IMG/VR virus record: IMGVR_UViG_3300009506_000019
Coordinates: 32,001 to 96,000 of that record
DNA length: 64,000 nt
Source: a virus
Direction: 5' to 3' (one strand)
Part shown: piece by piece, positions 1 through 64,000 of the stretch
Layout of the letters: every line of letters starts with the position of its first letter
Numbering within the stretch: the first letter of the stretch is position 1
Program-made: the position numbers and the translations under genes
Notes under the pieces: generated by a model
Told to the model about the DNA's origin: nothing
Database searches by the model: none
What the model saw: only the letters and a program-made list of their open reading frames with translations

Positions 1-1
1 A

Positions 2-1180
2 CCTACCGACTTCATCATCATAGACGAGTGCCATCTGTCTCTGGCCGTATCATACCAGAAGGTAATGTGCCACTATGAGGACACACCAATCCTGGGTCTG
101 ACGGCCACTCCGTGGCGCACGGACGGCCAGGGGCTTGGCCGGATTTATGAAGACATGGTGATGGTGTCCCAGGTAAAGGAACTGGTCAGAAAAGGCTACC
201 TTCTTGCCCCGGAGATCTTTGCCCCGTTTCGTCCCGATCTGTCCAGTGTTAGGATAAAACTCGGTGACTACGTAGCATCGGACCTATCCATGGTCATGAA
301 TAAGAGTCACCTGATTGGTAGCATCGTCACTCACTGGAAAAAATATGCACAAGGTATGGCTACTGTTGCATTTGCAGCATCACGGAAGCACAGCAAGCAC
401 ATAGTACAGAATTTCCTTGACGCTGGAATTCCAGCTGCACATCTAGACCATGCTACCCCCAAAGACGAACGCGAGTCTATTCTACAACAATTGGCTGTTG
501 GAAGTCTAAAGGTAGTATCCAACGTTGGCATTCTAACTGAAGGGTGGGATCTTCCACAGCTTGAATGCCTCATTATGGCAAGACCAACAATGTCAGAGAC
601 GCTCTACCTACAAATGGTGGGGCGTGTGATGCGCACCATAGAAGGTAAAACTAGAGCTTTGGTGCTAGACCATGCTGGTTGCTTCTTCAGACACAACTCA
701 CCCATCGTCGATCGTGATTACTCACTCGATGATAGGGTACAAGAACGCAAAGGTAAAAAATTCGGCAAAAGACACATCAAAATCTGCCCAGACTGTCACC
801 GTGTCTGTGCAGCTAATAATGTTACGTGTCCTGTGTGTGGATTCAATTTCGATGCAGGGAGAGTCCCAGAAGAAATACCTGGCCAACTGGTTAGGATCAG
901 AGAAGAATATGTGCCATCATGCAAAAATTGTGGCCAACAATCACTACGACGAGCAAATAGAGGCTACATATCAGAAAACGCAATAGAATATAGATGCGCG
1001 GCGTGTAGAATGCCAAATATTCTGGCCACCACCAAATTGCGAGACCTAGATCAGGCACAACGACACAGGGAATTTTGGAAGTTGAAAACATACGGAATTA
1101 GCAAAGGATACAAGCCGCAGTGGGCCGAATTCAGCTACACAGAACTGTTCGGCATAACACCAAAACAGGACAACTTCTAA
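2..1180 (+). CDS. SF2 DExH helicase (RadD/YejH-like) with C-terminal zinc ribbons, 5'-partial
   Basis: Frame open from window start (IIIDECH at 14-34), motifs GLTATP, LTEGWD, YLQMVGRVMR, LDHAG; CxxC pairs at C-terminus. Confidence 0.9.
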   Translation, partial: PTDFIIIDECHLSLAVSYQKVMCHYEDTPILGLTATPWRTDGQGLGRIYEDMVMVSQVKELVRKGYLLAPEIFAPFRPDLSSVRIKLGDYVASDLSMVMNKSHLIGSIVTHWKKYAQGMATVAFAASRKHSKHIVQNFLDAGIPAAHLDHATPKDERESILQQLAVGSLKVVSNVGILTEGWDLPQLECLIMARPTMSETLYLQMVGRVMRTIEGKTRALVLDHAGCFFRHNSPIVDRDYSLDDRVQERKGKKFGKRHIKICPDCHRVCAANNVTCPVCGFNFDAGRVPEEIPGQLVRIREEYVPSCKNCGQQSLRRANRGYISENAIEYRCAACRMPNILATTKLRDLDQAQRHREFWKLKTYGISKGYKPQWAEFSYTELFGITPKQDNF

Positions 1181-1476
1181 TGACAAGACCTATGTACGTG
1201 ATTTGTAAATGCTGTGGAAACAAACGTGGAGTTGCTCCTCAGGAGCAACAGTGCGTCTGTATCTGCACGTCGTGTGGAAAAAGGCCAATACAAGGAACGC
1301 CAATTGAAGCAGATGGACGATGTGAAGATTGTCATCGTCACCCGCCAGGCACGCCATGGAAAGGTGGCACGCTACCCAACGGATGTGAGCTATACGTCAT
1401 GCCGAAAGATTGGAAACCAGGAGATCCAATCAGAACGTCTTCCACGACTGAGACTTCGGAACAGCCTTCAGAATAA
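1180..1476 (+). CDS. Small Cys-rich zinc-binding hypothetical protein
   Basis: ATG overlaps helicase stop (TAATG); CKCC, CVCICTSC, CEDC. Confidence 0.6.
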   Translation: MTRPMYVICKCCGNKRGVAPQEQQCVCICTSCGKRPIQGTPIEADGRCEDCHRHPPGTPWKGGTLPNGCELYVMPKDWKPGDPIRTSSTTETSEQPSE

Positions 1477-1630
1477 CCTTCTTTACGTCAAGACTACTTT
1501 CACACTTCGGGCAAGTAGGCTTGCTGTCTGCAGTCTCTTTGAGCGTTTGAATTGCCTCGAATTGATACGGCTCCCCATCATTCTCTTCGAGGCACTTGAT
1601 ACTGCTACATTCGAAATCATACATCGGCAT
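1430..1630 (-). CDS. FmdB-family zinc-ribbon protein
   Basis: MPMYDFEC...C...FE...PTCPKCES...KKVI pattern. Confidence 0.8.
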   Translation of the reverse strand: MPMYDFECSSIKCLEENDGEPYQFEAIQTLKETADSKPTCPKCESSLDVKKVILKAVPKSQSWKTF

Positions 1631-1811
1631 GGTAGATCATCTCCTGAGCTTCAACAACATTGTCATCCAGCTCTTGCTTGTAGCCAACATACTGAGCGTT
1701 TTTGAACACTACGTGCTCACCGTTGTCTGCATAAATCACGTGTAAGTCCATCCCCTCCTGGCCCTTCTCCCACCACATCCTCTGGACGAATCGACTTTCT
1801 GTGTTCGGCAT
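1617..1811 (-). CDS. Hypothetical protein
   Basis: 64 aa ORF in tight minus-strand operon. Confidence 0.55.
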   Translation of the reverse strand: MPNTESRFVQRMWWEKGQEGMDLHVIYADNGEHVVFKNAQYVGYKQELDDNVVEAQEMIYHADV

Positions 1812-2001
1812 GTATGAGTTCCTTTATGGTATCACTGAACACAGTGTGATTTCGTTTATTCATAATGTCATTCAATTTCTTCTTTGTGTCCAGGTCCAAA
1901 TGAAAGATGAATGTTGTTACATGACCAGCCACGACGGTTTCCAATTCGGATCCGTCGCCTTCTGGTATGTCTCTGCTAGAATCCTGAGGCTCATCTCGCA
2001 T
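1717..2001 (-). CDS. Possible ribbon-helix-helix DNA-binding protein
   Basis: TTFIFHLDLDTKKKLNDIM...FSDTIKELI strand-helix-helix pattern; long overlaps with neighbours. Confidence 0.45.
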   Translation of the reverse strand: MRDEPQDSSRDIPEGDGSELETVVAGHVTTFIFHLDLDTKKKLNDIMNKRNHTVFSDTIKELIHAEHRKSIRPEDVVGEGPGGDGLTRDLCRQR

Positions 2002-2150
2002 GGGTCTTTGCTCCCCTCACCATCAAACTTCGTCTTGAAGCTCTTGACCCAATGCCTCTCTATCGGATGAAGGGGATCCTTCTCCTCCTGATTCTTCGGT
2101 TCCGTTTGCTCTATCTTCTCCAGGATCTTGCGCTGGCTGGGGGTCAACAT
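1917..2150 (-). CDS. Hypothetical protein
   Basis: 77 aa ORF overlapping the trigger factor 3' end. Confidence 0.5.
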   Translation of the reverse strand: MLTPSQRKILEKIEQTEPKNQEEKDPLHPIERHWVKSFKTKFDGEGSKDPCEMSLRILAETYQKATDPNWKPSWLVM

Positions 2151-3369
2151 ACGTGAAGTTTACCTTTTCATCAATAAGGTGATGCAGAACCTTCTCAGCA
2201 TACCCTTGTTCGTTCCTCTCGTATTGCGGCTTGTCCTTCTCTTCCTCGTCCCACTCAATGCCAAGAAACTCCCCGATTTGTTTGAGCAGCGTATTCTGCT
2301 TTGCTACACGCTTCAACTCTTGCCGCAAGAACGGAGTGTCTTGATGCTTGCCCTTGGCTATCAATTCCCTAGCATGTGCCTCTGCCCACGCATCGGGAAA
2401 ATCCGGATACTTGATGGTTGAGGTTATGTGATCGAGAACCAATGTCTTCTTGGTCTGTTCTTCACGCGACTTGTTGATTCTGTCTGCCGAGTCAAATAAG
2501 CTCTTTTTCCATTCCTCGAGAGAGTCATAGCCAGCAGTTATTGCAAGATCATCATCAACTTCTGGCTCTGTACACCTGTAGACACGATTAACTGTGACAC
2601 GAATTTCGAACTTGGACTTGCCCTCGAAATCTTGCTTGAACGGGCCTGGAATCTCTTCAGGATTGGTGGTTGTGATGGAGAACGTGTTACCAGGAACAGA
2701 ACCGAGAAGCTTCTCATACAAAGAGCGAGGATTAACACCGCCCTCGACCAATCGAATATTGGTCGCCTCGTGACTTCCATGATCGAATTTTTCATCATCC
2801 AGGAAAGCTACAATCATGACCTCTACCATGTCGTCTTCTGCTGCTGGTAGAGTATTCCCCTCGTCATCTTCTTTTATGTGGAGGTATGGATTGATGCGAG
2901 AAAAAGCCATGATTCTGTAGTTAACGTAATCGTCTGGGTTCAGCTTCTGTATATCAAAAGCCATCTCCAGATCTTCTTCCTTGATTTCTGCTTTGGGCTC
3001 CACTGCGGTCTTGAATGTGACTACCCATGACCCATCATCATTCTCGACGGCATCCATGTCGTACGTGTGAATAACCTTGTTTGGAGATTTCTCCAAAATT
3101 TTTGCATTTGCGTAGGTTACAAATGAGGCAGCGTATACAGCTTGTATTCCACCCATTCGCTGCTCAATGAGACCAATAGGAGCTTTCCCCTTCCTGAATC
3201 CATTGATTTTAATGACCTTGCGCTGCGCCTTCATATAATTCGTCTTGATCTTCTTTGCCATCTCATGAGCGACAGTGAAGGTAACATCAAGACCGATGTT
3301 GTCGGTATCAGGAATGGAAACCGCGTCGAGCGTGTATTCTTTGTCCACACTATCGGTGAAACCGCACAT
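2023..3369 (-). CDS. tig: Trigger factor homolog (ribosome-associated chaperone)
   Basis: Ribosome-binding signature KINGFRKGKAP; central FKBP-like segment (DDMVEV...DDEKFDHG...KLLG..PG); EVDDDLA...GYDSLEEWK; 448 aa. Confidence 0.85.
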   Translation of the reverse strand: MCGFTDSVDKEYTLDAVSIPDTDNIGLDVTFTVAHEMAKKIKTNYMKAQRKVIKINGFRKGKAPIGLIEQRMGGIQAVYAASFVTYANAKILEKSPNKVIHTYDMDAVENDDGSWVVTFKTAVEPKAEIKEEDLEMAFDIQKLNPDDYVNYRIMAFSRINPYLHIKEDDEGNTLPAAEDDMVEVMIVAFLDDEKFDHGSHEATNIRLVEGGVNPRSLYEKLLGSVPGNTFSITTTNPEEIPGPFKQDFEGKSKFEIRVTVNRVYRCTEPEVDDDLAITAGYDSLEEWKKSLFDSADRINKSREEQTKKTLVLDHITSTIKYPDFPDAWAEAHARELIAKGKHQDTPFLRQELKRVAKQNTLLKQIGEFLGIEWDEEEKDKPQYERNEQGYAEKVLHHLIDEKVNFTYVDPQPAQDPGEDRANGTEESGGEGSPSSDREALGQELQDEV

Positions 3370-3377
3370 GATGTCTC

Positions 3378-5396
3378 CTACGCAGCCAGTTGATTGGCTT
3401 CATAAATTTCCAGCGTGGAAATTTCATTCTCCATGTGTGCTGTCCATCTCTCATCAAACGCCATCGTGTTCAATAGCCTGGTGTTGTGAGAGATAATCAA
3501 ACATGTTGGCACCAGCTCTACGATAGACTCAAAAGCTTCGACCAACTTGTCAGCATTAACATCGTCCAGATTCTCATCCAATTCGTCCACTGCCGTGATG
3601 TTTACACCCAAACCACGTTCAATAGACAGTTGAATCATAGCAAGGAATGTGGCCACAACTATAATCTTCTTCTGACCACCAGAATACATCTCAATTGGAA
3701 CACCAGTCTTCTTTTCTGTGTCCACGATGAAATTGAGACCAGACACTATACCTTTACCTCTAGTGGTGCTTCTAGCTGTGACAAAACGAGCAAACAACCC
3801 AGGCCCCCACAATTCATACAATCTATCGGCCAACAGCTGATTCAGCCTATCTATGGCAGCCTCATATTCTTGTATCCGAATCTTTTTCAAGTTGCGTTCT
3901 GTCCATTTGAGGTGCGATATCTCATTGGTCATAGACACAGCTTGAGTTTCAAGATGTTGAATCCCAGCTTCGATCTGCTCTACTTCATTAATCTTGCTTT
4001 GTAGGCTAGCCAAATGCATCTTGGCAATGGAGATATTGGTTGGTGCCATCTTGATTTCGTTGTTCAGATAGCTGAGTTTTTCATTCAGATGCTCAATTGC
4101 AGAACATATGTCCTGGTATTCTTTCTTTTTGGCGAGTTGTTTTTGTTTGGATTCTTCCAAATGGCGCAGCTCTTCTTCCATCTTCAATTTCGCTGCGGCT
4201 TTAGCTTCCCCTACAGCCTTCTCATGTGCAGCAACCAAACGACCATGATCTTCATATAGAGCATCGACCTTCAATCCTCCATCAGAGATGAGGTCTGTTA
4301 GGCGCTCTATTTCTTTCTTGAGATGCTCCTGGTCAACCACTTGTCCACAGTTACTACATACTCCCTCACCAACAGTCTGGTAATGATTTACTGTAGTAAG
4401 ATTATTGCGATTCTCCGCCTGAAGGGTCAGAATTTGATTGTGAATAGCACCAATCTTTTCTGGCTCCGGTGGTGGTTCAAAATTTTCATATCTTTCCCTG
4501 CTGTGCCGTTCTTCTGCAACCAGAATTTGTAATTCCTGCTCAACATCATCTATAGTAGATTGCTTCATTTGAAGCTCAGATATTTGTTGCTGAGTTGTGG
4601 CTGCAGCCTGGCATAGGCCCTTGTAATTCTCTTCTACCACTTGAACAGACCTAGCTGCCTCCTGTATGTCCTGTTCAGTAGGTAAGATAATATGATTCAA
4701 CGAGTTCTTCCTACCATTGATTTCACTATTCAAATTAGCAAGCTCTGTATCTTTGTTGGTATATGCTGCCTTGGCTATCTCCGCAGCACTGGTCCAAATA
4801 GAGACATCAGCTATCGCCTGAATGATTTTCTCTCGAGCACCACTTGTGCCCAACACCAATGCCGATTCTGCACTCTGCCCCAGACACACATAGGCAGAGA
4901 ACTGGTCATACGTCATACCGAAGATGTTATCTATAATGAACTGCTTCGCATCATCCATACTTTTGTTATCACGCGAAGCGGTGGGCCTCATATCAACCCA
5001 CTGACTCCCATCCCACATCTCAACAAAGATGTCGTCACCTGTGTATGTACCACCCAACGATAAATGTTGACTCGGACCATCCACACCTTGAGGATAAGTA
5101 GTACCTCTCCATTTGCGAATATTCATGATACGCCACGTCTTGCCTTCACGATCTACACACCACAAGACGCCAAACATACCGTTATCCCAATCGACATGGT
5201 GATTAACCACATTCAATCCGGATTTGGTAGTATCATTCTTACTGAATGCAATCTCTTTGATAGAATTGAGAATGGAAGATTTTCCACTCCCATTGCGTCC
5301 AGAAATCAAAACTCGACCTTTCTTGTCGAGCTGAACAACTGGCATCCAACCAAATGAAAACATGCCAGTAGGATTTACCGCTAAGATAGTCAGCAT
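3378..5396 (-). CDS. sbcC: SbcC/Rad50 (gp46-like) SMC ATPase
   Basis: Walker A GRNGSGKS, Q-loop CLGQ, coiled coil with zinc hook CSNCG, signature YSGGQ, Walker B/D-loop VDELDENLD, ISH; start moved to MLTIL. Confidence 0.92.
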   Translation of the reverse strand: MLTILAVNPTGMFSFGWMPVVQLDKKGRVLISGRNGSGKSSILNSIKEIAFSKNDTTKSGLNVVNHHVDWDNGMFGVLWCVDREGKTWRIMNIRKWRGTTYPQGVDGPSQHLSLGGTYTGDDIFVEMWDGSQWVDMRPTASRDNKSMDDAKQFIIDNIFGMTYDQFSAYVCLGQSAESALVLGTSGAREKIIQAIADVSIWTSAAEIAKAAYTNKDTELANLNSEINGRKNSLNHIILPTEQDIQEAARSVQVVEENYKGLCQAAATTQQQISELQMKQSTIDDVEQELQILVAEERHSRERYENFEPPPEPEKIGAIHNQILTLQAENRNNLTTVNHYQTVGEGVCSNCGQVVDQEHLKKEIERLTDLISDGGLKVDALYEDHGRLVAAHEKAVGEAKAAAKLKMEEELRHLEESKQKQLAKKKEYQDICSAIEHLNEKLSYLNNEIKMAPTNISIAKMHLASLQSKINEVEQIEAGIQHLETQAVSMTNEISHLKWTERNLKKIRIQEYEAAIDRLNQLLADRLYELWGPGLFARFVTARSTTRGKGIVSGLNFIVDTEKKTGVPIEMYSGGQKKIIVVATFLAMIQLSIERGLGVNITAVDELDENLDDVNADKLVEAFESIVELVPTCLIISHNTRLLNTMAFDERWTAHMENEISTLEIYEANQLAA

Positions 5397-5498
5397 ACCA
5401 TCGATCCTGGGCCTTTTAACGTGGTGAGGAAAGGCCATAACCTCATATTGACCCCGGTGACACAGGACCACCACTGTTCCAAGCGTGACAGCTCAGAA

Positions 5499-5696
5499 CT
5501 AGAACTCCACAACGTGCAGCATCTCGGCATCCAGCACCACGAGATCCTCGCTGTCGGACTTCATCTTGAGATTTTCCTTCAACTTCTTCTTCGCCTTTGA
5601 GATGGCGATGTTGATGTTGGCTGCCACACCGTACATCGTCACTTTCTCATTCTTGTCCTTCGGATTCTCAATCACCACTTTCCACATGTACTTCAT
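5499..5696 (-). CDS. Hypothetical protein
   Basis: 65 aa ORF, 4-nt overlap with upstream gene. Confidence 0.6.
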   Translation of the reverse strand: MKYMWKVVIENPKDKNEKVTMYGVAANINIAISKAKKKLKENLKMKSDSEDLVVLDAEMLHVVEF

Positions 5697-5923
5697 TTGA
5701 ATCTCCCGTTGTTTTGCCGGATGCCCTTCTTTTGGGCGAACCAGGTAGGAACAGCCACTATTTTCCTGTCAAAAGACAGCGTTATTTTTGCAATCTTGGG
5801 AACCCACACATGCCCAAAATCTGTATTGAATAGTCTGGCGTCCGCTGTCTCTTTGATGATTCCATAGTGATACACATAGGTCACTTCGGAATTGGAAAAC
5901 TCTGACACACCAAAACTACTCAT
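5693..5923 (-). CDS. Small beta-rich phage protein (ETxxA...WxPK...PxW type)
   Basis: KETADARL...VWVPK...VPTWFAQKKG; resembles 24939..25133. Confidence 0.6.
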   Translation of the reverse strand: MSSFGVSEFSNSEVTYVYHYGIIKETADARLFNTDFGHVWVPKIAKITLSFDRKIVAVPTWFAQKKGIRQNNGRFK

Positions 5924-6195
5924 AACAGATCACTCGGTTCGATGTTATTATTTATCATCAATCGGATAGCGTCTTTCACTATCTGACCAACGATCTCATC
6001 ACCAGGCCAATGAGTAACCAGTCTACTTTTTAGTCGAATCTCCTCAGGATCAACATAAGTTCGTTCGATCGTACCCAAATCAGACACTTCTGCACGGACA
6101 CGTTCATGTATGTCCGTGTGATAATTGTCACGTAATTGAGCAACAAAACTCTTTAGATTTTTGAGGTCTTTCCTCTCATCAAAAATGTCACTCAT
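5920..6195 (-). CDS. Hypothetical protein
   Basis: 91 aa ORF, coupled overlaps. Confidence 0.6.
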   Translation of the reverse strand: MSDIFDERKDLKNLKSFVAQLRDNYHTDIHERVRAEVSDLGTIERTYVDPEEIRLKSRLVTHWPGDEIVGQIVKDAIRLMINNNIEPSDLL

Positions 6196-6436
6196 TTGTG
6201 AAAGTTCCTTCCTGACCAGCCTCTGGCTCTGGCTCTTCTAGCAGGTAGCCGATAGACCGAAGCGCTTTGTTGACTTCTTCCCACGCCTTCGTCAGTTGGC
6301 CAATACTCTGGCAGACACGGGGCGTCCGCTCGAACGACATCATCTGCATCTTCGTGTCGAGCAACGCTTGGCTGGCTACGGTTATCTGACCAGTCATTCT
6401 GTCCCGTTGTACTTGCGTAGGCGTCTGTCGAATCAT
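6188..6436 (-). CDS. Hypothetical helical protein
   Basis: 82 aa ORF in operon. Confidence 0.5.
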   Translation of the reverse strand: MIRQTPTQVQRDRMTGQITVASQALLDTKMQMMSFERTPRVCQSIGQLTKAWEEVNKALRSIGYLLEEPEPEAGQEGTFTNE

Positions 6437-6502
6437 GAAATGTCAGCACTCCATTCGTTGCCGCTGTTGCTCCTGGGTAAGGTACAATAGCCGCCATGGT
6501 CA

Positions 6503-7612
6503 TCAAATAGCCCTTCTCGCTTCCCGGATAGCCCATTTCCCCATCTCTGCAAGAAGCAATGGGTCAAATTCCTTTGTGTTGATACCACTCACCCAAGCAC
6601 ACCACTTATCTTCTGGTTGCGTGGCCTCCATCATACCCGGTGCTATTTGTACCTTTTCATAGGCTCTATCAATTATGATTCTACATCTCCTAACACCGTG
6701 TTGTTGAATTGTATTCTCAATCAACTCAACATTGAGAGAGCCTGCATGCTTTCCCATAAAAGTAATTTCAACAATACCTTCATTACCATCAAGCTGTGAT
6801 TGAAGAAGCGACGTTGTTTTCATCAACGCGTCCATGTCGTTCACAGCCTCGAGCTTCTTTCGTACAAAACGTGGTGACTTGGATGGAACAAAATACATAT
6901 CGAGACGTGGCTGTTCATTGAAGTTTACACACATGTGCCAGAAGCCACGCAATTGTTCTCTGTCACCCCAATTGTGTTGAAGTGGAGCACCTACGTACCT
7001 AGATGGACAGCCCAAAAGCTCAGTCAGATCTTGCGGAGTGTGGTTGTCTCCTCCGATGATGTAATCCGCCTCCAACCTTCTGAGAAGATTAGGATGAATA
7101 CCGCTGCTAGCAGAAGAACCACGAGCAAGGGCAGAGCCAGCGACAAGACCATGGAATAGTACAACAAGAGGGCGAGGATGATCCCTATCCAAAGTAGCAA
7201 TTTCAGGATGCCTTTCATAACCCGATGGAATACAGAGGAAATGAACACCCTCAATCTCGAATTGTTGCACATTCTCTATAACCCGAATATTTCGAAGATC
7301 CGTTTTATATATAGCCGCACTGATAAAAGCGTGCCCACTTGCCGCCGATTTGGTCCATCTATCGTGATTTCCGACAAGGACAATGGTTTCAATACCGGAA
7401 TCTGACCTTCTTTTCCAAGATTCTTCGGCAGCGGCAATAACACTCCGATTTGGATTTGTTGCTCTGTACCAATCTCCAAGGAAGAAGACTTGTCGTATTT
7501 TGTTTTCGATTGCATACTGAGTCACCTGGTCTTCGATAGCAACAATGTCGGCTTCCACAATGCCATTATTGTAGTCATCATGGTGAATGTCTGAATAAGC
7601 TATGAATTGCAT
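6503..7612 (-). CDS. sbcD: SbcD/Mre11 (gp47-like) metallophosphoesterase nuclease
   Basis: SDIH, LGDWY, GNHD, FHG, GDNH, YVGAP motifs; near sbcC. Confidence 0.92.
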   Translation of the reverse strand: MQFIAYSDIHHDDYNNGIVEADIVAIEDQVTQYAIENKIRQVFFLGDWYRATNPNRSVIAAAEESWKRRSDSGIETIVLVGNHDRWTKSAASGHAFISAAIYKTDLRNIRVIENVQQFEIEGVHFLCIPSGYERHPEIATLDRDHPRPLVVLFHGLVAGSALARGSSASSGIHPNLLRRLEADYIIGGDNHTPQDLTELLGCPSRYVGAPLQHNWGDREQLRGFWHMCVNFNEQPRLDMYFVPSKSPRFVRKKLEAVNDMDALMKTTSLLQSQLDGNEGIVEITFMGKHAGSLNVELIENTIQQHGVRRCRIIIDRAYEKVQIAPGMMEATQPEDKWCAWVSGINTKEFDPLLLAEMGKWAIREARRAI

Positions 7613-7884
7613 CAGTGTAGTGTCTCGTTCTTGTCCCGCTCAAATCGTTCATCGGGCACATAGTGTCTGTTGTCCTCTACAATATAAATATCCACATTCC
7701 TCTTCCTATTTGCAAAAATGTAAACGATGCCGACTATGATACCAACCCAGGTAAATACACCAAATACAATGAAGAATGGAAGCCAATTACCGGTATAAAT
7801 ACAACCGGCAGTTACCCCACCAATCACAACGATAGGGTAAAAATGACGTTTAAGCTTCTGGCCCATTCTCCACAACGTCAGCAT
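7612..7884 (-). CDS. Small membrane protein (2 TM)
   Basis: Two hydrophobic segments followed by a charged tail. Confidence 0.6.
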   Translation of the reverse strand: MLTLWRMGQKLKRHFYPIVVIGGVTAGCIYTGNWLPFFIVFGVFTWVGIIVGIVYIFANRKRNVDIYIVEDNRHYVPDERFERDKNETLH

Positions 7885-8206
7885 AGTAATTAATGTACCA
7901 AGCTGCCTTCCTTAAATCCTCTACCTTCTTGCCTGGGTCCTTTTTACCAGCACGTGCGATGTATTTCAACGCACTACCAAGACAAAATCCCTCGAGCCAA
8001 CCATATCCTCGAATAACCTTGATAGGCTCGAATTTGGCATGCTCACCACCGTAATGAGATGGGTGATTCACCATGTCTGGTTTGTCTTTGACTACTTCTG
8101 ACATGGGCTTTCCCGATGGCCAAATTGGATCATTGGGGCTTTTCTGTGAACAGTTGTCATGGTGCTGACTAAATCCATACCCACACTCATCACAAGTTTC
8201 GCTCAT
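7850..8206 (-). CDS. DUF3310 (T7 gp1.7/SaV-like) putative nucleotide kinase
   Basis: DMVNHPSHY...FCLGSALKYIARAGKK...EDLRKAAWY. Confidence 0.88.
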   Translation of the reverse strand: MSETCDECGYGFSQHHDNCSQKSPNDPIWPSGKPMSEVVKDKPDMVNHPSHYGGEHAKFEPIKVIRGYGWLEGFCLGSALKYIARAGKKDPGKKVEDLRKAAWYINYYADVVENGPEA

Positions 8207-8823
8207 ACCCCTACCGTCCTGAAGATTTCATGTGCCTCTTCCTCTGGAACTTCGCATCCCTTTACCCGATTGAGATGGATGTGGCTGCATTCATGCATAT
8301 AGGCGGTTTGCTCAATCGGTTTACCTCCCTGACCGACTTTGATGAAATTACCTGAAGCCACCCCATATACCAACCGCATTGGATAACCAGGCGTAAGCAC
8401 CTCAAACACACCAGGAGCCACAAATAAACAAATAAGGCCATTCAATATGGTGTGTTGAGCTGGAATACTCTTGAATTTCTCATAATACATGTCCCATCGA
8501 ATGAACATCTCACCTGTTGTGTCTTCCACATCTTTCAACAGATAGAGTGTCGTTTTGTCATCAAAGAAGCATTGGATACCATGTTTAGTCGTGAACTTCC
8601 ACTTGGAAATCCACTTCCATCTCTGATAGTAGAATGCCACGAAAATGACGACACACGACACCAACACGGCAATCGATGTGACCCATCCACCTACCGGCAC
8701 CTTTTCTCCCCAGGTGTCAGCGTTTAGATGGCTTGCGATCGCTGCAGATATGGCTATTAAGCCCAGAAATAGCGCGAACCAAATTGGAAAAATGTCTTTT
8801 GCTCTGATTAAGCTCGGCTTCAC
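8203..8823 (-). CDS. Membrane-anchored putative zincin-like metallopeptidase
   Basis: Two N-terminal TM helices; HExxH motif (MHECSH) near C-terminus. Confidence 0.55.
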   Translation of the reverse strand: MKPSLIRAKDIFPIWFALFLGLIAISAAIASHLNADTWGEKVPVGGWVTSIAVLVSCVVIFVAFYYQRWKWISKWKFTTKHGIQCFFDDKTTLYLLKDVEDTTGEMFIRWDMYYEKFKSIPAQHTILNGLICLFVAPGVFEVLTPGYPMRLVYGVASGNFIKVGQGGKPIEQTAYMHECSHIHLNRVKGCEVPEEEAHEIFRTVGV

Positions 8824-9040
8824 GGCTAATCTCCAAAAGTAAATGTTCTATGTTGGCAATTGCCCCATCCAGCCAACTAACTATCGAATCTGGGCAATCA
8901 TCTTCTTCATAAAAAGCCTCCAAATCTTTCTTGATGCGTTCAATCTCGTAGAGATAAAAATCAATGTTGTTCTCAAAGATTTTTACTTTGGCTCTACATG
9001 AGTCGCAGCCGAATTGGAGGCGCGTGTGCTCGCATGTCAT
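8717..9040 (-). CDS. Hypothetical protein
   Basis: 107 aa ORF, N-terminal C/H cluster. Confidence 0.5.
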   Translation of the reverse strand: MTCEHTRLQFGCDSCRAKVKIFENNIDFYLYEIERIKKDLEAFYEEDDCPDSIVSWLDGAIANIEHLLLEISREAELNQSKRHFSNLVRAISGLNSHICSDRKPSKR

Positions 9041-9354
9041 TTAATTACTTGTTCTGGCATATAGATATATACTGCAGCCTCCTCCTCACAGCACTCACAT
9101 CGATAACCGCACCGATAAATAGCGCCACGAATCAATGGTGTTTTCTTTCGATTGGTTTTGTTCACAATGGACTTGTGAATGGTAATGCACTTTTTCGGCA
9201 AATCCTTCAGCTCACTGAAGAACTTGATTGGTCTCCCCTCAAAACCAATATGTACAGACATCAACGGCTGATGTTTGAATCTTGGTAAAAACAAATCCAA
9301 CCTGGAGTTGTCTTTGTCAATGTTCGTACGTTTGGTTCTGGCTTCTACAATCAT
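9037..9354 (-). CDS. Hypothetical protein
   Basis: 105 aa, ATGA overlaps at both ends, CGYRCECC. Confidence 0.55.
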   Translation of the reverse strand: MIVEARTKRTNIDKDNSRLDLFLPRFKHQPLMSVHIGFEGRPIKFFSELKDLPKKCITIHKSIVNKTNRKKTPLIRGAIYRCGYRCECCEEEAAVYIYMPEQVIK

Positions 9355-10013
9355 ACTTCCACCTCGTAATGTTCAAATACAGGTGGTGTTGGAGGCTCTT
9401 GCCCCTTGCTCTTACGATATGCTGAAAAATCGAGGAACTGTTCCTCCACCCACTGTCTTTGTGATTGGATGAACTTCTGCAGCGTCTTGGGGAAAGTAGT
9501 ACGTGTAGCTGCCATTTTAAGCAACACATTACCACATGCCGTAGAATCGTTCATGGCACGGTGTGCACCAACCAACGGAATGCCGTACTTGTCTGCGGCG
9601 TCTGTCAGTCGCTTTCCCTTGTTGTATTTGTGCCACTTTTTGAAAAGAATCATAGGGTCTGCCATGGGTTTCAATGGAAATTCCATGCCCACGCGCTTGA
9701 ATTCTTCTTTCAACACACCACGATCGTAATCGTAGTTATAGGCGCAATGAATGTCATAAATGTTCAACGTATTCCATACCCACCATGCAATCTCAGCAAA
9801 CGTCGGTGAGTCTTCAACATCGACGTCTGTAATTTTGTGTACAGCTGATGCACCTGGGTCGATAGGAACAAGCGGTCTGACAAACGTGCCCCATTCCTGT
9901 ATTGGCTTCGCATTTTTGAATAAACTGAAGCCAATCTCAACCACATGATCACCAAGAATGGCGGTCTCGGTATCGAATACTAGCACGCTGCCTTTTAGGA
10001 AATCAGGAATCAT
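9351..10013 (-). CDS. dnaQ: DEDDh 3'-5' exonuclease (Pol III epsilon-like)
   Basis: ExoI FDTET, ExoII AYNYDYD, ExoIII AHRAMND. Confidence 0.92.
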   Translation of the reverse strand: MIPDFLKGSVLVFDTETAILGDHVVEIGFSLFKNAKPIQEWGTFVRPLVPIDPGASAVHKITDVDVEDSPTFAEIAWWVWNTLNIYDIHCAYNYDYDRGVLKEEFKRVGMEFPLKPMADPMILFKKWHKYNKGKRLTDAADKYGIPLVGAHRAMNDSTACGNVLLKMAATRTTFPKTLQKFIQSQRQWVEEQFLDFSAYRKSKGQEPPTPPVFEHYEVEV

Positions 10014-10279
10014 TTTTCTATTGGTCTTCCCATGATGTCGGTCATAGGCACCAGACCGGGCACCTCATCGGCTGGTTTGTGCTCAGTATACGCACAATTC
10101 GGACACTCAAGAGTGACCGAATTCTCAATGTGTGATCGCACATGAAGCACACGATCTTCGTGATTGCCAGCAGCATTGCATGACGGACAAGGAATATTGG
10201 TCTTCTTTTCGAATTTGACTCGTCGTCCTTTTTCAGACACCAAGTCACCAATTATGTTCTCCGCCATCTGGATCTCCAT
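10010..10279 (-). CDS. Zinc-ribbon protein
   Basis: CPSC...CPNC. Confidence 0.65.
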   Translation of the reverse strand: MEIQMAENIIGDLVSEKGRRVKFEKKTNIPCPSCNAAGNHEDRVLHVRSHIENSVTLECPNCAYTEHKPADEVPGLVPMTDIMGRPIEK

Positions 10280-10538
10280 TCAATATGAAAGTTTTTCTCT
10301 CTGCAACATTGCAAAGAGTATAGACTGCATCTTTGTATCTTTTACTATGTTCTATCTTTTGTAGAACAGAGTGAATGTCTGATGTTACGGACGCCAATCT
10401 CTTGGACATGTCTTTTGGTACGAGCTTTCCTAACTCTTTATCTTTAGTCAGGTCTTGTATGGGAAACCCTATGGAATCCAAAGCTACCACAAGTTTCCTC
10501 ATGCCGCGTATTGCGACAATTAATTCAGCGTCAGTCAT
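10245..10538 (-). CDS. Hypothetical protein
   Basis: 97 aa ORF coupled to dnaE stop. Confidence 0.55.
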   Translation of the reverse strand: MTDAELIVAIRGMRKLVVALDSIGFPIQDLTKDKELGKLVPKDMSKRLASVTSDIHSVLQKIEHSKRYKDAVYTLCNVAERKTFILNGDPDGGEHNW

Positions 10539-13500
10539 CCAATGCTTCCATAGAAATTAAATACTTAATATCATCACCAAAGTTCTTGACTGCATCATCC
10601 AGGATGTGGGGAGGAACTGTAATCCGACCACGAATAGATGCATATTTCCTGGGTCCAAGAACACTGATGTTATTTACGATACCACCTATATGATTAACAA
10701 CCTCACTCGGGTCATGGCCATTCAGGCGAAATACGCCCTGTACTGGCAATCCATTTGCTAGGTTAATGGCATTATCGACACGCAACATCACCTTATCATC
10801 TCTGAACTTGTCTGGTTTCACCACGCACTCAAACATGGCAATCTCACCAGCCACCAAGATCTTTTGCAAATCTTCACACAATGGCCACCAGACATTGGTA
10901 ACAATAAAGCCTTCACTATCACTCAAGCTGATGTTGAGGTACGGCCTGCTAGGAAATCCACGTTCTGGATTTTCCTTGGTCTGCTTCCTATAAATGTAAT
11001 CTATCATCCCAACGACCAGAACTGACTCACCGATTTCACACTCCATATTAGCAATATGAACGGGCATCACAACTCTAGTGTTGCCTCTTTCCAAGTGAGT
11101 GGACAATCTGTGATAAATAGCCGCTGGGTGTCCGGTAATAAATGAGTTCAAAGATTCTCGCTCATTTTGAGAAATCTCGAGTTCTGTGTACTCATGCCCA
11201 TTCACACCCTCGAGCTTCATAGCTATCTCGATAGGTGAAACTTTGGAGCCATCGAACTTCTTATTTTTCTTCTTGGCCCACTTGTTGATCACATCGATAT
11301 TGTCTACCTTGTCTCGATCACAGAGCATCTTATCCCATGTGAATGCTCCTGCTTTAACCAGGTTGACTTTGGCTGTCTTGTTGACGCTGGGCATGCGCTG
11401 ACAGAAGTTGATGAACGAAGTAAATGGGCCACCGCTTCCTCTTTCAACAACAATTTCTGGTGCTGATTTGCCGACATTTCTTACGGCTGCAAGCCCCATA
11501 TAAATGTTGCCATCTGTTCCAACCTCGTAATCGATGTGGGATTGATTGATGTTAGGTGGAAATACCTTACACTTGCCACCACCAATAATCGAACGCAAAA
11601 GAGTAGGAAGCCGCTTATTATTTCCGCGAAATGCGTCAAGCAACGAGGCATAATACTCGGACGGATAGTGCGCCTCCAGGTAAGCAGTCACATACGTAAT
11701 CCAACCATACCCGCACGAGTGACCACGGTTCCACATGTAACGTGCGTAACCATGAAGCTTCTTGGTCAGATCGTCCACCCAAGATTCAAGAGTGCCTGTC
11801 CAATCTGGTGGTGGCTCCAGACCTGGCATCTTCATTGCACCAACTTTGAAGTCTTCAATACAAGCGTCCACTACCTCCGGAATCTTTTTACCAATTCCTT
11901 TACGGAATTTGTCTGCCTCTACGTCACTAAAACCAGCGATGATGCGTGCCATTGCCATCGCTTGTTCCTGGAACAAGACGGTTTGATACGTGTCGTTCAG
12001 AACCCCATCTAACCAAGGATGCCAGCTAGTAGCGGCTTGCCTTCCGTGTCTACGTTCCACGTACTGGTCCGTAACTCCCGACTCCAACGGTCCGGGACGG
12101 AATAGTGCGTTGAGCGCCATGAGGTGCTCGAAATTTCGCGGGTTAAGTTGTTTACAGAGCCTGCGATAGCCTGTTGAATCGAGTTGGAAGACGGACACAT
12201 AATCTGCGCCTGCAACGAGATCAAATGTGGCTGCGTCGTCGGTTGGCAGGTTATAGACATCAAGATCAATTCCATGTCTCGCCTTTATTCTGTTGACTGC
12301 GTACTGAATAATATCGATATTGCGTAACCCCAGCATATCCAGCTTCAGAAGACCAAGAATCTCACAATCGTACATGTCGTACTGAGTACCAGACAATCCG
12401 TCTTCTTCAGGTGGAGGAATCAACGGCACCAGCTCATTTAGAGCTTCATTCGACACCACTACACCAGCAGCATGAAAGCCGAGATTTTTGGCTGTACCAG
12501 TCAGTGCCAGAGCAATGGGAAGCCACTCTGGCTTGAAATCCATCATCTTTTTGATTTCTTCTTGAACGCTCGAGTCCAAGCTGTCCCATTCTGTCACATC
12601 GTCTGGAATGGCTTTACGCAAATCCCTGTTCACTGTGTGTGGGACTTGTAATGCACGGCCTACATTCTCAATAGCTGCCCTAAGAGCCATTGTCTGGTAG
12701 GTAGCAATGTGTGCGACACGATCCTTTCCATGCACGTCTGCGATATGAGCCAAAACCTCTGGTCGTCTTTCTTGGGAGATGTCAGTATCGATATCGGGAA
12801 GGTCTTTACGTCCAGAGTGAATGAATCGCTCAAATGGGACTCTCCATCTAATGGGGTCCATTGTAATAATGTCGAGAGCATAGCACACCAAACTACCAAC
12901 AGAAGAACCACGTCCAAACGGAACCATGATTCCTTGTTTCTTCATCCAACTAACGATTTCACCAATCAACAAGAAGTAACTAGAAAATTTCTTGTCTTTC
13001 ATCACACCGAGTTCATACTGAAGACGCTCTATGTACGCTGGGTCGCTTGCCTTTCCCTTTTCGTACATTCCACGCCATGCGTCCATCTCCAGTTGTCTGT
13101 GTGTCTCATCGAAATCGGTGTATTCTTTTCCTCCACTCTTATAGGTTGGAACGATGAATTCTTTGTTGACTAGTCCGTAGTCTTCTACCCTTCGAGCTAC
13201 GGCCATCGTATTTTGAACCCAAGGCTGAGCGTGTTCGAAGAAGGAACTAAAAAATACCGGTGGTTTGAACCAATTGTCTATTCCCTCTGGAACATGAATG
13301 TCCAAAGCATGCTTTCCAATTTTGCGACCTACACTATAAGCAAATGCTTCATCTTCATTGGTATACAGTACATTACCTGTCACCAAAACTGGTGTCTGTG
13401 TCTGCTGTGATACCTGATTGACGATACTGATGACTTCTGATCGTGTCGTGTTGATCTCTATATAAGTCTCCATCCTTGGCTTCACAACATTCAGCATGTA

Positions 13501-14238
13501 GCCAGCCATGTTGAAATCACCACCAAAATCAACCATGGCAATCAGGTCTTGCGACACAGGAATATCGGCATCGGTGATAAACACACCGTCTTTGGTCTTG
13601 CGTTCACACCATGCAACGGTCGTCATTTTAACCAGTTGCTTGTAACCATTTCGATTCATAGCTATGAACGTAATGGGATAGGTAATCACGTCCACTTTTA
13701 CATCGAATTCCACTCCAAGGATGGGTTTGATTCCCTCTTTTTGACAATCTTTCACAAAAGTTGGGGAACCACACATATTGCCAAACTCTGTCTTGGCCAG
13801 AGCTGGCATTCCATATTCCTTTGCTTTTTTGATGAGATCGGATGGCTTACAGGTAGCCTTAAGCAGGCTAAGATGAGTATGCACGCGTAGATGCACAAAC
13901 GAGTTCAGATAGGGATCGGAATATGCCTCAAGTGCTTCTCTTTGGGATTCTGGACTGTGACAATGAGATAATGTTTCACCGAACGCGTCTGCGGTGATGG
14001 TGTCGTTTGATGGAATGCGTTCCCTTTCTTCGAGCACATAATTGTTACTCGGCGCATCGAGCAAACGCTCATCATGTTCATCTGCGGACCCCATATCTTC
14101 ACCCATTAATATAACACCGCAATTTTGACACATTCGTGCGTTGAAATCGCTCGACCAATGAATGGCTGGTTTTGGGCAACCACAGCTAGTCATCCATAAC
14201 CTCAGCTCATCCAGGTTATACTTCTGCCTCTGCGCCAA
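10531..14238 (-). CDS. dnaE: DNA polymerase III alpha subunit (family C)
   Basis: PHP (VHLRVHT, GIKPILGVE), GRGSSVGSLV, catalytic LPDIDTD, HAAGVV, GLLKLDMLGL, LFRPGP, OB fold; no intein seen. Confidence 0.97.
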   Translation of the reverse strand: MAQRQKYNLDELRLWMTSCGCPKPAIHWSSDFNARMCQNCGVILMGEDMGSADEHDERLLDAPSNNYVLEERERIPSNDTITADAFGETLSHCHSPESQREALEAYSDPYLNSFVHLRVHTHLSLLKATCKPSDLIKKAKEYGMPALAKTEFGNMCGSPTFVKDCQKEGIKPILGVEFDVKVDVITYPITFIAMNRNGYKQLVKMTTVAWCERKTKDGVFITDADIPVSQDLIAMVDFGGDFNMAGYMLNVVKPRMETYIEINTTRSEVISIVNQVSQQTQTPVLVTGNVLYTNEDEAFAYSVGRKIGKHALDIHVPEGIDNWFKPPVFFSSFFEHAQPWVQNTMAVARRVEDYGLVNKEFIVPTYKSGGKEYTDFDETHRQLEMDAWRGMYEKGKASDPAYIERLQYELGVMKDKKFSSYFLLIGEIVSWMKKQGIMVPFGRGSSVGSLVCYALDIITMDPIRWRVPFERFIHSGRKDLPDIDTDISQERRPEVLAHIADVHGKDRVAHIATYQTMALRAAIENVGRALQVPHTVNRDLRKAIPDDVTEWDSLDSSVQEEIKKMMDFKPEWLPIALALTGTAKNLGFHAAGVVVSNEALNELVPLIPPPEEDGLSGTQYDMYDCEILGLLKLDMLGLRNIDIIQYAVNRIKARHGIDLDVYNLPTDDAATFDLVAGADYVSVFQLDSTGYRRLCKQLNPRNFEHLMALNALFRPGPLESGVTDQYVERRHGRQAATSWHPWLDGVLNDTYQTVLFQEQAMAMARIIAGFSDVEADKFRKGIGKKIPEVVDACIEDFKVGAMKMPGLEPPPDWTGTLESWVDDLTKKLHGYARYMWNRGHSCGYGWITYVTAYLEAHYPSEYYASLLDAFRGNNKRLPTLLRSIIGGGKCKVFPPNINQSHIDYEVGTDGNIYMGLAAVRNVGKSAPEIVVERGSGGPFTSFINFCQRMPSVNKTAKVNLVKAGAFTWDKMLCDRDKVDNIDVINKWAKKKNKKFDGSKVSPIEIAMKLEGVNGHEYTELEISQNERESLNSFITGHPAAIYHRLSTHLERGNTRVVMPVHIANMECEIGESVLVVGMIDYIYRKQTKENPERGFPSRPYLNISLSDSEGFIVTNVWWPLCEDLQKILVAGEIAMFECVVKPDKFRDDKVMLRVDNAINLANGLPVQGVFRLNGHDPSEVVNHIGGIVNNISVLGPRKYASIRGRITVPPHILDDAVKNFGDDIKYLISMEALDD

Positions 14239-14953
14239 TGTTAGTAAATGCCTTCCTGAAGCAACCGTTGGGCTTCACACACAACACCTTGTCATTCTTT
14301 GGATCCACCCCAAATTCATCCGTCAGAGCACCACAAGAATCACACCTGACAGTGCCCACATCTGGACGAGCTATCACCTGCTCTCCCAGCTCTGACGCCA
14401 ATAACTCACAATCAGATGCCGCATCCGGTGGCATAAAATTGCGAAAATCTTCATTCACCCCAACAGCTCTTTGAATGATCACACTGAAGTATTCCAGGGT
14501 AGGTCCCTTACCAGTAACACCTGGAACTATACTCGGATAGATAGTGGCAATTCCACCACCATCGATAGCGTAGCGCTTCTTATATCTACGCTTACTATCA
14601 ATGTCGAAGTCCAGCTGTTTCATCATTTTGGTAAATTTGAGTCCAAACGTGGCTTCCTTGTCCTGCCCATTCCCTTTCGGATCTGGAGATTTATCCAAAC
14701 GACGAACAGCACTTTGGGTAGTATCAGCAATCTTCTCGCGTGCAGATTTCTTCTTCCCCGCAGGAGGCTTGCACTTGCTATTGCTTGGAAACTGATTTGC
14801 GGACGCACAAGTCTGCTTGTTCTTTGCAAACTTGCCAACAACCAAAGATGCACCACACGCATCGCACTCCACGATCTTCTGTTTGGCAGGGTCCAGCTTT
14901 ATGTTTCTAACGTTGCTGCCTTTCATGTTAACCTCACCGCAGGCCAATGCCAC
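14216..14953 (-). CDS. Hypothetical protein with N- and C-terminal zinc fingers
   Basis: CDACG...C..C and CDSCG...C...C; Lys-rich linker. Confidence 0.65.
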   Translation of the reverse strand: MALACGEVNMKGSNVRNIKLDPAKQKIVECDACGASLVVGKFAKNKQTCASANQFPSNSKCKPPAGKKKSAREKIADTTQSAVRRLDKSPDPKGNGQDKEATFGLKFTKMMKQLDFDIDSKRRYKKRYAIDGGGIATIYPSIVPGVTGKGPTLEYFSVIIQRAVGVNEDFRNFMPPDAASDCELLASELGEQVIARPDVGTVRCDSCGALTDEFGVDPKNDKVLCVKPNGCFRKAFTNIGAEAEV

Positions 14954-15740
14954 GTTGCTGGGCAGCTACCAGCAGCTTCTTCCTTGCAACAGCATATAGC
15001 CTAGTTATTCGAGGGCGAGACACACCCATGACTTTGGATAGATAGGTGTGCGTTCCATCGATAAGTCTTGTTTTGTTCGATTCGTTCGCATGTGCCAGGC
15101 AGAATGCTATGACTCGATGTTCGTTCGCATTCAGTGTAATTCCATCATCGATTATTTTGATAAGAGATTCAATAATATCTCTGTCACTATACTCCTCTTC
15201 GAACGTGTTTCCTGTTTCAAACACAGCAATTGCATGTCGATCGTTATCGGAAAAGTCTGAATCTGAGTCTGATTTTGGATTGCTGCCTGAGAGTGAATGT
15301 TTGGTATAGAATCGGCGCTGTTTTTGAAACGACCACAGCACCCATTTTCTTGCCCATCCGGTCTTGGGATTTGTTCCAAACAAATACTCGGTAAGATAAG
15401 CAGACTCCCCGATTCTATATCCATGTTCTTCATCAATGAGACACTCGATGACCCTGGATTCAAGATCCATGATCAAATTGTTCATGTCAACGTAGCCATT
15501 GCCTACCCTGGCCACAGCATTGTTCGCTAATCTCACCAAACTTGGACGTACCATCTGCAACAATAATCGAGATGATTCCTCTCGATTAATGTCCAGACGA
15601 ATCCTACAGGCGAGGATATTGATGACTACGTTGCGAGGAGTGGTTCTTTCAGAATAGCACTTACTGACATATCTGCAAGTGCCACATTTTTGCTCTTGCC
15701 GGGCACTCCGTGGCGTGGATGGAGTTAGCCCGTACATCAC
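14934..15740 (-). CDS. Sigma-70-like factor / region-4 HTH transcription regulator
   Basis: LNANEHRVIAF...THTYLSKVMGVSRPRITRLYAVARKKL resembles sigma region 4; helical region-2-like N half. Confidence 0.65.
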   Translation of the reverse strand: MMYGLTPSTPRSARQEQKCGTCRYVSKCYSERTTPRNVVINILACRIRLDINREESSRLLLQMVRPSLVRLANNAVARVGNGYVDMNNLIMDLESRVIECLIDEEHGYRIGESAYLTEYLFGTNPKTGWARKWVLWSFQKQRRFYTKHSLSGSNPKSDSDSDFSDNDRHAIAVFETGNTFEEEYSDRDIIESLIKIIDDGITLNANEHRVIAFCLAHANESNKTRLIDGTHTYLSKVMGVSRPRITRLYAVARKKLLVAAQQRGIGLR

Positions 15741-15946
15741 AACTCAATGCCATCCTTCAGCGTCAACGTTGCGTCGGTAGCATTGAGCTTTACGTCCCAA
15801 TCATAGAAATTGGGTGGTTCCTGTGCTGACCAAAGAAAATTCTCTTTCCCAGCGTCTACATCAACTTGAACTTCAAAATCCAAGTCTTTGTAGGTTTCAG
15901 ATGCGGCCACTTGATCTACTACTGCCTGAAGACTTGTAAGCATCAT
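15737..15946 (-). CDS. Hypothetical protein
   Basis: 69 aa acidic ORF with coupled overlaps. Confidence 0.55.
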   Translation of the reverse strand: MMLTSLQAVVDQVAASETYKDLDFEVQVDVDAGKENFLWSAQEPPNFYDWDVKLNATDATLTLKDGIEL

Positions 15947-16134
15947 ATTGACACCCCCTCAAGCAACCACATCTTTCCTGTGTTGACATCAATCCTGACA
16001 TCAGCTTCACTTGCTGATTTGGTCACCCCATCAGTAAAGATGTACACAACGCCGCTGTTTGCCATGACGTATGCCGCACCAGAATACGCGGCGAGCACAG
16101 CATCAATCTTGGATTTAAGTTGGGTGGCTGTCAC
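15943..16134 (-). CDS. Hypothetical protein
   Basis: 63 aa ORF with coupled overlaps. Confidence 0.5.
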   Translation of the reverse strand: MTATQLKSKIDAVLAAYSGAAYVMANSGVVYIFTDGVTKSASEADVRIDVNTGKMWLLEGVSI

Positions 16135-16327
16135 GTTCTTTCTCCTGAACTACGCGCTGCGCTTCTTTGACGACTTTGAGCCAATTGCTGGTTTCCCCAG
16201 CTTTATATGTTCTCCAAATTTCGTCGCGCAACGGCTTGGGTACTTTGAACCAATGAGGTTTACACATGAGCATATTGCGTGGAATACGCTCACTACATCC
16301 TACGGCATGACACGTCGTAAACCCCAT
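16115..16327 (-). CDS. Small zinc-finger phage protein
   Basis: CHAVGC...LMCKPHWFKVP. Confidence 0.65.
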   Translation of the reverse strand: MGFTTCHAVGCSERIPRNMLMCKPHWFKVPKPLRDEIWRTYKAGETSNWLKVVKEAQRVVQEKERDSHPT

Positions 16328-16330
16328 GAC

Positions 16331-17746
16331 TTATCCTACTTTAACACACCTGATGTGCTGAGCAAAGGTCGGATATACCTTTTTAAGCCAATCATACATA
16401 CCACAGGCAATATTCCTGTAGCTGATGTGACCTTGGGGTTTCGACCTCAACTCAATCACATAGAAATCTTGTTCGAGATTCGAATACCAGACAGTGCGAT
16501 GCCGATATGCCAACGGAGTCATGTAGAGGAAAGCGTCCTTCTCTGGAGCAATTTCTCTCATGGTGTAGATAGCTTTGGCCGCATTCTCCATGACTTCCTC
16601 AAACTGGTCACGGAATCCAGCCTCCACAATGTCGTCTGGAATTGAAAATCCCAACTCCGTGGTCGGAAGTTGAGGAAATTGCTTGCAACGGCGATGACGT
16701 TGAAGATCGCGATAAGCACCGTAATCAACCACGATATCCCAAATCGTTGGGACCGCAGCCAACTCTTCCGGCACAGGATCGTGTTCACCACGTTTCTCGA
16801 GCATCTCATTGATAAGATGCGTGGCCTGTTCCATGCCAATGGCGTACTCATAGAAAGAACCAAAACCATGCTGACACACGATTGATCGAGCAACCGTCTG
16901 TATGGCATCAGGTTCATTCATGGTGTACGCAAGCTCAACACCATTTTCTTTCACTGGTGCATCTGCGACGTTGTGATCGTACCAATCACTCAAGTGCTTT
17001 CGGCCCAACGCTCTTGCAGCACCGATGTAGTAGGATGAGTCAGCATGTCTGACCAATGTTGGTAGCTGCTCCATTCCCTTTTCTTTCAATGTCCTACCCA
17101 GCTCCCGAAATTCATGAACTTCACTAGACAACAACTTGGTAATGAGAATGGACAAGTCTCGACCATTCATTCTCATAGCCAAATTGGTCTGTGTTCCAAT
17201 GGGGAGCAAATATCGAAGAGCATCAAAGGCGCGACGTTGAGCCACAAACTTATCACTACCCGTCACCTTCTGAGCAAATTCCTGCATCGGCTCCTTCAAT
17301 CGCTCATAGGTAGCAAACAACTCCTCCATTGATGCGATGTAGTGATCTCGGGCTTTGCCTTCAAGATAGGGTGGAATGTAGTACGCTGTATACCGACCAT
17401 CCTCATCCTTGAACAAAAAATTCTGAGCCCTGGTCGATTTCTCCTGATACGCACCACGCGGCATGGACTCAAGAATTTTGCTGGCGAGAATGCTGACACC
17501 TTCAAAACAAATGTTGGGCACAGCCATCTCAGCCACAGATGCATGTCCATAGTTGATAACATACTTCTCGTGGAATTGGGCTGCACCTTCAACAGTCACC
17601 TTCTTGGCAATCTCGTTGAAAGGCTCCGGCGAACGAGCACACTTGGCAAAGATGGTTGCAATCTCTTCTTCCGAGAAGTTGCGGTCGAGAGAATAGATGT
17701 TAACCGGATGCATTTTTCTTGTCCTTTCCACCGTAGATGTAGACAT
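16331..17746 (-). CDS. thyX: FAD-dependent thymidylate synthase, double-domain ThyX
   Basis: YGHASVAE, YQEKSTR, RYLLP, YRDLQRHR, IELRS.PQGHISYR. Confidence 0.9.
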   Translation of the reverse strand: MSTSTVERTRKMHPVNIYSLDRNFSEEEIATIFAKCARSPEPFNEIAKKVTVEGAAQFHEKYVINYGHASVAEMAVPNICFEGVSILASKILESMPRGAYQEKSTRAQNFLFKDEDGRYTAYYIPPYLEGKARDHYIASMEELFATYERLKEPMQEFAQKVTGSDKFVAQRRAFDALRYLLPIGTQTNLAMRMNGRDLSILITKLLSSEVHEFRELGRTLKEKGMEQLPTLVRHADSSYYIGAARALGRKHLSDWYDHNVADAPVKENGVELAYTMNEPDAIQTVARSIVCQHGFGSFYEYAIGMEQATHLINEMLEKRGEHDPVPEELAAVPTIWDIVVDYGAYRDLQRHRRCKQFPQLPTTELGFSIPDDIVEAGFRDQFEEVMENAAKAIYTMREIAPEKDAFLYMTPLAYRHRTVWYSNLEQDFYVIELRSKPQGHISYRNIACGMYDWLKKVYPTFAQHIRCVKVG

Positions 17747-17889
17747 AGCCTACTTCTATGTGAACTTCGTGTCCAGTCCTATCGTGATGCTGAACAGCAA
17801 CGCCATGAGCGTTCTTGCTGTCCCAGGTCTTATCACAATCAAAGCAATGAGCTATGAGATGAACCCGACCACCACCACGATAATTTCTT

Positions 17890-18345
17890 TTACTCATCTG
17901 TCGAGCCAAATCCGCTTGTCCCGCGCACTGTGTTGGGAAGATTCCCCACCACCTCAATAGGTGGAACAACACGCGAATGAATGACCAACTGTGCTAGTCG
18001 GTCTCCATTGTGAATCGGATGTGGTTCGAGAGTCGGATTCCAGATGAAAATTGACAGCTCACCTGTATATCCTTCATCTATCGTGCCACCCATGACAAAC
18101 AACTTACGCTTGGCAAAGGTGCTGGATCGCGGCCTGATGTCGCCCCAATAGCCTTCTGGCAACTTGATGTAGACACCAGTACGAATATTGACCATTTTCT
18201 GTGGATTGACAACGAAAGTACCACCATCATTCTCAACCCATGTTTTCAAATCATATCCAACATCACCGGGCTTGGCTGGGCCTGATATTGGGTCTTCATT
18301 TGGGCATTCTGGGTGCACACGCACCATTAGCTTAATATCAGGCAC
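17890..18345 (-). CDS. dut: Trimeric dUTPase
   Basis: VGYDL, RPRSS, GTIDEGYTGE, RLAQL, RGTSGFGST. Confidence 0.95.
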   Translation of the reverse strand: MPDIKLMVRVHPECPNEDPISGPAKPGDVGYDLKTWVENDGGTFVVNPQKMVNIRTGVYIKLPEGYWGDIRPRSSTFAKRKLFVMGGTIDEGYTGELSIFIWNPTLEPHPIHNGDRLAQLVIHSRVVPPIEVVGNLPNTVRGTSGFGSTDE

Positions 18346-18853
18346 GAGCAGCTCCTAACAATCCTTGAGATTCTTGAGCTTTGGTAAGTTCCTTCTTCAG
18401 AACTTCCAACTCACTAGCTTGACAGCGCATCTTAGCACGTTGTTCTTCAATCTCATGTGCTGCCTTCATGAGCTTCCCATAAAGCTCGTTCACATCCTTG
18501 ACAAAGATAGCCTGTCTGCCGATATATTGCATGTAGACAGACTCAGCCATGTCCGTGATGATGATCATGGGCTTGTGGTTACGTACCTGATAGAACTCAA
18601 TTGGTGTACCAACTGAAGTTTGTCCCTTCTTCAGCGACCCAACCAAGATATCAGACCGTTCCAATGCCACCATGTTGATGTCGTGAATGTACGCTGCGAT
18701 GTCAGCGTCCACATTGCGAAACTTGAATGGAGCACATGGATCAAAGAATGCCAACTCTTTGTTGACATCACATAGAGCAAGTAGCTCTTCCTTCCAAGAT
18801 GCACCCTTGTCCTTTTCATAATCGATAGGACCGGCCATGTAACAAATGATCAT
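18338..18853 (-). CDS. Nucleoside 2-deoxyribosyltransferase / dNMP N-glycosidase (NDT-RCL family)
   Basis: YMAGPI, FFDP, ALERSDILV, SVGTPIE, KPMIII. Confidence 0.82.
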   Translation of the reverse strand: MIICYMAGPIDYEKDKGASWKEELLALCDVNKELAFFDPCAPFKFRNVDADIAAYIHDINMVALERSDILVGSLKKGQTSVGTPIEFYQVRNHKPMIIITDMAESVYMQYIGRQAIFVKDVNELYGKLMKAAHEIEEQRAKMRCQASELEVLKKELTKAQESQGLLGAARA

Positions 18854-19419
18854 TTTCTCAATCCCACTATTTTGGCCAGTGAAGCAGCAGCTTGCACCAG
18901 GTCTGAATTAATGACCGTATAATACGGTATGTTGTATTGGAATATCACCTTCTCCATCTGATCGATCATCTTGTCCTGTTTCTCGATCTTCAGCGACAAT
19001 TTGTCTAGTTCATCTTGGTCATCGCGCATTCGATGCTCTGCACGCAGACGTAGATGTTCCCCGATTACCTTAATGAAACAACCGTCGTCTTCGGTACCAG
19101 CCAACTGGTTGTCCAACATCCATTTGACTTGGCCGTCAAAACGAGGACAGCTATCAAGAAAGATTAACTCTGACCCTTGCCCGCGCCTCTTATTGATCAT
19201 CTTGAGTATCTCTTCTCTCATCCGATCTTCGAATGGAAAGAGATTACCCTGAGCCATATGCTCCAACTCCACCTCTGTAGATAGACGCCTTGCAATGTCA
19301 CCGGTCTTGACATGTGCAATGATTTCCTTGCTGGATTGCACCAATGTCTCTATGAGAGTGCTCTTACCAGAACATGGAACACCAAAGACACCAATGATTC
19401 TTCCAGATCGTCGCTTCAT
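18850..19419 (-). CDS. Adenylate-kinase-like NMP kinase
   Basis: P-loop GVPCSGKST, HVKTGDIAR, LDSCPR...Q, RDD. Confidence 0.8.
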   Translation of the reverse strand: MKRRSGRIIGVFGVPCSGKSTLIETLVQSSKEIIAHVKTGDIARRLSTEVELEHMAQGNLFPFEDRMREEILKMINKRRGQGSELIFLDSCPRFDGQVKWMLDNQLAGTEDDGCFIKVIGEHLRLRAEHRMRDDQDELDKLSLKIEKQDKMIDQMEKVIFQYNIPYYTVINSDLVQAAASLAKIVGLRK

Positions 19420-22049
19420 GCTGCAAGCCTCTTGTGTAACGAACCTAAATCAGAGAAGGTAGAACAATCAGTAATGCGGAGATGAGAGCTGCCTGGATCG
19501 ATATGAAGCTTGGCATTCACCTGAAAATCTGATACACCACCACGCCTCTTACCTATGATGACCTTCCGATTCCCTTTGGCTTCGCCATCTTCCGCAATCT
19601 TCTTTTTGCTCTTTACTTCAATATAAACAAAGTTGTCACAATCCTGAATAATCTGATACGAGCCAGCGATTTTATGCTGACCCTGTGCCATCTTATCACG
19701 ATTGAGCTGTGCAATGATAATGGCTGGCAGGCCCATGTCACCGACCACCCGATTAATGATCATCTTCGATGCGTGACCAATAACCTGTTCTCTACTCCAT
19801 CTTTCCTGACCAGGTGCCGTGGTAATGAGCTGGATGTAATCCCAAATTACCGCCTGAATACCATACTTCCACCGATACTCATCAATGATGGCGATAATTT
19901 CATCAATGTGGCCATATGCTGGTTTTGCACAATAGTATCCGGATTTTGCTATCTTCTCACGTGCTTTCCGGATCTCCTCTGCTTCTTTTTGGCTCAAAAG
20001 GCCAGACTGCATTCTACTGTTGTCGATACCAGTCATGATCGATGCAAGACGCATCGTATTATCACGACTGTACATCTCTTGGCCAATCCACAGTGTCTTT
20101 ACTTCAGCATCTACAGCCAGACACTTGAGAATGTTCATGCCAAGCAATGATTTTCCAGATCCAGAATCACCACCTATGACAGTGTAGTGCCGCTGGATTC
20201 CTCCAAGCACCAAATCAACAGACGGCATGTGGTGAAAGCTGTGTCCAATGATTAAGTTACCACCTGACTTGCTGCGTTCTTTGACCTCGTTGTAAAACTC
20301 GTCTGCCAACTCTTGTGGTGTGCGAGCCTGGGGACGAGCAGACGATGACGTAGAAATGAGCTGGCTACGGTGTGTCTCTACTATCTCCACAAAATCCTGT
20401 GATAGATCACGCGATGCTGTAATGAGACCACTAGCCTGCTCGGAAGCAGAACGCCTACGCCACATGTCCAATACTATCTCTGACGCAGCAATCTCGGTGT
20501 ACTTCAAAGAAAGGTCAAACATCTGCGCCACAACAGTAGGCAGCTCTGGATTTGGATGTTGAGCCATGGCCTCATCCAACACTGCCTGTGGCGTATAATT
20601 ATCACCGTACTTGTCTGCGGCATCGATGCAGGCATTGTATAATCGTCTATAATGCGAAATGGTAAATGCTCTCTCTATAATACCAGCAGCTCTTGCAGCA
20701 GCTAAAGCAGATGGATTCTCCATACACATGACCACGAGCGCTCTCTCAGCTTCAGTATTGAATAATTCACTGAATTGCGCTTTAATCTCAGCCACATAAT
20801 CAATCACAGCTTCTTTGGTGCTGTTGATCAACTTGGCCAAGTAATCTGCAGCCATGTCCAACTGAATTCCTGATGCCTTGGTCAGGAAATCACGAAGGTC
20901 TGTGAACAGAGTCTCTTTTTCTGTGTATGATAGGGTTCCGTCTGCTGAACCAGTAAATTTCGTGCGGATGTAATGTTCGACCGGAAGCTCTGTCTTACTG
21001 AGCATGGCATATACTGCTTCATCGCCACCCTCTTTCCACACATCGTGTGGGTCCATATCTACTTCTGGTCGCGCTACCAGTATCAGAGCCTCACCAATAC
21101 GACGTGGCTTACTGACCAATTCGAGTGATTTCAACCACCCAGATTGATCACCATCATAACAAGCTATGATCTTTTTCAGCTTGAATTCAGAAAGAAACTC
21201 TATCTGCTTATCTGTAATAGCTGCGGTCATACAGCCAGCAGCCTTCAATGCAATGGAATCTCGAAATCCCTCCACCACTACCAGCGTGCCATCGTTTGTG
21301 CGGATATTCTTACGAGCAACATGCATTCCATACATAACAGTTGGGTCATGTAATGGGTGCGTAGATTTGTTGCCCATATATGGAGCTTTGTCCCCACCAA
21401 GCTGCTTGGTGTAAAATCCAATGACCTCTGACTTGTGGTTGTGAATCGGATAGATTATGGCGTTGTTGAACAAATCTTTACGATAGAACTCGAGCTTCTC
21501 AATATCTTCTTGTGAGAGCGCTATTTGCTTCGATAAATGAGCAACCAGCACATCTTTGTCTGGACAGTAGCCGACCTGGTATGGAGCAATTTGATCAAGA
21601 GTGAATCCAGACCGAGACATGTAATCGTCACGAATCTGAATGTTCTCTCTCAGCAGTTGATGCATATATTCTGCTGCAAGATTGTTGATTTGTACGTACC
21701 GAGATCTTGCTATTTCTTCTGGTGAGGGGTCTTTGTAGAATGGTGTGAGGTCGAGCTTGAATCTATCTGCGACGTGTTGGACGGACTCAATGAAAGAGAG
21801 ATTGTGCCAGAGCTGCGCCCAGGCAAATATGTCTCCGCTATGTTGCTCCCCTCCCCAATCCTTGAATCGATTTCCACTAACTTTGAAGGAGGGATTGTCT
21901 TCGTCGCGGAACGGAGACGTACAGACGTAAGTATTATTTGATTCTTCTTTCCATTCGACATCGCCCACATCCTCATCGATTACCTGCATTAGGTCAGAGT
22001 TTTCTCTGACGTATTCCTTAGCTCCCTGTAGGTTGCTGAATTTTCTCAT
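19416..22049 (-). CDS. Fused DnaG-type primase and DnaB-type helicase
   Basis: IIYPI, TOPRIM VVEGFRD and YDGDQSG; helicase GGDSGSGKS, IWDYIQL, IAQLNR, IIQDCD, KRR. Confidence 0.92.
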   Translation of the reverse strand: MRKFSNLQGAKEYVRENSDLMQVIDEDVGDVEWKEESNNTYVCTSPFRDEDNPSFKVSGNRFKDWGGEQHSGDIFAWAQLWHNLSFIESVQHVADRFKLDLTPFYKDPSPEEIARSRYVQINNLAAEYMHQLLRENIQIRDDYMSRSGFTLDQIAPYQVGYCPDKDVLVAHLSKQIALSQEDIEKLEFYRKDLFNNAIIYPIHNHKSEVIGFYTKQLGGDKAPYMGNKSTHPLHDPTVMYGMHVARKNIRTNDGTLVVVEGFRDSIALKAAGCMTAAITDKQIEFLSEFKLKKIIACYDGDQSGWLKSLELVSKPRRIGEALILVARPEVDMDPHDVWKEGGDEAVYAMLSKTELPVEHYIRTKFTGSADGTLSYTEKETLFTDLRDFLTKASGIQLDMAADYLAKLINSTKEAVIDYVAEIKAQFSELFNTEAERALVVMCMENPSALAAARAAGIIERAFTISHYRRLYNACIDAADKYGDNYTPQAVLDEAMAQHPNPELPTVVAQMFDLSLKYTEIAASEIVLDMWRRRSASEQASGLITASRDLSQDFVEIVETHRSQLISTSSSARPQARTPQELADEFYNEVKERSKSGGNLIIGHSFHHMPSVDLVLGGIQRHYTVIGGDSGSGKSLLGMNILKCLAVDAEVKTLWIGQEMYSRDNTMRLASIMTGIDNSRMQSGLLSQKEAEEIRKAREKIAKSGYYCAKPAYGHIDEIIAIIDEYRWKYGIQAVIWDYIQLITTAPGQERWSREQVIGHASKMIINRVVGDMGLPAIIIAQLNRDKMAQGQHKIAGSYQIIQDCDNFVYIEVKSKKKIAEDGEAKGNRKVIIGKRRGGVSDFQVNAKLHIDPGSSHLRITDCSTFSDLGSLHKRLAA

Positions 22050-22855
22050 GATAGCTTCACCTTATCGAACTCTGCTCTATTCTCTTCACCCACAGCAGCT
22101 TTTTCTTCCACTTTATCCCAATCAATCTCCTCACCGACAGTAACCATTTCCTTCATTTTGCTGATTACAAGCTCAGAATATGCATCCAATTCGCTGAGTT
22201 CATCAAGCTCAACTTTTTGAAACGCACGCTCTTTATTTATTATGCCACGAAGGTAATCAGTGGAGTGCTGTCGTATGTTGAAAACTTTGTCCATACATTC
22301 TTGGACGAAACTGAGACTACAATCCCTCGTAAATTCGAAGATGTGGTAAAGAGAAGTGAAGTTGAAATCTGCAACCAACCAACTGGTCACCAATTCATAC
22401 ATCTCTGTATAAGCTGGTTCTAATTGATCAATGTGATGGGGATATACTGCTAGCTTTGAACGAGGAAATTGAATCATCTCTTTCCAAAACTCGACATCAT
22501 CAAACACAGCCAGCTTAAACCAATCAATGTCCTTGCGGCGAGCAGCTCCGGACGCAATAGTGCCACGCTCCCATTCCGGTGGTGCGGTACCTTTTTTGGG
22601 TTTTGCTTTAAATTGGGTTGAAGTACGACGAAGTATGCCCTGAAATATCTGATCTGTGTGTTGGTAGTATGCAGCCTTTTCCCAATGAATGCGATTATAC
22701 TGTCCCCTCAATCTATCTACCCATGCCGTCAGACTCTCAGTACCACGATGTGAGAAACACATCTCATACACATTGTCACGCAGCTGGCGTGCACCACTGC
22801 TCATAGTGAGATTAAATGGTGGGCTGTTCAACAGCTGCGCAATGTGGCTATCCAT
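22046..22855 (-). CDS. Hypothetical replication protein, possible DnaD-like domain
   Basis: Coupled upstream of primase-helicase; FVQECMDKV...STDYLRGIIN resembles the DnaD YxxxIL motif. Confidence 0.45.
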   Translation of the reverse strand: MDSHIAQLLNSPPFNLTMSSGARQLRDNVYEMCFSHRGTESLTAWVDRLRGQYNRIHWEKAAYYQHTDQIFQGILRRTSTQFKAKPKKGTAPPEWERGTIASGAARRKDIDWFKLAVFDDVEFWKEMIQFPRSKLAVYPHHIDQLEPAYTEMYELVTSWLVADFNFTSLYHIFEFTRDCSLSFVQECMDKVFNIRQHSTDYLRGIINKERAFQKVELDELSELDAYSELVISKMKEMVTVGEEIDWDKVEEKAAVGEENRAEFDKVKLS

Positions 22856-23084
22856 CTATCTTTTTCTGTGCCCAAAAAGGTGGTCTGCTATAAATCTCCT
22901 CATCAGAGGACGGCTGCGGTGGTTTTAGTAGTTTCTTCTTTTCGACTGGAATGGTGGTCTGCGCAACAGCATCGAGTATCAATCGTGATACCCACTGGCT
23001 GGCCTGCAGATCGTGCTCACGACAAAATCCCATCATCTTCTGATGAACATCATCAGAAAGATGAATGACCTTACCACCAGACAT
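22848..23084 (-). CDS. Ribbon-helix-helix protein
   Basis: KVIHLSDDVHQKMMGFCREHDLQASQWVSRLI. Confidence 0.65.
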   Translation of the reverse strand: MSGGKVIHLSDDVHQKMMGFCREHDLQASQWVSRLILDAVAQTTIPVEKKKLLKPPQPSSDEEIYSRPPFWAQKKIDG

Positions 23085-23130
23085 TTTACCTCCGATGAAC
23101 CTTCTATAGTTGGCTTTGCTTAAAAGTTAA

Positions 23131-23520
23131 CTATAGTTCCACCATCCAACGAGGGTTGAATGGAATGTCGGTCATTTGAATTTCTTGAGTTCTATGAACG
23201 TAATAAGATCTGGTGCCGTTTCTTGCTAAATCATGCGCAAAAAACAACAAACCAAATCTACCTTGACGAAACGAATAGGGCTCAGCCAACCGCCAGACAT
23301 TGGAATACAAAATTTTGACCAAAACTCTTTTTCTTGCTGCCCTACGAATAAGAGTGACAATCTCGGCCTCTTGAAGATAGGTAGCTCGCTCTACTGGCTT
23401 TTTCAGCTCTTCTACTTCAGTGGTTTCTTCCTCTGGTAGCGGCTCTTTTTGAAAGAATGGTAGCTTGGGAAGCTTCAGCTTCCGCACAACCGACTTGATT
23501 CGTTCAAATAGGCCAGCCAT
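23131..23520 (-). CDS. Stand-alone WYL-domain protein
   Basis: VKILYS...RLAEPYSF...FFAHDLARNGTRSYYVHR. Confidence 0.75.
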   Translation of the reverse strand: MAGLFERIKSVVRKLKLPKLPFFQKEPLPEEETTEVEELKKPVERATYLQEAEIVTLIRRAARKRVLVKILYSNVWRLAEPYSFRQGRFGLLFFAHDLARNGTRSYYVHRTQEIQMTDIPFNPRWMVEL

Positions 23521-24137
23521 TATGCCGCCTCTCTTCTTCCATCTGCATAGATATAATGCGTAATTTGTTTTTCCTTGGATTTGACGTTTCGCACTGGAAG
23601 CTGACCAAACCTATGGATATAGTCTTCCTTCCAGTTCCAAATCGACTGGTACGTTCTACCAAGATAATATGGCCTATACACAATGAGCGAATGTGGTAAA
23701 TCTGAAGTTGTGCCGTAGTTGCCTTTTTTATCGGGGTGTGGCAACCAGAATTTGAGCCTACCGCTAACATGACGAACCTCAGCCGCCTTGTCCCAGACCC
23801 AATCGCTCCAATATTTTACATCCGTGCATGTGTGCACTAAAGCAGTAACCGTGATGCCTTTTTGACTCTCGAGCCAACACTTCTCCAAAAACAATGGTAC
23901 CATACCACGACTATATGGTGGATTCAACCATACACTAATACCCATCTTGTGCCAAATCTGCGCAAGAGAGTTCTGTTCTTTAGTTATGTAGGTGTCACAC
24001 TTCGTATTGAACGCAGCAGCTGCCGCGTCAAAAGCGTAGCGAAACTCGTAATCGCAAATCTGAAAGAAGTCTGGACAGGTCTCGTAATATTCCTTGCCCC
24101 CGCCAGGCGTTCTATCTTTCCCCTTCTGGTGTCCCAT
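23520..24137 (-). CDS. dam: Phage DNA N6-adenine methyltransferase (Dam family)
   Basis: ETCP, FDAAA..FNTKC, NSL...W, VWLNPPYS, GRLKF. Confidence 0.88.
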   Translation of the reverse strand: MGHQKGKDRTPGGGKEYYETCPDFFQICDYEFRYAFDAAAAAFNTKCDTYITKEQNSLAQIWHKMGISVWLNPPYSRGMVPLFLEKCWLESQKGITVTALVHTCTDVKYWSDWVWDKAAEVRHVSGRLKFWLPHPDKKGNYGTTSDLPHSLIVYRPYYLGRTYQSIWNWKEDYIHRFGQLPVRNVKSKEKQITHYIYADGRREAA

Positions 24138-24939
24138 CGATGACCCTCAAATTCTGATTGCCACCACATCTCCAACATGTACCTACTTCATCAGAGGCGG
24201 CAACAAATCGCGCACCACACATACAAGTACGCTTTACGTTTAATGGCATCTCGGATATGTCCATCTCTGATGCTCCACCATGTCCATTCTGACACGTCCA
24301 ACCACCAGGAGTTTGATACTGCTGATCACCACAAACAGAACAATACCGTTCTTCCCTTCCAAACGTCACTGGTCCTGGACCTTGTAGCATATGGGCTGGA
24401 ATACCTGTGTGATATTCTTTATCTTTAAACGACCGACTTGCTACAGCACCAACTGAATTGTTGTATTTTCCTTCGTACAATCGATCAATGGTGCCTTCCA
24501 AAGTGTCGAAGTATATCTGGCAGATTCGTGTATCTCGATAGACTTTGACGGGTCTGACGACAACGATCTCAAGAGTCCATTGACTGATGAAACCCACGTC
24601 GCCAAAGCCAGCGGTGAGATGGACGAGGATTCCAAGACGTGCCATCGAACTTCGACCTTCAATGCAAGGCACGTACGATTTTGAACCCGCGACTTCGACG
24701 GTGTGACCGAGATATAGGGTACCGGGAAGCAAAATGAATCCATCTTGGGCATCGATTTCGAAAACCTCAGTTGGAGTCTCTTTTCTGACATCGAGTAGCT
24801 CCCCTTTATAAACGCGCAACTCTGACCCAAGAGTTAAATCGTATGAGTTGGGACCAAGATGATCAGAATTGAATGGGTCGATAACAATATGACCGGCCTC
24901 TACTTCATTCTGAATTCGAAGTCCTGTAAGCTTGGCCAT
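24112..24939 (-). CDS. dcd: dCTP deaminase with C-terminal double zinc-ribbon extension
   Basis: GPNSYDLTL, EGRSSMARLG, AGFGDVGF, WTLEI, ICQIYF, YEGKY. Confidence 0.92.
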   Translation of the reverse strand: MAKLTGLRIQNEVEAGHIVIDPFNSDHLGPNSYDLTLGSELRVYKGELLDVRKETPTEVFEIDAQDGFILLPGTLYLGHTVEVAGSKSYVPCIEGRSSMARLGILVHLTAGFGDVGFISQWTLEIVVVRPVKVYRDTRICQIYFDTLEGTIDRLYEGKYNNSVGAVASRSFKDKEYHTGIPAHMLQGPGPVTFGREERYCSVCGDQQYQTPGGWTCQNGHGGASEMDISEMPLNVKRTCMCGARFVAASDEVGTCWRCGGNQNLRVIDGTPEGER

Positions 24940-25133
24940 TAGATAAGCCCCTTCTTCTCCGCAATCCACTCTGTGATTACCAGAGTGCCCTCGTCACCAT
25001 TTTTCCAAACTTCAGAATCATCATCAATCTGTGATTGCGGAATCCAATATTCATCGCCCTCTACGACCACAAGTATCGCATCATCTGTTTCGTGGATACA
25101 TTCTACATCATCATAACTTACCGTTCTTGACAT
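24939..25133 (-). CDS. Small acidic phage protein
   Basis: HETDDAILV...WIPQSQI...ITEWIAEKKGL. Confidence 0.7.
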   Translation of the reverse strand: MSRTVSYDDVECIHETDDAILVVVEGDEYWIPQSQIDDDSEVWKNGDEGTLVITEWIAEKKGLI

Positions 25134-25377
25134 CTTTCAACCCGCCTGTCACATCGACGATCATCATCGCCAGGTTTGCAACGTCAGTAGATTCAATCAC
25201 AACGTTGTCCAGATTGTCTGCATTCAACGCGTCTTGAAGCTCCTGGACCTCTTCTTTCAAATGATTCAAAAGGCCCTGAGGAGTGGCCGTCTTCCACGTA
25301 TCACCACCATACTTTTTCTGCTTGATGGTAATTCGAGTGTCCATAAGTTCTGCGAATGTTTTAACCTCGTTTCTCAT
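25111..25377 (-). CDS. MazG/DUF550-like all-alpha dNTP pyrophosphohydrolase
   Basis: HLKEEVQEL...IESTDVANLAMMI (ExxE...ExxD). Confidence 0.72.
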   Translation of the reverse strand: MRNEVKTFAELMDTRITIKQKKYGGDTWKTATPQGLLNHLKEEVQELQDALNADNLDNVVIESTDVANLAMMIVDVTGGLKDVKNGKL

Positions 25378-26816
25378 CCAATCACCGTGTCCCCATCTTT
25401 GTCGTATTGGTTCTTCCGTAATTGAGCATGCTTCCTCAAAAACGGAACATCGTCAACAAAATCTGTGACCAGACCATACTTCTTACCATTGTCTGATCTA
25501 CAGACTCTTCCCTTCAATTGGCGAGCGTCCTTGGTTGGATATGCAATGGCTATATTGTCCAACGACTTGATATTAAGTCCGTAACTTCCAATGTCAGACA
25601 CTACCAAAAGTTGTTCTTTATTCTGAACATCCTTGAAAACTTGATTTCGTTTTCCTCGAGCTGTGCTGCCCTGGAGCATCACCGGATCGTATCGTCGCAT
25701 TGCTTCACACAATGCTTCCCCATATGCAATCTTTTGATAGAAGACATAACAGCTCATACCACCATCTACCATGGCGGCAGCGTGGTTGGCTATCTGTTCA
25801 ATACGCTCCTCGTTGTCTATTACCTGCTCCTGCACAACGTCTTTGTATTCAAGCCCAGGCTCGTGTTTACCATCCCAATCTGCGAAGTTGGATATCTTAG
25901 GTGTGAGCGGCCTATTGATGATCAATGGTACGGTGACACCAAGCTTGATGAAATCCACCTCTCCACGACTATCGAAAATCTTCTTGCCAAAATGTTGTTC
26001 CATTTCTAGATTCTTGCCCTTCTCCGTAGCATGTGCCCACGCATACGGAGTGGCAGTCATCCCAACAAATCTGGCAGCAGGTAAATTACCATATAGCTTA
26101 TCAACGCTAGCATTATCAGCTTCATGTACCTCGTCATGTATGACCAGTCCAACATTGTCCAACCACTCCCGTAATGGCTCCTCTTTCCATGAAGCTGCTT
26201 TTTTCTTTTGCTTGTCGGACAGACGTAGAATTGTGCCAAGAGATTGCATGGTAGCGATTGTCACATCGCCAAGTTCAAAGTCACCAGATCCAACAATTCC
26301 AACCTGTCCAGGAACTACCTGATCAAAAGCTTCAAACGTCTGGTCGAGTAATGTTCTGCTATTAACAACAATTAGAGTGCGATGCTGGTGTAATTTCACC
26401 ATCAACTGCATCATAATTGTCTTGCCAGTACCAGTTGGACTAGCCACAATAACGTGTGACTCTTTGAATGTAGACTCAGCTGCTTCCACCTGAAATGGGT
26501 ATGGTGTAATGCTACCAAAGTCTATCTTGCCAAGATCAGAAATCTTCTCCGCTTGAGGGCGAAGATCAACTATCTCATATGGGATGTTGTCTCTTTGCAA
26601 TCGAAGACCAACACGCCAGACCAATCCGGTACGAAATTCCTGCTTCGGCATGTTGAAGAGATAGTTATATCCATCCCATCTCTTGTTTTTGAAATACCAA
26701 GTATGCTGATATCCAGCCGGATGGTAGCGCAGATCATTATTGAGCCGCGTGCAGACCTCTGCTGGTAGTGTGGGCTCAATCCGCGAAAAAACTCTATCTA
26801 CGACAATTTTGTGCAT
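25374..26816 (-). CDS. SF2 helicase (UvsW-like)
   Basis: PYPFQ, SPTGTGKT, HDEVH, GMTATP, QLKGRVCR. Confidence 0.9.
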   Translation of the reverse strand: MHKIVVDRVFSRIEPTLPAEVCTRLNNDLRYHPAGYQHTWYFKNKRWDGYNYLFNMPKQEFRTGLVWRVGLRLQRDNIPYEIVDLRPQAEKISDLGKIDFGSITPYPFQVEAAESTFKESHVIVASPTGTGKTIMMQLMVKLHQHRTLIVVNSRTLLDQTFEAFDQVVPGQVGIVGSGDFELGDVTIATMQSLGTILRLSDKQKKKAASWKEEPLREWLDNVGLVIHDEVHEADNASVDKLYGNLPAARFVGMTATPYAWAHATEKGKNLEMEQHFGKKIFDSRGEVDFIKLGVTVPLIINRPLTPKISNFADWDGKHEPGLEYKDVVQEQVIDNEERIEQIANHAAAMVDGGMSCYVFYQKIAYGEALCEAMRRYDPVMLQGSTARGKRNQVFKDVQNKEQLLVVSDIGSYGLNIKSLDNIAIAYPTKDARQLKGRVCRSDNGKKYGLVTDFVDDVPFLRKHAQLRKNQYDKDGDTVIG

Positions 26817-27223
26817 CAGTGGCGCGATTGTCTTGGGTCCGGTACTCCGATTCCAGTCATAATCCGCGATGCTGCTTCATATTGACCACCAACAACCTGC
26901 CAAGTGCGATACAGTATGTCCTTCTTTGCCTCCAAACGCATTTGTGTCTCTTCGTCCCAATTTGGGTCTTTCTTCTTCTTCATAATCTTCTGTTCAGACC
27001 ATGCTGACACGATACAGTTGAATAGCTCGGTCACATAAGCTTGGTTGTTTGAAAAGATACCAAGCAGAGGGACAATCTGCGAGAGTACATCAATCGGACT
27101 GTTTGGGTGATACACTGGAACTTTATGAGCTAGAATAGCAGAACTCAAAAACTGCTGAAGATGATCTGTTGTGATGTCTTTCACATTCAGTATCGTAACC
27201 GGTGGCAGATTAATCATTTCCAA
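26816..27223 (-). CDS. Hypothetical helical protein (possible UvsY-like mediator)
   Basis: 135 aa helical, within recA/SSB/helicase cluster. Confidence 0.4.
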   Translation of the reverse strand: MEMINLPPVTILNVKDITTDHLQQFLSSAILAHKVPVYHPNSPIDVLSQIVPLLGIFSNNQAYVTELFNCIVSAWSEQKIMKKKKDPNWDEETQMRLEAKKDILYRTWQVVGGQYEAASRIMTGIGVPDPRQSRH

Positions 27224-27807
27224 TTCTCCGGATCTGACTCCAACATATCCTTATATTGCCAGACAGCGACACTCACACAATCTGGATAGAAGAATATGAA
27301 ATGCTGCGTCTTACAGCGTTCGAGTCGTTCAGAGATTCGCGATGCGTGGTCATTGAATGCAGCACAGAATGTTGCCATATCGAACCGATTAAAAATCAAC
27401 ATTGGATTCTTGTCGATTGGACACTCTTCTTCTGCCTGTCGCAACCAAGCCCATACTTTCGCCTTCTCTGAGAAAAAGTTATGAAGACCCGTAAAATTGC
27501 TTGGCTGATTCTTCAGCTCAAGATGCCATTTGAAATCAGGGGCGTTGGTACAAATGTCACCAGCCATGTCGAATCCCTCTTTGAGAGCAGAGCCTCCAGA
27601 CATGGGTGTACGTTTGAATTCATAATTGCTCTTGCCCTGATTCCACCAGACAGCAATTTCTTTGGCCTTCTTGTTCTCAAAATTAGCGCCCTTACGGCGA
27701 GCAGCCTTCCCCGCCCTCGACTGTTTTTCTTTCAGCGAGGGGAGGAAGACGTGCCCGCATTCAGGACACTTGGCCCTAACTTGAGACTTTGTTTTTGCCT
27801 CTGTCAT
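27214..27807 (-). CDS. Holliday junction resolvase (PD-(D/E)xK) with N-terminal zinc ribbon
   Basis: RKGANFE, RTPMSGG, AGDI, LELKN, WLRQA. Confidence 0.82.
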   Translation of the reverse strand: MTEAKTKSQVRAKCPECGHVFLPSLKEKQSRAGKAARRKGANFENKKAKEIAVWWNQGKSNYEFKRTPMSGGSALKEGFDMAGDICTNAPDFKWHLELKNQPSNFTGLHNFFSEKAKVWAWLRQAEEECPIDKNPMLIFNRFDMATFCAAFNDHASRISERLERCKTQHFIFFYPDCVSVAVWQYKDMLESDPENWK

Positions 27808-29108
27808 GCTGTTGCTGCTTGTGGCTCCTCCACAATGTTCTCTGGTGGAACCACTGGCTCTCCCTTGGTCATACCAGAACCGTCAATCATGCCCATAGCA
27901 TCAAAGACCTCTGCTCTGATGTCATTCATGACTTCTGGGCGCTCTTTGATCTTGTTGATGAGAGCTGCTTTTCCGTTCTCATTTAGCGGACCAAATGAGA
28001 ACCAGGAGCTTGCTTGTTTGACAACACCGGTACGAATGCCAGTGTCAACATAGTCCTTGACCACATCAACACCACGCATGTACTCGATACCAGCCTCATC
28101 ACGGAAGTTCTCGAAGTACACATCGAAATCGAAATGATAGTTGGTGCTTGGCAATTCTGCAGGAATCGGAGCTGTTTTGTTTTTGACAACCTTTACCCGC
28201 GAATTGACTCCGACGCGTTTTTCTCTGAACACGCCGTCAACACCCTCTACCTTCCTGCGAATTTCTTCGTAGGAAACGACCTCGAACCTGTAGCTCGAGT
28301 AAAACTTCAGAGCGTTTCCACCGGTCTCGATTTCCGATTTCTCCCATCGAGTTGCCATGGGCTTGCCACGAATCTGATTGATGAAGTGCACCAATGAATG
28401 ACCTGTAGCAGCCGCCAGTGACGATGCCTTCTTCACGCCTTCCGACATGAGCTGGGCCGTAGTTGCCTTTTGGCCCTGTCCGACATCATTGATGAACACC
28501 TGCGATGGAACCAGTGCAGGACAGGAATCGAGAATGATGTAGTCCACATCCATCTGCAGACAAAGCATCATCGCATCGAAGAAATCCTCACCAGTCATGA
28601 TCTTCTCTGGCGTACTCTGTACCAGAATCAGATCGTTCGTGTTCATACCGGCACTCTCAGCAAACTGCTTGGAAAACGTACCTTCAGCGTCCAAAAATGC
28701 AACAAGCTTGTTGACCACATTCCCACTATGGTCAATCTTCGTACAACGCTGAATATACGCACCAATTGTCATACAACAGAGAGTCTTACCGGTGCCCTCC
28801 CAACCATGGATATCCATGATTCGGCCACCGATAAGACCTCCATTGCCAACCGCCAAGTCCATTGAAAGAATGCCAGATGGAGTAACCACGATTGGTTTAA
28901 CCGTGGGCTTTTGGGCAACGGCACCACCAAGTTTCTTGTTCAACTCTTCAATGATCTGATCTGCGTTTCCGACTCTGACCAATTGAATGTCTTGAGCCTT
29001 ATCTTTGGCTCTCTTGGAGGACTTCTTCTTTGGTGCCGGTGCTGGTACCGAAGTCGGCTCCTCTTTCGAGGCACTCTTATCCTGTTGTGGTTTCTTTTTG
29101 GTAGCCAT
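27804..29108 (-). CDS. recA: RecA/UvsX recombinase
   Basis: GWEGTGKT, AFLDAE, ILDS.PALVP, FINQIR, TGGNALKFYSSYR, VVKNKTA. Confidence 0.96.
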   Translation of the reverse strand: MATKKKPQQDKSASKEEPTSVPAPAPKKKSSKRAKDKAQDIQLVRVGNADQIIEELNKKLGGAVAQKPTVKPIVVTPSGILSMDLAVGNGGLIGGRIMDIHGWEGTGKTLCCMTIGAYIQRCTKIDHSGNVVNKLVAFLDAEGTFSKQFAESAGMNTNDLILVQSTPEKIMTGEDFFDAMMLCLQMDVDYIILDSCPALVPSQVFINDVGQGQKATTAQLMSEGVKKASSLAAATGHSLVHFINQIRGKPMATRWEKSEIETGGNALKFYSSYRFEVVSYEEIRRKVEGVDGVFREKRVGVNSRVKVVKNKTAPIPAELPSTNYHFDFDVYFENFRDEAGIEYMRGVDVVKDYVDTGIRTGVVKQASSWFSFGPLNENGKAALINKIKERPEVMNDIRAEVFDAMGMIDGSGMTKGEPVVPPENIVEEPQAATA

Positions 29109-29111
29109 GAC

Positions 29112-30767
29112 TTACCCCTGTGCGATGCGTTGATCGACAGCAGCACTCAGCTTGACAAGATCAGCAAGTGGGGCAGTCGAGAAATCGGTTGTCCCAATGG
29201 TGGCCGTGAGGAATGGCATCATGTTTTGTGCGATGCCAGGACCTTGGAAATCTGGGATGTTGAGAAACTTCGCGTTCAATTGTTCCAAGATTTGCTGTCT
29301 CTGAGCCTCATCGCCACCAGCTTGCTGTGCTGGAGCTGGCTGCTGGGCCGGAGCTTGCGCAGCTGGTTGTGGTTGAGCTTGACCAGCTCCACCAAGGAGA
29401 GCCTCGATGTGATGAGCGTATTGCTCTTTCTTGTTTCCCTTCAAAAACGTGAGATATCCTCTGTCGTTCTCGAGGACCCATCCCAACGTTTTGCCACTAT
29501 ACTTGCCGAAATCGACGAGGACATCGGCTGGACCACCAGCCGCAGCAGCGACAGGTGCCGGTGCTGCAGCTGGGGTCGGAGCAGGCTGTGGCGCAGCCGG
29601 AGTCGGTACTGGAGCTGAGGTTGGTACCTGAGCTGGCGGAACTTGTTGAGCTTGAACCGGAGGTGCAAAGGTTGGCTGCCCTCCCACGGGGGCGTTGGGT
29701 ACCTCTGGTTGGGTGGGAGCCACACCAGGAACCGGCATTCCTGGCATTCCCTGGACCGGAGCTTGGGGCATGAATCCCTGGCCAGACGGGGCCGAGGGTA
29801 CGTATCCACCCCCAGGAGCTTGGGGATTATATCCGGGAATACCCCCTACTGGAAGCTGCATGGCTACCCCAGGAGTGGGGGTCTGTGGAGGTGCCGCAAC
29901 GGGCTGTGCAACGGGAGCCGCAGGAGTGGCCATCTGGGGCATCGTCGCCTGGGGCATCGGGTTGGCCGGAGGCATCGGATTGGCCGGAGGCATCGCCGCC
30001 TGGGGCATCGTCGTCTGAGGCATCGTCGTCTGAGGCATCGGATTGGCCGGAGGCAACGAAGCTGGCATGGCTCCGTGTGTGGCCACCGGTTGACCACCAG
30101 GCGTATAGCCTGGCATTTGTTGTTGAGGCTGACCACCAGCTACCTGTTGTGGCTGTTGCTGGGTTGTACCGTTGATGAACTTGAGCATGTCATCTTCGGT
30201 CTGGAACGGAATCATGTCAGAGATGGCTTTTTTCATCATCTCTTGACATTTGATTGAAAGAGCGTTCATGTCGCCCTGATAGTTGAAATCAGACTTGTCC
30301 TGACGAGAGGTTTTGTATTGAACCCGACGACCATTGCCCTCTGTCCAACACATCCAATCACAATCAGTGACCTTGCCACCCTGGTCGTACCACTTCGTCA
30401 TCTCCTCATAGAATTGATTGCCAAATTTGGCAATCTTCACATCTTGAGCTTCATAGTCCCATACAGGAAGGAGATGGACAGGTCGAACACTGAAGTCTTG
30501 TCGATTGCCGTCACGATCAAACTTGTCTTGTTGATCGAGGATATCCCAGAGAGGATCTTGATTGTCCTTCATCCAGGTAGAAAAGCTGGCATCAACTTGC
30601 CGATAGAAACGAAGGTTTTCCTTCTTCCCTTGTGGTGTAACTCTCGAACACGAAGGAATGTTGTGTACCCATCTGCCCTCGGCCTCTGGAAACAGAGGTC
30701 TGATGAGCTTGGGGTTGTTGGTGACGGTGAGGTAGATCGTGTCTTTTTTGATCTGAAGGAACGACAT
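29112..30767 (-). CDS. gp32-like ssDNA-binding protein with long P/Q/A/G-rich linker and FGKYxG domain
   Basis: N-terminal ~190 aa with IRPL, LPVWD...VKIAKFG, GNGRRVQY; directly upstream of recA; C-terminal DFGKYSGKTLGWV...DRGYL. Confidence 0.6.
   Translation of the reverse strand: MSFLQIKKDTIYLTVTNNPKLIRPLFPEAEGRWVHNIPSCSRVTPQGKKENLRFYRQVDASFSTWMKDNQDPLWDILDQQDKFDRDGNRQDFSVRPVHLLPVWDYEAQDVKIAKFGNQFYEEMTKWYDQGGKVTDCDWMCWTEGNGRRVQYKTSRQDKSDFNYQGDMNALSIKCQEMMKKAISDMIPFQTEDDMLKFINGTTQQQPQQVAGGQPQQQMPGYTPGGQPVATHGAMPASLPPANPMPQTTMPQTTMPQAAMPPANPMPPANPMPQATMPQMATPAAPVAQPVAAPPQTPTPGVAMQLPVGGIPGYNPQAPGGGYVPSAPSGQGFMPQAPVQGMPGMPVPGVAPTQPEVPNAPVGGQPTFAPPVQAQQVPPAQVPTSAPVPTPAAPQPAPTPAAAPAPVAAAAGGPADVLVDFGKYSGKTLGWVLENDRGYLTFLKGNKKEQYAHHIEALLGGAGQAQPQPAAQAPAQQPAPAQQAGGDEAQRQQILEQLNAKFLNIPDFQGPGIAQNMMPFLTATIGTTDFSTAPLADLVKLSAAVDQRIAQG
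29935..30055 (-). repeat. Coding tandem repeats (MPQxx / PPANPM)
   Basis: Repeated GGCATCG units on the plus strand. Confidence 0.8.
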
Positions 30768-30807
30768 TGAATTCTCCTGTTTTTGTCCGTTTTGGGTTTG
30801 GAATTAG

Positions 30808-30844
30808 TCTACTCGTACTCGTACTCGTTGCTCGTCTCTCGTCC
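30808..30844. repeat. Intergenic CTCGT pentamer cluster
   Basis: CTCGTACTCGTACTCGTTGCTCGTCTCTCGTCC; near-identical string at 54629-54651. Confidence 0.7.
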
Positions 30845-30847
30845 AGG

Positions 30848-31105
30848 TCATCGAGCCAAGTCTGCCTCGATACCTCGAATCTCACTAGTTATCACAGAAT
30901 AGGTAATTCCGTCAAACTCGTTGGCAACACCATGTTGCTGCCGAATGTTGAAAATCCGAATCATGGACTGCTCGATCTTCTTCAGAGCATCCAACTCCGC
31001 CTTGAGATAAGCGCGACGTGGATCTTCATCCTCGCCTCTACCTTCAACGTTTTGTGTCTCAAAGTTGTTTAGGTTGAAGCGGCGCTGAACGTTTTCTGTT
31101 GTCAT
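30848..31105 (-). CDS. Hypothetical protein
   Basis: 85 aa ORF 8 nt after an extended -10. Confidence 0.6.
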   Translation of the reverse strand: MTTENVQRRFNLNNFETQNVEGRGEDEDPRRAYLKAELDALKKIEQSMIRIFNIRQQHGVANEFDGITYSVITSEIRGIEADLAR

Positions 31106-31113
31106 GATTCGCT

Positions 31114-31122
31114 ATTATAGCA
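31114..31122 (-). promoter_or_regulatory. Extended -10 promoter (TGCTATAAT), probably leaderless
   Basis: Consensus TGnTATAAT 8 nt upstream of ATG 31105. Confidence 0.6.
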
Positions 31123-31146
31123 TAGCACTCTGACAAATTAACTGGT

Positions 31147-31208
31147 GGCCTGTTGAAGCCGACTGCTGGGGGGGGGAGGGATTACCATGCCGCCGACCCC
31201 AACAGGCC
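31147..31208 (-). other. Long intergenic hairpin with C-rich loop
   Basis: ~20-bp stem with G-U pairs on minus strand; loop contains CCCUCCCCCCCCC. Confidence 0.6.
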
Positions 31209-31214
31209 CCAACT

Positions 31215-31379
31215 TCAATCATCATCCCAGCATCTACACGGCAAAATACTGTCACCGTGGAACCTGCCACAATGAATACAATACTTCTCACGTATTGCAT
31301 TCAAGAACTTGAGCCGCTCCTCTTCACTCATCTCCTCAAATTCAGGGAGAACAATGCTGAGAAGCTGCTCAATGGTCAT
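31215..31379 (-). CDS. Small zinc-binding protein
   Basis: ATG coupled to upstream stop; CIHCG...CRC. Confidence 0.6.
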   Translation of the reverse strand: MTIEQLLSIVLPEFEEMSEEERLKFLNAIREKYCIHCGRFHGDSILPCRCWDDD

Positions 31380-32755
31380 CACACTTCGTCCGGACCGCCT
31401 GATTGTACTACGGCTGCCATCTCCCCAGAGGATCGACGGACAATCGTGTGCTCCACATCCGGACCAGTTGACAAGTAATTGAAAAACACTCCGAGCTTGG
31501 ATTCCAGAGTCGTGATCCAATCTCTGGTTTTCTGTGTCAGTGAGTCCCATGATGACTTGTGCCGATCTTGATAGTTCAGGTAGTCAACAAACGACAACAT
31601 GAGCTTCGTTGGTCGATTGATATCCAACGCCTTCTTGAGATCGGTAGGCTTCCCATCGGGCCTATCAAGCGTAAATACCCGACGCTTGCGCTTCGTTGCA
31701 GTGGTGATTTCTACGATGGGCTCTGGAGACTCGGCGTGCTCTGTGATTTCTTCCCATGTAATTTCTTCGCCCGACATAGGACCAGAATCTCCAGCAACAC
31801 GAATAGGAAAAGTACGGGTGACACCATAGACATCCCTGACGGCAAATGGGGAAATGCCCGCGTCAGCACACCAATTAGAAGCATTGGTGTCACGAGAAGT
31901 AGTTTTGCCACGGTATCCATGGTGAAGAGAAAGGACGGAGCCCTGAGTTCCTTCAAGTAGGATCGGCTCATTCCTGTCAATAAGCCGATTGAGAAACTCA
32001 ACAGTACCCCCAACAAATTGTTTGAGGAAATCGTCATCTCCAGAGTACCTCACTTTTTCTGGTTCGATGAATTCACCCCAATCGGTGACCACACCATCGT
32101 TTTCCAGAACTACCATCATGCCTTCGACGAAACGATCATAGTTGACATCCTGTCCCGTCTTCTTGCGGAAGTAGTCAGTGAGATTCAACTTCTGACCGGG
32201 AAGTACCACCATCTTCGTGCCACGTGCTGCCTTCCTGCAGGCATTTGCGCCAACACCATGAGTGGTAGAGCCAAGAGCTTTCCATGCACTGTCCGGTGGA
32301 AGCTTGTCGCATCCAGCACAAGTGCCACCAAGCTTGGCATGTTCGCTGCAGTCGATTGGGTGTGTCCACAGATCACCACAATCCGGCATACGACCACCAT
32401 TTTCTGCGATTTTGTCGATTGGGTCGATGATAACAGCATTTGGATCGATCATGAGACGATCATCGCTCCAAACACCAGCTTCTTTCAGAACTTCGATTTC
32501 GTGCTTGAGATGTTCGATGTCGATTTGAGCATTGGCACCAAGAACCACTTTTGCATTGGGGAAGTGGAAAGCGCCACAAGGAATGGTGTGGAAAGCAAAG
32601 TGCTTTCCTTTGTACTCGACAGTATGCGCTGCGTTTGGACCACCTGTACGAACCAGAGCAGCGTAGGGAACATCTTGCAGGATGGACATGAATTTGCCCT
32701 TGCCCTCGCTGCCAGCATTCAATCCCACCAAAATATCAACGCAACGATTCGTCAT
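31379..32755 (-). CDS. purZ: Adenylosuccinate synthetase homolog of PurZ/PurZ0 type (putative 2-amino-2'-deoxyadenylosuccinate synthase)
   Basis: GSEGKGK (Ser at the PurA Asp13 position), GGPNAAHT, LGST, EGTQG, TTSRD, RTFPIRVAGDSGP, TTATKRKRRV, SFVDY, STGP. Confidence 0.8.
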   Translation of the reverse strand: MTNRCVDILVGLNAGSEGKGKFMSILQDVPYAALVRTGGPNAAHTVEYKGKHFAFHTIPCGAFHFPNAKVVLGANAQIDIEHLKHEIEVLKEAGVWSDDRLMIDPNAVIIDPIDKIAENGGRMPDCGDLWTHPIDCSEHAKLGGTCAGCDKLPPDSAWKALGSTTHGVGANACRKAARGTKMVVLPGQKLNLTDYFRKKTGQDVNYDRFVEGMMVVLENDGVVTDWGEFIEPEKVRYSGDDDFLKQFVGGTVEFLNRLIDRNEPILLEGTQGSVLSLHHGYRGKTTSRDTNASNWCADAGISPFAVRDVYGVTRTFPIRVAGDSGPMSGEEITWEEITEHAESPEPIVEITTATKRKRRVFTLDRPDGKPTDLKKALDINRPTKLMLSFVDYLNYQDRHKSSWDSLTQKTRDWITTLESKLGVFFNYLSTGPDVEHTIVRRSSGEMAAVVQSGGPDEV

Positions 32756-33000
32756 TATGCTTTCTCCTGTACAATGTTGTCGATATAACTCGACGGTATG
32801 GAGCCTTTTACTTTCAAAAGGACGTTTCCCTTGTCGTCCACTATAATACTGGTGGGGTAGCTGATTATTCGGTACCGTGCTATCGTCAGCAGGTCTTCCA
32901 AATCAGTGGAGTCGAATCGTATATGCTTGAAGTCCAAACCATCACGTTGTGGAAGGGTTGGTAACTTCTCACCATTCTTTGTGAATACGTAGATAATCAT
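32755..33000 (-). CDS. Thioredoxin/glutaredoxin-fold protein lacking CxxC
   Basis: IYVFTK...ARYRIISYPTSIIVDDKG; directly downstream of RNR. Confidence 0.6.
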   Translation of the reverse strand: MIIYVFTKNGEKLPTLPQRDGLDFKHIRFDSTDLEDLLTIARYRIISYPTSIIVDDKGNVLLKVKGSIPSSYIDNIVQEKA

Positions 33001-33014
33001 ACATATTTTATACC

Positions 33015-35306
33015 TTAACAGCGGCTGTAGCCGCAATTATAGCATTTGGAGCAGCCTTCTTCGAATGCCATGGCTGCACCGCAAGACGGACACGCACCAA
33101 CATGCCCATTTGTGGCCTTATGCTCAGCTGTTTGCCCCTGCATCTCAGCAAGATGTTCCTCAAGAGCAACAGAGATAGCATCTCCACACGATGTGATAAT
33201 TCGTGGTCGATTTCCTGTATGCTTTGACTTGTGCATTGCTGTGACGTGACAACGAATGCCACCAAGTTGTTTTGCAATTTTCTCTGGTGGAGCGCCGTGT
33301 TGCATGGCAATGCTGGCCATTCTGGCGATAGCTTCTGTTTGTGCAGCAGCACAGCCACCACCTTTGCCCAGACGAGCCGTAATCTCGTGCGTACCATCCT
33401 CATTTCCACCAATGTATACCATTAGACTACCGCAACCGTTCACTACTTTGCGGTTGCTGCCATGCGTAACCGGTGCACGCTTGCCAATCTGGATGAGCCC
33501 ATTCGGCTCTACCTTCTTGGTGCTGAGAGGCTGATATTTACGGCTTCCATCGCGGTATACCGTAATTCCTTTGCATCCACCTTCAAAAGCCATCTTGTAG
33601 GCTTTGTCCACATCAGCAGCAGAGGCATCGTGACTCATATTGATGGTTTTTGATACCGCCGACGTAATGTATCTCTGCCAGATAGTTTGATGATGGATAT
33701 GCCACTCATAATCAATATCATGAGCGGTGGGGAAAGCTGCCCGAATGTCTGCTGGTAGAAAATCCGCTTTCTTGAGAGAACCACCCACATTGGCCAACTT
33801 CTGTCTAACCTCTGGGGTGTCCAACCCACGTCGCTCGAGCATGCTGAACAAAGCAGGATGATAATCCACCTGCACCATACCAGCCTGATCACGAACAGTC
33901 ACAGGAGCGAACAATGGTTCAATCCCACTTGAACACATGGCATAGAGCGATGTGGTGCCAGTCGGAGCGATGGTCGTTCTATCACTATTGCGCATATGCT
34001 TTTCTTTGCCATCATACGCACTCCCCTCAAAGAAGGGAAAATTCCCACGATCTTGACCAAGCCTACGACTCTCATCCAACGAAATCTTGTCGAAAAACTC
34101 ACCGATTTCATCGGCCTTGGACAAAGCCGCATCTGAATCGTATGGAATATTCATGGTAGCAAGCATGTCTGCCCACCCCATGATGCCAAGACCAATCCTA
34201 CGAGTACCACGGTTCATTTCAGCCAGCTCTTGGATTGGAAAGCAATTTACTTCCACAATGTCATCCAAGAATTGAACACCAAAACGAACGGCATCTTCCA
34301 GCGCTTCCCAATCTACTTGGGATGTACCATTGATTCCGGCCACGAACTTGCTGAGGTTTATATGTCCGAGATTGCAGGACTCATAGGGGAGGAGCGGCTG
34401 CTCACCACAAGGATTAGTAGTACGAATCCTACCAATGTGGGGAATAGCATGCTTCCTATTAGCAGTGTCTTCGAAAAAGATGCCAGGCTCGCCATTTTCG
34501 TGTGCATTGTGAACAATCAAGTCCCACAGCTCTTGAGCTGGCATTGACCCACGTTTTTCGCCTGTGTGAGGATCTTTGAAATACCAATCATCACCAGCAA
34601 CTAGAGCTTCCATAAATCTGTCTGGAATTGAAACCGAGATGTTGAACTTCTCGATTCCAATGACAGATTTGAGTCTTTTGGCCTCTTCCGGGCCAACATC
34701 AAACTTCTTGGCCAATTCATCAATTTCTATCTCAATGCCTGCTTTTTTGCAGGTGATGAAATCAACAATGTCCGGATGCCCAACATCCAGCATTGCCATA
34801 TTTGCTCCCTCACGCATTCCCTGTGCTACATGGGTCGCATTCTCGTTCAGCATCCGCAGCCAATTGACCGGACCTCTGGTTGTGAATCGATCTGCGGCTT
34901 TTGTGCCTGCGGAACGTATTCCACCCAGGAAGAATCCCGTGCCTCCACCGGAGGCTTGGATCATCCCTTGATTGTAGTGCGATTTGTATATAGATGGAAG
35001 GTTGTCTTCTACCGGTAGTACGAAACATGCTGAACACTGTGCGTTGGGAAATCCTGCATTGACAAGCGTAGGAGTGTTTGGCATAAACTTATGCTCAAAC
35101 ATCATCTCAGTTGCTTTTTCGATAAAACGAGCAGTAGCCTTGCCATCCTCATACACAGAATGGCCTTTTGCTACGTGATTGGCTACGCGACGAAATGCAT
35201 CAAGCGGCGTTTCTTGTTTGCCATTGTCTTTTGTGAATAAAATTCTCTCCCGCATGATGTTGTAAACAACATCGGAGACATTAATGCCTTCAGCCGCAGC
35301 CTGCAT
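33015..35306 (-). CDS. nrdJ: Class II (B12-dependent) ribonucleotide reductase with TSCPD domain and zinc ribbon
   Basis: PNTPTLVNAG, SACFV, GGGTG, TNPCGEQPL...CNLG, TIAPTGT, VSKTIN, CKGITVYRDG, EEGCSKCYNCGYSRC. Confidence 0.95.
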   Translation of the reverse strand: MQAAAEGINVSDVVYNIMRERILFTKDNGKQETPLDAFRRVANHVAKGHSVYEDGKATARFIEKATEMMFEHKFMPNTPTLVNAGFPNAQCSACFVLPVEDNLPSIYKSHYNQGMIQASGGGTGFFLGGIRSAGTKAADRFTTRGPVNWLRMLNENATHVAQGMREGANMAMLDVGHPDIVDFITCKKAGIEIEIDELAKKFDVGPEEAKRLKSVIGIEKFNISVSIPDRFMEALVAGDDWYFKDPHTGEKRGSMPAQELWDLIVHNAHENGEPGIFFEDTANRKHAIPHIGRIRTTNPCGEQPLLPYESCNLGHINLSKFVAGINGTSQVDWEALEDAVRFGVQFLDDIVEVNCFPIQELAEMNRGTRRIGLGIMGWADMLATMNIPYDSDAALSKADEIGEFFDKISLDESRRLGQDRGNFPFFEGSAYDGKEKHMRNSDRTTIAPTGTTSLYAMCSSGIEPLFAPVTVRDQAGMVQVDYHPALFSMLERRGLDTPEVRQKLANVGGSLKKADFLPADIRAAFPTAHDIDYEWHIHHQTIWQRYITSAVSKTINMSHDASAADVDKAYKMAFEGGCKGITVYRDGSRKYQPLSTKKVEPNGLIQIGKRAPVTHGSNRKVVNGCGSLMVYIGGNEDGTHEITARLGKGGGCAAAQTEAIARMASIAMQHGAPPEKIAKQLGGIRCHVTAMHKSKHTGNRPRIITSCGDAISVALEEHLAEMQGQTAEHKATNGHVGACPSCGAAMAFEEGCSKCYNCGYSRC

Positions 35307-35456
35307 GCTTGCTCCATTACCAATAAATTGGGTATGTTTCTATATCGCGGGTAGAAGAGTTGTTAATTATCCCACGACGATGAGTCACAATATACAATAA
35401 TCCGGCTCTGCAATCGTGCAGCAATATGGTACACCTTATTCGAAAAAGGAGTAAGG

Positions 35457-35759
35457 TTAACTGCCGGTGGTCTGCGTCAAAATAGATGGATCTGGTTGGC
35501 GCTCAGAGACTATAATGAAGTCTCCTGCGACAATGCGTTGAGCCAGCTCGAGAGCTGGATCTTTACACATGTTTCGCGCCGTCCAATAATCTGCTGCTCG
35601 CAATGTGGCAGGAAGAGCTTCGTCCACAAGATCTTGCTCTTCATCTTCTGCCCAGGCATACCCACCATAGCCTTGCATTGTGTATCCGCCAGTCCTGACA
35701 CACTTTATGCGAAGCTCGCCTTTGAGAGCTGCTACTTGTTCTGGAGTCAATTCAGCCAT
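35457..35759 (-). CDS. Hypothetical tail-region protein, paralog of 41632..41880
   Basis: Shared Y....E..DL....LP......TA......L.Q.I..GD pattern. Confidence 0.65.
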   Translation of the reverse strand: MAELTPEQVAALKGELRIKCVRTGGYTMQGYGGYAWAEDEEQDLVDEALPATLRAADYWTARNMCKDPALELAQRIVAGDFIIVSERQPDPSILTQTTGS

Positions 35760-35762
35760 TGG

Positions 35763-36053
35763 CTATTCTCCGGCAGGACACTGATGCTCTGGTGTCCTAC
35801 GAATTTGGCCGCAATCCAAACAGAGGATAGATCCTTCGATCTTACACTTGGCACCTCTGATGGCCTGTACAACCAGACGCTGGTAATGCGCGTCTTTCTC
35901 ACGCGCTATAGCCTCGGCCTCTGTGGCTTCTTCTTTTGCTTCCCTCAGAGTATCCAACGTCTTTTGTTCAACAGTAGGCACATCTTTGGCCATAGCAGTC
36001 CTCGCCAACGCTGCGGCAGTCCTTCTTGCCTTGCGGTTCATTGTGTTAGTCAT
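35763..36053 (-). CDS. Hypothetical coiled-coil protein
   Basis: 96 aa, helical, C-terminal CLDCG. Confidence 0.6.
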   Translation of the reverse strand: MTNTMNRKARRTAAALARTAMAKDVPTVEQKTLDTLREAKEEATEAEAIAREKDAHYQRLVVQAIRGAKCKIEGSILCLDCGQIRRTPEHQCPAGE

Positions 36054-36059
36054 AATAGA

Positions 36060-36392
36060 CTATACAATGGAACCGGCGTCGATTATCCCCTTCGCCAAAA
36101 GGTACTCGAACAGACCACGCTTGGCGGCATCATACGTCAACTCGCCATCGTTGGACGCATGTGTCGTAACAAGGGTGGTATAATCCTCTCCCTGAATGGA
36201 AACACTGGTCTCTTTACCAGTGGGGGTCATTCCTGGGACCCAATTGTCGGTCACAGTATTTCCATACTCAAGCTCGAGATGGATCATCTGGCGACGACGA
36301 TCATGCAACTGACGCATGATTGAGATCTGGTTGTAAGGGCCATTCGGATCAAGATCACCGACAGCCACGGGAGTAGTTAGTTGCCAAGGCAT
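36060..36392 (-). CDS. Putative tail fibre assembly protein, paralog of 62963..63337
   Basis: LTT.V..GDL, EYG....WV.GM, EL.YD...R.L..L shared; follows fibre gene. Confidence 0.65.
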   Translation of the reverse strand: MPWQLTTPVAVGDLDPNGPYNQISIMRQLHDRRRQMIHLELEYGNTVTDNWVPGMTPTGKETSVSIQGEDYTTLVTTHASNDGELTYDAAKRGLFEYLLAKGIIDAGSIV

Positions 36393-36401
36393 GATTTTCT
36401 C

Positions 36402-38393
36402 CTATGTAGCGGAGCTTAACCCAGCTCCCTCTAGTACGTTAATAATTGCGTTTATAGCCGCTCTGGCTTCCGAGTCTACCGTTGTACCTCCAGTAGGATC
36501 GGAAATCTTAGTCGGCTGCGATGATGGTGGAACAGCTCCCCATGCCGCAAAACCACTACCAATCTGAAGTTCTAAATCATAAGAACCACCAATGGTTCCC
36601 ATAGTAACTCTATTGTTGCTGGTGGTTGTGGCACCTCTACCAAAAGCCATACTAGTATTGTGTGAAGCGTGTGCCTGATAGCCAAGTGCCACGGAACCCT
36701 GTATATTATCATCTATCTGAGTCGCAGCACCGATTGCAATAGAATAGTCTGCATTACCGGTTGCGGTTGATCCAACATCGGCCCCATCGCCGAGAGCAAT
36801 GGCACTTACTGAATTGTTCCACACCTTGGCGTTTCCACCAATGGACACTGAGCTACCCTGGCCAAGGTTTTGTGCGTTTACACCGATCGCAACACCACCG
36901 GTCTCACTTACTGTTGCTGCGCTTCCGATGGCAACCGAAGAAATACCTGTCGCCTGAGCGTTGTTACCCATAGCCACAGAAAATTGAAGTGTGGCATCAG
37001 TACCTGAACCAATAGCGACCGCACCAACACCAGTAGCAGTAGCGGTATCACCGACCGCCACTGCTGAAGAGGCACCACTAGAAGCTGAATAACCAATAGA
37101 AACCGCGTGTGTTGGAGTTGTTCCTGACGTAGAGGCTAGGTTGCCGACAATCACACTACCAGAACCACCACCACCCGCAGTTGCACCAGCACCAATTGCA
37201 ATCGTACCTGTATTTGTGGTGTTGATGTCTGCGCCGTTGCCGATGGCGATTGCCACAGACCCACTTCCAGCTGAAGCAAGACCTATCGCAATACCATTAC
37301 CTGCAATGGCTCCATCGCCAAGACCAACACCCCCAGCAGTTGAAGTCGTGCCTGTTCCAATAGCAATCGAATCATCACCAGTACATTGAGCACCGGTACC
37401 AAGAGCGATTGCTCTCAAGGAACTATCATTTACTGTAGAATCTTGGCCAATTGCGATCGATAGACTTGATCCACCACCCGTTGTGGTTCCAACTTTGGCT
37501 GCATATCCAATCGCTATGGCTGACGTGTTGCCATTCCACACCCTAGCGGATCTACCAAGTGCTACAGCGTCCGTGGCGCTGGCGTCAATTTCGGCGCTAT
37601 AGCCCAAAGACACTGTGCCTGAAGCGTAAGCTTTAGAGTATGGACCAACCGCAACTGCTGTTCCAGCTGTCGCTGATGAAGAAATTCCAACAGCAACAGA
37701 GCTTCCACCATTTGCAACAGAAGCTTGATATCCAACAGCAACAGATCCAATGCTATTGGTGTTGCTTGCTAAATAACCGAGAGCAACTGAGCTTCCTGAC
37801 CCGGCTGATGCCTGTGTTCCAATGGCAACACAACTCGTGGCGCTAGCTGCAGCCGTCGCAAGATATCCCATCACGATAGCGTAGTTCGCACCAGCACCAA
37901 CCGTAGGTCCTCTACCAATGGCAATAGCATTGGTACCAGACACATTGGGCGCATAGCCCATTGCAATCGCGTATGATGTAGAATCTTGCACCAGGGCATT
38001 GTAACCAATGGCGATAGCGTAATCAGAATTTCCAGTTGCAGTAGTTCCTATTCTAGCTTGGTAACCGACTGCAATACCACCAACAGTGTTATCATATACT
38101 TGAGCCGTGTTGCCAATTGCAATGCTGTTCGCACACGCATCGTTTATAGTGGCAGAACCACCGATCGCAATGCCGTAATCGGAATTTGCAGCAGCTGTTG
38201 ATCCAACATGTGCACTGTGTCCAATTGCCACTGAGTTGGAGGAGCTATCCCAAACCTGAGCCTGATTTCCAAGAGCAACGCTGCTTTCACACCCGTCTTT
38301 TACTGACGCAGTGTCACCAATAACCACACTGTATGCTGATCCACCAGTGGCTGAGCCTCCCACGTTACGATCGAACGCGAGCAATTGTCCCAA
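36402..38393 (-). CDS. YadA-head (Hep_Hag-like) repeat adhesin/tail fibre, C-terminal part
   Basis: Dozens of ~14-aa xxA(I/V)Gxx repeats; weak TTG start; continues the upstream ORF out of frame. Confidence 0.8.
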   Translation of the reverse strand: MGQLLAFDRNVGGSATGGSAYSVVIGDTASVKDGCESSVALGNQAQVWDSSSNSVAIGHSAHVGSTAAANSDYGIAIGGSATINDACANSIAIGNTAQVYDNTVGGIAVGYQARIGTTATGNSDYAIAIGYNALVQDSTSYAIAMGYAPNVSGTNAIAIGRGPTVGAGANYAIVMGYLATAAASATSCVAIGTQASAGSGSSVALGYLASNTNSIGSVAVGYQASVANGGSSVAVGISSSATAGTAVAVGPYSKAYASGTVSLGYSAEIDASATDAVALGRSARVWNGNTSAIAIGYAAKVGTTTGGGSSLSIAIGQDSTVNDSSLRAIALGTGAQCTGDDSIAIGTGTTSTAGGVGLGDGAIAGNGIAIGLASAGSGSVAIAIGNGADINTTNTGTIAIGAGATAGGGGSGSVIVGNLASTSGTTPTHAVSIGYSASSGASSAVAVGDTATATGVGAVAIGSGTDATLQFSVAMGNNAQATGISSVAIGSAATVSETGGVAIGVNAQNLGQGSSVSIGGNAKVWNNSVSAIALGDGADVGSTATGNADYSIAIGAATQIDDNIQGSVALGYQAHASHNTSMAFGRGATTTSNNRVTMGTIGGSYDLELQIGSGFAAWGAVPPSSQPTKISDPTGGTTVDSEARAAINAIINVLEGAGLSSAT

Positions 38394-41300
38394 ACCTTGG
38401 TTTGAGCGCCTATGGCCACCACACCATGAGTAAGTGCTGTTGAGTTATACCCAATTGCAATACAATCGTCTTGGTTTACATGGGTACCGTCACCAATGGC
38501 CACACTGTATCCAATGGCCACACATCTTTCAGACTGGTCTGATATTGATGAATTATGACCAATAGCAATAGATTCAAGCGATGCTCCCGTAGCCGAATTT
38601 CCGATTTCAACCGACCGACCGATTGCGATCGCGTCTGTAGTGTTGTCCCAAATTGTTGCAAGAGTACCAATTGCAATTGAATTGTTTGCGGTAGACGGCA
38701 ATGTTGAGAAAGGAGCAATCGCAATGCCGTAACCAGCAGCACATGTTACCTGTTGGCCGATTGCAATCGAGCCTGCAGAACCTGACGCGGTTGTATTCCA
38801 GCCAACAGCTGTGCCACCACTACCAGTAGCAGATGACGATACACCAACAGCTGTGCCATACACTGCAGACGCTATTGAACTATCACCAACAGCAATGGCA
38901 CTGGCTTGGTTCACAGTAGCATTGCGTCCAATCGCCAATGTAGAATTGGCTGAAGCAGCTGCACCATAACCAATCGCCATCGCATAAGAAGATATGGCTT
39001 GGGCATTGGTGCCAATGGCCATCATATACGAGTGGCCAGACACCCCAGCGCCAGCTCCATAACCAATGGCCATAGAGCCACTGGAAAGTGTGACCGCCGC
39101 ATTTTGGCCAATAGCGATGCCGTTTCCGGCTGTCGAAGCTACCGAAGCAGAACTACCAATAGCGACCGCTCCGGTGCTAGCTGCAGTAGCGCCTGGGCCA
39201 GCTTTGAAGCTATTAGCACCAGTGCCAAGAGATGAAAGAGCTGTGCCACTTCCAACAGTTACGGAAGATCCATCATATGTGAATTCGGACGATCCACCAA
39301 ATGCACCAGCATTGTTATATTGAACTTGAGTATCGGCACCACCTGGAGAAGTAGAACCACCAGCCTCGTCTTGCCATGTTGCTGCTGATCCAGATGTAGC
39401 CTTCAATACCTGACCGGCTGTCGGGGCCGTAGCACTCGAAATGGCAACTACTGTGGTAGCAGTTCGAAGTCCACTGGCAGTACGGTCATCAGACAGGCGT
39501 GAATCACCAGTATCGATGAGTGTGGCATCTGATATCTTACTGTTCAAATTTGCAAGTGTGTCAACTGTATGAAAAGCTCCACCAAGAGCATGTGCTGTGA
39601 GACCAGCATCATCCTGCCATGTTGCAGCCGTGCCTGATGTGGCTTTCAACACCTGGCCAGCTGTTGGAGCTGTAGCACTTGAAATGGCCACAACTGTGGT
39701 AGCTGTGCGAAGCCCACTGGCGGTACGATCATTCGACAAACGCGAATCGCCCGTATCGATGAGTGTAGCGTCTGAGATTTTACTATTGAGATTTGCAAGC
39801 GTATCGGCTGAATGATAAGCGCCACCAAGAGTATGCGCTACCATACTTGAATCAAGATTTACCCAAGCTGAACCAGTATGGCCACGGAAATTTGAGCCAT
39901 CCCACTCGATTGCACCAGCTGTTGCGGTTGTTCCACCACCAACAATGATTCCCTTTCCAAGCTGAAGCTCGAGATCATAGGCACCAGCAATGGTACCAAT
40001 AGTACACCGACTTGCCGCAGTTGAAGCTGCGGTATAGCCAATGGCAACACTGTTTATGTGAGTAACAGACGCGGTGTCACCAACAGCAACCCCACCGGCT
40101 TGATTTACTAAAGCACCACCACCAACGGCAACCGTATAATTTGCTCCTGCCGACGCGGTATAACCAATTGCTATGGCATCAGATGATGCACAGGCAGCAC
40201 CATACCCAATAGCTGTAGTCCGCAATGCCGCTGCGTTGGCCGCTCCTCCAACCGCTGTACTGTTCTGAGCCAAAGCTGTTGTAGTGTAACCAATTGCTAC
40301 AGCATAGTTTTGTGCAGCATTGGCTTGATATCCAAGAGCAAGAGTTCCAGAAGCACCAGCTGTTGCAGACCCACCAACAGCGAACCCATATGCTGCTGTT
40401 GAAACAGCACCTGCTCCAATCGCAATAGCATTGCCATAAGAAGACGCGCCAGAACCAATGGATACGCTATTGACGCCAGTTCCAACAGCTCCCGGACCAA
40501 CCACAACAGCATGATCACACAATGCATTGACTTCGGCTTGATATCCAATGGCGATAGAATGTCCGGACGCTCCTATCGCAGAATTACCAACATCAGCTTG
40601 ATAACCGATGGCAATCGCATATGGGCAGTTATCCCAGATCTTTGTAGTGTAGCCCATTGCGATTGTGTCAGTGGCTGTCGCAACAACATTAGCAGAATAC
40701 CCAATGACTATCGAATTTGTTGCAAGACCAGAGCTAACATATCCAATTGCTATTGATGAATTGCCGGTAGCTTGGGCGTTTGGTCCAAGAGCAGTGCTGG
40801 CAAAGGCAGCGTCTGTAAACGGACCAACCGCAACTGCATTTGTGTTGTTCGACAATGCCGAACGACCTATCGCAATTGATGATGTGCCTGTGGTCTGAGC
40901 AGACAGCCCCATACTGATACTGTATTGTCCCGAGGCTGTGGTTAAACCACCAACCGCTACGGCTTGAGCGCCTGCGGTGGCGCTATTACCAACTGCTACA
41001 GAGTTCGTGTTGCTAACACTAGAAGATCGACCGACAGCGACAGACCCAGAAAAATTAGCAGTGGCTTGAGCACCAATAGCAACCGAACTACCTTGACCAG
41101 ATCCCGAGGGTACGAGAGCAGAGGCTTGGTATCCTACGGCCGTGCAATACTCACCACCCAAACCACCAGAACCGGCTTGTGCGCCGGAACCGATGGCAGT
41201 ATCATAGCTGGCATTAGTGATAGCATTGTATCCAATGGCTACCGTTTCTGGATCACCCGCACGGCTGCTATATCCGACCGCGACACCATGAATACCAGTC

Positions 41301-41629
41301 ACTCGTGCATCATACCCAACAGCAACGCTGTGTGATGATCCACAATAGGTGTTATGACCCAAGGCCGTGCCATTGGCAGCATCAACCCGAGCAAAATGAC
41401 CAACAGCTGTTGAGAGTGTACTTACTGCATGAACCCATGCACCATGCCCAACAACTGTACATTCAGAACCTTGACCAGTTGCTCCCTCTCCAATAGCTAC
41501 TGCATGAGAACCGCTCGCAACGGCTCCATTGCCAGCCTTAAAGCTCTCAGCACCGCTGCCAGGAGACAGAAGGGCACCCACAAAAGTTTGGATGCCTTGA
41601 TATACTGCGTCTCCGTATACTTTACCCAT
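38300..41629 (-). CDS. YadA-head repeat adhesin/tail fibre, N-terminal part (frameshifted at ~38366)
   Basis: AIG/AVG beta-roll repeats, GAIEWDGSNFRG, PGGADTQVQYNNAGAFGG fibre motifs. Confidence 0.85.
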   Translation of the reverse strand: MGKVYGDAVYQGIQTFVGALLSPGSGAESFKAGNGAVASGSHAVAIGEGATGQGSECTVVGHGAWVHAVSTLSTAVGHFARVDAANGTALGHNTYCGSSHSVAVGYDARVTGIHGVAVGYSSRAGDPETVAIGYNAITNASYDTAIGSGAQAGSGGLGGEYCTAVGYQASALVPSGSGQGSSVAIGAQATANFSGSVAVGRSSSVSNTNSVAVGNSATAGAQAVAVGGLTTASGQYSISMGLSAQTTGTSSIAIGRSALSNNTNAVAVGPFTDAAFASTALGPNAQATGNSSIAIGYVSSGLATNSIVIGYSANVVATATDTIAMGYTTKIWDNCPYAIAIGYQADVGNSAIGASGHSIAIGYQAEVNALCDHAVVVGPGAVGTGVNSVSIGSGASSYGNAIAIGAGAVSTAAYGFAVGGSATAGASGTLALGYQANAAQNYAVAIGYTTTALAQNSTAVGGAANAAALRTTAIGYGAACASSDAIAIGYTASAGANYTVAVGGGALVNQAGGVAVGDTASVTHINSVAIGYTAASTAASRCTIGTIAGAYDLELQLGKGIIVGGGTTATAGAIEWDGSNFRGHTGSAWVNLDSSMVAHTLGGAYHSADTLANLNSKISDATLIDTGDSRLSNDRTASGLRTATTVVAISSATAPTAGQVLKATSGTAATWQDDAGLTAHALGGAFHTVDTLANLNSKISDATLIDTGDSRLSDDRTASGLRTATTVVAISSATAPTAGQVLKATSGSAATWQDEAGGSTSPGGADTQVQYNNAGAFGGSSEFTYDGSSVTVGSGTALSSLGTGANSFKAGPGATAASTGAVAIGSSASVASTAGNGIAIGQNAAVTLSSGSMAIGYGAGAGVSGHSYMMAIGTNAQAISSYAMAIGYGAAASANSTLAIGRNATVNQASAIAVGDSSIASAVYGTAVGVSSSATGSGGTAVGWNTTASGSAGSIAIGQQVTCAAGYGIAIAPFSTLPSTANNSIAIGTLATIWDNTTDAIAIGRSVEIGNSATGASLESIAIGHNSSISDQSERCVAIGYSVAIGDGTHVNQDDCIAIGYNSTALTHGVVAIGAQTKVWDNCSRSIVTWEAQPLVDQHTVWLLVTLRQ
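39368..39838 (-). repeat. Tandem duplication, 243-nt (81 aa) period
   Basis: AH.LGGA.H..DTLANLNSKISDATLIDTGDSRLS.DRTASGLRTATTVVAISSATAPTAGQVLKATSG.AATWQD twice. Confidence 0.9.
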
Positions 41630-41631
41630 GA

Positions 41632-41880
41632 CTATATCCCAACCGGTTCTTTGATCTCATCAATTTCGATATCACCACCCTGAATGTCTTGATATAGTTT
41701 AGATGTGGTAAGCTCAGTAATCAATCGCTTTGCTGTGCCCCAATCTTCATAGTGATTAGGTAGACCTGGTTCCATGAGATCCACAACTTCTTGATCTTGC
41801 ATGGTATAGTCTATTTCTTCCACATGGTATGTAGAACCTGACACATTCTTGACACTGATTTTGCCTCGAGACAATATCAT
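41632..41880 (-). CDS. Hypothetical tail-region protein
   Basis: 82 aa; paralog of 35457..35759. Confidence 0.65.
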   Translation of the reverse strand: MILSRGKISVKNVSGSTYHVEEIDYTMQDQEVVDLMEPGLPNHYEDWGTAKRLITELTTSKLYQDIQGGDIEIDEIKEPVGI

Positions 41881-43397
41881 ACTCTCACCATGTGATTAGA
41901 ACGCACATCATCATGTACGTAACTACCAGCAGAAGCGAAGTCAGTCGCCCACGTCAACACATCTGTTCCATCAATCGTACCATCCCCATTCGTTCCAGTA
42001 ATGGTGGGTGTAGACGACAACGCAGAAAAGGTCACATATCCACCAACACCAAGACCAGCATGTATTCCCCACCCACCATTGCCAGAACCAACAACGGTGG
42101 TACGCAAGTCTATACGACCACCATAGTCTGGCGCAATACCATGGCGGGTACAATTGTTTACTTCTGCGTTCTGTATAACCGCCTTGGCTCTGCTGATCCA
42201 CACACCATCATAACAACTTTCCACTCTCAGGTAATTGACCCATGGGAAGCTGTCAGTAGCGTAGTATCCATTGTTGGTTGCGTTTTTAATCCACACTCCC
42301 TCAACACCACACACCTGGCAAGATGAGATATATAATGATGCAAAATCACCACCATCGAGGAACCAACCTTTCTCATACGATCCATTTGCTGCCATGGTCA
42401 TGGTAAGGAAGGCAATTCCATATACTGTTGGGTTTATTGCACCAATTTGACTCCATCCAGCCTTGGCCGAATCCTGGCCAACAAAACCATAGTAACAATT
42501 TCTTGCCACAACTCTCTTTAAACCAAGGGTGCTCTCTGATGCATAAATAACAGCACCATAGGTTGGACCATTAATGAGAAAGTCTTGCATGAGCATGTAA
42601 CCAGTACATGCGGTGTGCCATAAAGCAGAATAATTCGATGGATGTCCAGCATTGAATATGGTAGTAGGTTCTGTGATCTCGAAAACAGATGTGCCATTTG
42701 GGATGGGATTGAAGATTCCAGCTGTTCGAATGGTATCTGTATCATTGTCAGCAATAATAAGCTGCTGACCTGCACCCTGCCCAGCTGTGATACTTACGAA
42801 CCTTCCTTCTAAATTACCGGCAGTCCATCCAGCAGCCGTTAATGAAAGGCTTCTGTTGGTTCCGCTGGTTGCTGTTCCTGATGATGGTCCCGTGGTTGGA
42901 GTGTAGATTCCTTGTGTGCCATAAATAAAAAGATTTCCAGACAGATTTCTACCACGAACATCGATACCAGTATAGTTACCAGCAGCCACATTAATAGTTG
43001 TGCTATGCACCATATTGAGCGGAATTGCATTGATAGCAGCCTGTATCGTAGCAAATGGTTCTGCTGAATAGTCACCGCTCAATAAAACAGCTGGTCGTGT
43101 TTCTGTTGGAGTATCACTACCAGTGCTTGCATTCACAGCAAGAGTTAGTGCGCCTTCTGTCTGGTATGAATTTCCTCCACCACCAGCTCCAGCAGTGTTA
43201 TCCTCCCAAGCACTCTCGGTTTTGCGCCACCACTTCTCGGCCGTTTCTTCACGAAACCACGTGCCCAATGGAGCGCCCTGAATCTCAGGTGGTGCTCCAC
43301 CATCATTCGGATCTCCATCATAGCCAGTAATGGCGTTGTTGAGGAATGCAGATCGACGAGGAAGCTCGAGGACTACGAAATCTTCAAAGGCACCCAT
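41877..43397 (-). CDS. Beta-helix (pectin lyase-like) tailspike/receptor-binding protein
   Basis: PFATIQAAINAIP...INVAAGNY cap, beta-helix periodicity, C-terminal ITGTNGD. Confidence 0.75.
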   Translation of the reverse strand: MGAFEDFVVLELPRRSAFLNNAITGYDGDPNDGGAPPEIQGAPLGTWFREETAEKWWRKTESAWEDNTAGAGGGGNSYQTEGALTLAVNASTGSDTPTETRPAVLLSGDYSAEPFATIQAAINAIPLNMVHSTTINVAAGNYTGIDVRGRNLSGNLFIYGTQGIYTPTTGPSSGTATSGTNRSLSLTAAGWTAGNLEGRFVSITAGQGAGQQLIIADNDTDTIRTAGIFNPIPNGTSVFEITEPTTIFNAGHPSNYSALWHTACTGYMLMQDFLINGPTYGAVIYASESTLGLKRVVARNCYYGFVGQDSAKAGWSQIGAINPTVYGIAFLTMTMAANGSYEKGWFLDGGDFASLYISSCQVCGVEGVWIKNATNNGYYATDSFPWVNYLRVESCYDGVWISRAKAVIQNAEVNNCTRHGIAPDYGGRIDLRTTVVGSGNGGWGIHAGLGVGGYVTFSALSSTPTITGTNGDGTIDGTDVLTWATDFASAGSYVHDDVRSNHMVRV

Positions 43398-45025
43398 CAG
43401 ACCACCTCCTCAACATTGGTGATCGTGGCAGTGCCACTTGAGTTTGCGTTTACACTTGGTGTGTGCAACCAAATAATGTTGGTTGGCTTAAGGCCGGTAT
43501 TATTGATAGTGTACCAACCTTCTTTCCCAGCATCGCTTGTCGGAGGTGTGCCAATCGGCTGTCTTACAGCTGGAGCGTTGCCCGCCGATGGGAAAACCCC
43601 AGCCTGCAGTTTGGAGAATGTGACCACTTCCACATCCATTGCTGCATTGGGTGAGAAAGCTGGGAAGGTGAGCGTACGTTGCACAAACCCACCCAGCACA
43701 TAACTACCACCAGATGTGATTGTAGTTGTTACAATACCAGCAAGGTTTGTGACCGACAGATTTTGCCAGTTATACGTGCCCTTTGTGTCATCATCATGAA
43801 CTTGTAAAGTTCGAGTCCAGTTGACCGGGCCTCCACCCCAACTGCCGATAAACGTTCCACCACCAGTGTCCTCATCCATGGCGGCAGAAAGCAGCTGTTG
43901 GTTGGACTGAATTGTGATGATGTGGCTCTGAATACTGGTACCATCATTTCCACCAGACCGCAGACGTGCGGCCGGAACGGCAACATTGATGACCGCAGCC
44001 ACATTTGCAATATTCACCACACCCTGTTGAATGGTGGTTGAATCGTTGGCTGCTCTGTTAGCCGTAATTCTAAAATTGAAGGTGGTTACGTTGTATGTGC
44101 CACCAACTCGAGAAACACTCTTTGAAGCCTCATACGTAGACGGGTTCGTGATATTCAACTCTGTAGTTGTTGGGTCATCGTATGCCACAGTATCGAAATC
44201 GGTAACTGTGTTAGCTACCGTAGCTGACTCTGCGCCCTTGAGTGCACTTTGCGTTGCAGGATAGGAAATCGTCCCAATGGACACACTTGGATAGAGGTTG
44301 TTGCATTTTACCACGTTGACACCTTCCACACTTCCTGTGGTGTCGGTATCATACGGGTCACTTATGGCTCCAGTAACAGCATCACGCACAGTCACGCGAG
44401 CTGGGCGCAAAACAGCTGTGGTTCCTCTGTCCGCAATTGGGATTGGTACGACCGCATTTGTTGTTGGAGAAACATCAATGATTCCGGACTTACCAGCCTC
44501 GTAGTCAGCAACATAGATTCGATCAAAGTTCTTATCAGCTGTGATGTCGATCTGGTATGTGTCATTCTCTTTGACTTCTGTTTGCGATCCAGGATAGCCA
44601 CCAGTAAAGACAGCTGCTGTGATTTCTGGTGGTAACAACACCGCCGACACGGAAGTATCGATTGAGCTGTATGTGTCGTCCGGAGAAATCAGCTGGGCGA
44701 CAACATTTCCACCACCCGGTGGCAAGGTTATATTCACAAATCCTTGATAAATATCGCCAACCTTCGGCAACGTTCCTGCAATCGAGTTTACTTCAACCTT
44801 GGGAAAGCTGGCTTCTACATATACCTTGATATCTAAGGTAGATGAGGTAAATGACTGAAGAATGGTGTCACCACCCGGATCTTGATAAACCTTGTTTGTG
44901 ATGGTGCCAGATACCTGCACGTCTACATCGTAGATACGAATCCAGCCACCAGCCAAGATGGCCTTACTCATCACATCTTCAAATCTTTGCTTGGTGAATG
45001 GCATTACTATGTTTTCTCCACCCAA
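43397..45025 (-). CDS. Beta-rich virion structural protein (Ig-like repeats likely)
   Basis: T/S/V/G-rich 542 aa in tail block. Confidence 0.65.
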   Translation of the reverse strand: MGGENIVMPFTKQRFEDVMSKAILAGGWIRIYDVDVQVSGTITNKVYQDPGGDTILQSFTSSTLDIKVYVEASFPKVEVNSIAGTLPKVGDIYQGFVNITLPPGGGNVVAQLISPDDTYSSIDTSVSAVLLPPEITAAVFTGGYPGSQTEVKENDTYQIDITADKNFDRIYVADYEAGKSGIIDVSPTTNAVVPIPIADRGTTAVLRPARVTVRDAVTGAISDPYDTDTTGSVEGVNVVKCNNLYPSVSIGTISYPATQSALKGAESATVANTVTDFDTVAYDDPTTTELNITNPSTYEASKSVSRVGGTYNVTTFNFRITANRAANDSTTIQQGVVNIANVAAVINVAVPAARLRSGGNDGTSIQSHIITIQSNQQLLSAAMDEDTGGGTFIGSWGGGPVNWTRTLQVHDDDTKGTYNWQNLSVTNLAGIVTTTITSGGSYVLGGFVQRTLTFPAFSPNAAMDVEVVTFSKLQAGVFPSAGNAPAVRQPIGTPPTSDAGKEGWYTINNTGLKPTNIIWLHTPSVNANSSGTATITNVEEVV

Positions 45026-46707
45026 TTATACGACGAATCGCTGTATGGGCCACTTGATACGATGTCTGTGTATGATAAGATTCCTCCATCTGCCATTCTA
45101 ACATCACCGTTCGTACCAGTCACGTCCGTAGCAGCATCTAACTGAACTAGGGCGTATGGCCCAATAATCTCAATACCAACATCAGCGTTGCCGCCACCAT
45201 CTTTGAATCCGTTGCCTGTGGTAACAAACTTTCCTTGCGTCCTTATACGTACGCATGGTCCACCACAATTTTCAAAATACCACAATTGGGACTCGGCTCT
45301 TCCTAGATTTGACCCGTCAAATATGTCAATTCCTACGCTAGGAGCGTTCCTGATGGTGTCTATTGCTCCTCCCATAGCATAGAAATTTTGAAAGAACCCA
45401 TTTCGTTCAAGAAGTACAGATGGCTCGCTTCCGCTACCAACGGTGTCCAGTATCAAATTCCTGAACAACAACCCACCATTTTGATATGCAAGAATGCCAG
45501 CTGTGTGATTGCAAATGAAACAATAATATCCATACAACTGAGAGCCCATGTCGGTAGACCAAAGTGCTCTGTCAGCACATTTGTGTGCCGGATCAGCATA
45601 AATACCAACATCATACAATGAATAGACGTTGTTTGTCCCAGATTGGAATGCCCTGCCACGAACAGTAGATCCAAATTGGACACGCTCATATTCATGATCA
45701 ATGATCACACTACGAGCATTAAACCTGGTACCAGTTACCCCAGACACAACAAATGAGTACGATCCAACACCTTCTAGCTGTACATTGTTTATCTCTAAAT
45801 CAGAGCCCCAAACATCACCCTGAACTTTCAGACCAATGATGTAGTAGTCTTTTCGTGTTGTAGGTGTAGCCGCCAACGCGTTTCTTATACTGACGTTTGG
45901 TCTTCCAACAAAAACTGTGTCTGTGGCTACTATTGGATTTGGACTGATAGGTCGCATGAGATGCAATGTATTATCATCATGCGCGTTGATAATACCATAC
46001 ACACCATTGCTAAGAATGGCCATCCGACCACGAAGATCTTGTCCAGCAAATGGGGTGCCGCCCACCTGTACCCATGGGTCGTTCGATGCTTCTTGAAATG
46101 AGGTGATGGTCTGTGGTGACACAAGCTGTGTCCACTCGGACAGCGGCCTACCATTTATTCGAACAACACCACCAACACCAATACTAAATCCTTCCACCGG
46201 CAAAGAATAAAAATCTGATACAATCGGATCAGCAAAATGTACACCAGAAGCCAGATTGAAATCTACCTCATGCTCTACAGACTGAGGTAGTGTTCTGAGT
46301 GCTGAGTAAATATGCTTGAAATTTGATGCTCCCTGACTAGTCAGATAATCGTTGATTTGAGCTTGTGTTGCAAATATTGTTCCAGGAGGAGCATCAACAG
46401 CGCCAACATCATTGCAATCAACAGAGTATGTTAGATTCTCTCTTGTGGTGAGGATGACACCTTCAGCAGGAACACTACCTGTAGCTTCCGCCCAATCCCC
46501 GTTGGTGATTCCACCTTTAAGCTCATATATCTTGCCCTCGGACAAGACATTGACCTGCATTCCCTCTTTTCTTCGTAAAGAAGGAATCGCATCTCGAGCA
46601 GTTATGTCAGCAACGGTCCTCCAACCACCGAGGAACTCGGTGTCCTCGGCCATTGGAAAATCGCCGTCATTCTTCGGCTTTATTATGTCAATCAGTTGAA
46701 TCGGCAT
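45007..46707 (-). CDS. Beta-helix receptor-binding protein paralog
   Basis: N-terminal GGWRTVADITARDAIP.LRRKEGM.V.V module; FKHI, PWVQVGGTPFAGQDL, GGGNADVG, DVTGTNGDV. Confidence 0.75.
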   Translation of the reverse strand: MPIQLIDIIKPKNDGDFPMAEDTEFLGGWRTVADITARDAIPSLRRKEGMQVNVLSEGKIYELKGGITNGDWAEATGSVPAEGVILTTRENLTYSVDCNDVGAVDAPPGTIFATQAQINDYLTSQGASNFKHIYSALRTLPQSVEHEVDFNLASGVHFADPIVSDFYSLPVEGFSIGVGGVVRINGRPLSEWTQLVSPQTITSFQEASNDPWVQVGGTPFAGQDLRGRMAILSNGVYGIINAHDDNTLHLMRPISPNPIVATDTVFVGRPNVSIRNALAATPTTRKDYYIIGLKVQGDVWGSDLEINNVQLEGVGSYSFVVSGVTGTRFNARSVIIDHEYERVQFGSTVRGRAFQSGTNNVYSLYDVGIYADPAHKCADRALWSTDMGSQLYGYYCFICNHTAGILAYQNGGLLFRNLILDTVGSGSEPSVLLERNGFFQNFYAMGGAIDTIRNAPSVGIDIFDGSNLGRAESQLWYFENCGGPCVRIRTQGKFVTTGNGFKDGGGNADVGIEIIGPYALVQLDAATDVTGTNGDVRMADGGILSYTDIVSSGPYSDSSYNWVEKT

Positions 46708-47423
46708 CAGGTCACCGTCACAGTGGTGCTACCGAGGCTGTGATTGTCGCTACGGTAGAGATAATAGTTCTGGGTGACCCCGAACGAATTCGTTACGGAG
46801 ATCGTTCCAACAAGACTAAACCCACCTTCAAACCCTCCTACGAAAAACGTCCCTGTTCCATACGCTGACGGATAGGCATAAAAAATGTATTCACCAGCAC
46901 CAGCGTTTACAGTGAACGTAACTTGGCGATTATTATCTAGTTGTTGGTTAGCAAGTGCCTCGATGAAAGCTTCATCGTATGGGCCGGTGCTCGAATTTAC
47001 TCCATACATGGTACGTGGACGCCAATACATCGTGGTGTTCTGTGAATCCACTTCTCCATCTTCTTCGGCATTCAACGTAAACACAACAGTCTCATTATTG
47101 TTAAATTTTTGAAAATCGGCGTCTGAATTGAAGGCAGTTGGAGAATATATCACATCTTTAGGAGGATTTCCATCATTGTCGCTTAATGCTGCAACGGTAG
47201 GTGTTCTATTGTACGCGGCTGTAAAATCTGGCTCGCTGACGAACTCACCAACTTCTTTTATATTACCACCAACAATGGAAAAGGACGTGATATCAAAAGC
47301 TGGAACAATCCAGGACTCCTTTATGGCACGATATGCTGGTTGATCTGCAATCTCAACTAATGCATATCCATCATTACCGGTAGTCTCACCAGCTTTGATT
47401 AATTTTTTGATAGATGATGCCAT
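46707..47423 (-). CDS. Virion structural protein
   Basis: YIFYAYPSAYG...FFVGGFEGGF...YYLYRS motif. Confidence 0.7.
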   Translation of the reverse strand: MASSIKKLIKAGETTGNDGYALVEIADQPAYRAIKESWIVPAFDITSFSIVGGNIKEVGEFVSEPDFTAAYNRTPTVAALSDNDGNPPKDVIYSPTAFNSDADFQKFNNNETVVFTLNAEEDGEVDSQNTTMYWRPRTMYGVNSSTGPYDEAFIEALANQQLDNNRQVTFTVNAGAGEYIFYAYPSAYGTGTFFVGGFEGGFSLVGTISVTNSFGVTQNYYLYRSDNHSLGSTTVTVT

Positions 47424-48931
47424 TATATCTTCTCAATAAGATCAAGGCCCTCATCAGTAAGCGGGCCATCGGTCTCGATTGTGGTATAACTTACGACCTC
47501 ACCACCAAACAATTTTACATCACCATTGCTTCCTGTGACATCTGTTCCAGACTCAAGCTTGCAGGATGAATGGCCTCCTTCAAATTGAATACCAACATCC
47601 AAATTCCCACCACCATCAACAAAACCAGCTAGATTTCCAGATCCAATAACAGTGCCGGTAACTTCTATGTGGGTGTCAGACCAAATTCTTACGCAAGGCC
47701 CTGGAATATTTTTGAATATTACTCTTGATCCAAAGAATCCTCTTAGCCTTGATCTTTCAATACGTAGTCCTGATATTCCATTGGAACCACTACGTATTTC
47801 ATTTCTCTTCCCCTCATTATATTCGTTGAATTCAAACTCTTTTACATCCTGCAAAACCACACATGACCAATCAATAGCTTCTCCAATCGCATTACCTACG
47901 TTTTCAAATACGCAATTTCCCATTCCTCCTATTTCTACATCATAAAAGTTGACACCATCTTGGCCACGAATTCCATAACATCCAGACAAACTTGCGATGT
48001 TTGATTTATAAACTGATATTACAGAATCTGTGTCTGCCCCGATTGCTCGATGCGAACAATCAGACATAAACAGCACATATGTATTAGATGCTGCGTACGA
48101 ACCACCATTTGCGATTGGCGCATCTATCTCGCGATTTACAAGTATATTCGTCCAAATATGACTACCCTCGGTACCTATGATAGCACTATATGCACCATAG
48201 TTGACAAGGGTAAGATAATTCACATTAAAGATGCTACCTACAAAATTATAATCTCTGGACAATGGATTTATGTCTAAGACATAATTTGTGGCAACCTTTG
48301 TTATGTCATCCAAACTGTTTTTCAAAATAGTTGATGGTGTCATAATAGACACCGTTGTGGGAACCGGACTAAGCACTTTATTTACGTATAGTGTGCTATC
48401 ATCATGATCATGTATCGTGGTAACTTGCCCGGTGTTAAATACAGCGAACCACCCCTTTAAGTTAAGTCCAAGAAATGGTGTGCCAGCAAAGCTAACATAC
48501 GGATTTCCACTAGCAACCTGCATGGACGAGATTGATAAATCTTCAAGAGATGGATCTACCAAATCCCACGCTGATGGTGGAGAACCATTTATCGTAAAGT
48601 TACCACCAACACACTGTTTTGATGTTAGTGGCCAAGCTGCAGTGGTGTCTGTCGCTCTTGGACGATGAACACCAGTAGCTAGATTAAATGTAATGTTGTG
48701 TGCAATATAATACGGCAAAGCCTCATATGCGGCAGCGAGATGTTTGAACGCTGTCCAACCATTATTGGACAGCATGTTATCGATGTCATCTTGAATGCGA
48801 AACACAGACCCAATAGGTGGATCACCAACAGACCCACCACCAACATCATCATAATCAATAGGGATAACCAAGTCTTCGATGGTGGTAAGGCTATGGCCAG
48901 CATCGATTTTAATTTTGTCAAACGCGCCCAT
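47423..48931 (-). CDS. Beta-helix receptor-binding protein paralog
   Basis: FKHL, LATGVHRP, TGQ..IHDHDDSTL, GGGNLDVG, DVTGSNGDV. Confidence 0.75.
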   Translation of the reverse strand: MGAFDKIKIDAGHSLTTIEDLVIPIDYDDVGGGSVGDPPIGSVFRIQDDIDNMLSNNGWTAFKHLAAAYEALPYYIAHNITFNLATGVHRPRATDTTAAWPLTSKQCVGGNFTINGSPPSAWDLVDPSLEDLSISSMQVASGNPYVSFAGTPFLGLNLKGWFAVFNTGQVTTIHDHDDSTLYVNKVLSPVPTTVSIMTPSTILKNSLDDITKVATNYVLDINPLSRDYNFVGSIFNVNYLTLVNYGAYSAIIGTEGSHIWTNILVNREIDAPIANGGSYAASNTYVLFMSDCSHRAIGADTDSVISVYKSNIASLSGCYGIRGQDGVNFYDVEIGGMGNCVFENVGNAIGEAIDWSCVVLQDVKEFEFNEYNEGKRNEIRSGSNGISGLRIERSRLRGFFGSRVIFKNIPGPCVRIWSDTHIEVTGTVIGSGNLAGFVDGGGNLDVGIQFEGGHSSCKLESGTDVTGSNGDVKLFGGEVVSYTTIETDGPLTDEGLDLIEKI

Positions 48932-48934
48932 GCC

Positions 48935-50890
48935 TCAATCCTTCGACACTATATTTAATCTTTGTGTGATAAGTGGATTGACGTAAGTTCCAAGATCTGT
49001 GTATGGACCAACAATTCCTTCAAGCCTGATGTCACCAGCTGTCCCACTTATGTCTACGCCAGGACCCAGAGTTATCTTTTGGCCACCCCCAATAACTTCA
49101 ATCCCAACATCGGAATTTCCAACACCATCATTTTGCCAACCAGGATACCCATCACCACAAAGACTCAAATCGCAATCAGAGTCATCAACTAAAACTATTG
49201 GTACTTGGAAACCTTCAAACCAAACACCGTGTGTAAAGCCTCTGTTGAATGGATCTATACATTTTATTACTCGGAAAGCATTTTGATCATGTGCGGTTCT
49301 GAAAGTCGTGCGCTTCCCTTCATAGGTTGAGATTGCTACTTGCTGATTAGACCAAGATGATCCATATCCAATGCGGAAGAATGCCTTGGAACCATAATAA
49401 TCAGACCAACCTTCATCTTCAAACACACAAAAATAGGTGTTCAAGAATGAATCGGTTTCAATGTAATTAACACGTCTCCCACCACGCATGTAGCTATTAA
49501 TCATAACACCGCGTATGCCATCTGCATAGTAAATATGACTTTGATCGTTAATACCGTATCTTCCTCTAAAGGAAACATGTGTTAGGTTCACACCAAAACC
49601 ATTGGTCGCCTGTACGGCACGACCACACGTGAACCCAAAAGTATCAAATTCTTCGGCTATATCAAATAAGCAGTGATCTAAAGCAATATATGCAGTGGAA
49701 TATGTAGACGAAACATGCCACTGTGCCCCAAACGACTGCAGCCAGCAGTTCACAAACTTAACAGGTCTGATACCATCAGCATCATTTGATAGATACATAC
49801 AACCACTGCTCGATTTTTGTGTGATGCCATCCAAACTATTCTGGAGGACCGTAGATGGACGACAAACACGAACAGTTGTTACTCCATCAATTGGAGTTGG
49901 TGACAACTTTTGTAATACGAAGAGTGTACTATCATCATGGTCGTGAATAATGCAGGCTTGTCCTGTATCGAAAACGGCAAACAATCCCTTAAGATCTTGC
50001 CCAGCAAATGGTGTGCCAGCTACTTGCACCCAAGGATCATATGATCCTAACGCTTGATGAGCTGTAATAGTTTGTGCGGCCACAATATCAATCCAAGTTG
50101 ATGAGGTGGCTCCATTAAAAGTAATGTTTCCATCACGAGAAAAATACTTACCATTAAGTTGGAATGCATAATTACCAGCATCCGAAGCTGGCCGATGCAC
50201 TGTTGCCGCAAGCTCAATTGTAATAGGATGAAAAATAAATACAGGTAGCGCGTCCCACAGCTTTTCAATATGTTTGAAACTTGTTGCTCCAGCTGTGGTA
50301 AGAAAATCATCGATTTCGTCTTGCGTGGCAAAATACGTATCGGCTGGTGGATCTACAGCATCAAGATCATCATAATCTACTGTCGCTGCTAATGGTGTGA
50401 GCGAGTAAAGTATGTCTAGATCTTGCGATCCACCACCAGCACCCTTATTTCCAATATAGCGATACCCACTAATCTTAAGCGGGGTCGGCCTGGTCAACGT
50501 TCCATTGAACGTAAGAATACCGGTTTGATAATCAAAAAACCAATCAAGTGGATCGGTTGGGAAAATCTCAACATCATCACCATCAAAAAGATGAGCTACG
50601 AATCCATCGCCATATTTTGGTGAAATCCAATCTTTGGTTCCAGCTTTCCAAGACTGACTATTGGGGACAGTTGGATCTACAGTCAACGCAAAAAGTGTTT
50701 GCTGTTCTACGCGACCAAGAGCAATACCAAGCGGTGGATCATTATATGGAATGGTGTCCGACCAAATATCATCAGAGTGGACATTGATGGTATCTGCACC
50801 AAATTCGTTAAAATAGAACTTATTATCAGAGTCAGTTGTCTCTCTGTTGATGAGTGTCTTGAATGACCGGTCTTCTTTGTTGGTTGCCAT
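48935..50890 (-). CDS. Beta-helix receptor-binding protein paralog with virion-anchoring N-terminus
   Basis: WFFDYQTGILTF...ISGYRYIG.KG; FKHI, PWVQVAGTPFAGQDL, IHDHDDSTL. Confidence 0.75.
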   Translation of the reverse strand: MATNKEDRSFKTLINRETTDSDNKFYFNEFGADTINVHSDDIWSDTIPYNDPPLGIALGRVEQQTLFALTVDPTVPNSQSWKAGTKDWISPKYGDGFVAHLFDGDDVEIFPTDPLDWFFDYQTGILTFNGTLTRPTPLKISGYRYIGNKGAGGGSQDLDILYSLTPLAATVDYDDLDAVDPPADTYFATQDEIDDFLTTAGATSFKHIEKLWDALPVFIFHPITIELAATVHRPASDAGNYAFQLNGKYFSRDGNITFNGATSSTWIDIVAAQTITAHQALGSYDPWVQVAGTPFAGQDLKGLFAVFDTGQACIIHDHDDSTLFVLQKLSPTPIDGVTTVRVCRPSTVLQNSLDGITQKSSSGCMYLSNDADGIRPVKFVNCWLQSFGAQWHVSSTYSTAYIALDHCLFDIAEEFDTFGFTCGRAVQATNGFGVNLTHVSFRGRYGINDQSHIYYADGIRGVMINSYMRGGRRVNYIETDSFLNTYFCVFEDEGWSDYYGSKAFFRIGYGSSWSNQQVAISTYEGKRTTFRTAHDQNAFRVIKCIDPFNRGFTHGVWFEGFQVPIVLVDDSDCDLSLCGDGYPGWQNDGVGNSDVGIEVIGGGQKITLGPGVDISGTAGDIRLEGIVGPYTDLGTYVNPLITQRLNIVSKD

Positions 50891-50960
50891 AGACTACTCA
50901 CCGCACCAGGTATTCGTGTACGGGGAAATAGTCCGTTGAAGGACACCGATAGTAACTTGT

Positions 50961-51296
50961 TTACAGCGACTTCACAAAGGCATATAACGCCATCAGAGCG
51001 ATGACGAGATAGGATATGTAGAAAAATAAGAGGCGGCGACGACGGGACGGCATATTATCCGCTTCGTGACATACCTGTACCCAAAGAAGGACAGCCCCAT
51101 CCCTATCACCCTTATTGATCAAATCTTCAATTCGACCAAGCCAGATGCCAGGCACATACTGTGCAATCTTTTTGGCTGAATAATGAACGAACTTCTTGAA
51201 TCCGGGTGCTGTTCCAGTTTCGATGAAGAACTTGCCACGCTCGCATATAGCTCTTGTTTTGACGCTCATCTTATCAGAGGTATATGCACTGGCCAT
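50961..51296 (-). CDS. Hypothetical protein with C-terminal TM helix
   Basis: RRRR followed by hydrophobic helix. Confidence 0.55.
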   Translation of the reverse strand: MASAYTSDKMSVKTRAICERGKFFIETGTAPGFKKFVHYSAKKIAQYVPGIWLGRIEDLINKGDRDGAVLLWVQVCHEADNMPSRRRRLLFFYISYLVIALMALYAFVKSL

Positions 51297-51299
51297 CTT

Positions 51300-52205
51300 C
51301 TAGTCTATCACTGACAGCAACCCCCTGTGTTTTCTCGGAATGAGATCCAGAAGGTAATTTGCTTCCAGTGTTCCTTCTGAGAACAGATACTCAGGAAAAG
51401 CTTTTCTGATCCTTCGTATCTTGTTCGCAATCATCGTTTTGTTGACGCCCAAATACCTACCGATGTTTGCATTATAATTGGTACAACGGTCGATGTCAAA
51501 TACTCGAGCATCGCAGAGCTTGCAGGCAGAGCACATATCAATCGATGCCTGCGGGTTTGTTAGTATCATCAAGACCTGATAGGCTCTGGTCTCGTGCCCA
51601 AGTACCCGGTCTCCAAAATCGTTGATGATGGATCGAATTCGTTGTTCGATGTTCCTGTCTTCGAACTCTTTGCCAACACCGTTAATTCCGAAGTTGTCAA
51701 GCTCATCATTGATTTCGATGAACTTGTAGGTGGTTATCATCTCACCTTCACATCTAGTACAGGTCTTGTTATTCTTGACCGCAGTGGTATGACCACAAGC
51801 AATACAGCATTGCTGAAGATTTTTGCGATATAGTGAGTTGATATAATTCCGCACACAGAACCCACCCTGCCTTCTCACCCAATGAATCGGATTGTTTTTC
51901 GTTCCTCGAACCTGTCCGTTCTTTTGGCCGGGTGTTTTGATTCTGACTTTCTCTCCCCAAAGCTTGGCTTTGTCCACGTTCTCGAATACGCCTTGCCAGA
52001 AGACTGAGATAATATCGTCCAATTCAAGTAAAAATTGATCGGCAATCAGCTCCTTAGCAAACATTCCACGAATGCAGCCTTGACGACTTGAATCATCGAG
52101 CCTGTAGTTCTCTACGCCAGCCACAGCACTCATGAACTCTTTGACACATCTCCCCTGTCGAAAAGATATCAATAGTTTGTTCGCATACTCGTTGTCTACT
52201 CTCAT
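51300..52205 (-). CDS. Sigma-like/HTH regulator with zinc-ribbon insertions
   Basis: SD AAGGAGG before ATG 52205; DDIISVFWQGVFE; CIACG..CTRC; CSACKLC..C; NANIGRYLGVNKTMIANKIRRIR. Confidence 0.55.
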   Translation of the reverse strand: MRVDNEYANKLLISFRQGRCVKEFMSAVAGVENYRLDDSSRQGCIRGMFAKELIADQFLLELDDIISVFWQGVFENVDKAKLWGEKVRIKTPGQKNGQVRGTKNNPIHWVRRQGGFCVRNYINSLYRKNLQQCCIACGHTTAVKNNKTCTRCEGEMITTYKFIEINDELDNFGINGVGKEFEDRNIEQRIRSIINDFGDRVLGHETRAYQVLMILTNPQASIDMCSACKLCDARVFDIDRCTNYNANIGRYLGVNKTMIANKIRRIRKAFPEYLFSEGTLEANYLLDLIPRKHRGLLSVID

Positions 52206-52364
52206 ACTGCCCTCCTTATCCCTCCGTTGATGGTTTCTTTTAATACGCTTGGTCATTTCACGATCCATACTAGCACAGGGGTATGACAGGCGTGGGCTAG
52301 AAAAGACCACTCGGAGGGATGGTAGTCTACGCTTGCGCGTGCGCTCCAACCCACACCTGTCATG

Positions 52365-52721
52365 CTAATGTTTTGTAATAAACTCTTCAGCATCCTTGTC
52401 ATCGCCGAGGTCGCTTCGAAGCTCGTACGGCTCTGCCATAAATAACCTGGCAGTGAGCTGCATGTGTTCCCTCAACCCCCTAACTTGTACATCTCGCAAT
52501 TCAATTTTATACTTCACCATCACCGTAAGAAGAGTCTTCTCGATGATGTTTTCTACGGTTGGATCGTCCAACACGTCCAGCATGATTTCATGAATCAGGG
52601 AATTCGGAGGGCATCCTAACTCAGACCTGATTTTCCTGAAACCAAACTTGATGAGTGTGTAGATGAGGTTATTTACCTCATTTTCAGTCAATCTCATTGG
52701 ATCTGCCATCTCCGCCCACAT
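52365..52721 (-). CDS. Hypothetical protein
   Basis: 118 aa ORF in operon. Confidence 0.6.
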   Translation of the reverse strand: MWAEMADPMRLTENEVNNLIYTLIKFGFRKIRSELGCPPNSLIHEIMLDVLDDPTVENIIEKTLLTVMVKYKIELRDVQVRGLREHMQLTARLFMAEPYELRSDLGDDKDAEEFITKH

Positions 52722-52991
52722 CTACGCCTCCACCATCAGCTCTGCGGCTGCGTCGATGACACCCATTCTCATTTCTTCGATTTCTCTTACTCTTATGGCC
52801 TTTCTATGAAGCTTGACCTCCTTGGTAAGTGCTTTATTCACTGAATGGAGCTGTTCTGCCTTCTGCAGCAGCCTGACCATTTCCCTTTTGTACTGGTTGA
52901 ATTGATGTCTCTTCCACTTCCTGCCCACCCACACCCCAACGATGAGACAGAAAATTCCAGTCAGTAGCAGCATGACGTACCTCCTACCCAA
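52722..52991 (-). CDS. Membrane-anchored coiled-coil protein
   Basis: N-terminal TM helix then heptads. Confidence 0.6.
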   Translation of the reverse strand: MGRRYVMLLLTGIFCLIVGVWVGRKWKRHQFNQYKREMVRLLQKAEQLHSVNKALTKEVKLHRKAIRVREIEEMRMGVIDAAAELMVEA

Positions 52992-53105
52992 CTAGTCATG
53001 CATGTTGCATGCCAACTCTGTCTCTGTGATGCATATGGCATGCCCGCTGCATTAATCAAAGGTGCACGAGCCGCTATAGACACACGTTCAACGGAGGCTT
53101 TCACA

Positions 53106-53765
53106 GTGGCCAAGAACAAAAAGAAACCAGTCAACAAGTCAAAAGATGTCGAGGCCAGCCCGATTCCGAGGCCCGAAAATCTGGTCATCTGCGACATGAT
53201 CAGGCAGCAAGGTCGCCATTGGGAAATCTCTGATGGCACTAAAGCTGTACCTGGAAAATGGTATAAGTCAAAAAGAGGATATTCAATCCTTCTTTGGGAA
53301 TTGCTTGAAGACGGATCTGTCATCGCACAATCGCACACCACTGGTAACAAAGTTACTGTCCCACCAGACCAGGTGTTGTATTTTACTCTTGATGAAGATC
53401 CGGGCACACCATGCGGCACTATTATGGTGGGCGGCGAGAGCGAGGGCGAGACGCCAGAAGAGATCGCCAAACACGACAGCGTGTACGCCAAATACCCGCA
53501 TATTATTCCTGGTTCTGTATATAAAGTACAGAATGTTGGTGTGAAAGACAACACACCACAGTGGGAAAGAAAAAGGAAAGGTAAAAAGACACAAATCAAA
53601 GGGCAAGTGAGATGCAAGATCCGCTGCCAAGAACCAGGATGTGATAACGAACGAGACATCAAAGTCCAGGACGCATTCCAAGTAAAGAAATGCGAAGCTT
53701 GTCGTGATAAGAAGAAAAAGAAGAATCTAGAGAAATTCCTGGACAAGAAGAAGGTCAAGAAATGA
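53106..53765 (+). CDS. Hypothetical protein with C-terminal KYPHIIPGS zinc-finger domain
   Basis: GTG after GGAGG; C..PGC...VQDA...C.AC basic tail. Confidence 0.65.
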   Translation: MAKNKKKPVNKSKDVEASPIPRPENLVICDMIRQQGRHWEISDGTKAVPGKWYKSKRGYSILLWELLEDGSVIAQSHTTGNKVTVPPDQVLYFTLDEDPGTPCGTIMVGGESEGETPEEIAKHDSVYAKYPHIIPGSVYKVQNVGVKDNTPQWERKRKGKKTQIKGQVRCKIRCQEPGCDNERDIKVQDAFQVKKCEACRDKKKKKNLEKFLDKKKVKK

Positions 53766-54040
53766 AGAACGAGGACATTTACAAGAAATATCCCCACATC
53801 ATACCCGGATCCATTGAAGAAGTTGATCGTGGCAGCGTGGTCCGGGGTGGGAAAGACAGCCAGATAACGAGTCATGGGAAGATCGCAATCATAAGATGTG
53901 CTGATTCAGATATGCCTGGCTGTCTGAAGACCAGGATTATCAACGTACAAGATGCTGAGCAGACTAAATACTGTGCTGCCTGTACTCGTAGACGCCGAAA
54001 TGAAAGACGCCGTGCCAGGCGTCACCAGCTGAAAAATTGA
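53762..54040 (+). CDS. Stand-alone KYPHIIPGS zinc-finger protein, paralog of upstream domain
   Basis: ATGA overlap; YKKYPHIIPGS, IRC..PGC, VQDA.Q.K.C.AC. Confidence 0.7.
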   Translation: MKNEDIYKKYPHIIPGSIEEVDRGSVVRGGKDSQITSHGKIAIIRCADSDMPGCLKTRIINVQDAEQTKYCAACTRRRRNERRRARRHQLKN

Positions 54041-54098
54041 GGTCATTAATTTCGTCAATACCCCCTTCAGTCCCCGCCTCTCGAACCAGCATTAGCCT

Positions 54099-55367
54099 TT
54101 AGCAGGGAGAAACAGTAGAAAAAGCTGATTCCTCTACCGATACTCCGACAGGGGTATTCCGAGGGGAAAATGCCTTACCCCTCCACACGCGGCAGGCACT
54201 AGACGCGAAGTGTCGTATATTCTGCGCACCAGTGGCACGCAGGATGAGATTTCGACACTCTTCATCCTCCAGCATGTCGCGAACAGTTGCCAGATACCGA
54301 TTGGTTATACCATCCGGCAACGAAACTTCCCCTGCTAGTCCCCACGAATTGACAAACGTGTCACGGCCCTCTAGGAGCTGCTCTTTGCACCCACCGTACG
54401 AATCTACGTCGCTACCAACGGGCAGCGGGCATTCCGCCTGGCGTGGTTTTTGTGTGCGATCCGGAGACAATACTCGACTTGCCCCTTCACCTGGCCCTAG
54501 CAACGCCATGAAACTGTCAAATCTTACAGGAACTTCCTTCTCGATTCTTGCGCTTGTGAACGTGTTCGGCAGCTGTACTGCCAAATAAGTCACCTCCTGC
54601 ACTCGTCGTCGTTGAAAAATCTCTCGTCCTCGTACTCGTACTCGTCGCTCGGGGCCGAATCGATACAACCGTTCGGCCTCACGGAATGCCTCAATGGCAT
54701 CCGTTCTAGTGCAATCAGGCTGAAAAAGAAGAGACATCGGGTCTATCAAGAGGAATGTGCCTGTCTCGTTTACCCTGGCCTTTTTTGACAGCTTGATAGC
54801 AGCATCACGTTTATGACCCAAGATATCAGCATGGATCTCTCTACTCAGCAATTGACGACTACCATAGATAGCCATCAATCCGTAGAGCAAAGATTTAGTC
54901 TGATTCATATCCTTAGGATCAATCAGATTTTTGGCTTTGATGTCGTAACGTCTATCATCAAGGAAGAAGATGGCGGGCTTGAACGACGACAATTTGTCGC
55001 CATATGCGGACTTTTGCTTATGGAATGCAAGCTCGGCCATACGGTTGCGACCGGTTATTGAATAGTACCCGTCACCTTCTTCCTCAATGAACCCAAGAGA
55101 CATGGCCTTCCGTAGCCTACGTTGTGCCGTAGGCCGAATACACCCCATGTCTTTGATTAGTTGGTTGAGAAAATGTTTTCTATGAACGCGGCCGGAAGGA
55201 TTACCGCGATTGCGTGCCATCGCGAAATCCTGAGCTAATATCCATACTACAAATGCATCATGCGCTTGATTGTGAAGGGTCCACATAACAACAGACCCGC
55301 GCACTTTACATGTATGATCTGGATACCTCACAGCATCAGGATCCATAGTGCCATAGACAGCACGCAT
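54099..55367 (-). CDS. Winged-HTH protein, possible replication initiator
   Basis: LIKDMGCIRPTAQRRLRKAMSLGFIEEEGDGYY and LSREIHADILGHKR HTH-like segments; own sigma70 promoter. Confidence 0.5.
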   Translation of the reverse strand: MRAVYGTMDPDAVRYPDHTCKVRGSVVMWTLHNQAHDAFVVWILAQDFAMARNRGNPSGRVHRKHFLNQLIKDMGCIRPTAQRRLRKAMSLGFIEEEGDGYYSITGRNRMAELAFHKQKSAYGDKLSSFKPAIFFLDDRRYDIKAKNLIDPKDMNQTKSLLYGLMAIYGSRQLLSREIHADILGHKRDAAIKLSKKARVNETGTFLLIDPMSLLFQPDCTRTDAIEAFREAERLYRFGPERRVRVRGREIFQRRRVQEVTYLAVQLPNTFTSARIEKEVPVRFDSFMALLGPGEGASRVLSPDRTQKPRQAECPLPVGSDVDSYGGCKEQLLEGRDTFVNSWGLAGEVSLPDGITNRYLATVRDMLEDEECRNLILRATGAQNIRHFASSACRVWRGKAFSPRNTPVGVSVEESAFSTVSPC

Positions 55368-55372
55368 TAATC

Positions 55373-55474
55373 CACGGCTGCCACCACCACGATCGTGTGT
55401 TTGCAGTTAGAGCCAACCGTGGCGGTGGCAAGCCGCGAAAGTAAAATTCTCAGTTTTGTTGATCTGCAAACACA
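55373..55474 (-). promoter_or_regulatory. Pseudoknotted 5' leader
   Basis: ~20-bp stem 55373-55392/55417-55437 plus perfect 11-bp pairing of loop 55396-55406 with 55464-55474. Confidence 0.65.
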
Positions 55475-55481
55475 GCTGACG

Positions 55482-55510
55482 TTTCTACCATGGCTCTACC
55501 TACCTGTCAA
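55482..55510 (-). promoter_or_regulatory. Sigma70-type promoter
   Basis: TTGACA-17-TAGAAA with TG extension. Confidence 0.7.
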
Positions 55511-55585
55511 TTATCGGCAGAAATGTTGAATATGTTGCTAGTTGGACATGTTCGATTTTATGTGGTAGGTAAAGATATGGACCAG

Positions 55586-55680
55586 CCCTCAAGTAGCGTT
55601 CACCCCCCCCAGAGGGAACAGTAAGGAAGGCTGCTGAGAGGGGATATCACTCAGCAACCAATCCTAACTCGGCTTGAGGG
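55586..55680. ncRNA. Candidate structured RNA
   Basis: Closing stem CCCTCAAG/CTTGAGGG, inner hairpin TGCTGAG/CTCAGCA, C-run. Confidence 0.4.
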
Positions 55681-55696
55681 AAAAGACGTCTAGGGA

Positions 55697-56090
55697 CTAC
55701 GAGCGGCCAAGGAGGATGTTGTCCTTGCCTTGATCGAAGACATCGGCAAGAGTCTCAATGGGGCTGATGAGACACCCCTCTGTCGGAGTCGTGAGCCAAT
55801 ACTTCCGAGTGAACCCAGAAGGCGCCTTTGTCCAGCCAGACATGTCGTTGCCTACGATAGCGCAGAACCTGGTCATCAGCCGTGGGTCTGCGGGGGCGCC
55901 GCAGAGAACCCCGAAGTAGCTGGAACCCTCAAAGACGTTGCGAATGATCTGCCCATAATCAAACCCCCAAGCGGCGATTCCGTAGGAAGCGAGATCGTCA
56001 GCTTGGATGAGATTGTTCGCAAACCTCGCACCCAATGGGCGGCCAGATCGGCTGAACATATAGGCGAGCACACCGCCCATACGCTTGCCC
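55697..56090 (-). pseudogene. Orphan alternative C-terminal fragment of the 56142..57458 protein
   Basis: Colinear similarity GKR.GG...GRP...ASYG..AWG.DYG...RN.F.GS..FG...VGN.M..WT...YWLT..TE.CL..PI...QGK.N..LGR. Confidence 0.8.
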
Positions 56091-56092
56091 TT

Positions 56093-56130
56093 AAAGACTA
56101 CAGGCGGTAGTTAATCGCCTGTAGTCTTTT
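56093..56130. terminator. Intrinsic terminator, probably bidirectional
   Basis: AAAGACTACAGGCG...CGCCTGTAGTCTTTT. Confidence 0.8.
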
Positions 56131-56141
56131 GCTAGATCACA

Positions 56142-57458
56142 TTACAAACGACCAAGAACGAGGTTGTTCTTACCCTGCTCCAACACCTTGCTGAGATCCC
56201 CGATTGGAGCAACGAGGCACTCTTCCGTCTTCGGTGTCAGCCAGTATGACTTATACATGACGGTCCACTCATCCATATTGTTCCCGACCAGCGCCCCACG
56301 TCTCGTGAGCGCGGGATAGGCGTCGGACGGGGATCCCCAACAGATACCGAATGTACCTGATCCTTTGAAGATGTTCCTGGTCACCACCCCATAATCAATG
56401 CCCCAAGCAATGAGACCGTACGACGCCATCTGCCGCGCATCGATGATGTTGTTATAAATGAGCGCACTATTGGGCCTGCCAACCGGCCCGATATTCGCAA
56501 AGAACCCTCCAAGGCGCTTGCCGTGCATTATGATCTCGTTGTCCTCAAAAGCGTAATCGCCGTGTGGACTTGTGAACAAAGCGGGATCATTTTGGACAAC
56601 TTTGTCCGCGCCGTGGGAGAGCACCAGCCCATACGACCCTCCACTGGACCCAGCAATGTGCCCACCATAGAAAGTCTCCATCTTGTTGAAAAGAGTCTCT
56701 CCTTGACCGAAATCGTCTACTTGTAGGATTCCAAAAGCTGAGTAGTTTTTTACCACACAGTCTCGGATGAGCGCCCTTTTACCCACCTGCCCAATGTGGA
56801 TACCCATTGAGAACCACGCATTTGGGGTTTCACCACCAGCATCCGGCCATGCCCCACCTTCCGACACCTTTGCAGGATTGACGGTCTGACGATCACCTAC
56901 ATAAGGATCTTCTGCGTCAGCGCCAGATTCGAGATCCACCTCGCAATTCCGTACCTCGACATTTCCAGTAATCTCAGTCCCAGTGACTGCCCCAAATCCG
57001 GAGCTTCCGACAAGCATCCAGATGTTCACCTTGTCTGGATTGGCCCCACTCATATCCTTTGATGTGGCATACCCTCCATGCACAGATTCCATGAGCACAT
57101 CTGCTGCATGCTTGACGATGATATTATGGTTAGCACCTTCTGTGACTTTCAGATTTTTGAGAGTGAAATTCTTTCCAACACCATCAAACTCGATGGAATT
57201 CTCACCACCGGTTATCTCAGTTTCTTCAGGACCGTCTCCTTGGACGGTGAGTGTCTTTGACAAAACCACCTGCTCTGCCGCTCCCAGCTCGAACTTCGTG
57301 GAAGCATCGGCTTGATGCATCGTGATGATATCACTGTCGGATGCATCATCATGAGCGGCTTGCAAAGCAGCTTGATCGCTACCGTATGGTGACCCGCCCA
57401 ATGGGGTTCCATCCTTGGTAACAGTGTGGCTCCCGCTGGTGACCACGTATTCGGACAT
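56142..57458 (-). CDS. Right-handed beta-helix protein
   Basis: DQAALQAA..., LTVQGDGPEETEITGG, repeated N.I/NN.I turns; SD GAGGAG. Confidence 0.78.
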   Translation of the reverse strand: MSEYVVTSGSHTVTKDGTPLGGSPYGSDQAALQAAHDDASDSDIITMHQADASTKFELGAAEQVVLSKTLTVQGDGPEETEITGGENSIEFDGVGKNFTLKNLKVTEGANHNIIVKHAADVLMESVHGGYATSKDMSGANPDKVNIWMLVGSSGFGAVTGTEITGNVEVRNCEVDLESGADAEDPYVGDRQTVNPAKVSEGGAWPDAGGETPNAWFSMGIHIGQVGKRALIRDCVVKNYSAFGILQVDDFGQGETLFNKMETFYGGHIAGSSGGSYGLVLSHGADKVVQNDPALFTSPHGDYAFEDNEIIMHGKRLGGFFANIGPVGRPNSALIYNNIIDARQMASYGLIAWGIDYGVVTRNIFKGSGTFGICWGSPSDAYPALTRRGALVGNNMDEWTVMYKSYWLTPKTEECLVAPIGDLSKVLEQGKNNLVLGRL

Positions 57459-57509
57459 GATCTTCTCCTCAAAAGTGGTTTGTTCGTTTGGTCATTCAGT
57501 GACTATCGA

Positions 57510-58274
57510 CTAGGTGTCGGCAATCACAGTGTACGTCTTGATGAGCGTGCCCACGCCCGACAGTAAGCTGAGACCGCTGACATCGATGGTGACGGTGATG
57601 ATGTCACCGATCTCGTAGATCTTTGTGGCTCCCGCGTCGGTGTCCATCACGACATCTATGGTAAGGTAGCCAGCCTCGAACTGAGGAGTCCCAGCAGGGG
57701 TCGCCGGCTTCACACATGTCGGAGCACCCCCCGTCCCCGTTGCAATGGGTACATAGGCAGGGGTGACTGTGGGAACGAAGTTGGCCCAGCCGTGGAGCAA
57801 CCCTTCAGAGGTAACCAGCTTCACACCGACTTTTTTGATCAATTCCCCAGCCGCTGCTCCATTGAGATCACCAACCTCAATGTCTTCAGCCAGGGCTCCG
57901 GGGTAAATGTTCAGAGCCGCATCCCCTTCTGCCATTGCCCCAACCACCTTCTCCAAACTCCGAACTGCATTTTGGAGAGCGAGCATAGAAAGAGAAGACT
58001 GATCATTCGCTGACTCGAGAGAATTCGTTAAGGTGCTGGTAGCCGCATCAAATTTGTCTTTACCAGCGTCTTCGAATTCATCAGGGGTGTCTGGATCTTC
58101 CTCAACAGTATAGCTAATATGCCCAGCTTGCTGGAGCTTTACCAGCTCGTCCACAGCTTGTTCTGGAAGATCATCAAAAAATCGTTTACTCTTCTCACCA
58201 CTAGCAGGGACGGAGAGTCTCAAAGACTGAATTGAAACTTTGACGTTTCGAAGATTCTTAATAGTAAGAAGCAT
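57510..58274 (-). CDS. Hypothetical (likely virion decoration) protein
   Basis: SD GAGGAG, own promoter, beta-rich C-terminal domain. Confidence 0.6.
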   Translation of the reverse strand: MLLTIKNLRNVKVSIQSLRLSVPASGEKSKRFFDDLPEQAVDELVKLQQAGHISYTVEEDPDTPDEFEDAGKDKFDAATSTLTNSLESANDQSSLSMLALQNAVRSLEKVVGAMAEGDAALNIYPGALAEDIEVGDLNGAAAGELIKKVGVKLVTSEGLLHGWANFVPTVTPAYVPIATGTGGAPTCVKPATPAGTPQFEAGYLTIDVVMDTDAGATKIYEIGDIITVTIDVSGLSLLSGVGTLIKTYTVIADT

Positions 58275-58349
58275 TTGTCTCTCCTCGCGATAACATCGCA
58301 ATGATATATAATATTCTAATTAAAAGTGTCTTTAGAAATACTTAAAAAT

Positions 58350-58378
58350 ATTGTACGCGTGATCACAATAATATGCAA
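58350..58378 (-). promoter_or_regulatory. Sigma70-type promoter
   Basis: TTGCAT-17-TACAAT in AT-rich intergenic region. Confidence 0.65.
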
Positions 58379-58394
58379 TACATTAAAACGATTA

Positions 58395-58470
58395 TGGCGG
58401 GAGAGGAGGGACTCGAACCCTCATCAAACAGGTTAACGGCCTGTTGCTCAGCCAATTGAGCTACACTCCC
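58395..58470 (-). tRNA. tRNA-Asn(GTT)
   Basis: Cloverleaf, loop CCGTTAA, GTTCGA, CCA. Confidence 0.9.
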
Positions 58471-58474
58471 GCAT

Positions 58475-58549
58475 TGGTGGGGCGGAGTGGAATCGAACCA
58501 CTGCTCTCGGATTTTCAGTCCAAAGCTCTACCAACTGAGCTACCACCCC
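58475..58549 (-). tRNA. tRNA-Phe(GAA)
   Basis: Loop CTGAAAA, CCA. Confidence 0.92.
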
Positions 58550-58553
58550 ATGT

Positions 58554-58624
58554 GCAGAGCTGGTCAGCCACGCGCTACCCATCCCAGATTGTGCTGGGCC
58601 AAAGCCTTGTCCGCTGCGCTCTGC
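58554..58624 (-). ncRNA. tRNA-sized degenerate cloverleaf element
   Basis: 7-bp GCAGAGC/GCTCTGC, CCCAG/CTGGG arm with 6-nt loop, no TTC T-loop or CCA. Confidence 0.5.
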
Positions 58625-58638
58625 AACTCTTACTTGTT

Positions 58639-58715
58639 TGGTGGACCGGACGGGACTCGAACCCGTGACCTCCTGGGTGCAAACCAAGCGCTCTCCCAAC
58701 TGAGCTACGCGGCCC
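58639..58715 (-). tRNA. tRNA-Ala(TGC)
   Basis: Loop TTTGCAC, G3:U70, CCA. Confidence 0.92.
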
Positions 58716-58716
58716 A

Positions 58717-58792
58717 TGGAGCTGGTGAGAGGAATTGAACCTCCAACATCCGGTTTACAAGACCGGGGCTCTGCCAATTGAGCTACACCAGC
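58717..58792 (-). tRNA. tRNA-Thr(TGT)
   Basis: Loop CTTGTAA, CCA. Confidence 0.92.
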
Positions 58793-58810
58793 TCTTTGCC
58801 AGCGTTCAAT

Positions 58811-58885
58811 TGGCGGGCCTACTCCGACTCGAACGGAGATCTCCGGTTTTGGAGACCGGCATCCTACCAATTGAACGATAGACCC
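58811..58885 (-). tRNA. tRNA-Trp(CCA)
   Basis: Loop CTCCAAA, CCA. Confidence 0.92.
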
Positions 58886-58905
58886 TTGTTTCTTCACCAC
58901 CCGGC

Positions 58906-58980
58906 TGGTGGGCCGGGAGGGAATCGAACCCTCAACAAACGGGTTAAAAGCCCGCTGCGCTACCGTTGCGCCACCGGCCC
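58906..58980 (-). tRNA. tRNA-Lys(TTT)
   Basis: Loop CTTTTAA, CCA. Confidence 0.92.
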
Positions 58981-59014
58981 ACACCGCCGATGGTCTTCTC
59001 CTCAGCGAACCGGA

Positions 59015-59091
59015 TGGTCCGCCAGGGAGGACTCGAACCCCCGACACGCGGGGTAGAAACCCGCTGCTCTGTCCAACTGAGCTACTGACGG
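59015..59091 (-). tRNA. tRNA-Arg(TCT)
   Basis: Loop TTTCTAC, CCA. Confidence 0.92.
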
Positions 59092-59111
59092 ACAGATCCG
59101 ATATTCGCGAC

Positions 59112-59187
59112 TGGTAGGCGAGGGGAGAATCGAACTCACCAACCTGTCGCTTATAAGGCGACGGCTCTACCATTGAGCTACTCGCCA
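59112..59187 (-). tRNA. tRNA-Ile(TAT)
   Basis: GTCGC-CTTATAA-GCGAC, discriminator A, CCA. Confidence 0.88.
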
Positions 59188-59199
59188 TTTCTCTCGAGT

Positions 59200-59274
59200 T
59201 GGACCGCCAGGTCGGAATCGAACCGACGTGCGCCTGCTTGGAAGGCAGGGGACCAGCCACTAGCCCACTGGCGG
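59200..59274 (-). tRNA. tRNA-Gly(TCC)
   Basis: Loop CTTCCAA, U73, CCA. Confidence 0.88.
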
Positions 59275-59277
59275 TTT

Positions 59278-59353
59278 TGGTGCGCAGAGCAGGGCTCGAA
59301 CCTGCGACCCTCTGCTTGTAAGGCAGACGCTCTCCCAACTGAGCTACCCGCGC
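59278..59353 (-). tRNA. tRNA-Val(TAC)
   Basis: Loop CTTACAA, CCA. Confidence 0.92.
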
Positions 59354-59355
59354 AC

Positions 59356-59431
59356 TGGTCCAGGTGAGTGGAATTGAACCACTGACATCACGATTATCGG
59401 TCGTGTGCTCTCCCATCTGAGCTACACCTGG
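59356..59431 (-). tRNA. tRNA-Ile(GAT)
   Basis: Loop CCGATAA, CCA. Confidence 0.9.
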
Positions 59432-59443
59432 ACAATGAAAGGC

Positions 59444-59567
59444 GGGGCTGGGGCGTCGCGCTCTTTCCATGCATCGACCATTCGCACCCTCTGGCTTAGC
59501 GAGCCAGCGCACAGTTTCTGGGGTGTCAGCCCCATGGTCTACCCCACGCTCTGACAAGCGTTGCCCC
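59444..59567 (-). ncRNA. Multi-branched structured RNA between tRNAs
   Basis: Nested stems GGGGC/GCCCC, TGGGGT/GCCCCA, GACCAT/ATGGTC, GGGG/CCCC, TGGCT/AGCCA, CGCT/AGCG. Confidence 0.6.
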
Positions 59568-59574
59568 ATAATTT

Positions 59575-59649
59575 TGGTAGCGGGAGCGAGAATCGAACTC
59601 GCGACGGTCTGGTTATGAGCCAGATGTTCTACCACTGAACTATCCCGCA
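59575..59649 (-). tRNA. tRNA-Met(CAT), possibly initiator-like
   Basis: Loop CTCATAA, U1:U72 mismatch, CCA. Confidence 0.88.
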
Positions 59650-59660
59650 ACAAATGCAAG

Positions 59661-59736
59661 TGGAGGGCCAGGCAGGAGTCGAACCCGCGACACCTTGGTC
59701 CGTAGCCAAGTGCTCTGTCCACTGAGCTACTGGCCC
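59661..59736 (-). tRNA. tRNA-Arg(ACG)
   Basis: Loop CTACGGA, CCA. Confidence 0.92.
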
Positions 59737-59738
59737 TT

Positions 59739-59814
59739 TGGCGGTGCGTACGGGAATCGAACCCGTCGTTTCCTGAGTGACAGTCAGGCCGGTTCACCAG
59801 CTCCGTCACGCACC
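59739..59814 (-). tRNA. tRNA-Asp(GTC)
   Basis: Loop CTGTCAC, G73, CCA. Confidence 0.9.
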
Positions 59815-59980
59815 GAGACGTGACCCAACTGTCCTTCAGTAGGTTCTGACCGTTTTGTCGATACCACCGAAGGAGGTCAGTTAGGCCACGGTGGTATCTC
59901 GAAAATTCGCTTTAATACCGGCCCACATTGTCGTCGTTATGACGACTCTTCCGGTCCTTGCGACCGAATGTGTGCCGAGG
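59815..59980 (-). ncRNA. Structured leader RNA: three-way junction plus nested pseudoknot
   Basis: Stem 59919-59929/59967-59977 with two hairpins; 13-bp stem 59819-59831/59878-59890 crossed by GATACC/GGTATC. Confidence 0.6.
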
Positions 59981-59995
59981 GGTAACATCACGATC

Positions 59996-60004
59996 ATTAT
60001 AACA
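59996..60004 (-). promoter_or_regulatory. Extended -10 promoter for main tRNA array
   Basis: TGTTATAAT. Confidence 0.6.
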
Positions 60005-60028
60005 CAGCATGCTGTGCGTGTGAATTAT

Positions 60029-60115
60029 TAGTGCTGAGGGCGGGACTCGAACCCGCACGAGCAATTGCCCAGGAGATTTTAAGTCTCCAGTGTCTACCAA
60101 TTCCACCACCCCAGC
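60029..60115 (-). tRNA. tRNA-Leu(TAA)
   Basis: Loop CTTAAAA, long variable arm, ends CTA not CCA. Confidence 0.9.
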
Positions 60116-60116
60116 T

Positions 60117-60202
60117 TGGTGGGCAAGGAGGGAATCGAACCCTCAATCCCGAAGGCACTGGTATTTGAAGCCAGCGTGTATACCAAGTTCCACCACTTGC
60201 CC
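60117..60202 (-). tRNA. tRNA-Leu(CAA)
   Basis: Loop TTCAAAT, C31:A39 mismatch, long variable arm, CCA. Confidence 0.85.
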
Positions 60203-60280
60203 ATGAGCTACGCGCCCTGGAACCCTGTCGTAGCTCGATGACGCCCTCCTACGTGCTTGACGCCACACCACTTTCTCGAT

Positions 60281-60366
60281 TGGTGGGTGCGGAGGGAGTC
60301 GAACCCTCAATCCCGAAGGCACCAGATCCTAAATCTGGCGTGTATCCCAAGTTCCACCACGCACCC
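60281..60366 (-). tRNA. tRNA-Leu(TAG)
   Basis: Loop TTTAGGA, near-duplicate body of Leu(CAA), CCA. Confidence 0.9.
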
Positions 60367-60367
60367 T

Positions 60368-60453
60368 TGGTACGGGAGGCGGGACTCGAACCCGCACGGA
60401 CAAGCCACATGCTCCTCGGGCATGCGCGTCTACCATGATTCCGCCACTCCCGT
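60368..60453 (-). tRNA. tRNA-Leu(GAG)
   Basis: Loop CCGAGGA, long variable arm, CCA. Confidence 0.88.
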
Positions 60454-60538
60454 AGCTTACTTTTTACAAGGATAAGAGTCGCAGGAGGAAACCTGCGACA
60501 GCGATCGAGTTGTGCGTTTTATTCGCCATCTCACTCCA

Positions 60539-60567
60539 AGTATAACATACTGGTGACCGCACATCAA
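60539..60567 (-). promoter_or_regulatory. Sigma70-type promoter for Leu tRNA block
   Basis: TTGATG-17-TATACT with TG extension. Confidence 0.55.
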
Positions 60568-60586
60568 TCATTACCTATATCCGGAC

Positions 60587-60760
60587 ATGGACGAACAGCA
60601 ACAAAAAGATGCATTAGAGTTGTTGAAGGAAGCCACGGCAGCTCACCCAGACATTGTTTATGGAAGACCCAACACAGTAATTTCTCACACAGACATGGTG
60701 AATTGGTTGTATCAGTGGATTCCTCGAGTTCAAGGCTTCCTTGATGAAGTTGATGGATAA
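60587..60760 (+). CDS. 57-aa hypothetical protein (below ORF-track cutoff)
   Basis: MDEQQQKDALELLKEATAAHPDIVYGRPNTVISHTDMVNWLYQWIPRVQGFLDEVDG*. Confidence 0.55.
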   Translation: MDEQQQKDALELLKEATAAHPDIVYGRPNTVISHTDMVNWLYQWIPRVQGFLDEVDG

Positions 60761-60797
60761 ATTGACAACCACCACGTGATTATGATCTAATTGGAAG

Positions 60798-60895
60798 TGA
60801 TAGGAGAACGTCATGGATACCGTGATGAAAAACACAGGCTTCGCTGTTCTTGCCAACGCCCTTGTTGGTCAGTCGCAGCCGTGTTACTCCTATCA
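60798..60895 (+). ncRNA. Structured leader RNA / SD-sequestered 36-aa micro-ORF (60813..60923)
   Basis: TGATAGGAG/CTCCTATCA, TCATGG/CCGTGA, GCCAAC/GTTGGT stems; TTGACA at 60762. Confidence 0.45.
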
Positions 60896-60939
60896 TCATT
60901 ATTCACAACCACACAGTAGTTAAGGCACGCTCACATAGA

Positions 60940-61029
60940 GGAGCGGTAGCCTAGCCTGGTAAGGCGGCGGGTTGCTAACCCGTTGGTGTGCTTGCACACT
61001 CGAGGGTTCGAATCCCTCCCGCTCCGCCA
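60940..61029 (+). tRNA. tRNA-Ser(GCT)
   Basis: Loop TTGCTAA, long variable arm, G73, CCA. Confidence 0.92.
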
Positions 61030-61047
61030 TTTTCTTGTGAGGTTGTG

Positions 61048-61230
61048 ATGAAGGATGAATTCAAGAAAGCAGTAATCATGACAGGTGACGTACCGCACTG
61101 TTCGTGTCGGTATTGCAAAAACCTGAATCGCACCAGAATCGACAGGAAAAAGCAAAGAAAACAAAAGAGAAAAAGGAGGGCAAGACAGATTTTGAAGAAA
61201 TATTTACGTACGGGAGTAGCGCAGTGGTAG
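61048..61230 (+). CDS. Small very basic protein with CxCxxC
   Basis: GAGG SD; HCSCRYC; RKKQRKQKRKRRAR; stop lies inside tRNA-Pro. Confidence 0.5.
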   Translation: MKDEFKKAVIMTGDVPHCSCRYCKNLNRTRIDRKKQRKQKRKRRARQILKKYLRTGVAQW

Positions 61231-61284
61231 CGCACCGGTTTTGGGAGCCGGGGGTCGTGAGTTCAACCCTCACCTCCCGTACCA
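61210..61284 (+). tRNA. tRNA-Pro(TGG)
   Basis: Loop TTTGGGA, CCA. Confidence 0.9.
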
Positions 61285-61287
61285 AAC

Positions 61288-61375
61288 GGATGGGTAGCCT
61301 AATTGGTAAGGCACCAGTCTTGAAAACTGGCGATGCATTCGTGCACTGCGGGTTCGAGTCCTGCCCCATCCGCCA
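61288..61375 (+). tRNA. tRNA-Ser(TGA)
   Basis: Loop CTTGAAA, long variable arm, CCA. Confidence 0.92.
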
Positions 61376-61384
61376 GCTTAAATT

Positions 61385-61455
61385 GCACCCGGCCGCAGGC
61401 GAAAGCCGAATTGGACCGAGCGAAAGCCGAAAGTCCGAGGATGACGGCCGGGTGC
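61385..61455 (+). ncRNA. GAAA-tetraloop structured RNA between tRNAs
   Basis: Perfect 11-bp GCACCCGGCCG/CGGCCGGGTGC enclosing GGC-GAAA-GCC and GGAC..GC-GAAA-GC..GTCC. Confidence 0.65.
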
Positions 61456-61460
61456 TTTAT

Positions 61461-61536
61461 GGCGGTTGTAGCTCAATGGAAGAGCATCCGGTTGTGGCCC
61501 GGAAGACGAGGAGTTCAATTCTCCCCAATCGCCCCA
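61461..61536 (+). tRNA. tRNA-His(GTG)
   Basis: G-1:C73, loop TTGTGGC, CCA. Confidence 0.92.
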
Positions 61537-61539
61537 AAA

Positions 61540-61614
61540 GGCCAGATAGCCAAGTGGCAAGGCATGGAGCTGCAACCTCCATCATCGTCGGTTCGATTCC
61601 GACTCTGGCCTCCA
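61540..61614 (+). tRNA. tRNA-Cys(GCA)
   Basis: Loop CTGCAAC, U73, CCA. Confidence 0.92.
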
Positions 61615-61615
61615 C

Positions 61616-61689
61616 AGAGGAGTCGCTCAATGGCAGGGCAACGGGTTTTGGCCCCGTTTATCTGGGTTCGATTCCCAGCTCCTCTTCCA
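61616..61689 (+). tRNA. tRNA-Gln(TTG)
   Basis: Loop TTTTGGC, CCA. Confidence 0.9.
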
Positions 61690-61694
61690 TCCAT

Positions 61695-61782
61695 GGGTGT
61701 GTAGACCGCTATGGACACGGGCTTGGCTGTAGACCAAGCGTGCTTTGGCACCGTGAAGGTTCGATTCCTTCCACACCCACCA
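61695..61782 (+). tRNA. tRNA-Tyr(GTA)
   Basis: Loop CTGTAGA, long variable arm, CCA. Confidence 0.88.
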
Positions 61783-62244
61783 TCAATCATCTGAAGCTTC
61801 AGCCCAGGTGAACTGAACACCCCAACTACCACTCGGATTATCAAACCAGTGGAGTGCCTCGGTGTGGTCGAGCCCCATCCTCATCTTGCCGTACGAAAAA
61901 CCATCTTCTCCATGGCCTGCGGTGTACTTCCCTCCACGAGTATTCAACTCCACATCACCGTTCTCCGGTCCATGTTTGGAAACTGTCGTCAAGCACCAAC
62001 CACCGTCTTCGTCTTTGTACATATCGACGTAGTAGTAGTCTCCTGGCGTATACTCCTTGCCTCGATTGTCGAGTGCCGGACCTCGGAAATTCAACGTGGC
62101 ATCGCCTGACGGAGTGAACTTCCAGAACACCGCATTCTCAGGATTCTTGCCATTCTGAAGGACTGGACCCAACTCGACGATGACTGAACGGTCCCACTTC
62201 TTGGTGACTGACAAACAACGGAATTTTGCGCGTACTTGTCTCAT
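61783..62244 (-). CDS. Hypothetical protein with internally duplicated domain
   Basis: SD GGAGG; VRAKF...ENAVFWKFTPSG...GDYYYVD followed by a diverged second copy. Confidence 0.7.
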   Translation of the reverse strand: MRQVRAKFRCLSVTKKWDRSVIVELGPVLQNGKNPENAVFWKFTPSGDATLNFRGPALDNRGKEYTPGDYYYVDMYKDEDGGWCLTTVSKHGPENGDVELNTRGGKYTAGHGEDGFSYGKMRMGLDHTEALHWFDNPSGSWGVQFTWAEASDD

Positions 62245-62321
62245 CTCTTCCTCCAAAAACGGTTTGAGTTGAGACCGCGCTGTTGACCCGGATCGCGGAC
62301 GTGCCGGTTACTATTATTCTA

Positions 62322-62510
62322 TCACAATCTGTACTTGACAGCAACGCCACGACCACTTGGAGCCTGTGGATCGAGGAGGTCCTTTGGAACCATCATTTGC
62401 AACCACACAATCTCATACAACCGTTGCATGGTTTGAGAATAATCGTATGTGACACGAACAAGTGAAACTGTGGTGAAGGACTCACCACCAGCAGGGTCTA
62501 CCCCAACCAA
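62322..62510 (-). CDS. Hypothetical protein
   Basis: 62 aa ORF, weak support. Confidence 0.35.
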   Translation of the reverse strand: MVGVDPAGGESFTTVSLVRVTYDYSQTMQRLYEIVWLQMMVPKDLLDPQAPSGRGVAVKYRL

Positions 62511-62520
62511 AAGCTTTCGC

Positions 62521-62913
62521 TCAGGTCTGCCCTTCAGTAGCTTCAGGAGACACCTCTTGTACGTTTGGTACCTCTTTGGGAAGAGGAACAGACCTAGTGA
62601 ATGGGTTTGGGTTGTCGGGTGTTACCATACCTTCTGTTTGCGGTCTGATCACAATGGATTGTTGTAGATCGAATTTCCATCGTGAAACATCTTCACCAAC
62701 TCGTTGAGAAACCATCTTTGCAATCAATTCCTCCTGCAAAGCAAGGTTATCCAATTCTCTGCTTTTCAGCTCCTGTTGAAGTTTCAAGTTCTTGAACTTA
62801 AGAACCTCAGTTTCTGTAAGCCTATACCCACCAGGTTTTTTGGGCTTGTTCTCTGTTGGTGGTGCATCTTTGGGGTCAGTTCCACCGTTGCCTTTGACTT
62901 CTGCTTCAGACAT
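62521..62913 (-). CDS. Coiled-coil hypothetical protein
   Basis: SD AGGAG before MSEAEV; LTETEVLKFKNLKLQQEL heptads. Confidence 0.65.
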   Translation of the reverse strand: MSEAEVKGNGGTDPKDAPPTENKPKKPGGYRLTETEVLKFKNLKLQQELKSRELDNLALQEELIAKMVSQRVGEDVSRWKFDLQQSIVIRPQTEGMVTPDNPNPFTRSVPLPKEVPNVQEVSPEATEGQT

Positions 62914-62962
62914 GGCTGTCTCCTGTAGGGTACTATATTTCAAAAGAATTTTGGATTTATCC

Positions 62963-63337
62963 CTACTCGATGGTTCCAGCAAAATGGCCATTATCAATCA
63001 ACCATTGATACAAAACTCGAGCAACACCATCATATAGAAGCTCTGCACCATCTGTTGGCAGAGAGGCTACCATGTCAGTAAAATCCGTAACATCAGGTAT
63101 CGGATCTCCTGCGCCATCAACCTGACCAATCATGTCTCTAATCGCATAATCTTTGGGAAAACCAACCGGTTGAAACATACCGGCTACCCATTTGGAATCT
63201 TGAATCGTACCATATTCAACCACAAAGCGTATGTATTTTGCTTCTGTCTTGAGCTGAAAATCTACAATTTTGACACGATCATAATCGAATCCCTCAAGAT
63301 CGCCAGGGCTGACCGCAGTTGTCAACAATAATGCCAT
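62963..63337 (-). CDS. Putative tail fibre assembly protein, paralog of 36060..36392
   Basis: Shared motifs; follows a fibre-like gene. Confidence 0.65.
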   Translation of the reverse strand: MALLLTTAVSPGDLEGFDYDRVKIVDFQLKTEAKYIRFVVEYGTIQDSKWVAGMFQPVGFPKDYAIRDMIGQVDGAGDPIPDVTDFTDMVASLPTDGAELLYDGVARVLYQWLIDNGHFAGTIE

Positions 63338-63346
63338 CTGAATCTC

Positions 63347-64000
63347 CTATCCTACAAATCCTTCTGGGGTTATGATTGTCGCCTGTACTGATGCCCTGCC
63401 ACCGTGAATCACCATCGGCTCATTATCTCCAGCTGCCCATCCTGACGAAGTAAAATCCCACTGAACATAAAAATGTGTCGTCTCATCTATGTCCTGATCT
63501 GTGCCAGAATTTATATTAAATACTGTATCGTATGCCGTAAGAGCATCTGTGACACCAGTGTTAAATTCAGTTGCTACTTGAGATCCACTACCATTAAAGT
63601 TTACTGCTCTTTTCCACATTCTAACACGAATGTTGAATGCCTGAAACATGTTGAACTTAGTCCAATATACATGAACTTGGGTGAGTTTACCGCCCTTAAA
63701 ACCACCACATGGAATGGTTATGTAACCAGCAATGTCCAATTTGTATAAGGATCTTCCTTGTCCATAGCATCTTGATTGACCACCCTGAAATCCATTTTGT
63801 GATTGGCCGCAGTTCATACCAGAAAAACCGATGAGGTATGTTTGAGTTGATGGTGTTCTAAACGCGTTTTTGTCCAATCCGTACACCAAATCCCCTCTTA
63901 GATTTGCTGCACGTACGTTGTTCCATTGTTGACCAGACAATCCCCAATCCTGAGCATTATTGAACCCAGGACAGAAGTTTCCATTACCAAGGCCAATCAA
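63347..64000 (-). CDS. C-terminal part of a tail fibre-like protein, 5'-partial
   Basis: FCPGFNNAQDWGLSGQQWNNV fibre-like motif then beta-sandwich tip; runs off window. Confidence 0.6.
   Translation of the reverse strand: MIGLGNGNFCPGFNNAQDWGLSGQQWNNVRAANLRGDLVYGLDKNAFRTPSTQTYLIGFSGMNCGQSQNGFQGGQSRCYGQGRSLYKLDIAGYITIPCGGFKGGKLTQVHVYWTKFNMFQAFNIRVRMWKRAVNFNGSGSQVATEFNTGVTDALTAYDTVFNINSGTDQDIDETTHFYVQWDFTSSGWAAGDNEPMVIHGGRASVQATIITPEGFVG

Follow-up and report, generated by a model that had tools for sequence, protein, structure and literature searches.

A divergent trigger factor is conserved in a family of uncultured myoviruses

The complete 166 kb genome of an uncultured phage (IMG/VR record IMGVR_UViG_3300009506_000019; completeness 100% as assessed by CheckV) encodes a genuine, very divergent full-length trigger factor (TF) with a three-domain fold. 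The gene is located in a stretch of 64,000 nucleotides of this record (positions 32,001 to 96,000), which was analysed here and is referred to as the window; the coordinates of the gene, its neighbours and the parts of its product, P0001, are presented in Table 1. TF is regarded as a housekeeping chaperone of bacteria (and plastids). The initial annotation of this DNA regarded it as a gene rarely described in phages, in agreement with which our literature search found no paper on a virus- or phage-encoded TF; nor was a TF fold found among the viral structures in BFVD.

Table 1. Features of the phage TF gene, its product and adjacent genes (positions in the window; residues of P0001)
Feature	Residues	Position	Strand	Basis
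Phage trigger-factor-like gene (P0001), 448 aa + stop	1-448	2023..3369	-	ORF intact, homology, fold
N-terminal ribosome-binding (Trigger_N) domain	1-135	2965..3369	-	Pfam (residues 22-135); DSSP on AF2 model
TF signature / uL23-docking loop GFRKGKAP	57-64	3178..3201	-	Translation; aligns on E. coli G43-P50
Linker between N domain and head	136-170	2860..2964	-	hhalign, AF2 model
FKBP-fold head domain	171-269	2563..2859	-	VIA to FKBPs/SlyD
PRSLY, replacing E. coli P196-G-F198-E	214-218	2716..2730	-	Alignment, translation
NPEEI, replacing FPEEY (E. coli F217-Y221)	236-240	2650..2664	-	phmmer/hhalign, translation
C-terminal helical 'arm' domain	270-410	2140..2562	-	hhalign, VIA
Disordered acidic tail and terminal helix	411-448	2026..2139	-	AF2 model, alignments
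sbcC stop TAG overlapping TF-gene Shine-Dalgarno AGGAGA		3374..3380	-	Sequence inspection
SbcC/Rad50-like ATPase gene, directly upstream of TF gene		3378..5474	-	phrog_77, E 4.6e-52
SbcD/Mre11-like nuclease gene, in common leftward gene string with TF gene		6503..7612	-	phrog_100, E 1.9e-27

The identification of P0001 as a full-length phage-encoded TF, as proposed by the initial annotation, is upheld by sequence profiles and by the predicted fold, at levels well above what chance would give. In the search with Pfam domain profiles, which had been suggested as a check, Trigger_N matched residues 22-135 (E 1.1e-12; 48.8 bits against a cut-off of 22.2) and was also recovered on the genome, but FKBP_C and Trigger_C gave no match to P0001. 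The TIGR00115 profile matched residues 29-380 along positions 5-366 of its 410 (E 3.5e-29), while the score of 101.9 bits falls under the equivalog cut-off of 180.2, so that by this criterion P0001 is a homologue rather than an equivalog. Comparison with the E. coli TF (1w26) using phmmer returned an E value of 4.5e-7 and placed GFRKGKAP on GFRKGKVP, and profile-profile alignment with 61 bacterial TFs using hhalign (probability 100, E 3.4e-43) encompassed all three domains, pairing residues 23-403 of P0001 with residues 8-418 of the E. coli protein. The AF2 model (pLDDT 82.8) was matched by Foldseek to full-length TF 3gty (E 1e-17), and VIA aligned it with 3gty, the TF of Thermotoga maritima, over 365 residues (Z 17.0) and with 1w26 over 370 residues (Z 14.4). 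A TF fold, on which the proposed identity had been made to depend, is thus present in the model.

These alignments define the domain boundaries of the protein. An extension of approximately 11 residues precedes the TF fold at the N-terminus, model residue 12 corresponding to TF residue 1 in the VIA alignments. The head superimposes on FKBPs and SlyD (Z 9-10, rmsd 2.1-3.3 Å) and is aligned by hhalign to E. coli residues 150-245, and the arm domain, which is approximately 45 residues shorter than that of E. coli TF, is aligned to residues 246-418 with gaps; the structural alignments continue through the arms to model residue 412. In the tail, residues 412-440 are modelled with a pLDDT below 50 and a helix is predicted at residues 436-447. 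The tail motif EGSxxxDRExLGxELQxEV is conserved only among the nearer relatives, and the tail is missing in many members of the clade described below.

The genome is that of a myovirus with DnaE, SbcCD, UvsX, RNR and 26 tRNAs, PHROG matches having been obtained for the DnaE polymerase, SbcC/SbcD, a primase-helicase, UvsX, RNR and the tail sheath. No GenBank phage matched positions 1-20000 of the window by megablast, and the closest cultured phages are phiKZ-like Pseudomonas phages when judged by the tail sheath (37-41% identity), the closest by DnaE being approximately 30% identical. Searches of the phage genome for GroES, GroEL, Hsp70 and peptide deformylase (PDF) found none, leaving the TF gene as its sole classical chaperone gene; ClpP was likewise searched for in this genome and not found. 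The TF gene is preceded by a strong Shine-Dalgarno sequence, AGGAGA, situated 4 nt before the ATG, and no promoter-like or terminator-like site was seen in the 8-nt gap that separates it from sbcC. The two genes are predicted to be co-transcribed within a replication and recombination gene string, and are probably translationally coupled. Based on this arrangement, the TF is expected to be produced before or alongside the bulk of the phage proteins.

P0001 belongs to a virus-only clade whose members fall into at least 22 clusters when grouped at 50% identity, which were recovered at E values below 1e-30, bacterial TFs following only after a gap, near E 1e-13. Monophyly of the clade is supported at 99%, and its 32 aligned members, of 390-470 aa, retain invariant residues in every domain. 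No relatives were detected when 185,579 GTDB prokaryote species genomes were searched with the clade alignment, and a profile search of IMG/VR with the same alignment returned one contig. The order DnaE...SbcD-SbcC-TF is common to six contigs at 26-62% identity, and the TF gene directly follows sbcC in all six relatives examined, with spacing that ranges from a 14-bp overlap to 9 bp. A single-protein search with SbcC revealed no further loci, while a search with an sbcC alignment added one more related contig. Two records in the family are 100% complete according to CheckV. We conclude that the TF is a vertically inherited core gene of an uncultured myovirus family with genomes of approximately 160-186 kb. 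The phage clade sits on a long stem with long-branch neighbours only, and the tree pointed to no donor lineage.

In contrast to this viral clade, the TF matches among public phage records that were examined proved to be of bacterial origin. Only ten weak matches (23-27% identity) were obtained when P0001 was compared with GenBank phage records by tblastn. The two that were examined are bacterial DNA in UNVERIFIED records and were rejected as phage TFs, the first carrying a tig-clpP-clpX-lon string and the second being a piece of an Enterococcus chromosome with a canonical TF beside a PTS gene. The presence of canonical bacterial tig genes in such records indicates that the GenBank phage matches represent contamination. 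The profile phrog_26774 was similarly rejected as a profile of the phage clade: it scores 72 bits with P0001 and misses P0014 and P0035, but matches E. coli TF end to end at 407 bits, a pattern that identifies it as a bacterial-type TF profile.

The element of P0001 that has been most faithfully retained from bacterial TFs is the ribosome-docking loop. The intact GFRKGKAP sequence noted in the initial annotation was verified by translation and aligns on E. coli residues 43-50. It is kept in approximately 28-31 of the 32 clade members, and G57, F58, R59 and G61 are the bacterial majority residue in 88-97% of the clade rows. When windows of eight residues were scored for what is common to the clade and to bacterial TFs, the signature ranked top (0.69, with 0.39 for the next region). 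To our knowledge, ribosome docking is the sole constraint on this loop. Variation does occur, as P0014 and P0024 carry a 12-residue insertion in the loop, P0028 and P0032 possess a degenerate version, and at its last proline position roughly one clade member in three has S, T or a different residue.

The head domain presents a different picture, in that its canonical pocket has been substituted and yet no other domain is as well conserved among the clade members. PRSLY and NPEEI were confirmed by translation at the FKBP-like positions to which the initial annotation had assigned them. PRSLY contains one inserted residue relative to E. coli, with L217 corresponding to F198. The canonical FKBP pocket was defined by the E. 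coli residues F168, F177, F185, I195, F198, Y221 and F233, and P0001 retains two of these seven according to the MAFFT map, namely F195 and, provided that F244 is taken as the equivalent of Y221, F244. In this alternative register MAFFT sets the conserved F244 at Y221, which otherwise aligns with I240, and five or six of the seven positions are accordingly substituted (F168I, F185T, I195N, F198L after the one-residue insertion, and F233I, in addition to Y221 where I240 is its counterpart). The clade median is two of seven, compared to six in other TFs. Within the clade, however, identity amounts to 43% in the head as against 31.5% in the N domain and 37% in the C domain, P214, L217, Y218, L221 and G223 vary little or not at all, and a fixed motif, ATNIRL...P-x-S-L-Y-x-K-L-x-G, is maintained. 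Since the head is the best-conserved domain, the head has been remodelled and fixed and is not eroding; neutral decay is rejected on the same ground, and the description of the PPIase site as 'eroded' is not sustained, even though the pocket is indeed substituted. PPIase activity is reportedly dispensable for the chaperone function of TF in vivo. The variant TF(F198A) has been described as abolishing this activity (PMC7804408). The phage TF is predicted to have lost PPIase activity.

On balance, we consider it probable that the phage TF acts as a ribosome-bound holdase/foldase for phage proteins, with a head that is not a canonical prolyl isomerase. The protein would compete with host TF for uL23 on the host ribosome, where the conserved loop would let it dock; its cradle would function as an ATP-independent holdase and foldase for phage nascent chains, and the head would provide a conserved binding surface in place of a prolyl isomerase. 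In this reading, we infer ribosome binding, chaperone activity and the client set. The conservation of the docking loop makes it plausible that, as the initial annotation suggested, host TF would be displaced and phage nascent chains folded, whereas nothing was found that singles out fibre proteins as clients or that speaks for its further suggestion that nascent chains are hidden from defence sensors. Against the chaperone reading it may be said that host TF is normally abundant, so that a second TF would bring no evident advantage, that the loop is altered in a few clade members, and that the TIGR00115 score falls short of the equivalog level; moreover, the fixed place beside sbcC might point to a more specialised client. 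A bolder version, which we regard as rather unlikely, holds that the protein is a private exit-site chaperone that physically replaces host TF during infection, the P-x-S-L-Y-x-K-L-x-G surface of a conserved, non-catalytic head and the terminal peptide having been retooled for particular phage clients or for host factors such as ClpX and SRP. If this were true, the fate of nascent chains would be under phage control, and viruses would take over translation at a further, new level.

Other explanations of the gene were also weighed. That it has no function, being either a bacterial fragment introduced by mis-assembly or a recently captured host tig in decay, is barely credible: contamination of just this type accounts for the weak matches in public 'phage' records, and phrog_26774 describes canonical bacterial-type TFs, but the gene studied here lies within a string of closely spaced phage genes in a complete record, no fewer than five further large viral contigs carry intact orthologues at the equivalent place, and identity to any bacterial TF is approximately 25% in a clade that is monophyletic and conserved. 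Synteny and clade conservation effectively refute both mis-assembly and a passenger gene. It is also improbable, in our estimation, that uL23 docking serves mainly to displace host factors from the ribosome exit site (TF, SRP, SecA and possibly PDF/MAP access), thereby shutting down host protein targeting or biasing ribosomes to the needs of the phage, instead of aiding folding in general. SRP and TF are competitors for uL23, and overproducing TF in E. coli slows export and is toxic; a takeover of this kind would be in keeping with a docking loop that is the element most shared with bacterial TFs, with a heavily diverged cradle and head, and with shorter arms. A mere blocker, however, would need the N domain only, and yet invariant residues abound in the head and C domains, and no part is better conserved than the head.

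A role away from the ribosome, whether as a chaperone or adaptor in the assembly of particular phage complexes, with the coiled-coil SbcC/SbcD nuclease as candidate client, or as a modulator of host ClpXP action on phage replication proteins, would account for the invariable position of the gene immediately downstream of sbcC, with stop and start overlapping or nearly abutting, and we judge it to be unlikely. The title of 3gty, the structure that matches best, presents T. maritima TF as an assembly chaperone with a folded client, and the conserved terminal peptide of the nearer relatives resembles a docking motif. E. coli TF binds ClpX and boosts the breakdown of lambda O by ClpXP in a manner that does not depend on PPIase activity (PMC7804408), which may be counted in favour of such a modulator. 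On the other hand, synteny in these phages extends over the entire replication module, and adjacency to sbcC alone is consequently weak evidence; the phage genome is without ClpP, many clade members lack the tail, and retention of the ribosome loop would be left unexplained.

With a conserved phage TF lineage, co-translational folding at the exit tunnel would be added to the known viral control of translation, which is exerted through tRNAs, ribosomal proteins and PDF. It also constitutes a natural experiment on the features of TF, in which the loop has been kept, the PPIase pocket replaced but fixed, and the arms shortened, and it offers chaperone and phage biologists a compact protein with which competition with host TF may be tested.

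In comparison with bacterial TF (Tig; E. coli 1w26/2vrh and T. maritima 3gty), the phage protein has the same domain order and fold over approximately 365-370 aligned residues, and the GFRxGxxP docking signature and the D-D/E-x-A linker motif after the head are common to both. It differs in its low sequence identity (approximately 15-30%), its shorter arms, its N-terminal extension and its 38-residue acidic tail, and in being virus-encoded beside sbcC rather than clpP-clpX. A likeness is also found in bacterial and organellar TFs with a degenerate head (Pfam 'FKBP-like_TF' PF28537, commonest in Bacteroidota, and chloroplast TIG1, 7zgi), in which, as in the phage TF, the head fails FKBP_C or is without the aromatic pocket. 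The closest Atlas clusters by features are of this type, 20 of 109 non-clade TF representatives keep three or fewer of the seven pocket residues, position 198 being Leu in several of them, and 7zgi matches the AF2 model with a Z of 11.3 (VIA). These, however, are cellular housekeeping genes, from which the monophyletic phage clade is set apart by its long stem. Phages are known to encode other folding and processing components, such as the GroES-like gp31 of T4, the GroEL-like chaperonin of phage EL and the peptide deformylase of cyanophages. The phage TF resembles these in being a viral copy of a host component for folding or nascent-chain processing, but TF represents another class, ATP-independent, ribosome-bound and co-translational.

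The 448-aa product of the phage gene, P0001, is a member of the trigger factor (TF) superfamily by architecture, fold and signature. Its reading frame is intact, and translation placed the motifs GFRKGKAP, PRSLY and NPEEI where the initial annotation had put them. Pfam Trigger_N matched P0001 with 48.8 bits (gathering score 22.2; E 1.1e-12), searches with FKBP_C and Trigger_C gave no match, and NCBIfam TIGR00115 (tig) aligned residues 29–380 to profile positions 5–366 of 410 (E 3.5e-29), although the score of 101.9 bits missed the equivalog cut-off of 180.2. Among PDB sequences, phmmer retrieved E. coli TF (1w26, E 4.5e-7), with GFRKGKVP opposite GFRKGKAP. A profile of 32 members of the clade, a virus-only group of divergent TFs around P0001, matched a profile of 61 other TFs (E. 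coli TF included) with a probability of 100 (E 3.4e-43); as this alignment spans P0001 residues 23–403 and E. coli residues 8–418, all three TF domains are covered. An AlphaFold2 model of P0001, built on 14 relatives (mean pLDDT 82.8), had full-length TFs as its top PDB matches (Foldseek: 3gty, E 1e-17; 2vrh, E 1.9e-15; 1w26, E 6e-15), and comparison by VIA gave Z 17.0 over 365 aligned residues for T. maritima TF, Z 14.4 over 370 for E. coli TF, and Z 9–10 (rmsd 2.1–3.3 Å) for head residues 171–269 on FKBP and SlyD domains. The Trigger_N score, three-domain alignment and fold matches bear out the initial claim of a full-length TF, and its location amid phage genes in a complete virus record that of phage origin; 'divergent viral TF subfamily' is the best name, since P0001 falls short of the equivalog score and also failed the test for a canonical pocket (see below).

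At 166,061 bp, the genome forms one virus record (CheckV completeness 100%), and the window encodes a DnaE-type polymerase with a separate exonuclease, SbcC, SbcD, a primase-helicase, UvsX, ribonucleotide reductase, a PurZ-like enzyme and a tail sheath. An AGGAGA Shine-Dalgarno sequence, 4 nt ahead of the TF ATG, overlaps the TAG stop of sbcC, and the 8 nt that separate these genes contain no promoter-like or terminator-like site; the TF gene is predicted to be co-transcribed with the replication and recombination genes. The order DnaE, RNase T-like exonuclease, SbcD, SbcC, TF is common to all contigs with DNA context, namely relatives of 68.7 kb, 174.6 kb, 45.5 kb (35% identity) and 160.7 kb (26–31% identity) and a 177.9-kb record that is 100% complete by CheckV, and the TF start of the relatives ranges from 14 bp within sbcC to 9 bp past its stop. 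The TF gene belongs to the core of a phage family.

Several neighbouring features were also recorded. The tail sheath is closest to those of phiKZ-like jumbo Pseudomonas phages (37–41% identity) despite the 166-kb genome size and the DnaE polymerase, and the PurZ-like gene in this DnaE-replicated large myovirus could indicate a 2-aminoadenine (Z) genome. The DnaE of the window measures 1235 aa and that of one relative 1392 aa, with an intein (Pfam Intein_splicing). At the position equivalent to the zinc-ribbon ORF downstream of the TF gene, two relatives have small ORFs that match Zn_ribbon_8 weakly or faintly.

Coordinates of the TF gene, its motifs and other features (L001, 174.6-kb relative contig; L002, another relative locus; G000:C1, whole phage genome record)
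Feature	Residues	Location	Strand	Remark
TF ORF (P0001)		window 2023-3369	-	448 codons
GFRKGKAP	57-64	window 3178-3201	-	translation
PRSLY	214-218	window 2716-2730	-	translation
NPEEI	236-240	window 2650-2664	-	translation
Tail with conserved terminal peptide EGSxxxDRExLGxELQxEV	411-448	window 2026-2139	-	
Zinc-ribbon ORF, CxxC...CxxC		window 1430-1630	-	66 aa
PurZ-type adenylosuccinate-synthetase-like enzyme		window 31379-32755	-	458 aa; phrog_1211, E 1.3e-58
Tail sheath		window 43397-45025	-	
Cluster of 25 of the 26 tRNAs		window ~58395-61782 (genome 90395-93782)	both	nearly every amino acid represented
Remaining tRNA		genome 25834		
bpMoxR AAA+ ATPase		G000:C1:23750-24271	+	outside window; E 9.4e-56
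DnaE of relative, with intein		L001 1-623		
bpMoxR-type ATPase locus of relative		L001 14220-17329		adjoins VWA-domain protein in relatives
Loop insertion of distant clade members P0014 and P0024		L002 8001-9272		interrupted loop signature

Exhaustive phmmer searching of 1.84 billion cluster representatives recovered 22 clusters with E < 1e-30 (31–62% identity), followed after a gap by ordinary TFs near E 1e-13 (24–30% identity), and none of 185,579 prokaryote species, each represented by one genome, gave a relative in a pattern search based on the clade alignment. When 32 clade members were placed in a FastTree phylogeny with 71 other TFs, a branch with 99% support separated them from the rest, the stem measuring 0.68 changes per site, and no particular bacterial sister was resolved. 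Synteny, the null result among prokaryotes and monophyly on a long stem point to a single capture followed by long vertical inheritance within the phage family.

The clade is missing from the public phage resources covered (GenBank phages, PHROG and BFVD). GenBank phages yielded no nucleotide match to window 1–20000 and only ten weak matches to the protein; the two inspected, in UNVERIFIED 'phage' records MT835536.1 and OR846597.1, are not phage TFs, as these records contain stretches of ordinary bacterial chromosome (a tig-clpP-clpX-lon string; tig beside a PTS transporter) and represent contamination of the collection. The profile phrog_26774 was rejected as a clade profile, being of bacterial type (407 bits for E. 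coli TF, 72 for P0001) and giving no score with distant clade members. Structure searching of BFVD revealed no TF fold, and a full-text literature search found no paper on a phage-encoded TF.

Conservation of the docking loop was counted in an alignment of the 32 clade members with 109 other TFs. At E. coli G43, 97% of clade rows have the bacterial majority residue, as do 88% at F44, 94% at R45, 91% at G47, 78% at K48 and 66% at P50. Of all 8-residue windows in the protein, the one starting at E. coli position 43 is cross-conserved best (score 0.69; the D-D/E-x-A linker that follows the head is the runner-up among independent regions, at 0.39). Exceptions are two members with a degenerate loop and two with a 12-residue insertion; in the latter, P0014 and P0024, the interrupted signature reads G-L-G-K-I-P-E-H-L-A-K-K-L-E-K-K-G-K-V-S, and the insertion resembles a second, partial copy of the loop. 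Because exactly this loop is kept in proteins that are otherwise approximately 25% identical to bacterial TFs, its conservation, the strongest though indirect argument, suggests that docking at uL23 is retained.

Head residues were mapped by agreement of profile-profile and MAFFT alignments from E. coli TF to P0001 and the clade: F168 corresponds to I186 (I/V in the clade), F177 to F195 (F/Y), F185 to T203 (T), I195 to N213 (polar), P196 to P214 (invariant), G197 to S216, F198 to L217 (L/M), F233 to I256 (I/L/M) and Y221 to I240 (hhalign) or F244 (MAFFT), with R215 a one-residue insertion lacking an E. coli counterpart. The pocket is accordingly non-canonical, as initially claimed, with substitutions at most canonical positions and a median of 2/7 residues kept in the clade, versus 6/7 in other TFs. 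Given this median, and the citation of F198A as a change that abolishes the PPIase activity of E. coli TF (PMC7804408), canonical FKBP catalysis appears unlikely. The term 'eroded', in contrast, had to be abandoned: the head is the best conserved clade domain (mean pairwise identity 43%, against 37% for the C domain and 31.5% for the N domain), it carries a fixed motif, ATNIRL...P-x-S-L-Y-x-K-L-x-G, and three or fewer pocket residues are also found in 20 of the 109 non-clade representatives, several with Leu at 198. The head is therefore remodelled and under selection, and is most simply a binding surface; TFs with a degenerate pocket are in themselves not unusual, and the conservation ranking of domains, head best, is that of bacterial TFs. 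The nearest ESM-Atlas clusters by features, a lead only, are TFs mostly without FKBP_C, some with Pfam FKBP-like_TF.

Homology, fold, viral origin and clade conservation are established, and the reading that we consider reasonably probable is that the TF-like protein, produced with or ahead of the bulk phage proteins, would compete with host TF for docking on host ribosomes, using the conserved loop, and would cradle phage nascent chains independently of ATP. No result here ties the protein to fibre proteins specifically, and the shielding of nascent chains from defence sensors, also proposed in the initial annotation, is speculative. The TF-like protein is the sole classical chaperone of the genome, in which GroES, GroEL, Hsp70, PDF and ClpP were sought and none found; the encoded bpMoxR is a further chaperone-like module conserved in the phage family. 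The 26 tRNA genes identified by ARAGORN represent a heavy investment in translation.

A protein acting at the exit site merely as a competitor, its purpose being to displace host TF, SRP or SecA, is improbable, as the head and arm domains are strongly conserved. We regard with similar doubt an off-ribosome assembly chaperone or adaptor, whose partner might be host ClpXP or the coiled-coil protein SbcC, with which it is co-translated. E. coli TF does bind ClpX and, with no need of its PPIase activity, accelerates the degradation of lambda O (PMC7804408), but the ribosome loop would be left without explanation, the entire module is syntenic anyway, and many clade members lack the conserved tail. 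A contaminating or decaying gene is effectively refuted by synteny and clade conservation.

Relative to E. coli TF, the N-terminus of P0001 is extended by approximately 11 residues, its arm domain is approximately 45 residues shorter, and it possesses an additional 38-residue acidic disordered tail with a short helix at its end. The terminal peptide of this tail is conserved only among the closer relatives, many clade members having a shortened version or none, and may serve as a motif for docking a partner.

Follow-up and report, generated by a model that had tools for sequence, protein, structure and literature searches.

A Ser-type, PurZ-like enzyme in a large uncultured phage with a family-C replisome: a probable new lineage of Z genomes

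As the uncultured phage of IMG/VR record IMGVR_UViG_3300009506_000019 (166,061 bp, CheckV completeness 100%) carries a PurA-family gene with serine at the position of the PurA Asp13, we were interested whether its product serves a 2-aminoadenine (Z) genome, as the first-pass annotation had proposed, and whether such a genome would be copied by a family-C polymerase. The window analysed is the stretch of 64,000 nucleotides at positions 32,001-96,000 of that record (Table 1). All four motifs on which the proposal was based, GSEGKGK, FPIRVAGDSGP, TTATKRKRRV and SFVDY, were found in the minus-strand reading frame, and a structure-aware alignment to E. coli PurA bore out the claimed Ser at Asp13 and SFVDY at the TKLD site, with TTATKRKR at 298-305 and SFVDY at 330-334 (TKLDV). 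The frame opens with ATG behind an AGGAGA Shine-Dalgarno sequence, and this ATG overlaps the stop codon of the upstream 93-aa reading frame (TAATG). The gene is translationally coupled in the NrdJ operon, within a replication and nucleotide-metabolism module.

Table 1. Features of the window, in order of position.
Feature	Position	Strand	Remarks
DnaQ-like (epsilon) 3'-5' exonuclease	9351..10013	(-)	
DnaE (Pol III alpha)	10531..14238	(-)	Sole recognisable DNA polymerase of the genome; TIGR00594 673 bits, cut-off 434
ThyX thymidylate synthase with extension	16331..17746	(-)	
Trimeric dUTPase (Dut)	17890..18345	(-)	Directly downstream of DmtZ-like gene
DmtZ-like NDT-superfamily protein, 171 aa	18338..18853	(-)	Predicted dAMP N-glycosidase / deoxyribose-5-phosphate transferase
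P-loop nucleotide kinase, weakly adenylate/thymidylate-kinase-like	18850..19419	(-)	Directly upstream of DmtZ-like gene
DnaG-type primase fused to DnaB-like helicase	19416..22049	(-)	
Phage Dam-type N6-adenine methyltransferase	23520..24137	(-)	
dCTP deaminase	24112..24969	(-)	TIGR02274 113.7 bits, cut-off 92.8
Small MazG/PRA-PH-superfamily NTP pyrophosphohydrolase, 88 aa	25111..25377	(-)	
Ser-type PurA-family enzyme (PurZ-like), 458 aa	31379..32755	(-)	Predicted N6-succino-2-amino-2'-deoxyadenylate synthase
Second insert, ~residues 178-240	32036..32224	(-)	Variable, mostly helical; found in only part of the clade
Clade-specific insert, ~residues 117-160	32276..32407	(-)	Invariant C126, C136, H139, C146, C149 (alignment A2, 28 clade members)
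93-aa ORF	32755..33036	(-)	No family match; translationally coupled, between RNR and PurZ-like genes
NrdJ, class II (B12-dependent) ribonucleotide reductase	33015..35306	(-)	First gene of the PurZ-like operon
tRNA array, 25 genes	58395..61782	(.)	

Among 241 homologs with a readable P-loop, the Asp13 position is occupied by Ser in 236, by Gly in 3 and by Asp in 2, so that Ser13 is not a chance substitution. The catalytic residues other than Asp13 are intact, with N38, H41, R143, Q224, T239, R303 and R305 retained, and the query has S13, T298 and K302 (D, G and G in PurA) in common with PurZ and PurZ0, as well as the further derived state W252. Certain positions tell PurA from the PurZ enzymes that were dZ-enriched in experiment (bioRxiv 10.1101/2025.10.22.683976), and among these the query agrees with PurZ at S14, P233, W252 (ranked highest), T262, F295 and Y298. 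Ala is found where PurZ has the aromatic F12, a contact of the 2-amino group. From an Asp retained at the NTP-specificity site, a GTP-using enzyme of the PurZ0 kind had been suggested. Glu14 and Asp333 are indeed kept as in PurZ0, in place of the Thr14 and Asn/Gln333 of PurZ, and D333 together with S414 may hint at guanine; the site is hybrid, however, with F331 and Y334 as in ATP-using PurZ, and GTP as the donor is therefore only a guess.

Searches with the protein returned Pfam PF00709 (E=1.6e-46) and PHROG 1211, the PurZ family (E=1.3e-58), and a score of 157 bits for the NCBIfam PurZ model NF038379, below its cut-off of 300; the best equivalog-type and PDB matches were archaeal PurA. The AF2 model had a pLDDT of 87.6, and Foldseek gave a TM of 0.9 to 2D7U, normalised on the target. 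The Cys4/His insert, where pLDDT falls to 72-75, is absent from PurA, PurZ and PurZ0 and is probably a zinc-binding module. Over 28 clade members, 73 columns are invariant, and these take in every catalytic residue.

In a maximum-likelihood tree all Ser-type enzymes formed one clade (SH-aLRT 99) apart from both long and short Asp-type PurA, so the query did not group with ordinary PurA; the only biochemically characterised members of the Ser clade are PurZ and PurZ0 (PMC12884076). PurZ (99% support), PurZ0 (Ghobes, Wayne and Hiyaa; 99%) and the query group (95%) are three separate, well-supported clades in this radiation, the query falling outside the other two, and no sister pairing is supported. 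The enzyme is neither PurZ nor PurZ0 by descent and belongs to its own, purely metagenomic clade in the Ser-type supergroup; the earlier assignment to a PurZ/PurZ0 type thus stands for Ser13, the derived residues and the Ser-type clade, but not for a PurZ0 by descent. A tblastn search against 50,697 phage records gave no match above 37% identity and full-length matches at ~28-30%, and therefore no isolate phage with a member of the query clade; megablast with a 24 kb part of the window found nothing in the same records. In IMG/VR, scans with a single protein as query led to one distant locus each, and alignment-based scans were needed. Ser13 is not confined to Z phages: when homologous loci were examined in assemblies of cellular genomes, 72 of 79 proved to be Ser-type, many of the genes sitting in a nuclease-kinase / PurA-like / DCD-like cassette. 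Bacterial chromosomes thus often carry a Ser-type enzyme in a cassette that is not of phage type, and Ser13 alone does not imply a Z genome.

The replication machinery was as first described: PolA, PolB and PrimPol were not found anywhere in the complete 166,061-bp record and PF00476 (family-A polymerase) had no match in the genome, with DnaE there instead, and the class II RNR (NrdJ, TIGR02504 575 bits, cut-off 400), the primase-helicase and the 25 tRNAs were likewise confirmed. G001, G003 and G004, large phages related to this one, also have the DnaE-only replisome. DatZ, DUF550, DUF5664 and PurB are all absent from the genome; PF12917, PF01966 and PF04447 (DatZ, MazZ/DUF550) gave nothing when the entire genome was searched in six frames, and the same models do pick up the proteins of phiVC8 and S-2L. 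In many Z phages PurB is supplied by the host. The small MazG-like reading frame was considered as a part of the system and rejected, its similarity to S-2L MazZ being only marginal and none being found to the Bm1 protein; it had no match at E <= 0.01 in G001-G005, and its sole other match was in G028.

The strongest support for the Z reading is a gene pair absent from the first-pass annotation, the DmtZ-like gene beside Dut. The DmtZ-like protein scored 26.8 bits with PF05014, under the cut-off of 28.8, and hhalign against DmtZ led to a probability of 98.1% (E=1e-13). The DmtZ residues were taken as defined in PMC12884076, that is the triad Tyr6/Asn77/Glu103, Asp12, Pro57, Gly99 and Trp124. 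An alignment (A4) of three DmtZ with four DnaE-phage proteins, namely the window's NDT-like frame and its orthologs in G001, G003 and G004, showed Tyr6, Asp12, Pro57, Asn77, Gly99 and Glu103 to be invariant, and the site-closing Trp124 to be replaced by Val or Leu in the DnaE-phage proteins, with Ser123 kept. In each of the four DnaE phages the NDT-like gene is followed by Dut, an order that mirrors the fusion of DmtZ to DutZ in PurZ0 phages; all 98 PurZ0 genomes have DutZ and 85 have DmtZ (PMC12884076). When IMG/VR was searched with the DnaE-phage NDT-like proteins as the only seeds, 19 further records were obtained, 13 of which also carry a PurA-family gene; this was Ser-type in 12 of 12 checked and of the PurZ0 clade in 11 of these, 51-53% identical to Hiyaa PurZ0 and usually adjoining the NDT-like gene. 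Dut itself is 34% identical to Ghobes DutZ, and NCBIfam equivalog scores are alike for characterised DutZ controls and the window's Dut, so that sequence cannot split them. It has an obvious canonical job in feeding ThyX, beside dCTP deaminase; a DutZ-like role as dATP/dGTP diphosphatase is possible.

From these observations a pathway can be proposed in which the PurZ-like enzyme would convert dGMP and aspartate, with GTP or ATP, to N6-succino-2-amino-2'-deoxyadenylate, host PurB would release dZMP, and the phage P-loop kinase (a candidate dNMP, perhaps dZMP, kinase) and/or host kinases would lead to dZTP, to be placed opposite T by the phage DnaE/DnaQ replisome. Adenine would be excluded in the manner of PurZ0 phages and not by DatZ, Dut or another diphosphatase turning dATP into dAMP, which the DmtZ-like enzyme would split into adenine and deoxyribose-5-phosphate. 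As E. coli polymerases incorporate Z when a Z-cluster is expressed (PMC8342488), a DnaE replicase for Z is mechanistically plausible. Substrate choice, NTP donor, Dut specificity and Z in virion DNA, be it full or partial, are predicted from sequence. We take the phage to represent, probably, a new lineage of Z-genome phages that replicate with a family-C polymerase. Sequence reads show Z as A. We consider with moderate confidence that the gene encodes a functional Ser-type enzyme, which most likely acts on dGMP and aspartate and would feed a Z pathway. The fuller picture, in which uncultured phages of ~110-180 kb have completely Z-substituted genomes, DnaE with DnaQ, a third, zinc-module lineage of PurZ-type enzyme and DmtZ/Dut exclusion, is put forward tentatively and may well prove wrong in this form. 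Counted against the Z reading are the position outside both characterised clades, the sub-threshold NF038379 score, the archaeal PurA best matches, Ala for F12, the canonical job of Dut, a relative that lacks the partner genes (G002, see below), the Dam-type methyltransferase and the missing PurB.

The best surviving alternative, which we regard as unlikely though with an appreciable chance, is a PurZ-type or related guanine-nucleotide chemistry that does not make a Z genome but serves pool manipulation, partial or transient Z, or another purine derivative; pool manipulation might, for example, drain dGMP/dGTP or counter a host system. It would fit the bacterial nuclease-kinase / PurA-like / DCD-like cassettes, which cannot build a Z genome, as well as the distinct query clade with its unique Cys4/His insert. 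With PADLOC, the bacterial cassette matched only weakly and in part, and the phage proteins not at all. This alternative would also suit G002 (184 kb), whose enzyme is 55% identical and which has PolA in place of DnaE; Dut, DmtZ and DatZ, and with them any known dATP-clearing partner, were not found there. The Dam-type methyltransferase points the same way, yet is weak evidence against Z, since methylation of Z is possible in vitro (PMC8342488) and Ghobes also carries a methyltransferase, for which there is no Pfam match. What speaks for a Z genome over such a use is the DmtZ-like partner in four of four DnaE phages with the adenine-reading Asp12 kept, so that dAMP removal makes most sense, and the association of the NDT-like subfamily with PurZ0 outside the DnaE phages.

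Improbable, and clearly more so, is an ordinary adenylosuccinate synthetase carried as an auxiliary metabolic gene, which would convert IMP to adenylosuccinate and supply more A-nucleotides for a large genome. The NCBIfam and PDB matches to archaeal-type PurA, the PurA-like E14, R303, D333 and S414 and the adjacent RNR gene are in keeping with it, as is the finding in G005 that the gene of a more distantly related Ser-type enzyme lies two genes away from one of the GMP-reductase type, an arrangement that would fit purine interconversion from G to A; moreover, Asp-type PurA is carried by many phages, for example the 735 kb megaphage LR756501. However, true PurA keeps Asp13 in 99% of cases (PMC12884076) and the query clade has Ser there throughout, the PurA equivalogs were not passed, with about half of the cut-off scores (PRK04293 199 bits vs 368, TIGR00184 174 vs 396), the Ser-type enzymes are split from both Asp-type groups with 99% support, and the DmtZ-like partner would be left without a place. 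A decaying or non-functional remnant, for which no point in favour was found, is effectively refuted by the conservation pattern of the invariant columns, and the intact frame, Shine-Dalgarno sequence, translational coupling and confident AF2 model also stand against it.

Characterised Z-genome phages are sipho- and podoviruses of 30-85 kb with a family-A DpoZ or, in S-2L, a PrimPol (PMC8342488, PMC12884076), and a literature search led to nothing relevant on PurZ with DnaE or polymerase III, nor on aminoadenine in a jumbo phage. Should the fuller picture hold, Z-DNA would for the first time be found together with a Pol III-type polymerase in nature, and no larger Z genomes would be known; a Z pathway in phages of 110-180 kb with DnaE/DnaQ, 25 tRNAs and RNR would widen the range of Z-DNA biology. 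Synthetic biologists would gain a natural enzyme of the Pol III type for copying long Z-DNA, useful for ZTGC organisms, and a third enzyme lineage would help to trace the evolution from PurA to PurZ. Given the Ser-type bacterial chromosomal cassettes, not every GSEGKG protein should be annotated as a Z-genome marker, and the cassettes themselves point to an unexplored cellular use of PurZ-like chemistry.

Among known systems, the best sequence and fold match (E=1.4e-32) is the archaeal or short-type PurA (Pyrococcus horikoshii PH0438, PDB 2D7U and 5K7X; Elusimicrobia short PurA), with which the enzyme shares the short-form architecture, Asp333, Ser414 and Ala at position 12; unlike the query, this PurA keeps Asp13 and Gly298/Gly302, has no Cys-rich insert and forms its own clade (100%) outside the Ser-type. 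With the ATP/dATP-using PurZ of phiVC8, S-2L and SH-Ab 15497 (PDB 6FM1, 7ODX) the query has in common Ser13, T298, K302, W252, F295 and Y298 (phiVC8 numbering), the fold and presumably the reaction, whereas the PurZ features Thr14 (GSTGKG), Asn/Gln333 and a 'YPD' insertion are not found in it, nor are the DatZ and MazZ of PurZ phages found in its genome. The predicted partner resembles DmtZ, a dAMP hydrolase / deoxyribose-5-phosphate transferase (PMC12884076), in the six kept residues and its position directly upstream of Dut, but is only 21-26% identical and does not keep Trp124. Compared with the GTP-using PurZ0 of Gordonia phages Archimedes and Ghobes and Arthrobacter phage Wayne (PDB 7VF6), the query clade is separate (~28-29% identity), with GSEGKG in place of the PurZ0 P-loop GSEAKG, the PurZ-like F331/Y334 and ~100 extra residues including the Cys4/His insert; its genome is four times larger, has DnaE/DnaQ and not the PolA DpoZ-1, and carries the PurZ-like gene ~13 kb from the Dut/DmtZ pair and not adjacent to it. 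What both share is Ser at Asp13, Glu14, the guanine-recognition site Asp333, T298, P233, W252 and T262, and, on the level of the phage, a genome free of DatZ and DUF550 in which Dut and a DmtZ-type NDT gene follow the order of the fused DmtZ-DutZ.

The window covers bases 32001-96000 of an IMG/VR record of 166,061 bp, rated by CheckV as 100% complete. The PurZ-like gene is a genuine ORF preceded by the ribosome-binding site AGGAGA. Its ATG overlaps the stop codon of a 93-aa ORF upstream, and this ORF overlaps the RNR gene at its end; owing to these overlaps all three make up a single translationally coupled operon. The product matches PF00709 (E=1.6e-46) and has the PurZ family as its top PHROG (E=1.3e-58), and it misses every curated equivalog cut-off (archaeal-type PurA, 199 vs 368 bits; TIGR00184, 174 vs 396 bits; PurZ NF038379, 157 vs 300 bits). 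An AF2 model was confident (pLDDT 87.6), and the nearest solved structures by sequence and fold were, in this order, P. horikoshii PurA, PurZ0 (7VF6) and phiVC8 PurZ. All four motifs quoted in the first-pass annotation were found in the protein (GSEGKGK, FPIRVAGDSGP, TTATKRKRRV and SFVDY), and a structure-aware alignment placed GSEGKGK at the P-loop with Ser at the position of E. coli Asp13, TTATKRKR at residues 298-305 and SFVDY at residues 330-334, where TKLDV serves guanine recognition. In a set of 241 homologs whose P-loop could be read, collected by searching an index of 5.8 billion proteins and, exhaustively, 1.8 billion representatives, the residue at the Asp13 position was Ser in 236, Gly in three and Asp in two; the Ser is no accident. 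N38, H41, R143, Q224, T239, R303 and R305 are retained, and S13, T298 and K302 are common to the query, PurZ and PurZ0, whereas PurA has D, G and G there. Positions separating experimentally dZ-enriched PurZ from PurA have been defined (bioRxiv 10.1101/2025.10.22.683976), and the query shows the PurZ state at six of them, namely S14, P233, the top-ranked W252, T262, F295 and Y298. The aromatic F12 of PurZ is replaced by Ala, and the PurZ-only insertion is missing, as it is from PurZ0. The Asp from which a PurZ0-like, GTP-using NTP site had been proposed is indeed retained (Asp333, together with Ser414, both shared with the GTP users PurA and PurZ0), but F331 and Y334, which stack on adenine in phiVC8 PurZ, are present as well, and the site is a hybrid of GTP-type and PurZ-type residues.

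Phylogenetic analysis of 100 sequences (IQ-TREE, LG+C20 PMSF), with the root placed on PurA of E. coli and on an Asp-type PurA from a 735 kb megaphage, united the short Asp-type PurAs of Elusimicrobia in one clade (100% support) and all Ser-type enzymes in another (99%). The latter comprised four separate groups, i.e. kinase-fused bacterial enzymes (95%), PurZ0 (99%), PurZ (99%) and the query group (15 rows, 95%; core of 8 rows, 99%), with the order among the last three not settled by the backbone. As the query and PurZ0 fall into separate groups, the proposed PurZ0-type identity holds for the character states and not for descent. Members of the query clade are all metagenomic, and tblastn against 50,697 phage records gave no match above 37% identity, full-length matches being about 28-30% identical. 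An insert in which C126, C136, H139, C146 and C149 are invariant across 28 members, and which PurA, PurZ and PurZ0 all lack, is probably a zinc-binding module that may act in regulation, oligomerisation or partner binding. The 735 kb uncultured megaphage (LR756501, L017) encodes a long-form PurA of the ordinary Asp type (GDEGKG), so that a canonical adenylosuccinate synthetase can occur in large phages too.

Ser-type enzymes are, moreover, common in bacterial chromosomes. When 185,579 species genomes were scanned, 79 loci in cellular assemblies emerged, 72 of them Ser-type and none Asp-type. In Bradyrhizobium, Thalassolituus, Mariprofundus, Microbacterium and Methylobacterium isolates, the gene just upstream encodes a protein of ~670-756 aa combining an RNase_H_2-type nuclease with a P-loop kinase (DUF429 in some); in Nitrosomonas this place is taken by a 698-aa ORF. 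A dCTP-deaminase-like gene followed downstream in all three isolates scanned there (Thalassolituus, Mariprofundus and Nitrosomonas). PADLOC returned weak partial matches only and has no model for this cassette, which looks like an uncatalogued nucleotide-targeting system, possibly with a role in defence. The kinase-fused enzymes, a well-supported clade from Ignavibacteriae and Flavihumibacter with an N-terminal AAA_18 kinase domain similar to the kinase portion of PADLOC's defensive dCTP deaminase, are probably the fused form of the nuclease-kinase/PurA-like/DCD-like cassette. Ser13 therefore marks a chemistry and is not a marker of a Z-genome phage as such: the central argument of the first-pass annotation loses weight through the cellular loci, and the DmtZ-like partner gains it.

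This partner, the NDT-like protein, is encoded in a module with the order primase-helicase, P-loop kinase, NDT-like, Dut and ThyX. It is only 21-26% identical to DmtZ of Ghobes, Wayne and Hiyaa, and profile-profile comparison with DmtZ led to a probability of 98.1% (E=1e-13). Of the residues highlighted in DmtZ (PMC12884076), six are invariant in the NDT-like protein and its orthologs from three other large phages (G001, G003 and G004): Tyr6, Asn77 and Glu103, a triad in which the Asn is unusual, Asp12, which reads adenine, Pro57 and Gly99. The site-closing Trp124 is the only one lost. An IMG/VR scan seeded solely from these four proteins found 19 further records, 13 of which, including both complete genomes, carry a PurA-family gene; the remaining six are all fragments (5-61% complete). 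In 12 of the 13 the gene was checked; it was Ser-type in all 12 and belonged to the PurZ0 clade in 11 of these, with 51-53% identity to Hiyaa PurZ0 and usually adjoining the NDT-like gene. From the residues, the profile match and the co-occurrence with PurZ0, the ORF is assigned to the DmtZ family, and it is the key partner; DmtZ is known solely for keeping adenine out in PurZ0 phages. The order NDT-like then Dut is kept in all four phages and equals the domain order of a fused DmtZ-DutZ protein. As Dut adjoins ThyX and a true dCTP deaminase is encoded 7 kb upstream, it has a canonical role; its equivalog scores, moreover, do not differ from the ones obtained with characterised DutZ, and it is no independent evidence. 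The partners known from PurZ phages, DatZ (PF12917, PF01966), MazZ/DUF550 (PF04447) and DUF5664, were not found in the six frames of the genome with models that do pick up the proteins of phiVC8, S-2L, Wayne and Bm1, and neither was PurB.

Coordinates of the features discussed (window positions unless a locus handle is given)
Feature	Location	Strand	Description
PurZ-like enzyme	31379-32755	-	458 aa
Cys/His insert	32276-32407		residues ~117-160 of the PurZ-like enzyme
NDT-like protein	18338-18853	-
ThyX	16331-17746	-	471 aa; at least 100 aa extension past catalytic domain
dCTP deaminase	24112-24969	-	285 aa; at least 100 aa extension past catalytic domain
Low-complexity ORF	29112-30767	-	551 aa; very long Pro/Gln/Ala-rich centre, short ExoX-like C-terminal motif
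Trigger-factor-like ORF	2023-3369	-	448 aa; N-terminal domain of bacterial trigger factor (PF05697, 48.8 bits)
Purine-interconversion locus of relative G005	L056:9989-13577
Cassettes in bacterial isolates	L206:2016-5161; L204:1956-5855; L150:1958-6110; L189:384-4503; L209:1874-5017; L184:1746-5023
Kinase-fused Ser-type enzymes	P0115, P0119 and about 20 representatives		500-560 aa

The genetic context was as first described, with DnaE (TIGR00594, 673 bits vs cut-off 434), class II NrdJ (TIGR02504, 575 bits vs cut-off 400), a fusion of DnaG-type primase and DnaB-like helicase, and 25 tRNA genes; a DnaQ-like exonuclease is also encoded, and six-frame searches of the whole genome for a family-A or family-B polymerase or PrimPol found none, leaving DnaE as the only recognisable polymerase. 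The low-complexity ORF, the GC peak of the window, is flanked by the PurZ-like operon and a UvsX-like recombinase, and the trigger-factor-like ORF is unusual in a phage. The query lineage occurs together with DnaE and without PolA in the window's phage, G001 (178 kb), G003 (113 kb) and G004 (178 kb). In G002 (L021; complete, 183,765 bp) an enzyme 55% identical to the query is encoded between sbcD-like and sbcC-like genes, next to RNR and beside a LAGLIDADG endonuclease; the polymerase of this phage is a UDG-fused PolA (family A), and no Dut, DmtZ or DatZ was found. Its contig (L021, L138) is binned in a GenBank 'Candidatus Paceibacterota' MAG, by mis-binning or as a hint at the host. Downstream of a more distant Ser-type gene in G005 come a dUTPase extended by 110 aa at its N terminus, an ORF without a family match and a GMP-reductase-type gene (IMPDH/GMP-reductase family, 350 aa), a different purine-interconversion context. 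Three complete DnaE phages without a PurA-family gene (G033, G037 and G041) also lack the NDT-like gene, which is weak evidence because they are distant kin.

Taken from sequence, the query enzyme serves Z-DNA synthesis with somewhat better than even probability. Dut or another diphosphatase would supply dGMP and dAMP from the triphosphates, the PurZ-like enzyme would join dGMP and aspartate to succino-2-amino-dAMP, host PurB would release dZMP, and the adjacent kinase with host kinases would form dZTP, while the DmtZ-like enzyme would destroy dAMP and DnaE/DnaQ would copy the genome with Z. The last step is plausible because E. coli's own polymerases build Z into DNA upon expression of a Z-cluster, and A and Z are not told apart by most polymerases (PMC8342488). 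In the literature searched, no link of PurZ with DnaE or with large phages was found. The published Z phages use PolA or PrimPol (PMC8342488; PMC12884076), and the phage of the window is a new variant in which a third PurZ-type lineage is combined with a family-C replisome and an adenine-exclusion gene in the style of PurZ0.

Follow-up and report, generated by a model that had tools for sequence, protein, structure and literature searches.

The window analysed here comprises 64,000 nt (positions 32,001-96,000 of IMG/VR record IMGVR_UViG_3300009506_000019) and originates from the complete genome of an uncultured phage (166 kb, 48% G+C). ARAGORN and Rfam agree on 25 tRNA genes in the whole window, arranged in two divergent arrays. 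The minus-strand array (58395..60453; ARAGORN, Rfam RF00005) contains 18 genes in two operons: operon A (58395-59814), with 14 tRNAs from Asp to Asn, and operon B (60031-60453), with four tRNA-Leu genes. Operon C (60940..61782, plus strand; ARAGORN, Rfam) contains seven tRNAs in the order Ser-gct, Pro, Ser-tga, His, Cys, Gln and Tyr. Of the inter-tRNA spacers, seventeen are short, with 1-34 nt, while the seven long ones measure 89, 143, 216, 78, 486, 180 and 86 nt. A previous sequence-only reading had described spacers mostly of 1-35 nt interrupted by five long slots, at 58554, 59444, 59815, 60798 and 61385; the short spacers are as described, and the list of long ones must be extended by two that were missed, 60203-60280 and 61030-61209. 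In Rfam 15, tRNAs are the only families matched by the window, and neither a hidden tRNA nor a known RNA family was found in the long spacers by relaxed ARAGORN searches and Rfam at E<=10. The suggested comparison with Rfam therefore leaves all five flagged elements without a known non-tRNA family. The four elements designated below as G1, G2, G4 and G7 display a G+C content of 57-59%, to be compared with 60% for the tRNAs and 48% for the genome. Two small plus-strand reading frames, both without a family match, take up the remaining long gaps: one of 57 aa (60587..60760) between the divergent promoters, and a Lys/Arg-rich one of 60 aa (61048..61230), carried by the 180-nt tRNA-Ser(gct)/tRNA-Pro spacer and overlapping tRNA-Pro.

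Folding was evaluated slot by slot, as z-scores computed against dinucleotide shuffles. Clean closing stems, as previously claimed, are present in all five flagged slots, and better-than-shuffle folding is observed in only three of them (59815, 60798 and 61385). The scores are -5.9 on the minus strand and -2.4 on the plus strand for 59815-60030, -5.3 plus and -2.0 minus for 60790-60900, -4.6 plus and -5.1 minus for 61376-61461, and, on the minus strand, -1.0 for 58550-58638 and -0.7 for 59432-59574. Because of these per-strand values, the folding preference for the tRNA strand that had been attributed to the slots in general is retained for 59815 and 60798 only. GNRA loops, also announced as a common trait, are prominent only at slot 61385, which displays three GAAA loops.

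The two slots with strand-specific folding occupy the 5' ends of operons A and C. The operon A promoter (59996..60024, minus strand) reads TTCACA-17-TATAAT with a TG upstream and was detected by the promoter scan with 11/12 matches. It is followed by a reading frame of 35 aa (59881..59988, minus strand) whose ATG is located 7 nt past the -10 box and whose last 27 residues, VARTGRVVITTTMWAGIKANFRDTTVA, are composed of all 12 amino acids of the operon A tRNAs and no others; this is the sole run in the genome that covers 12/12 members of the set. A long strand-specific hairpin found by folding (59815..59901, minus strand) extends across the stop codon up to the 5' end of tRNA-Asp. Upstream of operon C, a candidate promoter (60762..60791, plus strand; TTGACA-18-TCTAAT, with an alternative -10 box TATGAT at 60781-60786) was read from the sequence and is not reported by the consensus promoter scan. 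The leader reading frame C (60813..60923, plus strand; 36 aa) ends with 17 residues, QSQPCYSYHHYSQPHSS, made of S, P, H, C, Q and Y, which are all and only the amino acids of the operon C tRNAs. In the six frames of the 166-kb genome no other run of this kind exceeds 11 residues, and the runs of leaders A and C are both placed directly upstream of the matching operons. The leader hairpin C (60797..60896) folds on the plus strand only, with a z-score of -5.3; in its outer stem, 10 bp long, the Shine-Dalgarno region GUGAUAGGAG is base-paired to CUCCUAUCAU, which is situated inside the regulatory codons.

A third leader region (60464-60567) precedes operon B. It includes a promoter, TTGATG-17-TATACT (60539..60567, minus strand; promoter scan), and a Leu-rich reading frame, MANKTHNSIAVAGFLLRLLSL (60464..60529, minus strand), with Leu at five of its final seven codons (CTC, CTG, CTC, TTA and TTG). 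A terminator-like hairpin, GTCGCAGG-TTTCCT-CCTGCGAC with the tail TCTTATCCTT (60468..60499, minus strand; terminator scan), overlaps these Leu codons. About 60 windows of comparable Leu density occur in the six frames of the genome, and the Leu-rich frame taken alone is therefore weak evidence. No intrinsic terminator was found in leaders A and C by the terminator scan, the U-tailed hairpin being restricted to leader B; in leaders A and C, Rho, processing or stability might provide the read-out.

Similar arrangements are present in other phages. In the closest relative (L007), a Leu-rich leader precedes the four tRNA-Leu genes, Ser-Pro-Pro is preceded by a Ser/Pro/Cys leader, and His-Cys-Gln-Gln-Tyr by MVSRFYQHCHQYPAQA and a promoter of its own; both there and in the window, the Ser/Pro leader has a Shine-Dalgarno sequence that pairs with the regulatory codons. 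Another phage (L003) carries a homologous leader starting 7 nt past its -10 box. Two unrelated loci (L148 and L114) display a promoter, a matching leader, an intrinsic terminator and the tRNAs, in this order. It is most improbable that the codon-matched frames arose by chance or from base composition, for instance as C-rich Rho-loading sites, and are no translated sensors. The tail of leader C is indeed C-rich and G-poor and a Leu-rich frame by itself is common in the genome, but the remaining two frames of the leader DNA encode T, I, L, F and N, the leader runs are genome-wide extremes positioned exactly upstream of the matching operons, and where the operon is split in L007, the match is split with it. 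In addition, start codons are found 6-9 nt past the -10 boxes (several leaders thus appear to be leaderless, with an ATG at this distance) or behind AGGAG, and the same leader design is seen in the unrelated phages.

Slots 59815 and 60798 accordingly appear to be cis-regulatory 5' leaders of tRNA operons and not free-standing small RNAs, because they are promoter-proximal and contain translated-looking short frames. Each operon opens with a leader made of a promoter, a short frame whose C-terminal codons match exactly those read by the downstream tRNAs, and hairpins overlapping those codons, and the likely logic would be attenuation mediated by ribosomes. A shortage of the operon's own tRNAs would make ribosomes stall on the leader codons, the inhibitory hairpin or a Rho entry site would be prevented from forming and more tRNA would be transcribed.

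The element G1 (58550..58627, minus strand) lies in the tRNA-Ala/tRNA-Phe spacer and was characterized by blastn, an IMG/VR core scan, covariation and a covariance model. It is built from a P1 clamp (GCAGAGC/GCUCUGC), a P2 stem (CAGC/GCUG) and a P3 hairpin (CCCAG/CUGGG), fully nested and without a double pseudoknot, connected by the conserved junctions GGACAAGGCUUUGGC and AUGGGUAGCGCGUGG. Both conserved blocks are present in 95 of the 119 IMG/VR core matches, that is in at least 95 phage contigs, and for 56 of these 95 members a tRNA on the same strand lies no more than 150 nt away; blastn revealed the motif in 103 Streptomyces phages. In P1, 10/10 pairs vary on both sides, and the proportion of paired cells is 91%, versus 60% for shuffled sequences and 28-44% once the partners are slid. 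The window copy scores 75.9 bits with covariance model R2 and held-out members score 28-67 bits. G1 is thus a real structured RNA with very strong covariation support, uncatalogued (no Rfam family match was found) and usually located within tRNA arrays, even though its single-sequence fold is no better than shuffles (z -1.0).

G1 could conceivably be made from the tRNA operon as a Y-RNA-like RNA that partners Ro60-type proteins (TROVE or DUF2828) and serves an RNA-surveillance particle as adaptor or decoy. In the Streptomyces BE-cluster phages that bear G1, the tRNA region also contains a gene for a Ro-like protein, and TROVE or DUF2828 occurs in 8 of 14 near-complete G1-bearing IMG/VR records. 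The Ro-binding stems of Y RNAs carry UUGAC(U/C)A, to which the UUGACCA of the G1 3' strand is similar. This identity is nevertheless unlikely: the complete genome of the window phage is devoid of TROVE and DUF2828, both are absent from 6/14 complete G1-bearing records and Rfam YrlA gives no match to G1. Moreover, ACCA forms a bulge in G1, outside any UGGUC/GACCA helix, and is missing in about half of the members, while the G1-type handle is single-copy per genome and never found with another cargo.

A second conserved motif, G4 (60203..60277, minus strand), is a two-hairpin RNA in the 78-nt tRNA-Leu(tag)/tRNA-Leu(caa) spacer (60203-60280). Seven members were found, among which the 16-nt loop ACAGGGUUCCAGGGCG is invariant; five pairs show double changes, and 92% are paired versus 31-53% with slid partners. 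No Rfam family was matched, and some occurrences are situated outside tRNA arrays, directly upstream of reading frames. G1 and G4 hence constitute two conserved small RNA motifs absent from Rfam, one of them (G1) occurring in hundreds of phages. Since both occupy whole inter-tRNA spacers, tRNA processing (RNase P and 3' maturation) would release each as an RNA of about 75 nt. The stems of G1 and G4 covary freely and their loops and junctions are near-invariant across phages whose hosts range from 25% to 69% G+C, which suggests that the loops bind some conserved partner or ligand of the cell.

The two remaining flagged slots are orphans. G2 (59432..59574, minus strand) is a GC-rich spacer of 143 nt between tRNA-Met and tRNA-Ile(gat), with several hairpins and a G+C of 0.59, folding at shuffle level. 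G7 (61385..61455, plus strand), between tRNA-Ser(tga) and tRNA-His, is a three-way-junction hairpin that beats shuffles on both strands; it displays a perfect 11-bp GC-rich closing stem and the direct repeat GCGAAAGCCGAA twice. Homologues of G2 and G7 were not found anywhere searched, including L007, and covariation cannot be shown for lack of detectable relatives; the shorter array of L003 lacks G1 and G2. They would most likely represent either small RNAs that evolve fast or lineage-specific elements for processing or partial termination. Less probably, G2, G7 and possibly others could be non-functional remnants serving as spacers only, such as decayed tRNAs or scars of mobile insertions (e.g. 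homing-endonuclease genes). The absence of relatives and the shuffle-level folding of G2 would fit such an origin, as would L003, where Val is joined directly to Met with no G2-like insert, and L007, whose G7 position is taken up by a 634-nt insert containing a promoter and a reading frame. Against it, the G+C of G2 and G7 (0.59) is tRNA-like and differs from the 48% genome and other spacers, G7 has a perfect 11-bp stem and a z-score of -4.6, no tRNA remnant was detected in either by relaxed tRNA searches, and no repeats of them exist elsewhere in the genome.

The region is probably composed, in summary, of three promoter-driven tRNA operons whose long spacers are of four natures: leaders, conserved small RNAs, orphans and small reading frames. 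The five slots, previously presented together as non-tRNA structured RNAs, are heterogeneous, with one conserved RNA (58554), two leaders (59815 and 60798) and two orphans (59444 and 61385), and the covariation proposed as a check is overwhelming for the first. The array as a source of small RNAs is supported for at least G1, which covaries, lies on the tRNA strand and is flush between tRNAs. It is very unlikely that each of the five or more long spacers yields, from a polycistronic precursor, a separate small RNA acting in trans, whether decoy, ribozyme or antitoxin mimic. Every slot is on the tRNA strand amid tRNA genes, G1 and G4 are truly conserved and three slots fold far above shuffles, but 59815 and 60798 have the promoters, start signals and codon-matched frames of operon 5' ends, and G2 and G7 are without relatives. 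Theta ribozymes, which are minimal HDV-like ribozymes adjoining phage tRNAs, have their cleavage site <=5 nt from the tRNA 3' end, CCA being encoded by only 4.5% of the associated tRNAs, and a role in tRNA maturation was proposed for them (Kienbeck et al. 2024, PMC10879173). The present elements are likewise non-tRNA elements on the tRNA strand of Caudoviricetes tRNA arrays, but they begin 10-13 nt past tRNAs that encode CCA, and G1 is nested whereas theta is a double pseudoknot. With no ribozyme match in Rfam, HDV-family included, even at E<=10, a ribozyme identity is not supported.

The tRNA cluster of phage T4 contains stable non-tRNA RNAs, species 1 and species 2 (RNA C and RNA D), co-transcribed on the tRNA strand and released by the tRNA-processing enzymes. 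G1 and G4 are comparable small structured RNAs inside a phage tRNA cluster, on the tRNA strand and with a presumed release by processing. They differ in that phages of widely differing hosts share G1 as a defined motif, and that G4 is also found outside tRNA arrays, just 5' of reading frames. Bacterial and phage Y RNAs (YrlA, Rfam RF02553) are reportedly associated with Ro60/Rsr. Like G1, they are stem-closed, about 75-110 nt long and often near phage tRNA genes, and some G1 phages encode Ro60-like proteins; unlike them, G1 has neither an RF02553 match nor a tRNA-like domain, and the window phage has no Ro60-like gene. The leaders resemble the amino-acid attenuators trpL, hisL, leuL, pheL and the multivalent thrL/ilv leaders in their promoter, short frame rich in cognate codons, overlapping hairpin and adjacent regulated genes, and, for leader B, in the U-rich tail of the terminator-like hairpin. 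In contrast to these attenuators, leaders A and C have no intrinsic terminator, several phage leaders appear leaderless and a single leader samples 12 amino acids. The regulated genes are themselves tRNAs, and the leader sensor would therefore read the operon's own products.

The record, of which the window covers bases 32001-96000, is 166,061 bp long, complete by CheckV and of 48% G+C. The encoded proteins are only distantly related to proteins of known phages, PHROGs matches being confined to replication and nucleotide-metabolism genes, and scattered similarity to tRNAs was all that INPHARED phages shared with the region. ARAGORN, with which Rfam is concordant, places 25 tRNA genes in the window; the minus strand carries 18 of them (58395-60453) and the plus strand the other 7 (60940-61782). 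The genome's 26th tRNA gene, tRNA-Glu(ttc), is the only one outside the cluster and is located outside the window, at 25834-25909 of the genome. The minus-strand genes comprise operon A (58395-59814) and operon B (60031-60453), and the plus-strand genes form operon C. Seventeen of the inter-tRNA spacers measure 1-34 nt and seven are long: G1 (58550-58638, 89 nt), G2 (59432-59574, 143 nt), G3 (59815-60030, 216 nt), G4 (60203-60280, 78 nt), G5 (60454-60939, 486 nt), G6 (61030-61209, 180 nt) and G7 (61376-61461, 86 nt).

The sequence-only reading had treated five slots (58554, 59444, 59815, 60798 and 61385) as structured RNAs of 70-165 nt. The slots are real anomalies, but four kinds of element were lumped together in them, and the list of five overlooked G6 as well as G4, the best-conserved spacer beside G1. 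Separating these classes avoids over-counting novel small RNAs and assigns to each its own experiments. Compared with shuffled sequences, G3 folds with a z-score of -5.9 on the tRNA strand and -2.4 on the opposite strand, the hairpin at 60798 (inside G5) with -5.3 and -2.0, and G7 with -4.6 versus -5.1, while the folds of G1, G2 and G4 are no different from shuffles. The G+C content of G1, G2, G4 and G7 (57-59%) is close to that of the tRNAs (60%); it is 44% in G5 and 39% in G6. In Rfam 15, RF00005 was the sole family above its gathering threshold, and at E<=10 the sub-threshold matches within 58000-62300 were noise, all overlapping tRNAs. The Rfam check suggested earlier recovered only tRNAs. 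Hidden or degenerate tRNAs, a tmRNA and intron-containing tRNAs were sought in the gaps with relaxed ARAGORN and with Rfam at E<=10, and none was found. MITE-like repeats were likewise rejected, no further copies of the gap elements being present across the 166-kb genome.

A strongly supported structured RNA is G1, which fills the Ala-Phe spacer. A blastn search with G1 retrieved copies 77% identical from about 40 Streptomyces phages of the BE cluster, in which they lie within tRNA arrays, on the tRNA strand and in unannotated DNA; the copy of phage Starbow, at about 92446-92518 of MH576964, was used in turn as query and retrieved 103 Streptomyces phages. The motif can be described as follows. 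A P1 clamp of 7-11 bp of free sequence and a P2 helix of the form CARC/GYUG are accompanied by two conserved junctions, GGACAAGGCUUNGGC and RUGGGNNGCGNGUGG, flanking a variable P3. Both junctions are present in the window, where P1 is GCAGAGC/GCUCUGC, P2 is CAGC/GCUG and P1 ends 3 nt before the 5' end of tRNA-Phe. The first junction has 15 specified bases, with which IMG/VR was scanned; they were found in at least 119 contigs. The second junction occurs at the right distance in 95 of the 119 listed, and among these matches the loci range from 25% to 69% G+C, a same-strand tRNA lies within 150 nt of G1 in 56/95 and a tRNA within 1.5 kb in 68/95. One of the phage contigs with G1 also carries a c-di-AMP riboswitch aptamer (RF00379, 68 bits) among its tRNA genes (L097:3647-3780, minus strand).

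In an alignment of 19 sequences, both sides have changed at 10/10 pairs of P1, an A-U pair of P2 is exchanged for G-C in six sequences, and 91% of the cells are paired, compared with 60% for shuffles and 28-44% for slid partners. P3 covaries as well (CCCAG/CUGGG, CAUU/AAUG, CCAC/GUGG, CCGG/CCGG) and tolerates inserts of up to about 150 nt. The covariance model built on G1 (R2) scores the window copy, which is within its training set, at 75.9 bits and held-out members at 28-67 bits, and detects exactly one copy in the window's genome; this model and that of G4 (R1) were searched against the collected loci only. In Rfam, slices of 111 nt from further G1 and G4 members gave nothing but noise, and literature searches with the motif sequences found nothing relevant. 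The proposal of a structured RNA at slot 58554 is thereby strongly supported by covariation as a new family: G1 belongs to a large, well-defined RNA family of hundreds of members that has no Rfam entry.

G4 was recognized by comparison with L007 (IMGVR_UViG_3300009506_000003), the closest array-bearing relative, whose flanking protein shares 69% identity with that of the window. The two phages' Leu arrays can be aligned end to end, and conservation of the 78-nt spacer equals that of the tRNAs; the spacer contains two compensatory pairs, and its 16-nt loop is invariant. A scan of metagenome contigs for the loop yielded five further true copies (L044, L046/L059, L050, L061 and L053), which span six loci as L059 duplicates L046. 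In an alignment of six sequences, hairpin 1 has the form GGUGGCGUC...GGCGYC with a loop containing GCAC and AGGAG, and hairpin 2 combines a free stem with the invariant loop ACAGGGUUCCAGGGCG; the window copy displays these features and scores 88.1 bits with R1, in whose training set it is included. Hairpin 2 shows double changes at five pairs, and 92% of its cells are paired, versus 31-53% with slid partners. Of the seven members, three are situated in tRNA arrays; the other four are intergenic, each preceding an unrelated phage reading frame by 8-25 nt. The L053 member (1906-2024) is flanked by tRNA-Thr(ggt) and tRNA-Gly(tcc), and about 47 nt of inserted sequence separates its two hairpins. 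The loop scan of 185,579 prokaryote genomes gave chance matches only, and blastn of G4 against INPHARED gave nothing. G4 is, as judged from these alignments, a second, rarer and uncatalogued conserved motif.

The slots at 59815 and 60798, which had been proposed as small RNAs, turned out to be regulatory leaders with promoters and codon-matched frames: the two most strongly folded elements, G3 and the 60798 hairpin, each lead an operon. Sigma-70-type promoters were located with a consensus scan, which placed that of operon A at the upstream end of G3 (60024-59996, minus strand, TTCACA-17-TATAAT) and that of operon B upstream of the four tRNA-Leu genes (60567-60539, minus strand, TTGATG-17-TATACT). 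A candidate promoter for operon C (60762-60791, plus strand, TTGACA-18-TCTAAT), identified by eye, precedes the plus-strand array. Operon C encodes tRNAs for Ser, Pro, Ser, His, Cys, Gln and Tyr. Its leader frame (60813-60923) starts behind AGGAG and ends in QSQPCYSYHHYSQPHSS, a stretch of 17 residues composed solely of the operon's six amino acids and covering them all; no other run of this kind in the six frames of the genome is as long, the runner-up measuring 11. The leader A frame begins 7 nt past TATAAT. Its last 27 residues use all 12 amino acids served by the 14 tRNAs of operon A and no others; this run is the genome's second-longest of its type and the sole one covering 12/12. In leader B the ATG is located 9 nt after the -10 box, and the frame, MANKTHNSIAVAGFLLRLLSL, contains five Leu codons (CTC, CTG, CTC, TTA, TTG) spanning a terminator-like hairpin found in the same scan as the promoters (60499-60478, minus strand, tail TCTTATCCTT). 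Taken alone, leader B is weak evidence because about 60 comparable Leu-dense windows occur across the genome. The amino-acid bias is absent from the remaining frames of the leader DNA. Glu occurs in none of the leaders' regulatory C-terminal segments, the one amino acid for which this holds, and its tRNA gene lies outside the cluster.

In its promoter (A and B), start signal and short frame enriched in matching codons, the arrangement resembles that of a ribosome-mediated leader-peptide attenuator. A terminator-like hairpin is present in leader B only; in leaders A and C the regulatory codons are covered by large hairpins, with no U tract. In leader B, ribosome stalling at hungry codons would block the terminator hairpin, and in leaders A and C stalling may block another inhibitory step, for example loading of Rho onto the C-rich tail, or processing. 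The leaders would in this manner tie tRNA transcription to the supply of those same tRNAs. Inspection by eye also showed that the tail of leader C (60903-60915, UCACAACCACACA) is complementary at 12/13 positions to 61036-61048 (UGUGAGGUUGUGA), the ribosome-binding site and start of a 60-aa Lys/Arg-rich frame. This pairing would span tRNA-Ser(gct), so that translation of the leader might be coupled to that frame. The small reading frames of the array had no homologues by tblastn against the comparison loci, including L003 and L007.

Synteny gave access to two informative loci. Single-protein scans with the flanking 157-aa and 263-aa proteins were without matches. The 157-aa protein (61783-62256, minus strand), which adjoins tRNA-Tyr and matches no Pfam family, has 32 metagenome homologues, 39-80% identical; these flank tRNA arrays in L003 and L007 and not in other contigs, and only those two loci were informative by this route. 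In L007, the Leu genes are preceded by a promoter and an 8-Leu leader, and Ser-Pro-Pro by a promoter, GAGGAGG and a leader ending in CPSSSSPSPSPSPSSP. Past a 634-nt insert, a second promoter and MVSRFYQHCHQYPAQA stand immediately 5' of His-Cys-Gln-Gln-Tyr. What the leaders encode thus tracks the tRNA content of each operon, a split operon included. Pairing between the regulatory codons and the Shine-Dalgarno sequence of the Ser/Pro leader is seen in L007 as in the window, via different sequences. The plus-strand array of L007 is interrupted by two small protein-coding frames, at 5120-5350 between Pro(cgg) and Pro(ggg) and at 5590-5957 between Ser(tga) and His, neither of which is homologous to the 57-aa and 60-aa frames of the window. 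L003 carries a homologous leader 7 nt past TATGGT, before Arg-Met-Val-Gly-Ile-Arg-Lys-Thr-Asn.

Similar leaders were observed in unrelated phages, at loci obtained for purposes other than the leader search in the case of L148 and L114. L148 (700-870) displays TATAAT, 7 nt, MINSNTYYEEESNL and a GC hairpin followed by seven U, then tRNAs Glu-Tyr-Glu; L114 (1200-1450) and L160 display a Leu/Arg-rich leader and a strong terminator, then Leu-Arg-Leu. L148 and L114 share a promoter, a leaderless short frame (MRTTLLHTLLLDRQGLLRRLMP in L114), a strong intrinsic terminator and tRNAs for exactly the amino acids of that frame. A first crude screen of other phage arrays for leader matches showed no overall enrichment. 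In a refined screen of 162 tRNA groups, 12% did better than 96% or more of the swapped amino-acid sets, against an expected share of about 4%, an enrichment of about three-fold. Literature searches found no published account of such control logic for tRNA genes.

The two other slots, G2 and G7, are orphans, with no homologues in INPHARED (blastn), in 1.7 Mb of phage loci, in L007 or in L003. Exact-core scans of IMG/VR (GAAAGTCCGAGGATGA for G7, GGGTGCGAATGGTCGA for G2) gave chance matches only, a weak negative since the cores were guessed. G7 folds into a highly stable three-way junction that has three loops of the GAAA type. A 12-mer, GCGAAAGCCGAA, occurs there in two direct-repeat copies (61397-61433), each forming one GAAA loop. 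As G7 has no U tract, it is at most a weak terminator or a processing site; its site in L007 is occupied by an inserted gene and the second promoter and leader. G2 has tRNA-like G+C and a fold that is not significant.

In the usual annotation of phage tRNA clusters, what is not tRNA counts as junk spacer. One reading, which we hold as tentative, is that G1 is a new functional RNA class co-expressed with tRNAs by many unrelated phages, and that G4 is a second such RNA. On this reading the G1 junctions, near-invariant and purine-rich in hosts of 25% to 69% G+C while every helix drifts, would form a catalytic core or else the site that binds a universally conserved translation or RNA-surveillance component, for instance a Ro60-type ring. 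If this reading of G1 and G4 is true, then together with the codon-sensing leaders it would make the phage tRNA cluster a regulated RNA toolkit, beyond a codon-usage supplement. The presence of G1 in cultured Streptomyces phages opens it at once to deletion, probing and pull-down, and leader control bears on the phage response to host tRNA depletion by defence nucleases.

Several known systems can be compared with these elements. HDV-like theta ribozymes, invoked in the sequence-only reading, have their cleavage site (the start of P1) about 5 nt or less from the 3' end of a neighbouring tRNA whose gene usually does not encode CCA (PMC10879173). In the window, tRNA-Ala and tRNA-Leu(tag) encode CCA and are followed by 13 nt before the G1 clamp and about 10 nt before the conserved part of G4. 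The theta/HDV-like fold is a nested double pseudoknot (P1, P1.1, P2, P3, P4) in which J4/2 begins with a catalytic C, whereas the covarying helices P1, P2 and P3 of G1 are strictly nested. No HDV-type Rfam match was obtained within 58000-62300 at E<=10. Theta ribozymes are excluded by position and encoded CCA for G1 and G4, and by topology for G1.

As for Y RNA or YrlA with Ro60, RF02553 (YrlA) did not match G1, G2, G4 or G7, and G1 has no tRNA-like domain. No Ro60 gene is present, TROVE and DUF2828 genes being absent from the window's complete genome. The clamp-plus-P2 "handle" of G1 is a single-copy element in each genome, always joined to the G1 core and never to another cargo. A TROVE or DUF2828 gene is present in 8/14 near-complete G1-bearing records, a raw count that is suggestive. 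The tRNA region of Starbow that contains the G1 homologue (L081, 80000-104000) also encodes a Ro-like RNA-binding protein, gp129, together with a tmRNA, an RNA ligase and a polynucleotide kinase; the genes around this homologue form an RNA-repair and RNA-surveillance neighbourhood.

The species 1 and species 2 RNAs of phage T4 follow the same positional logic as these tRNA-array RNAs, the likeness being confined to position and processing logic. The leaders of the window, finally, would work in the manner of multivalent amino-acid attenuators, with the difference that the regulated genes here are tRNAs.
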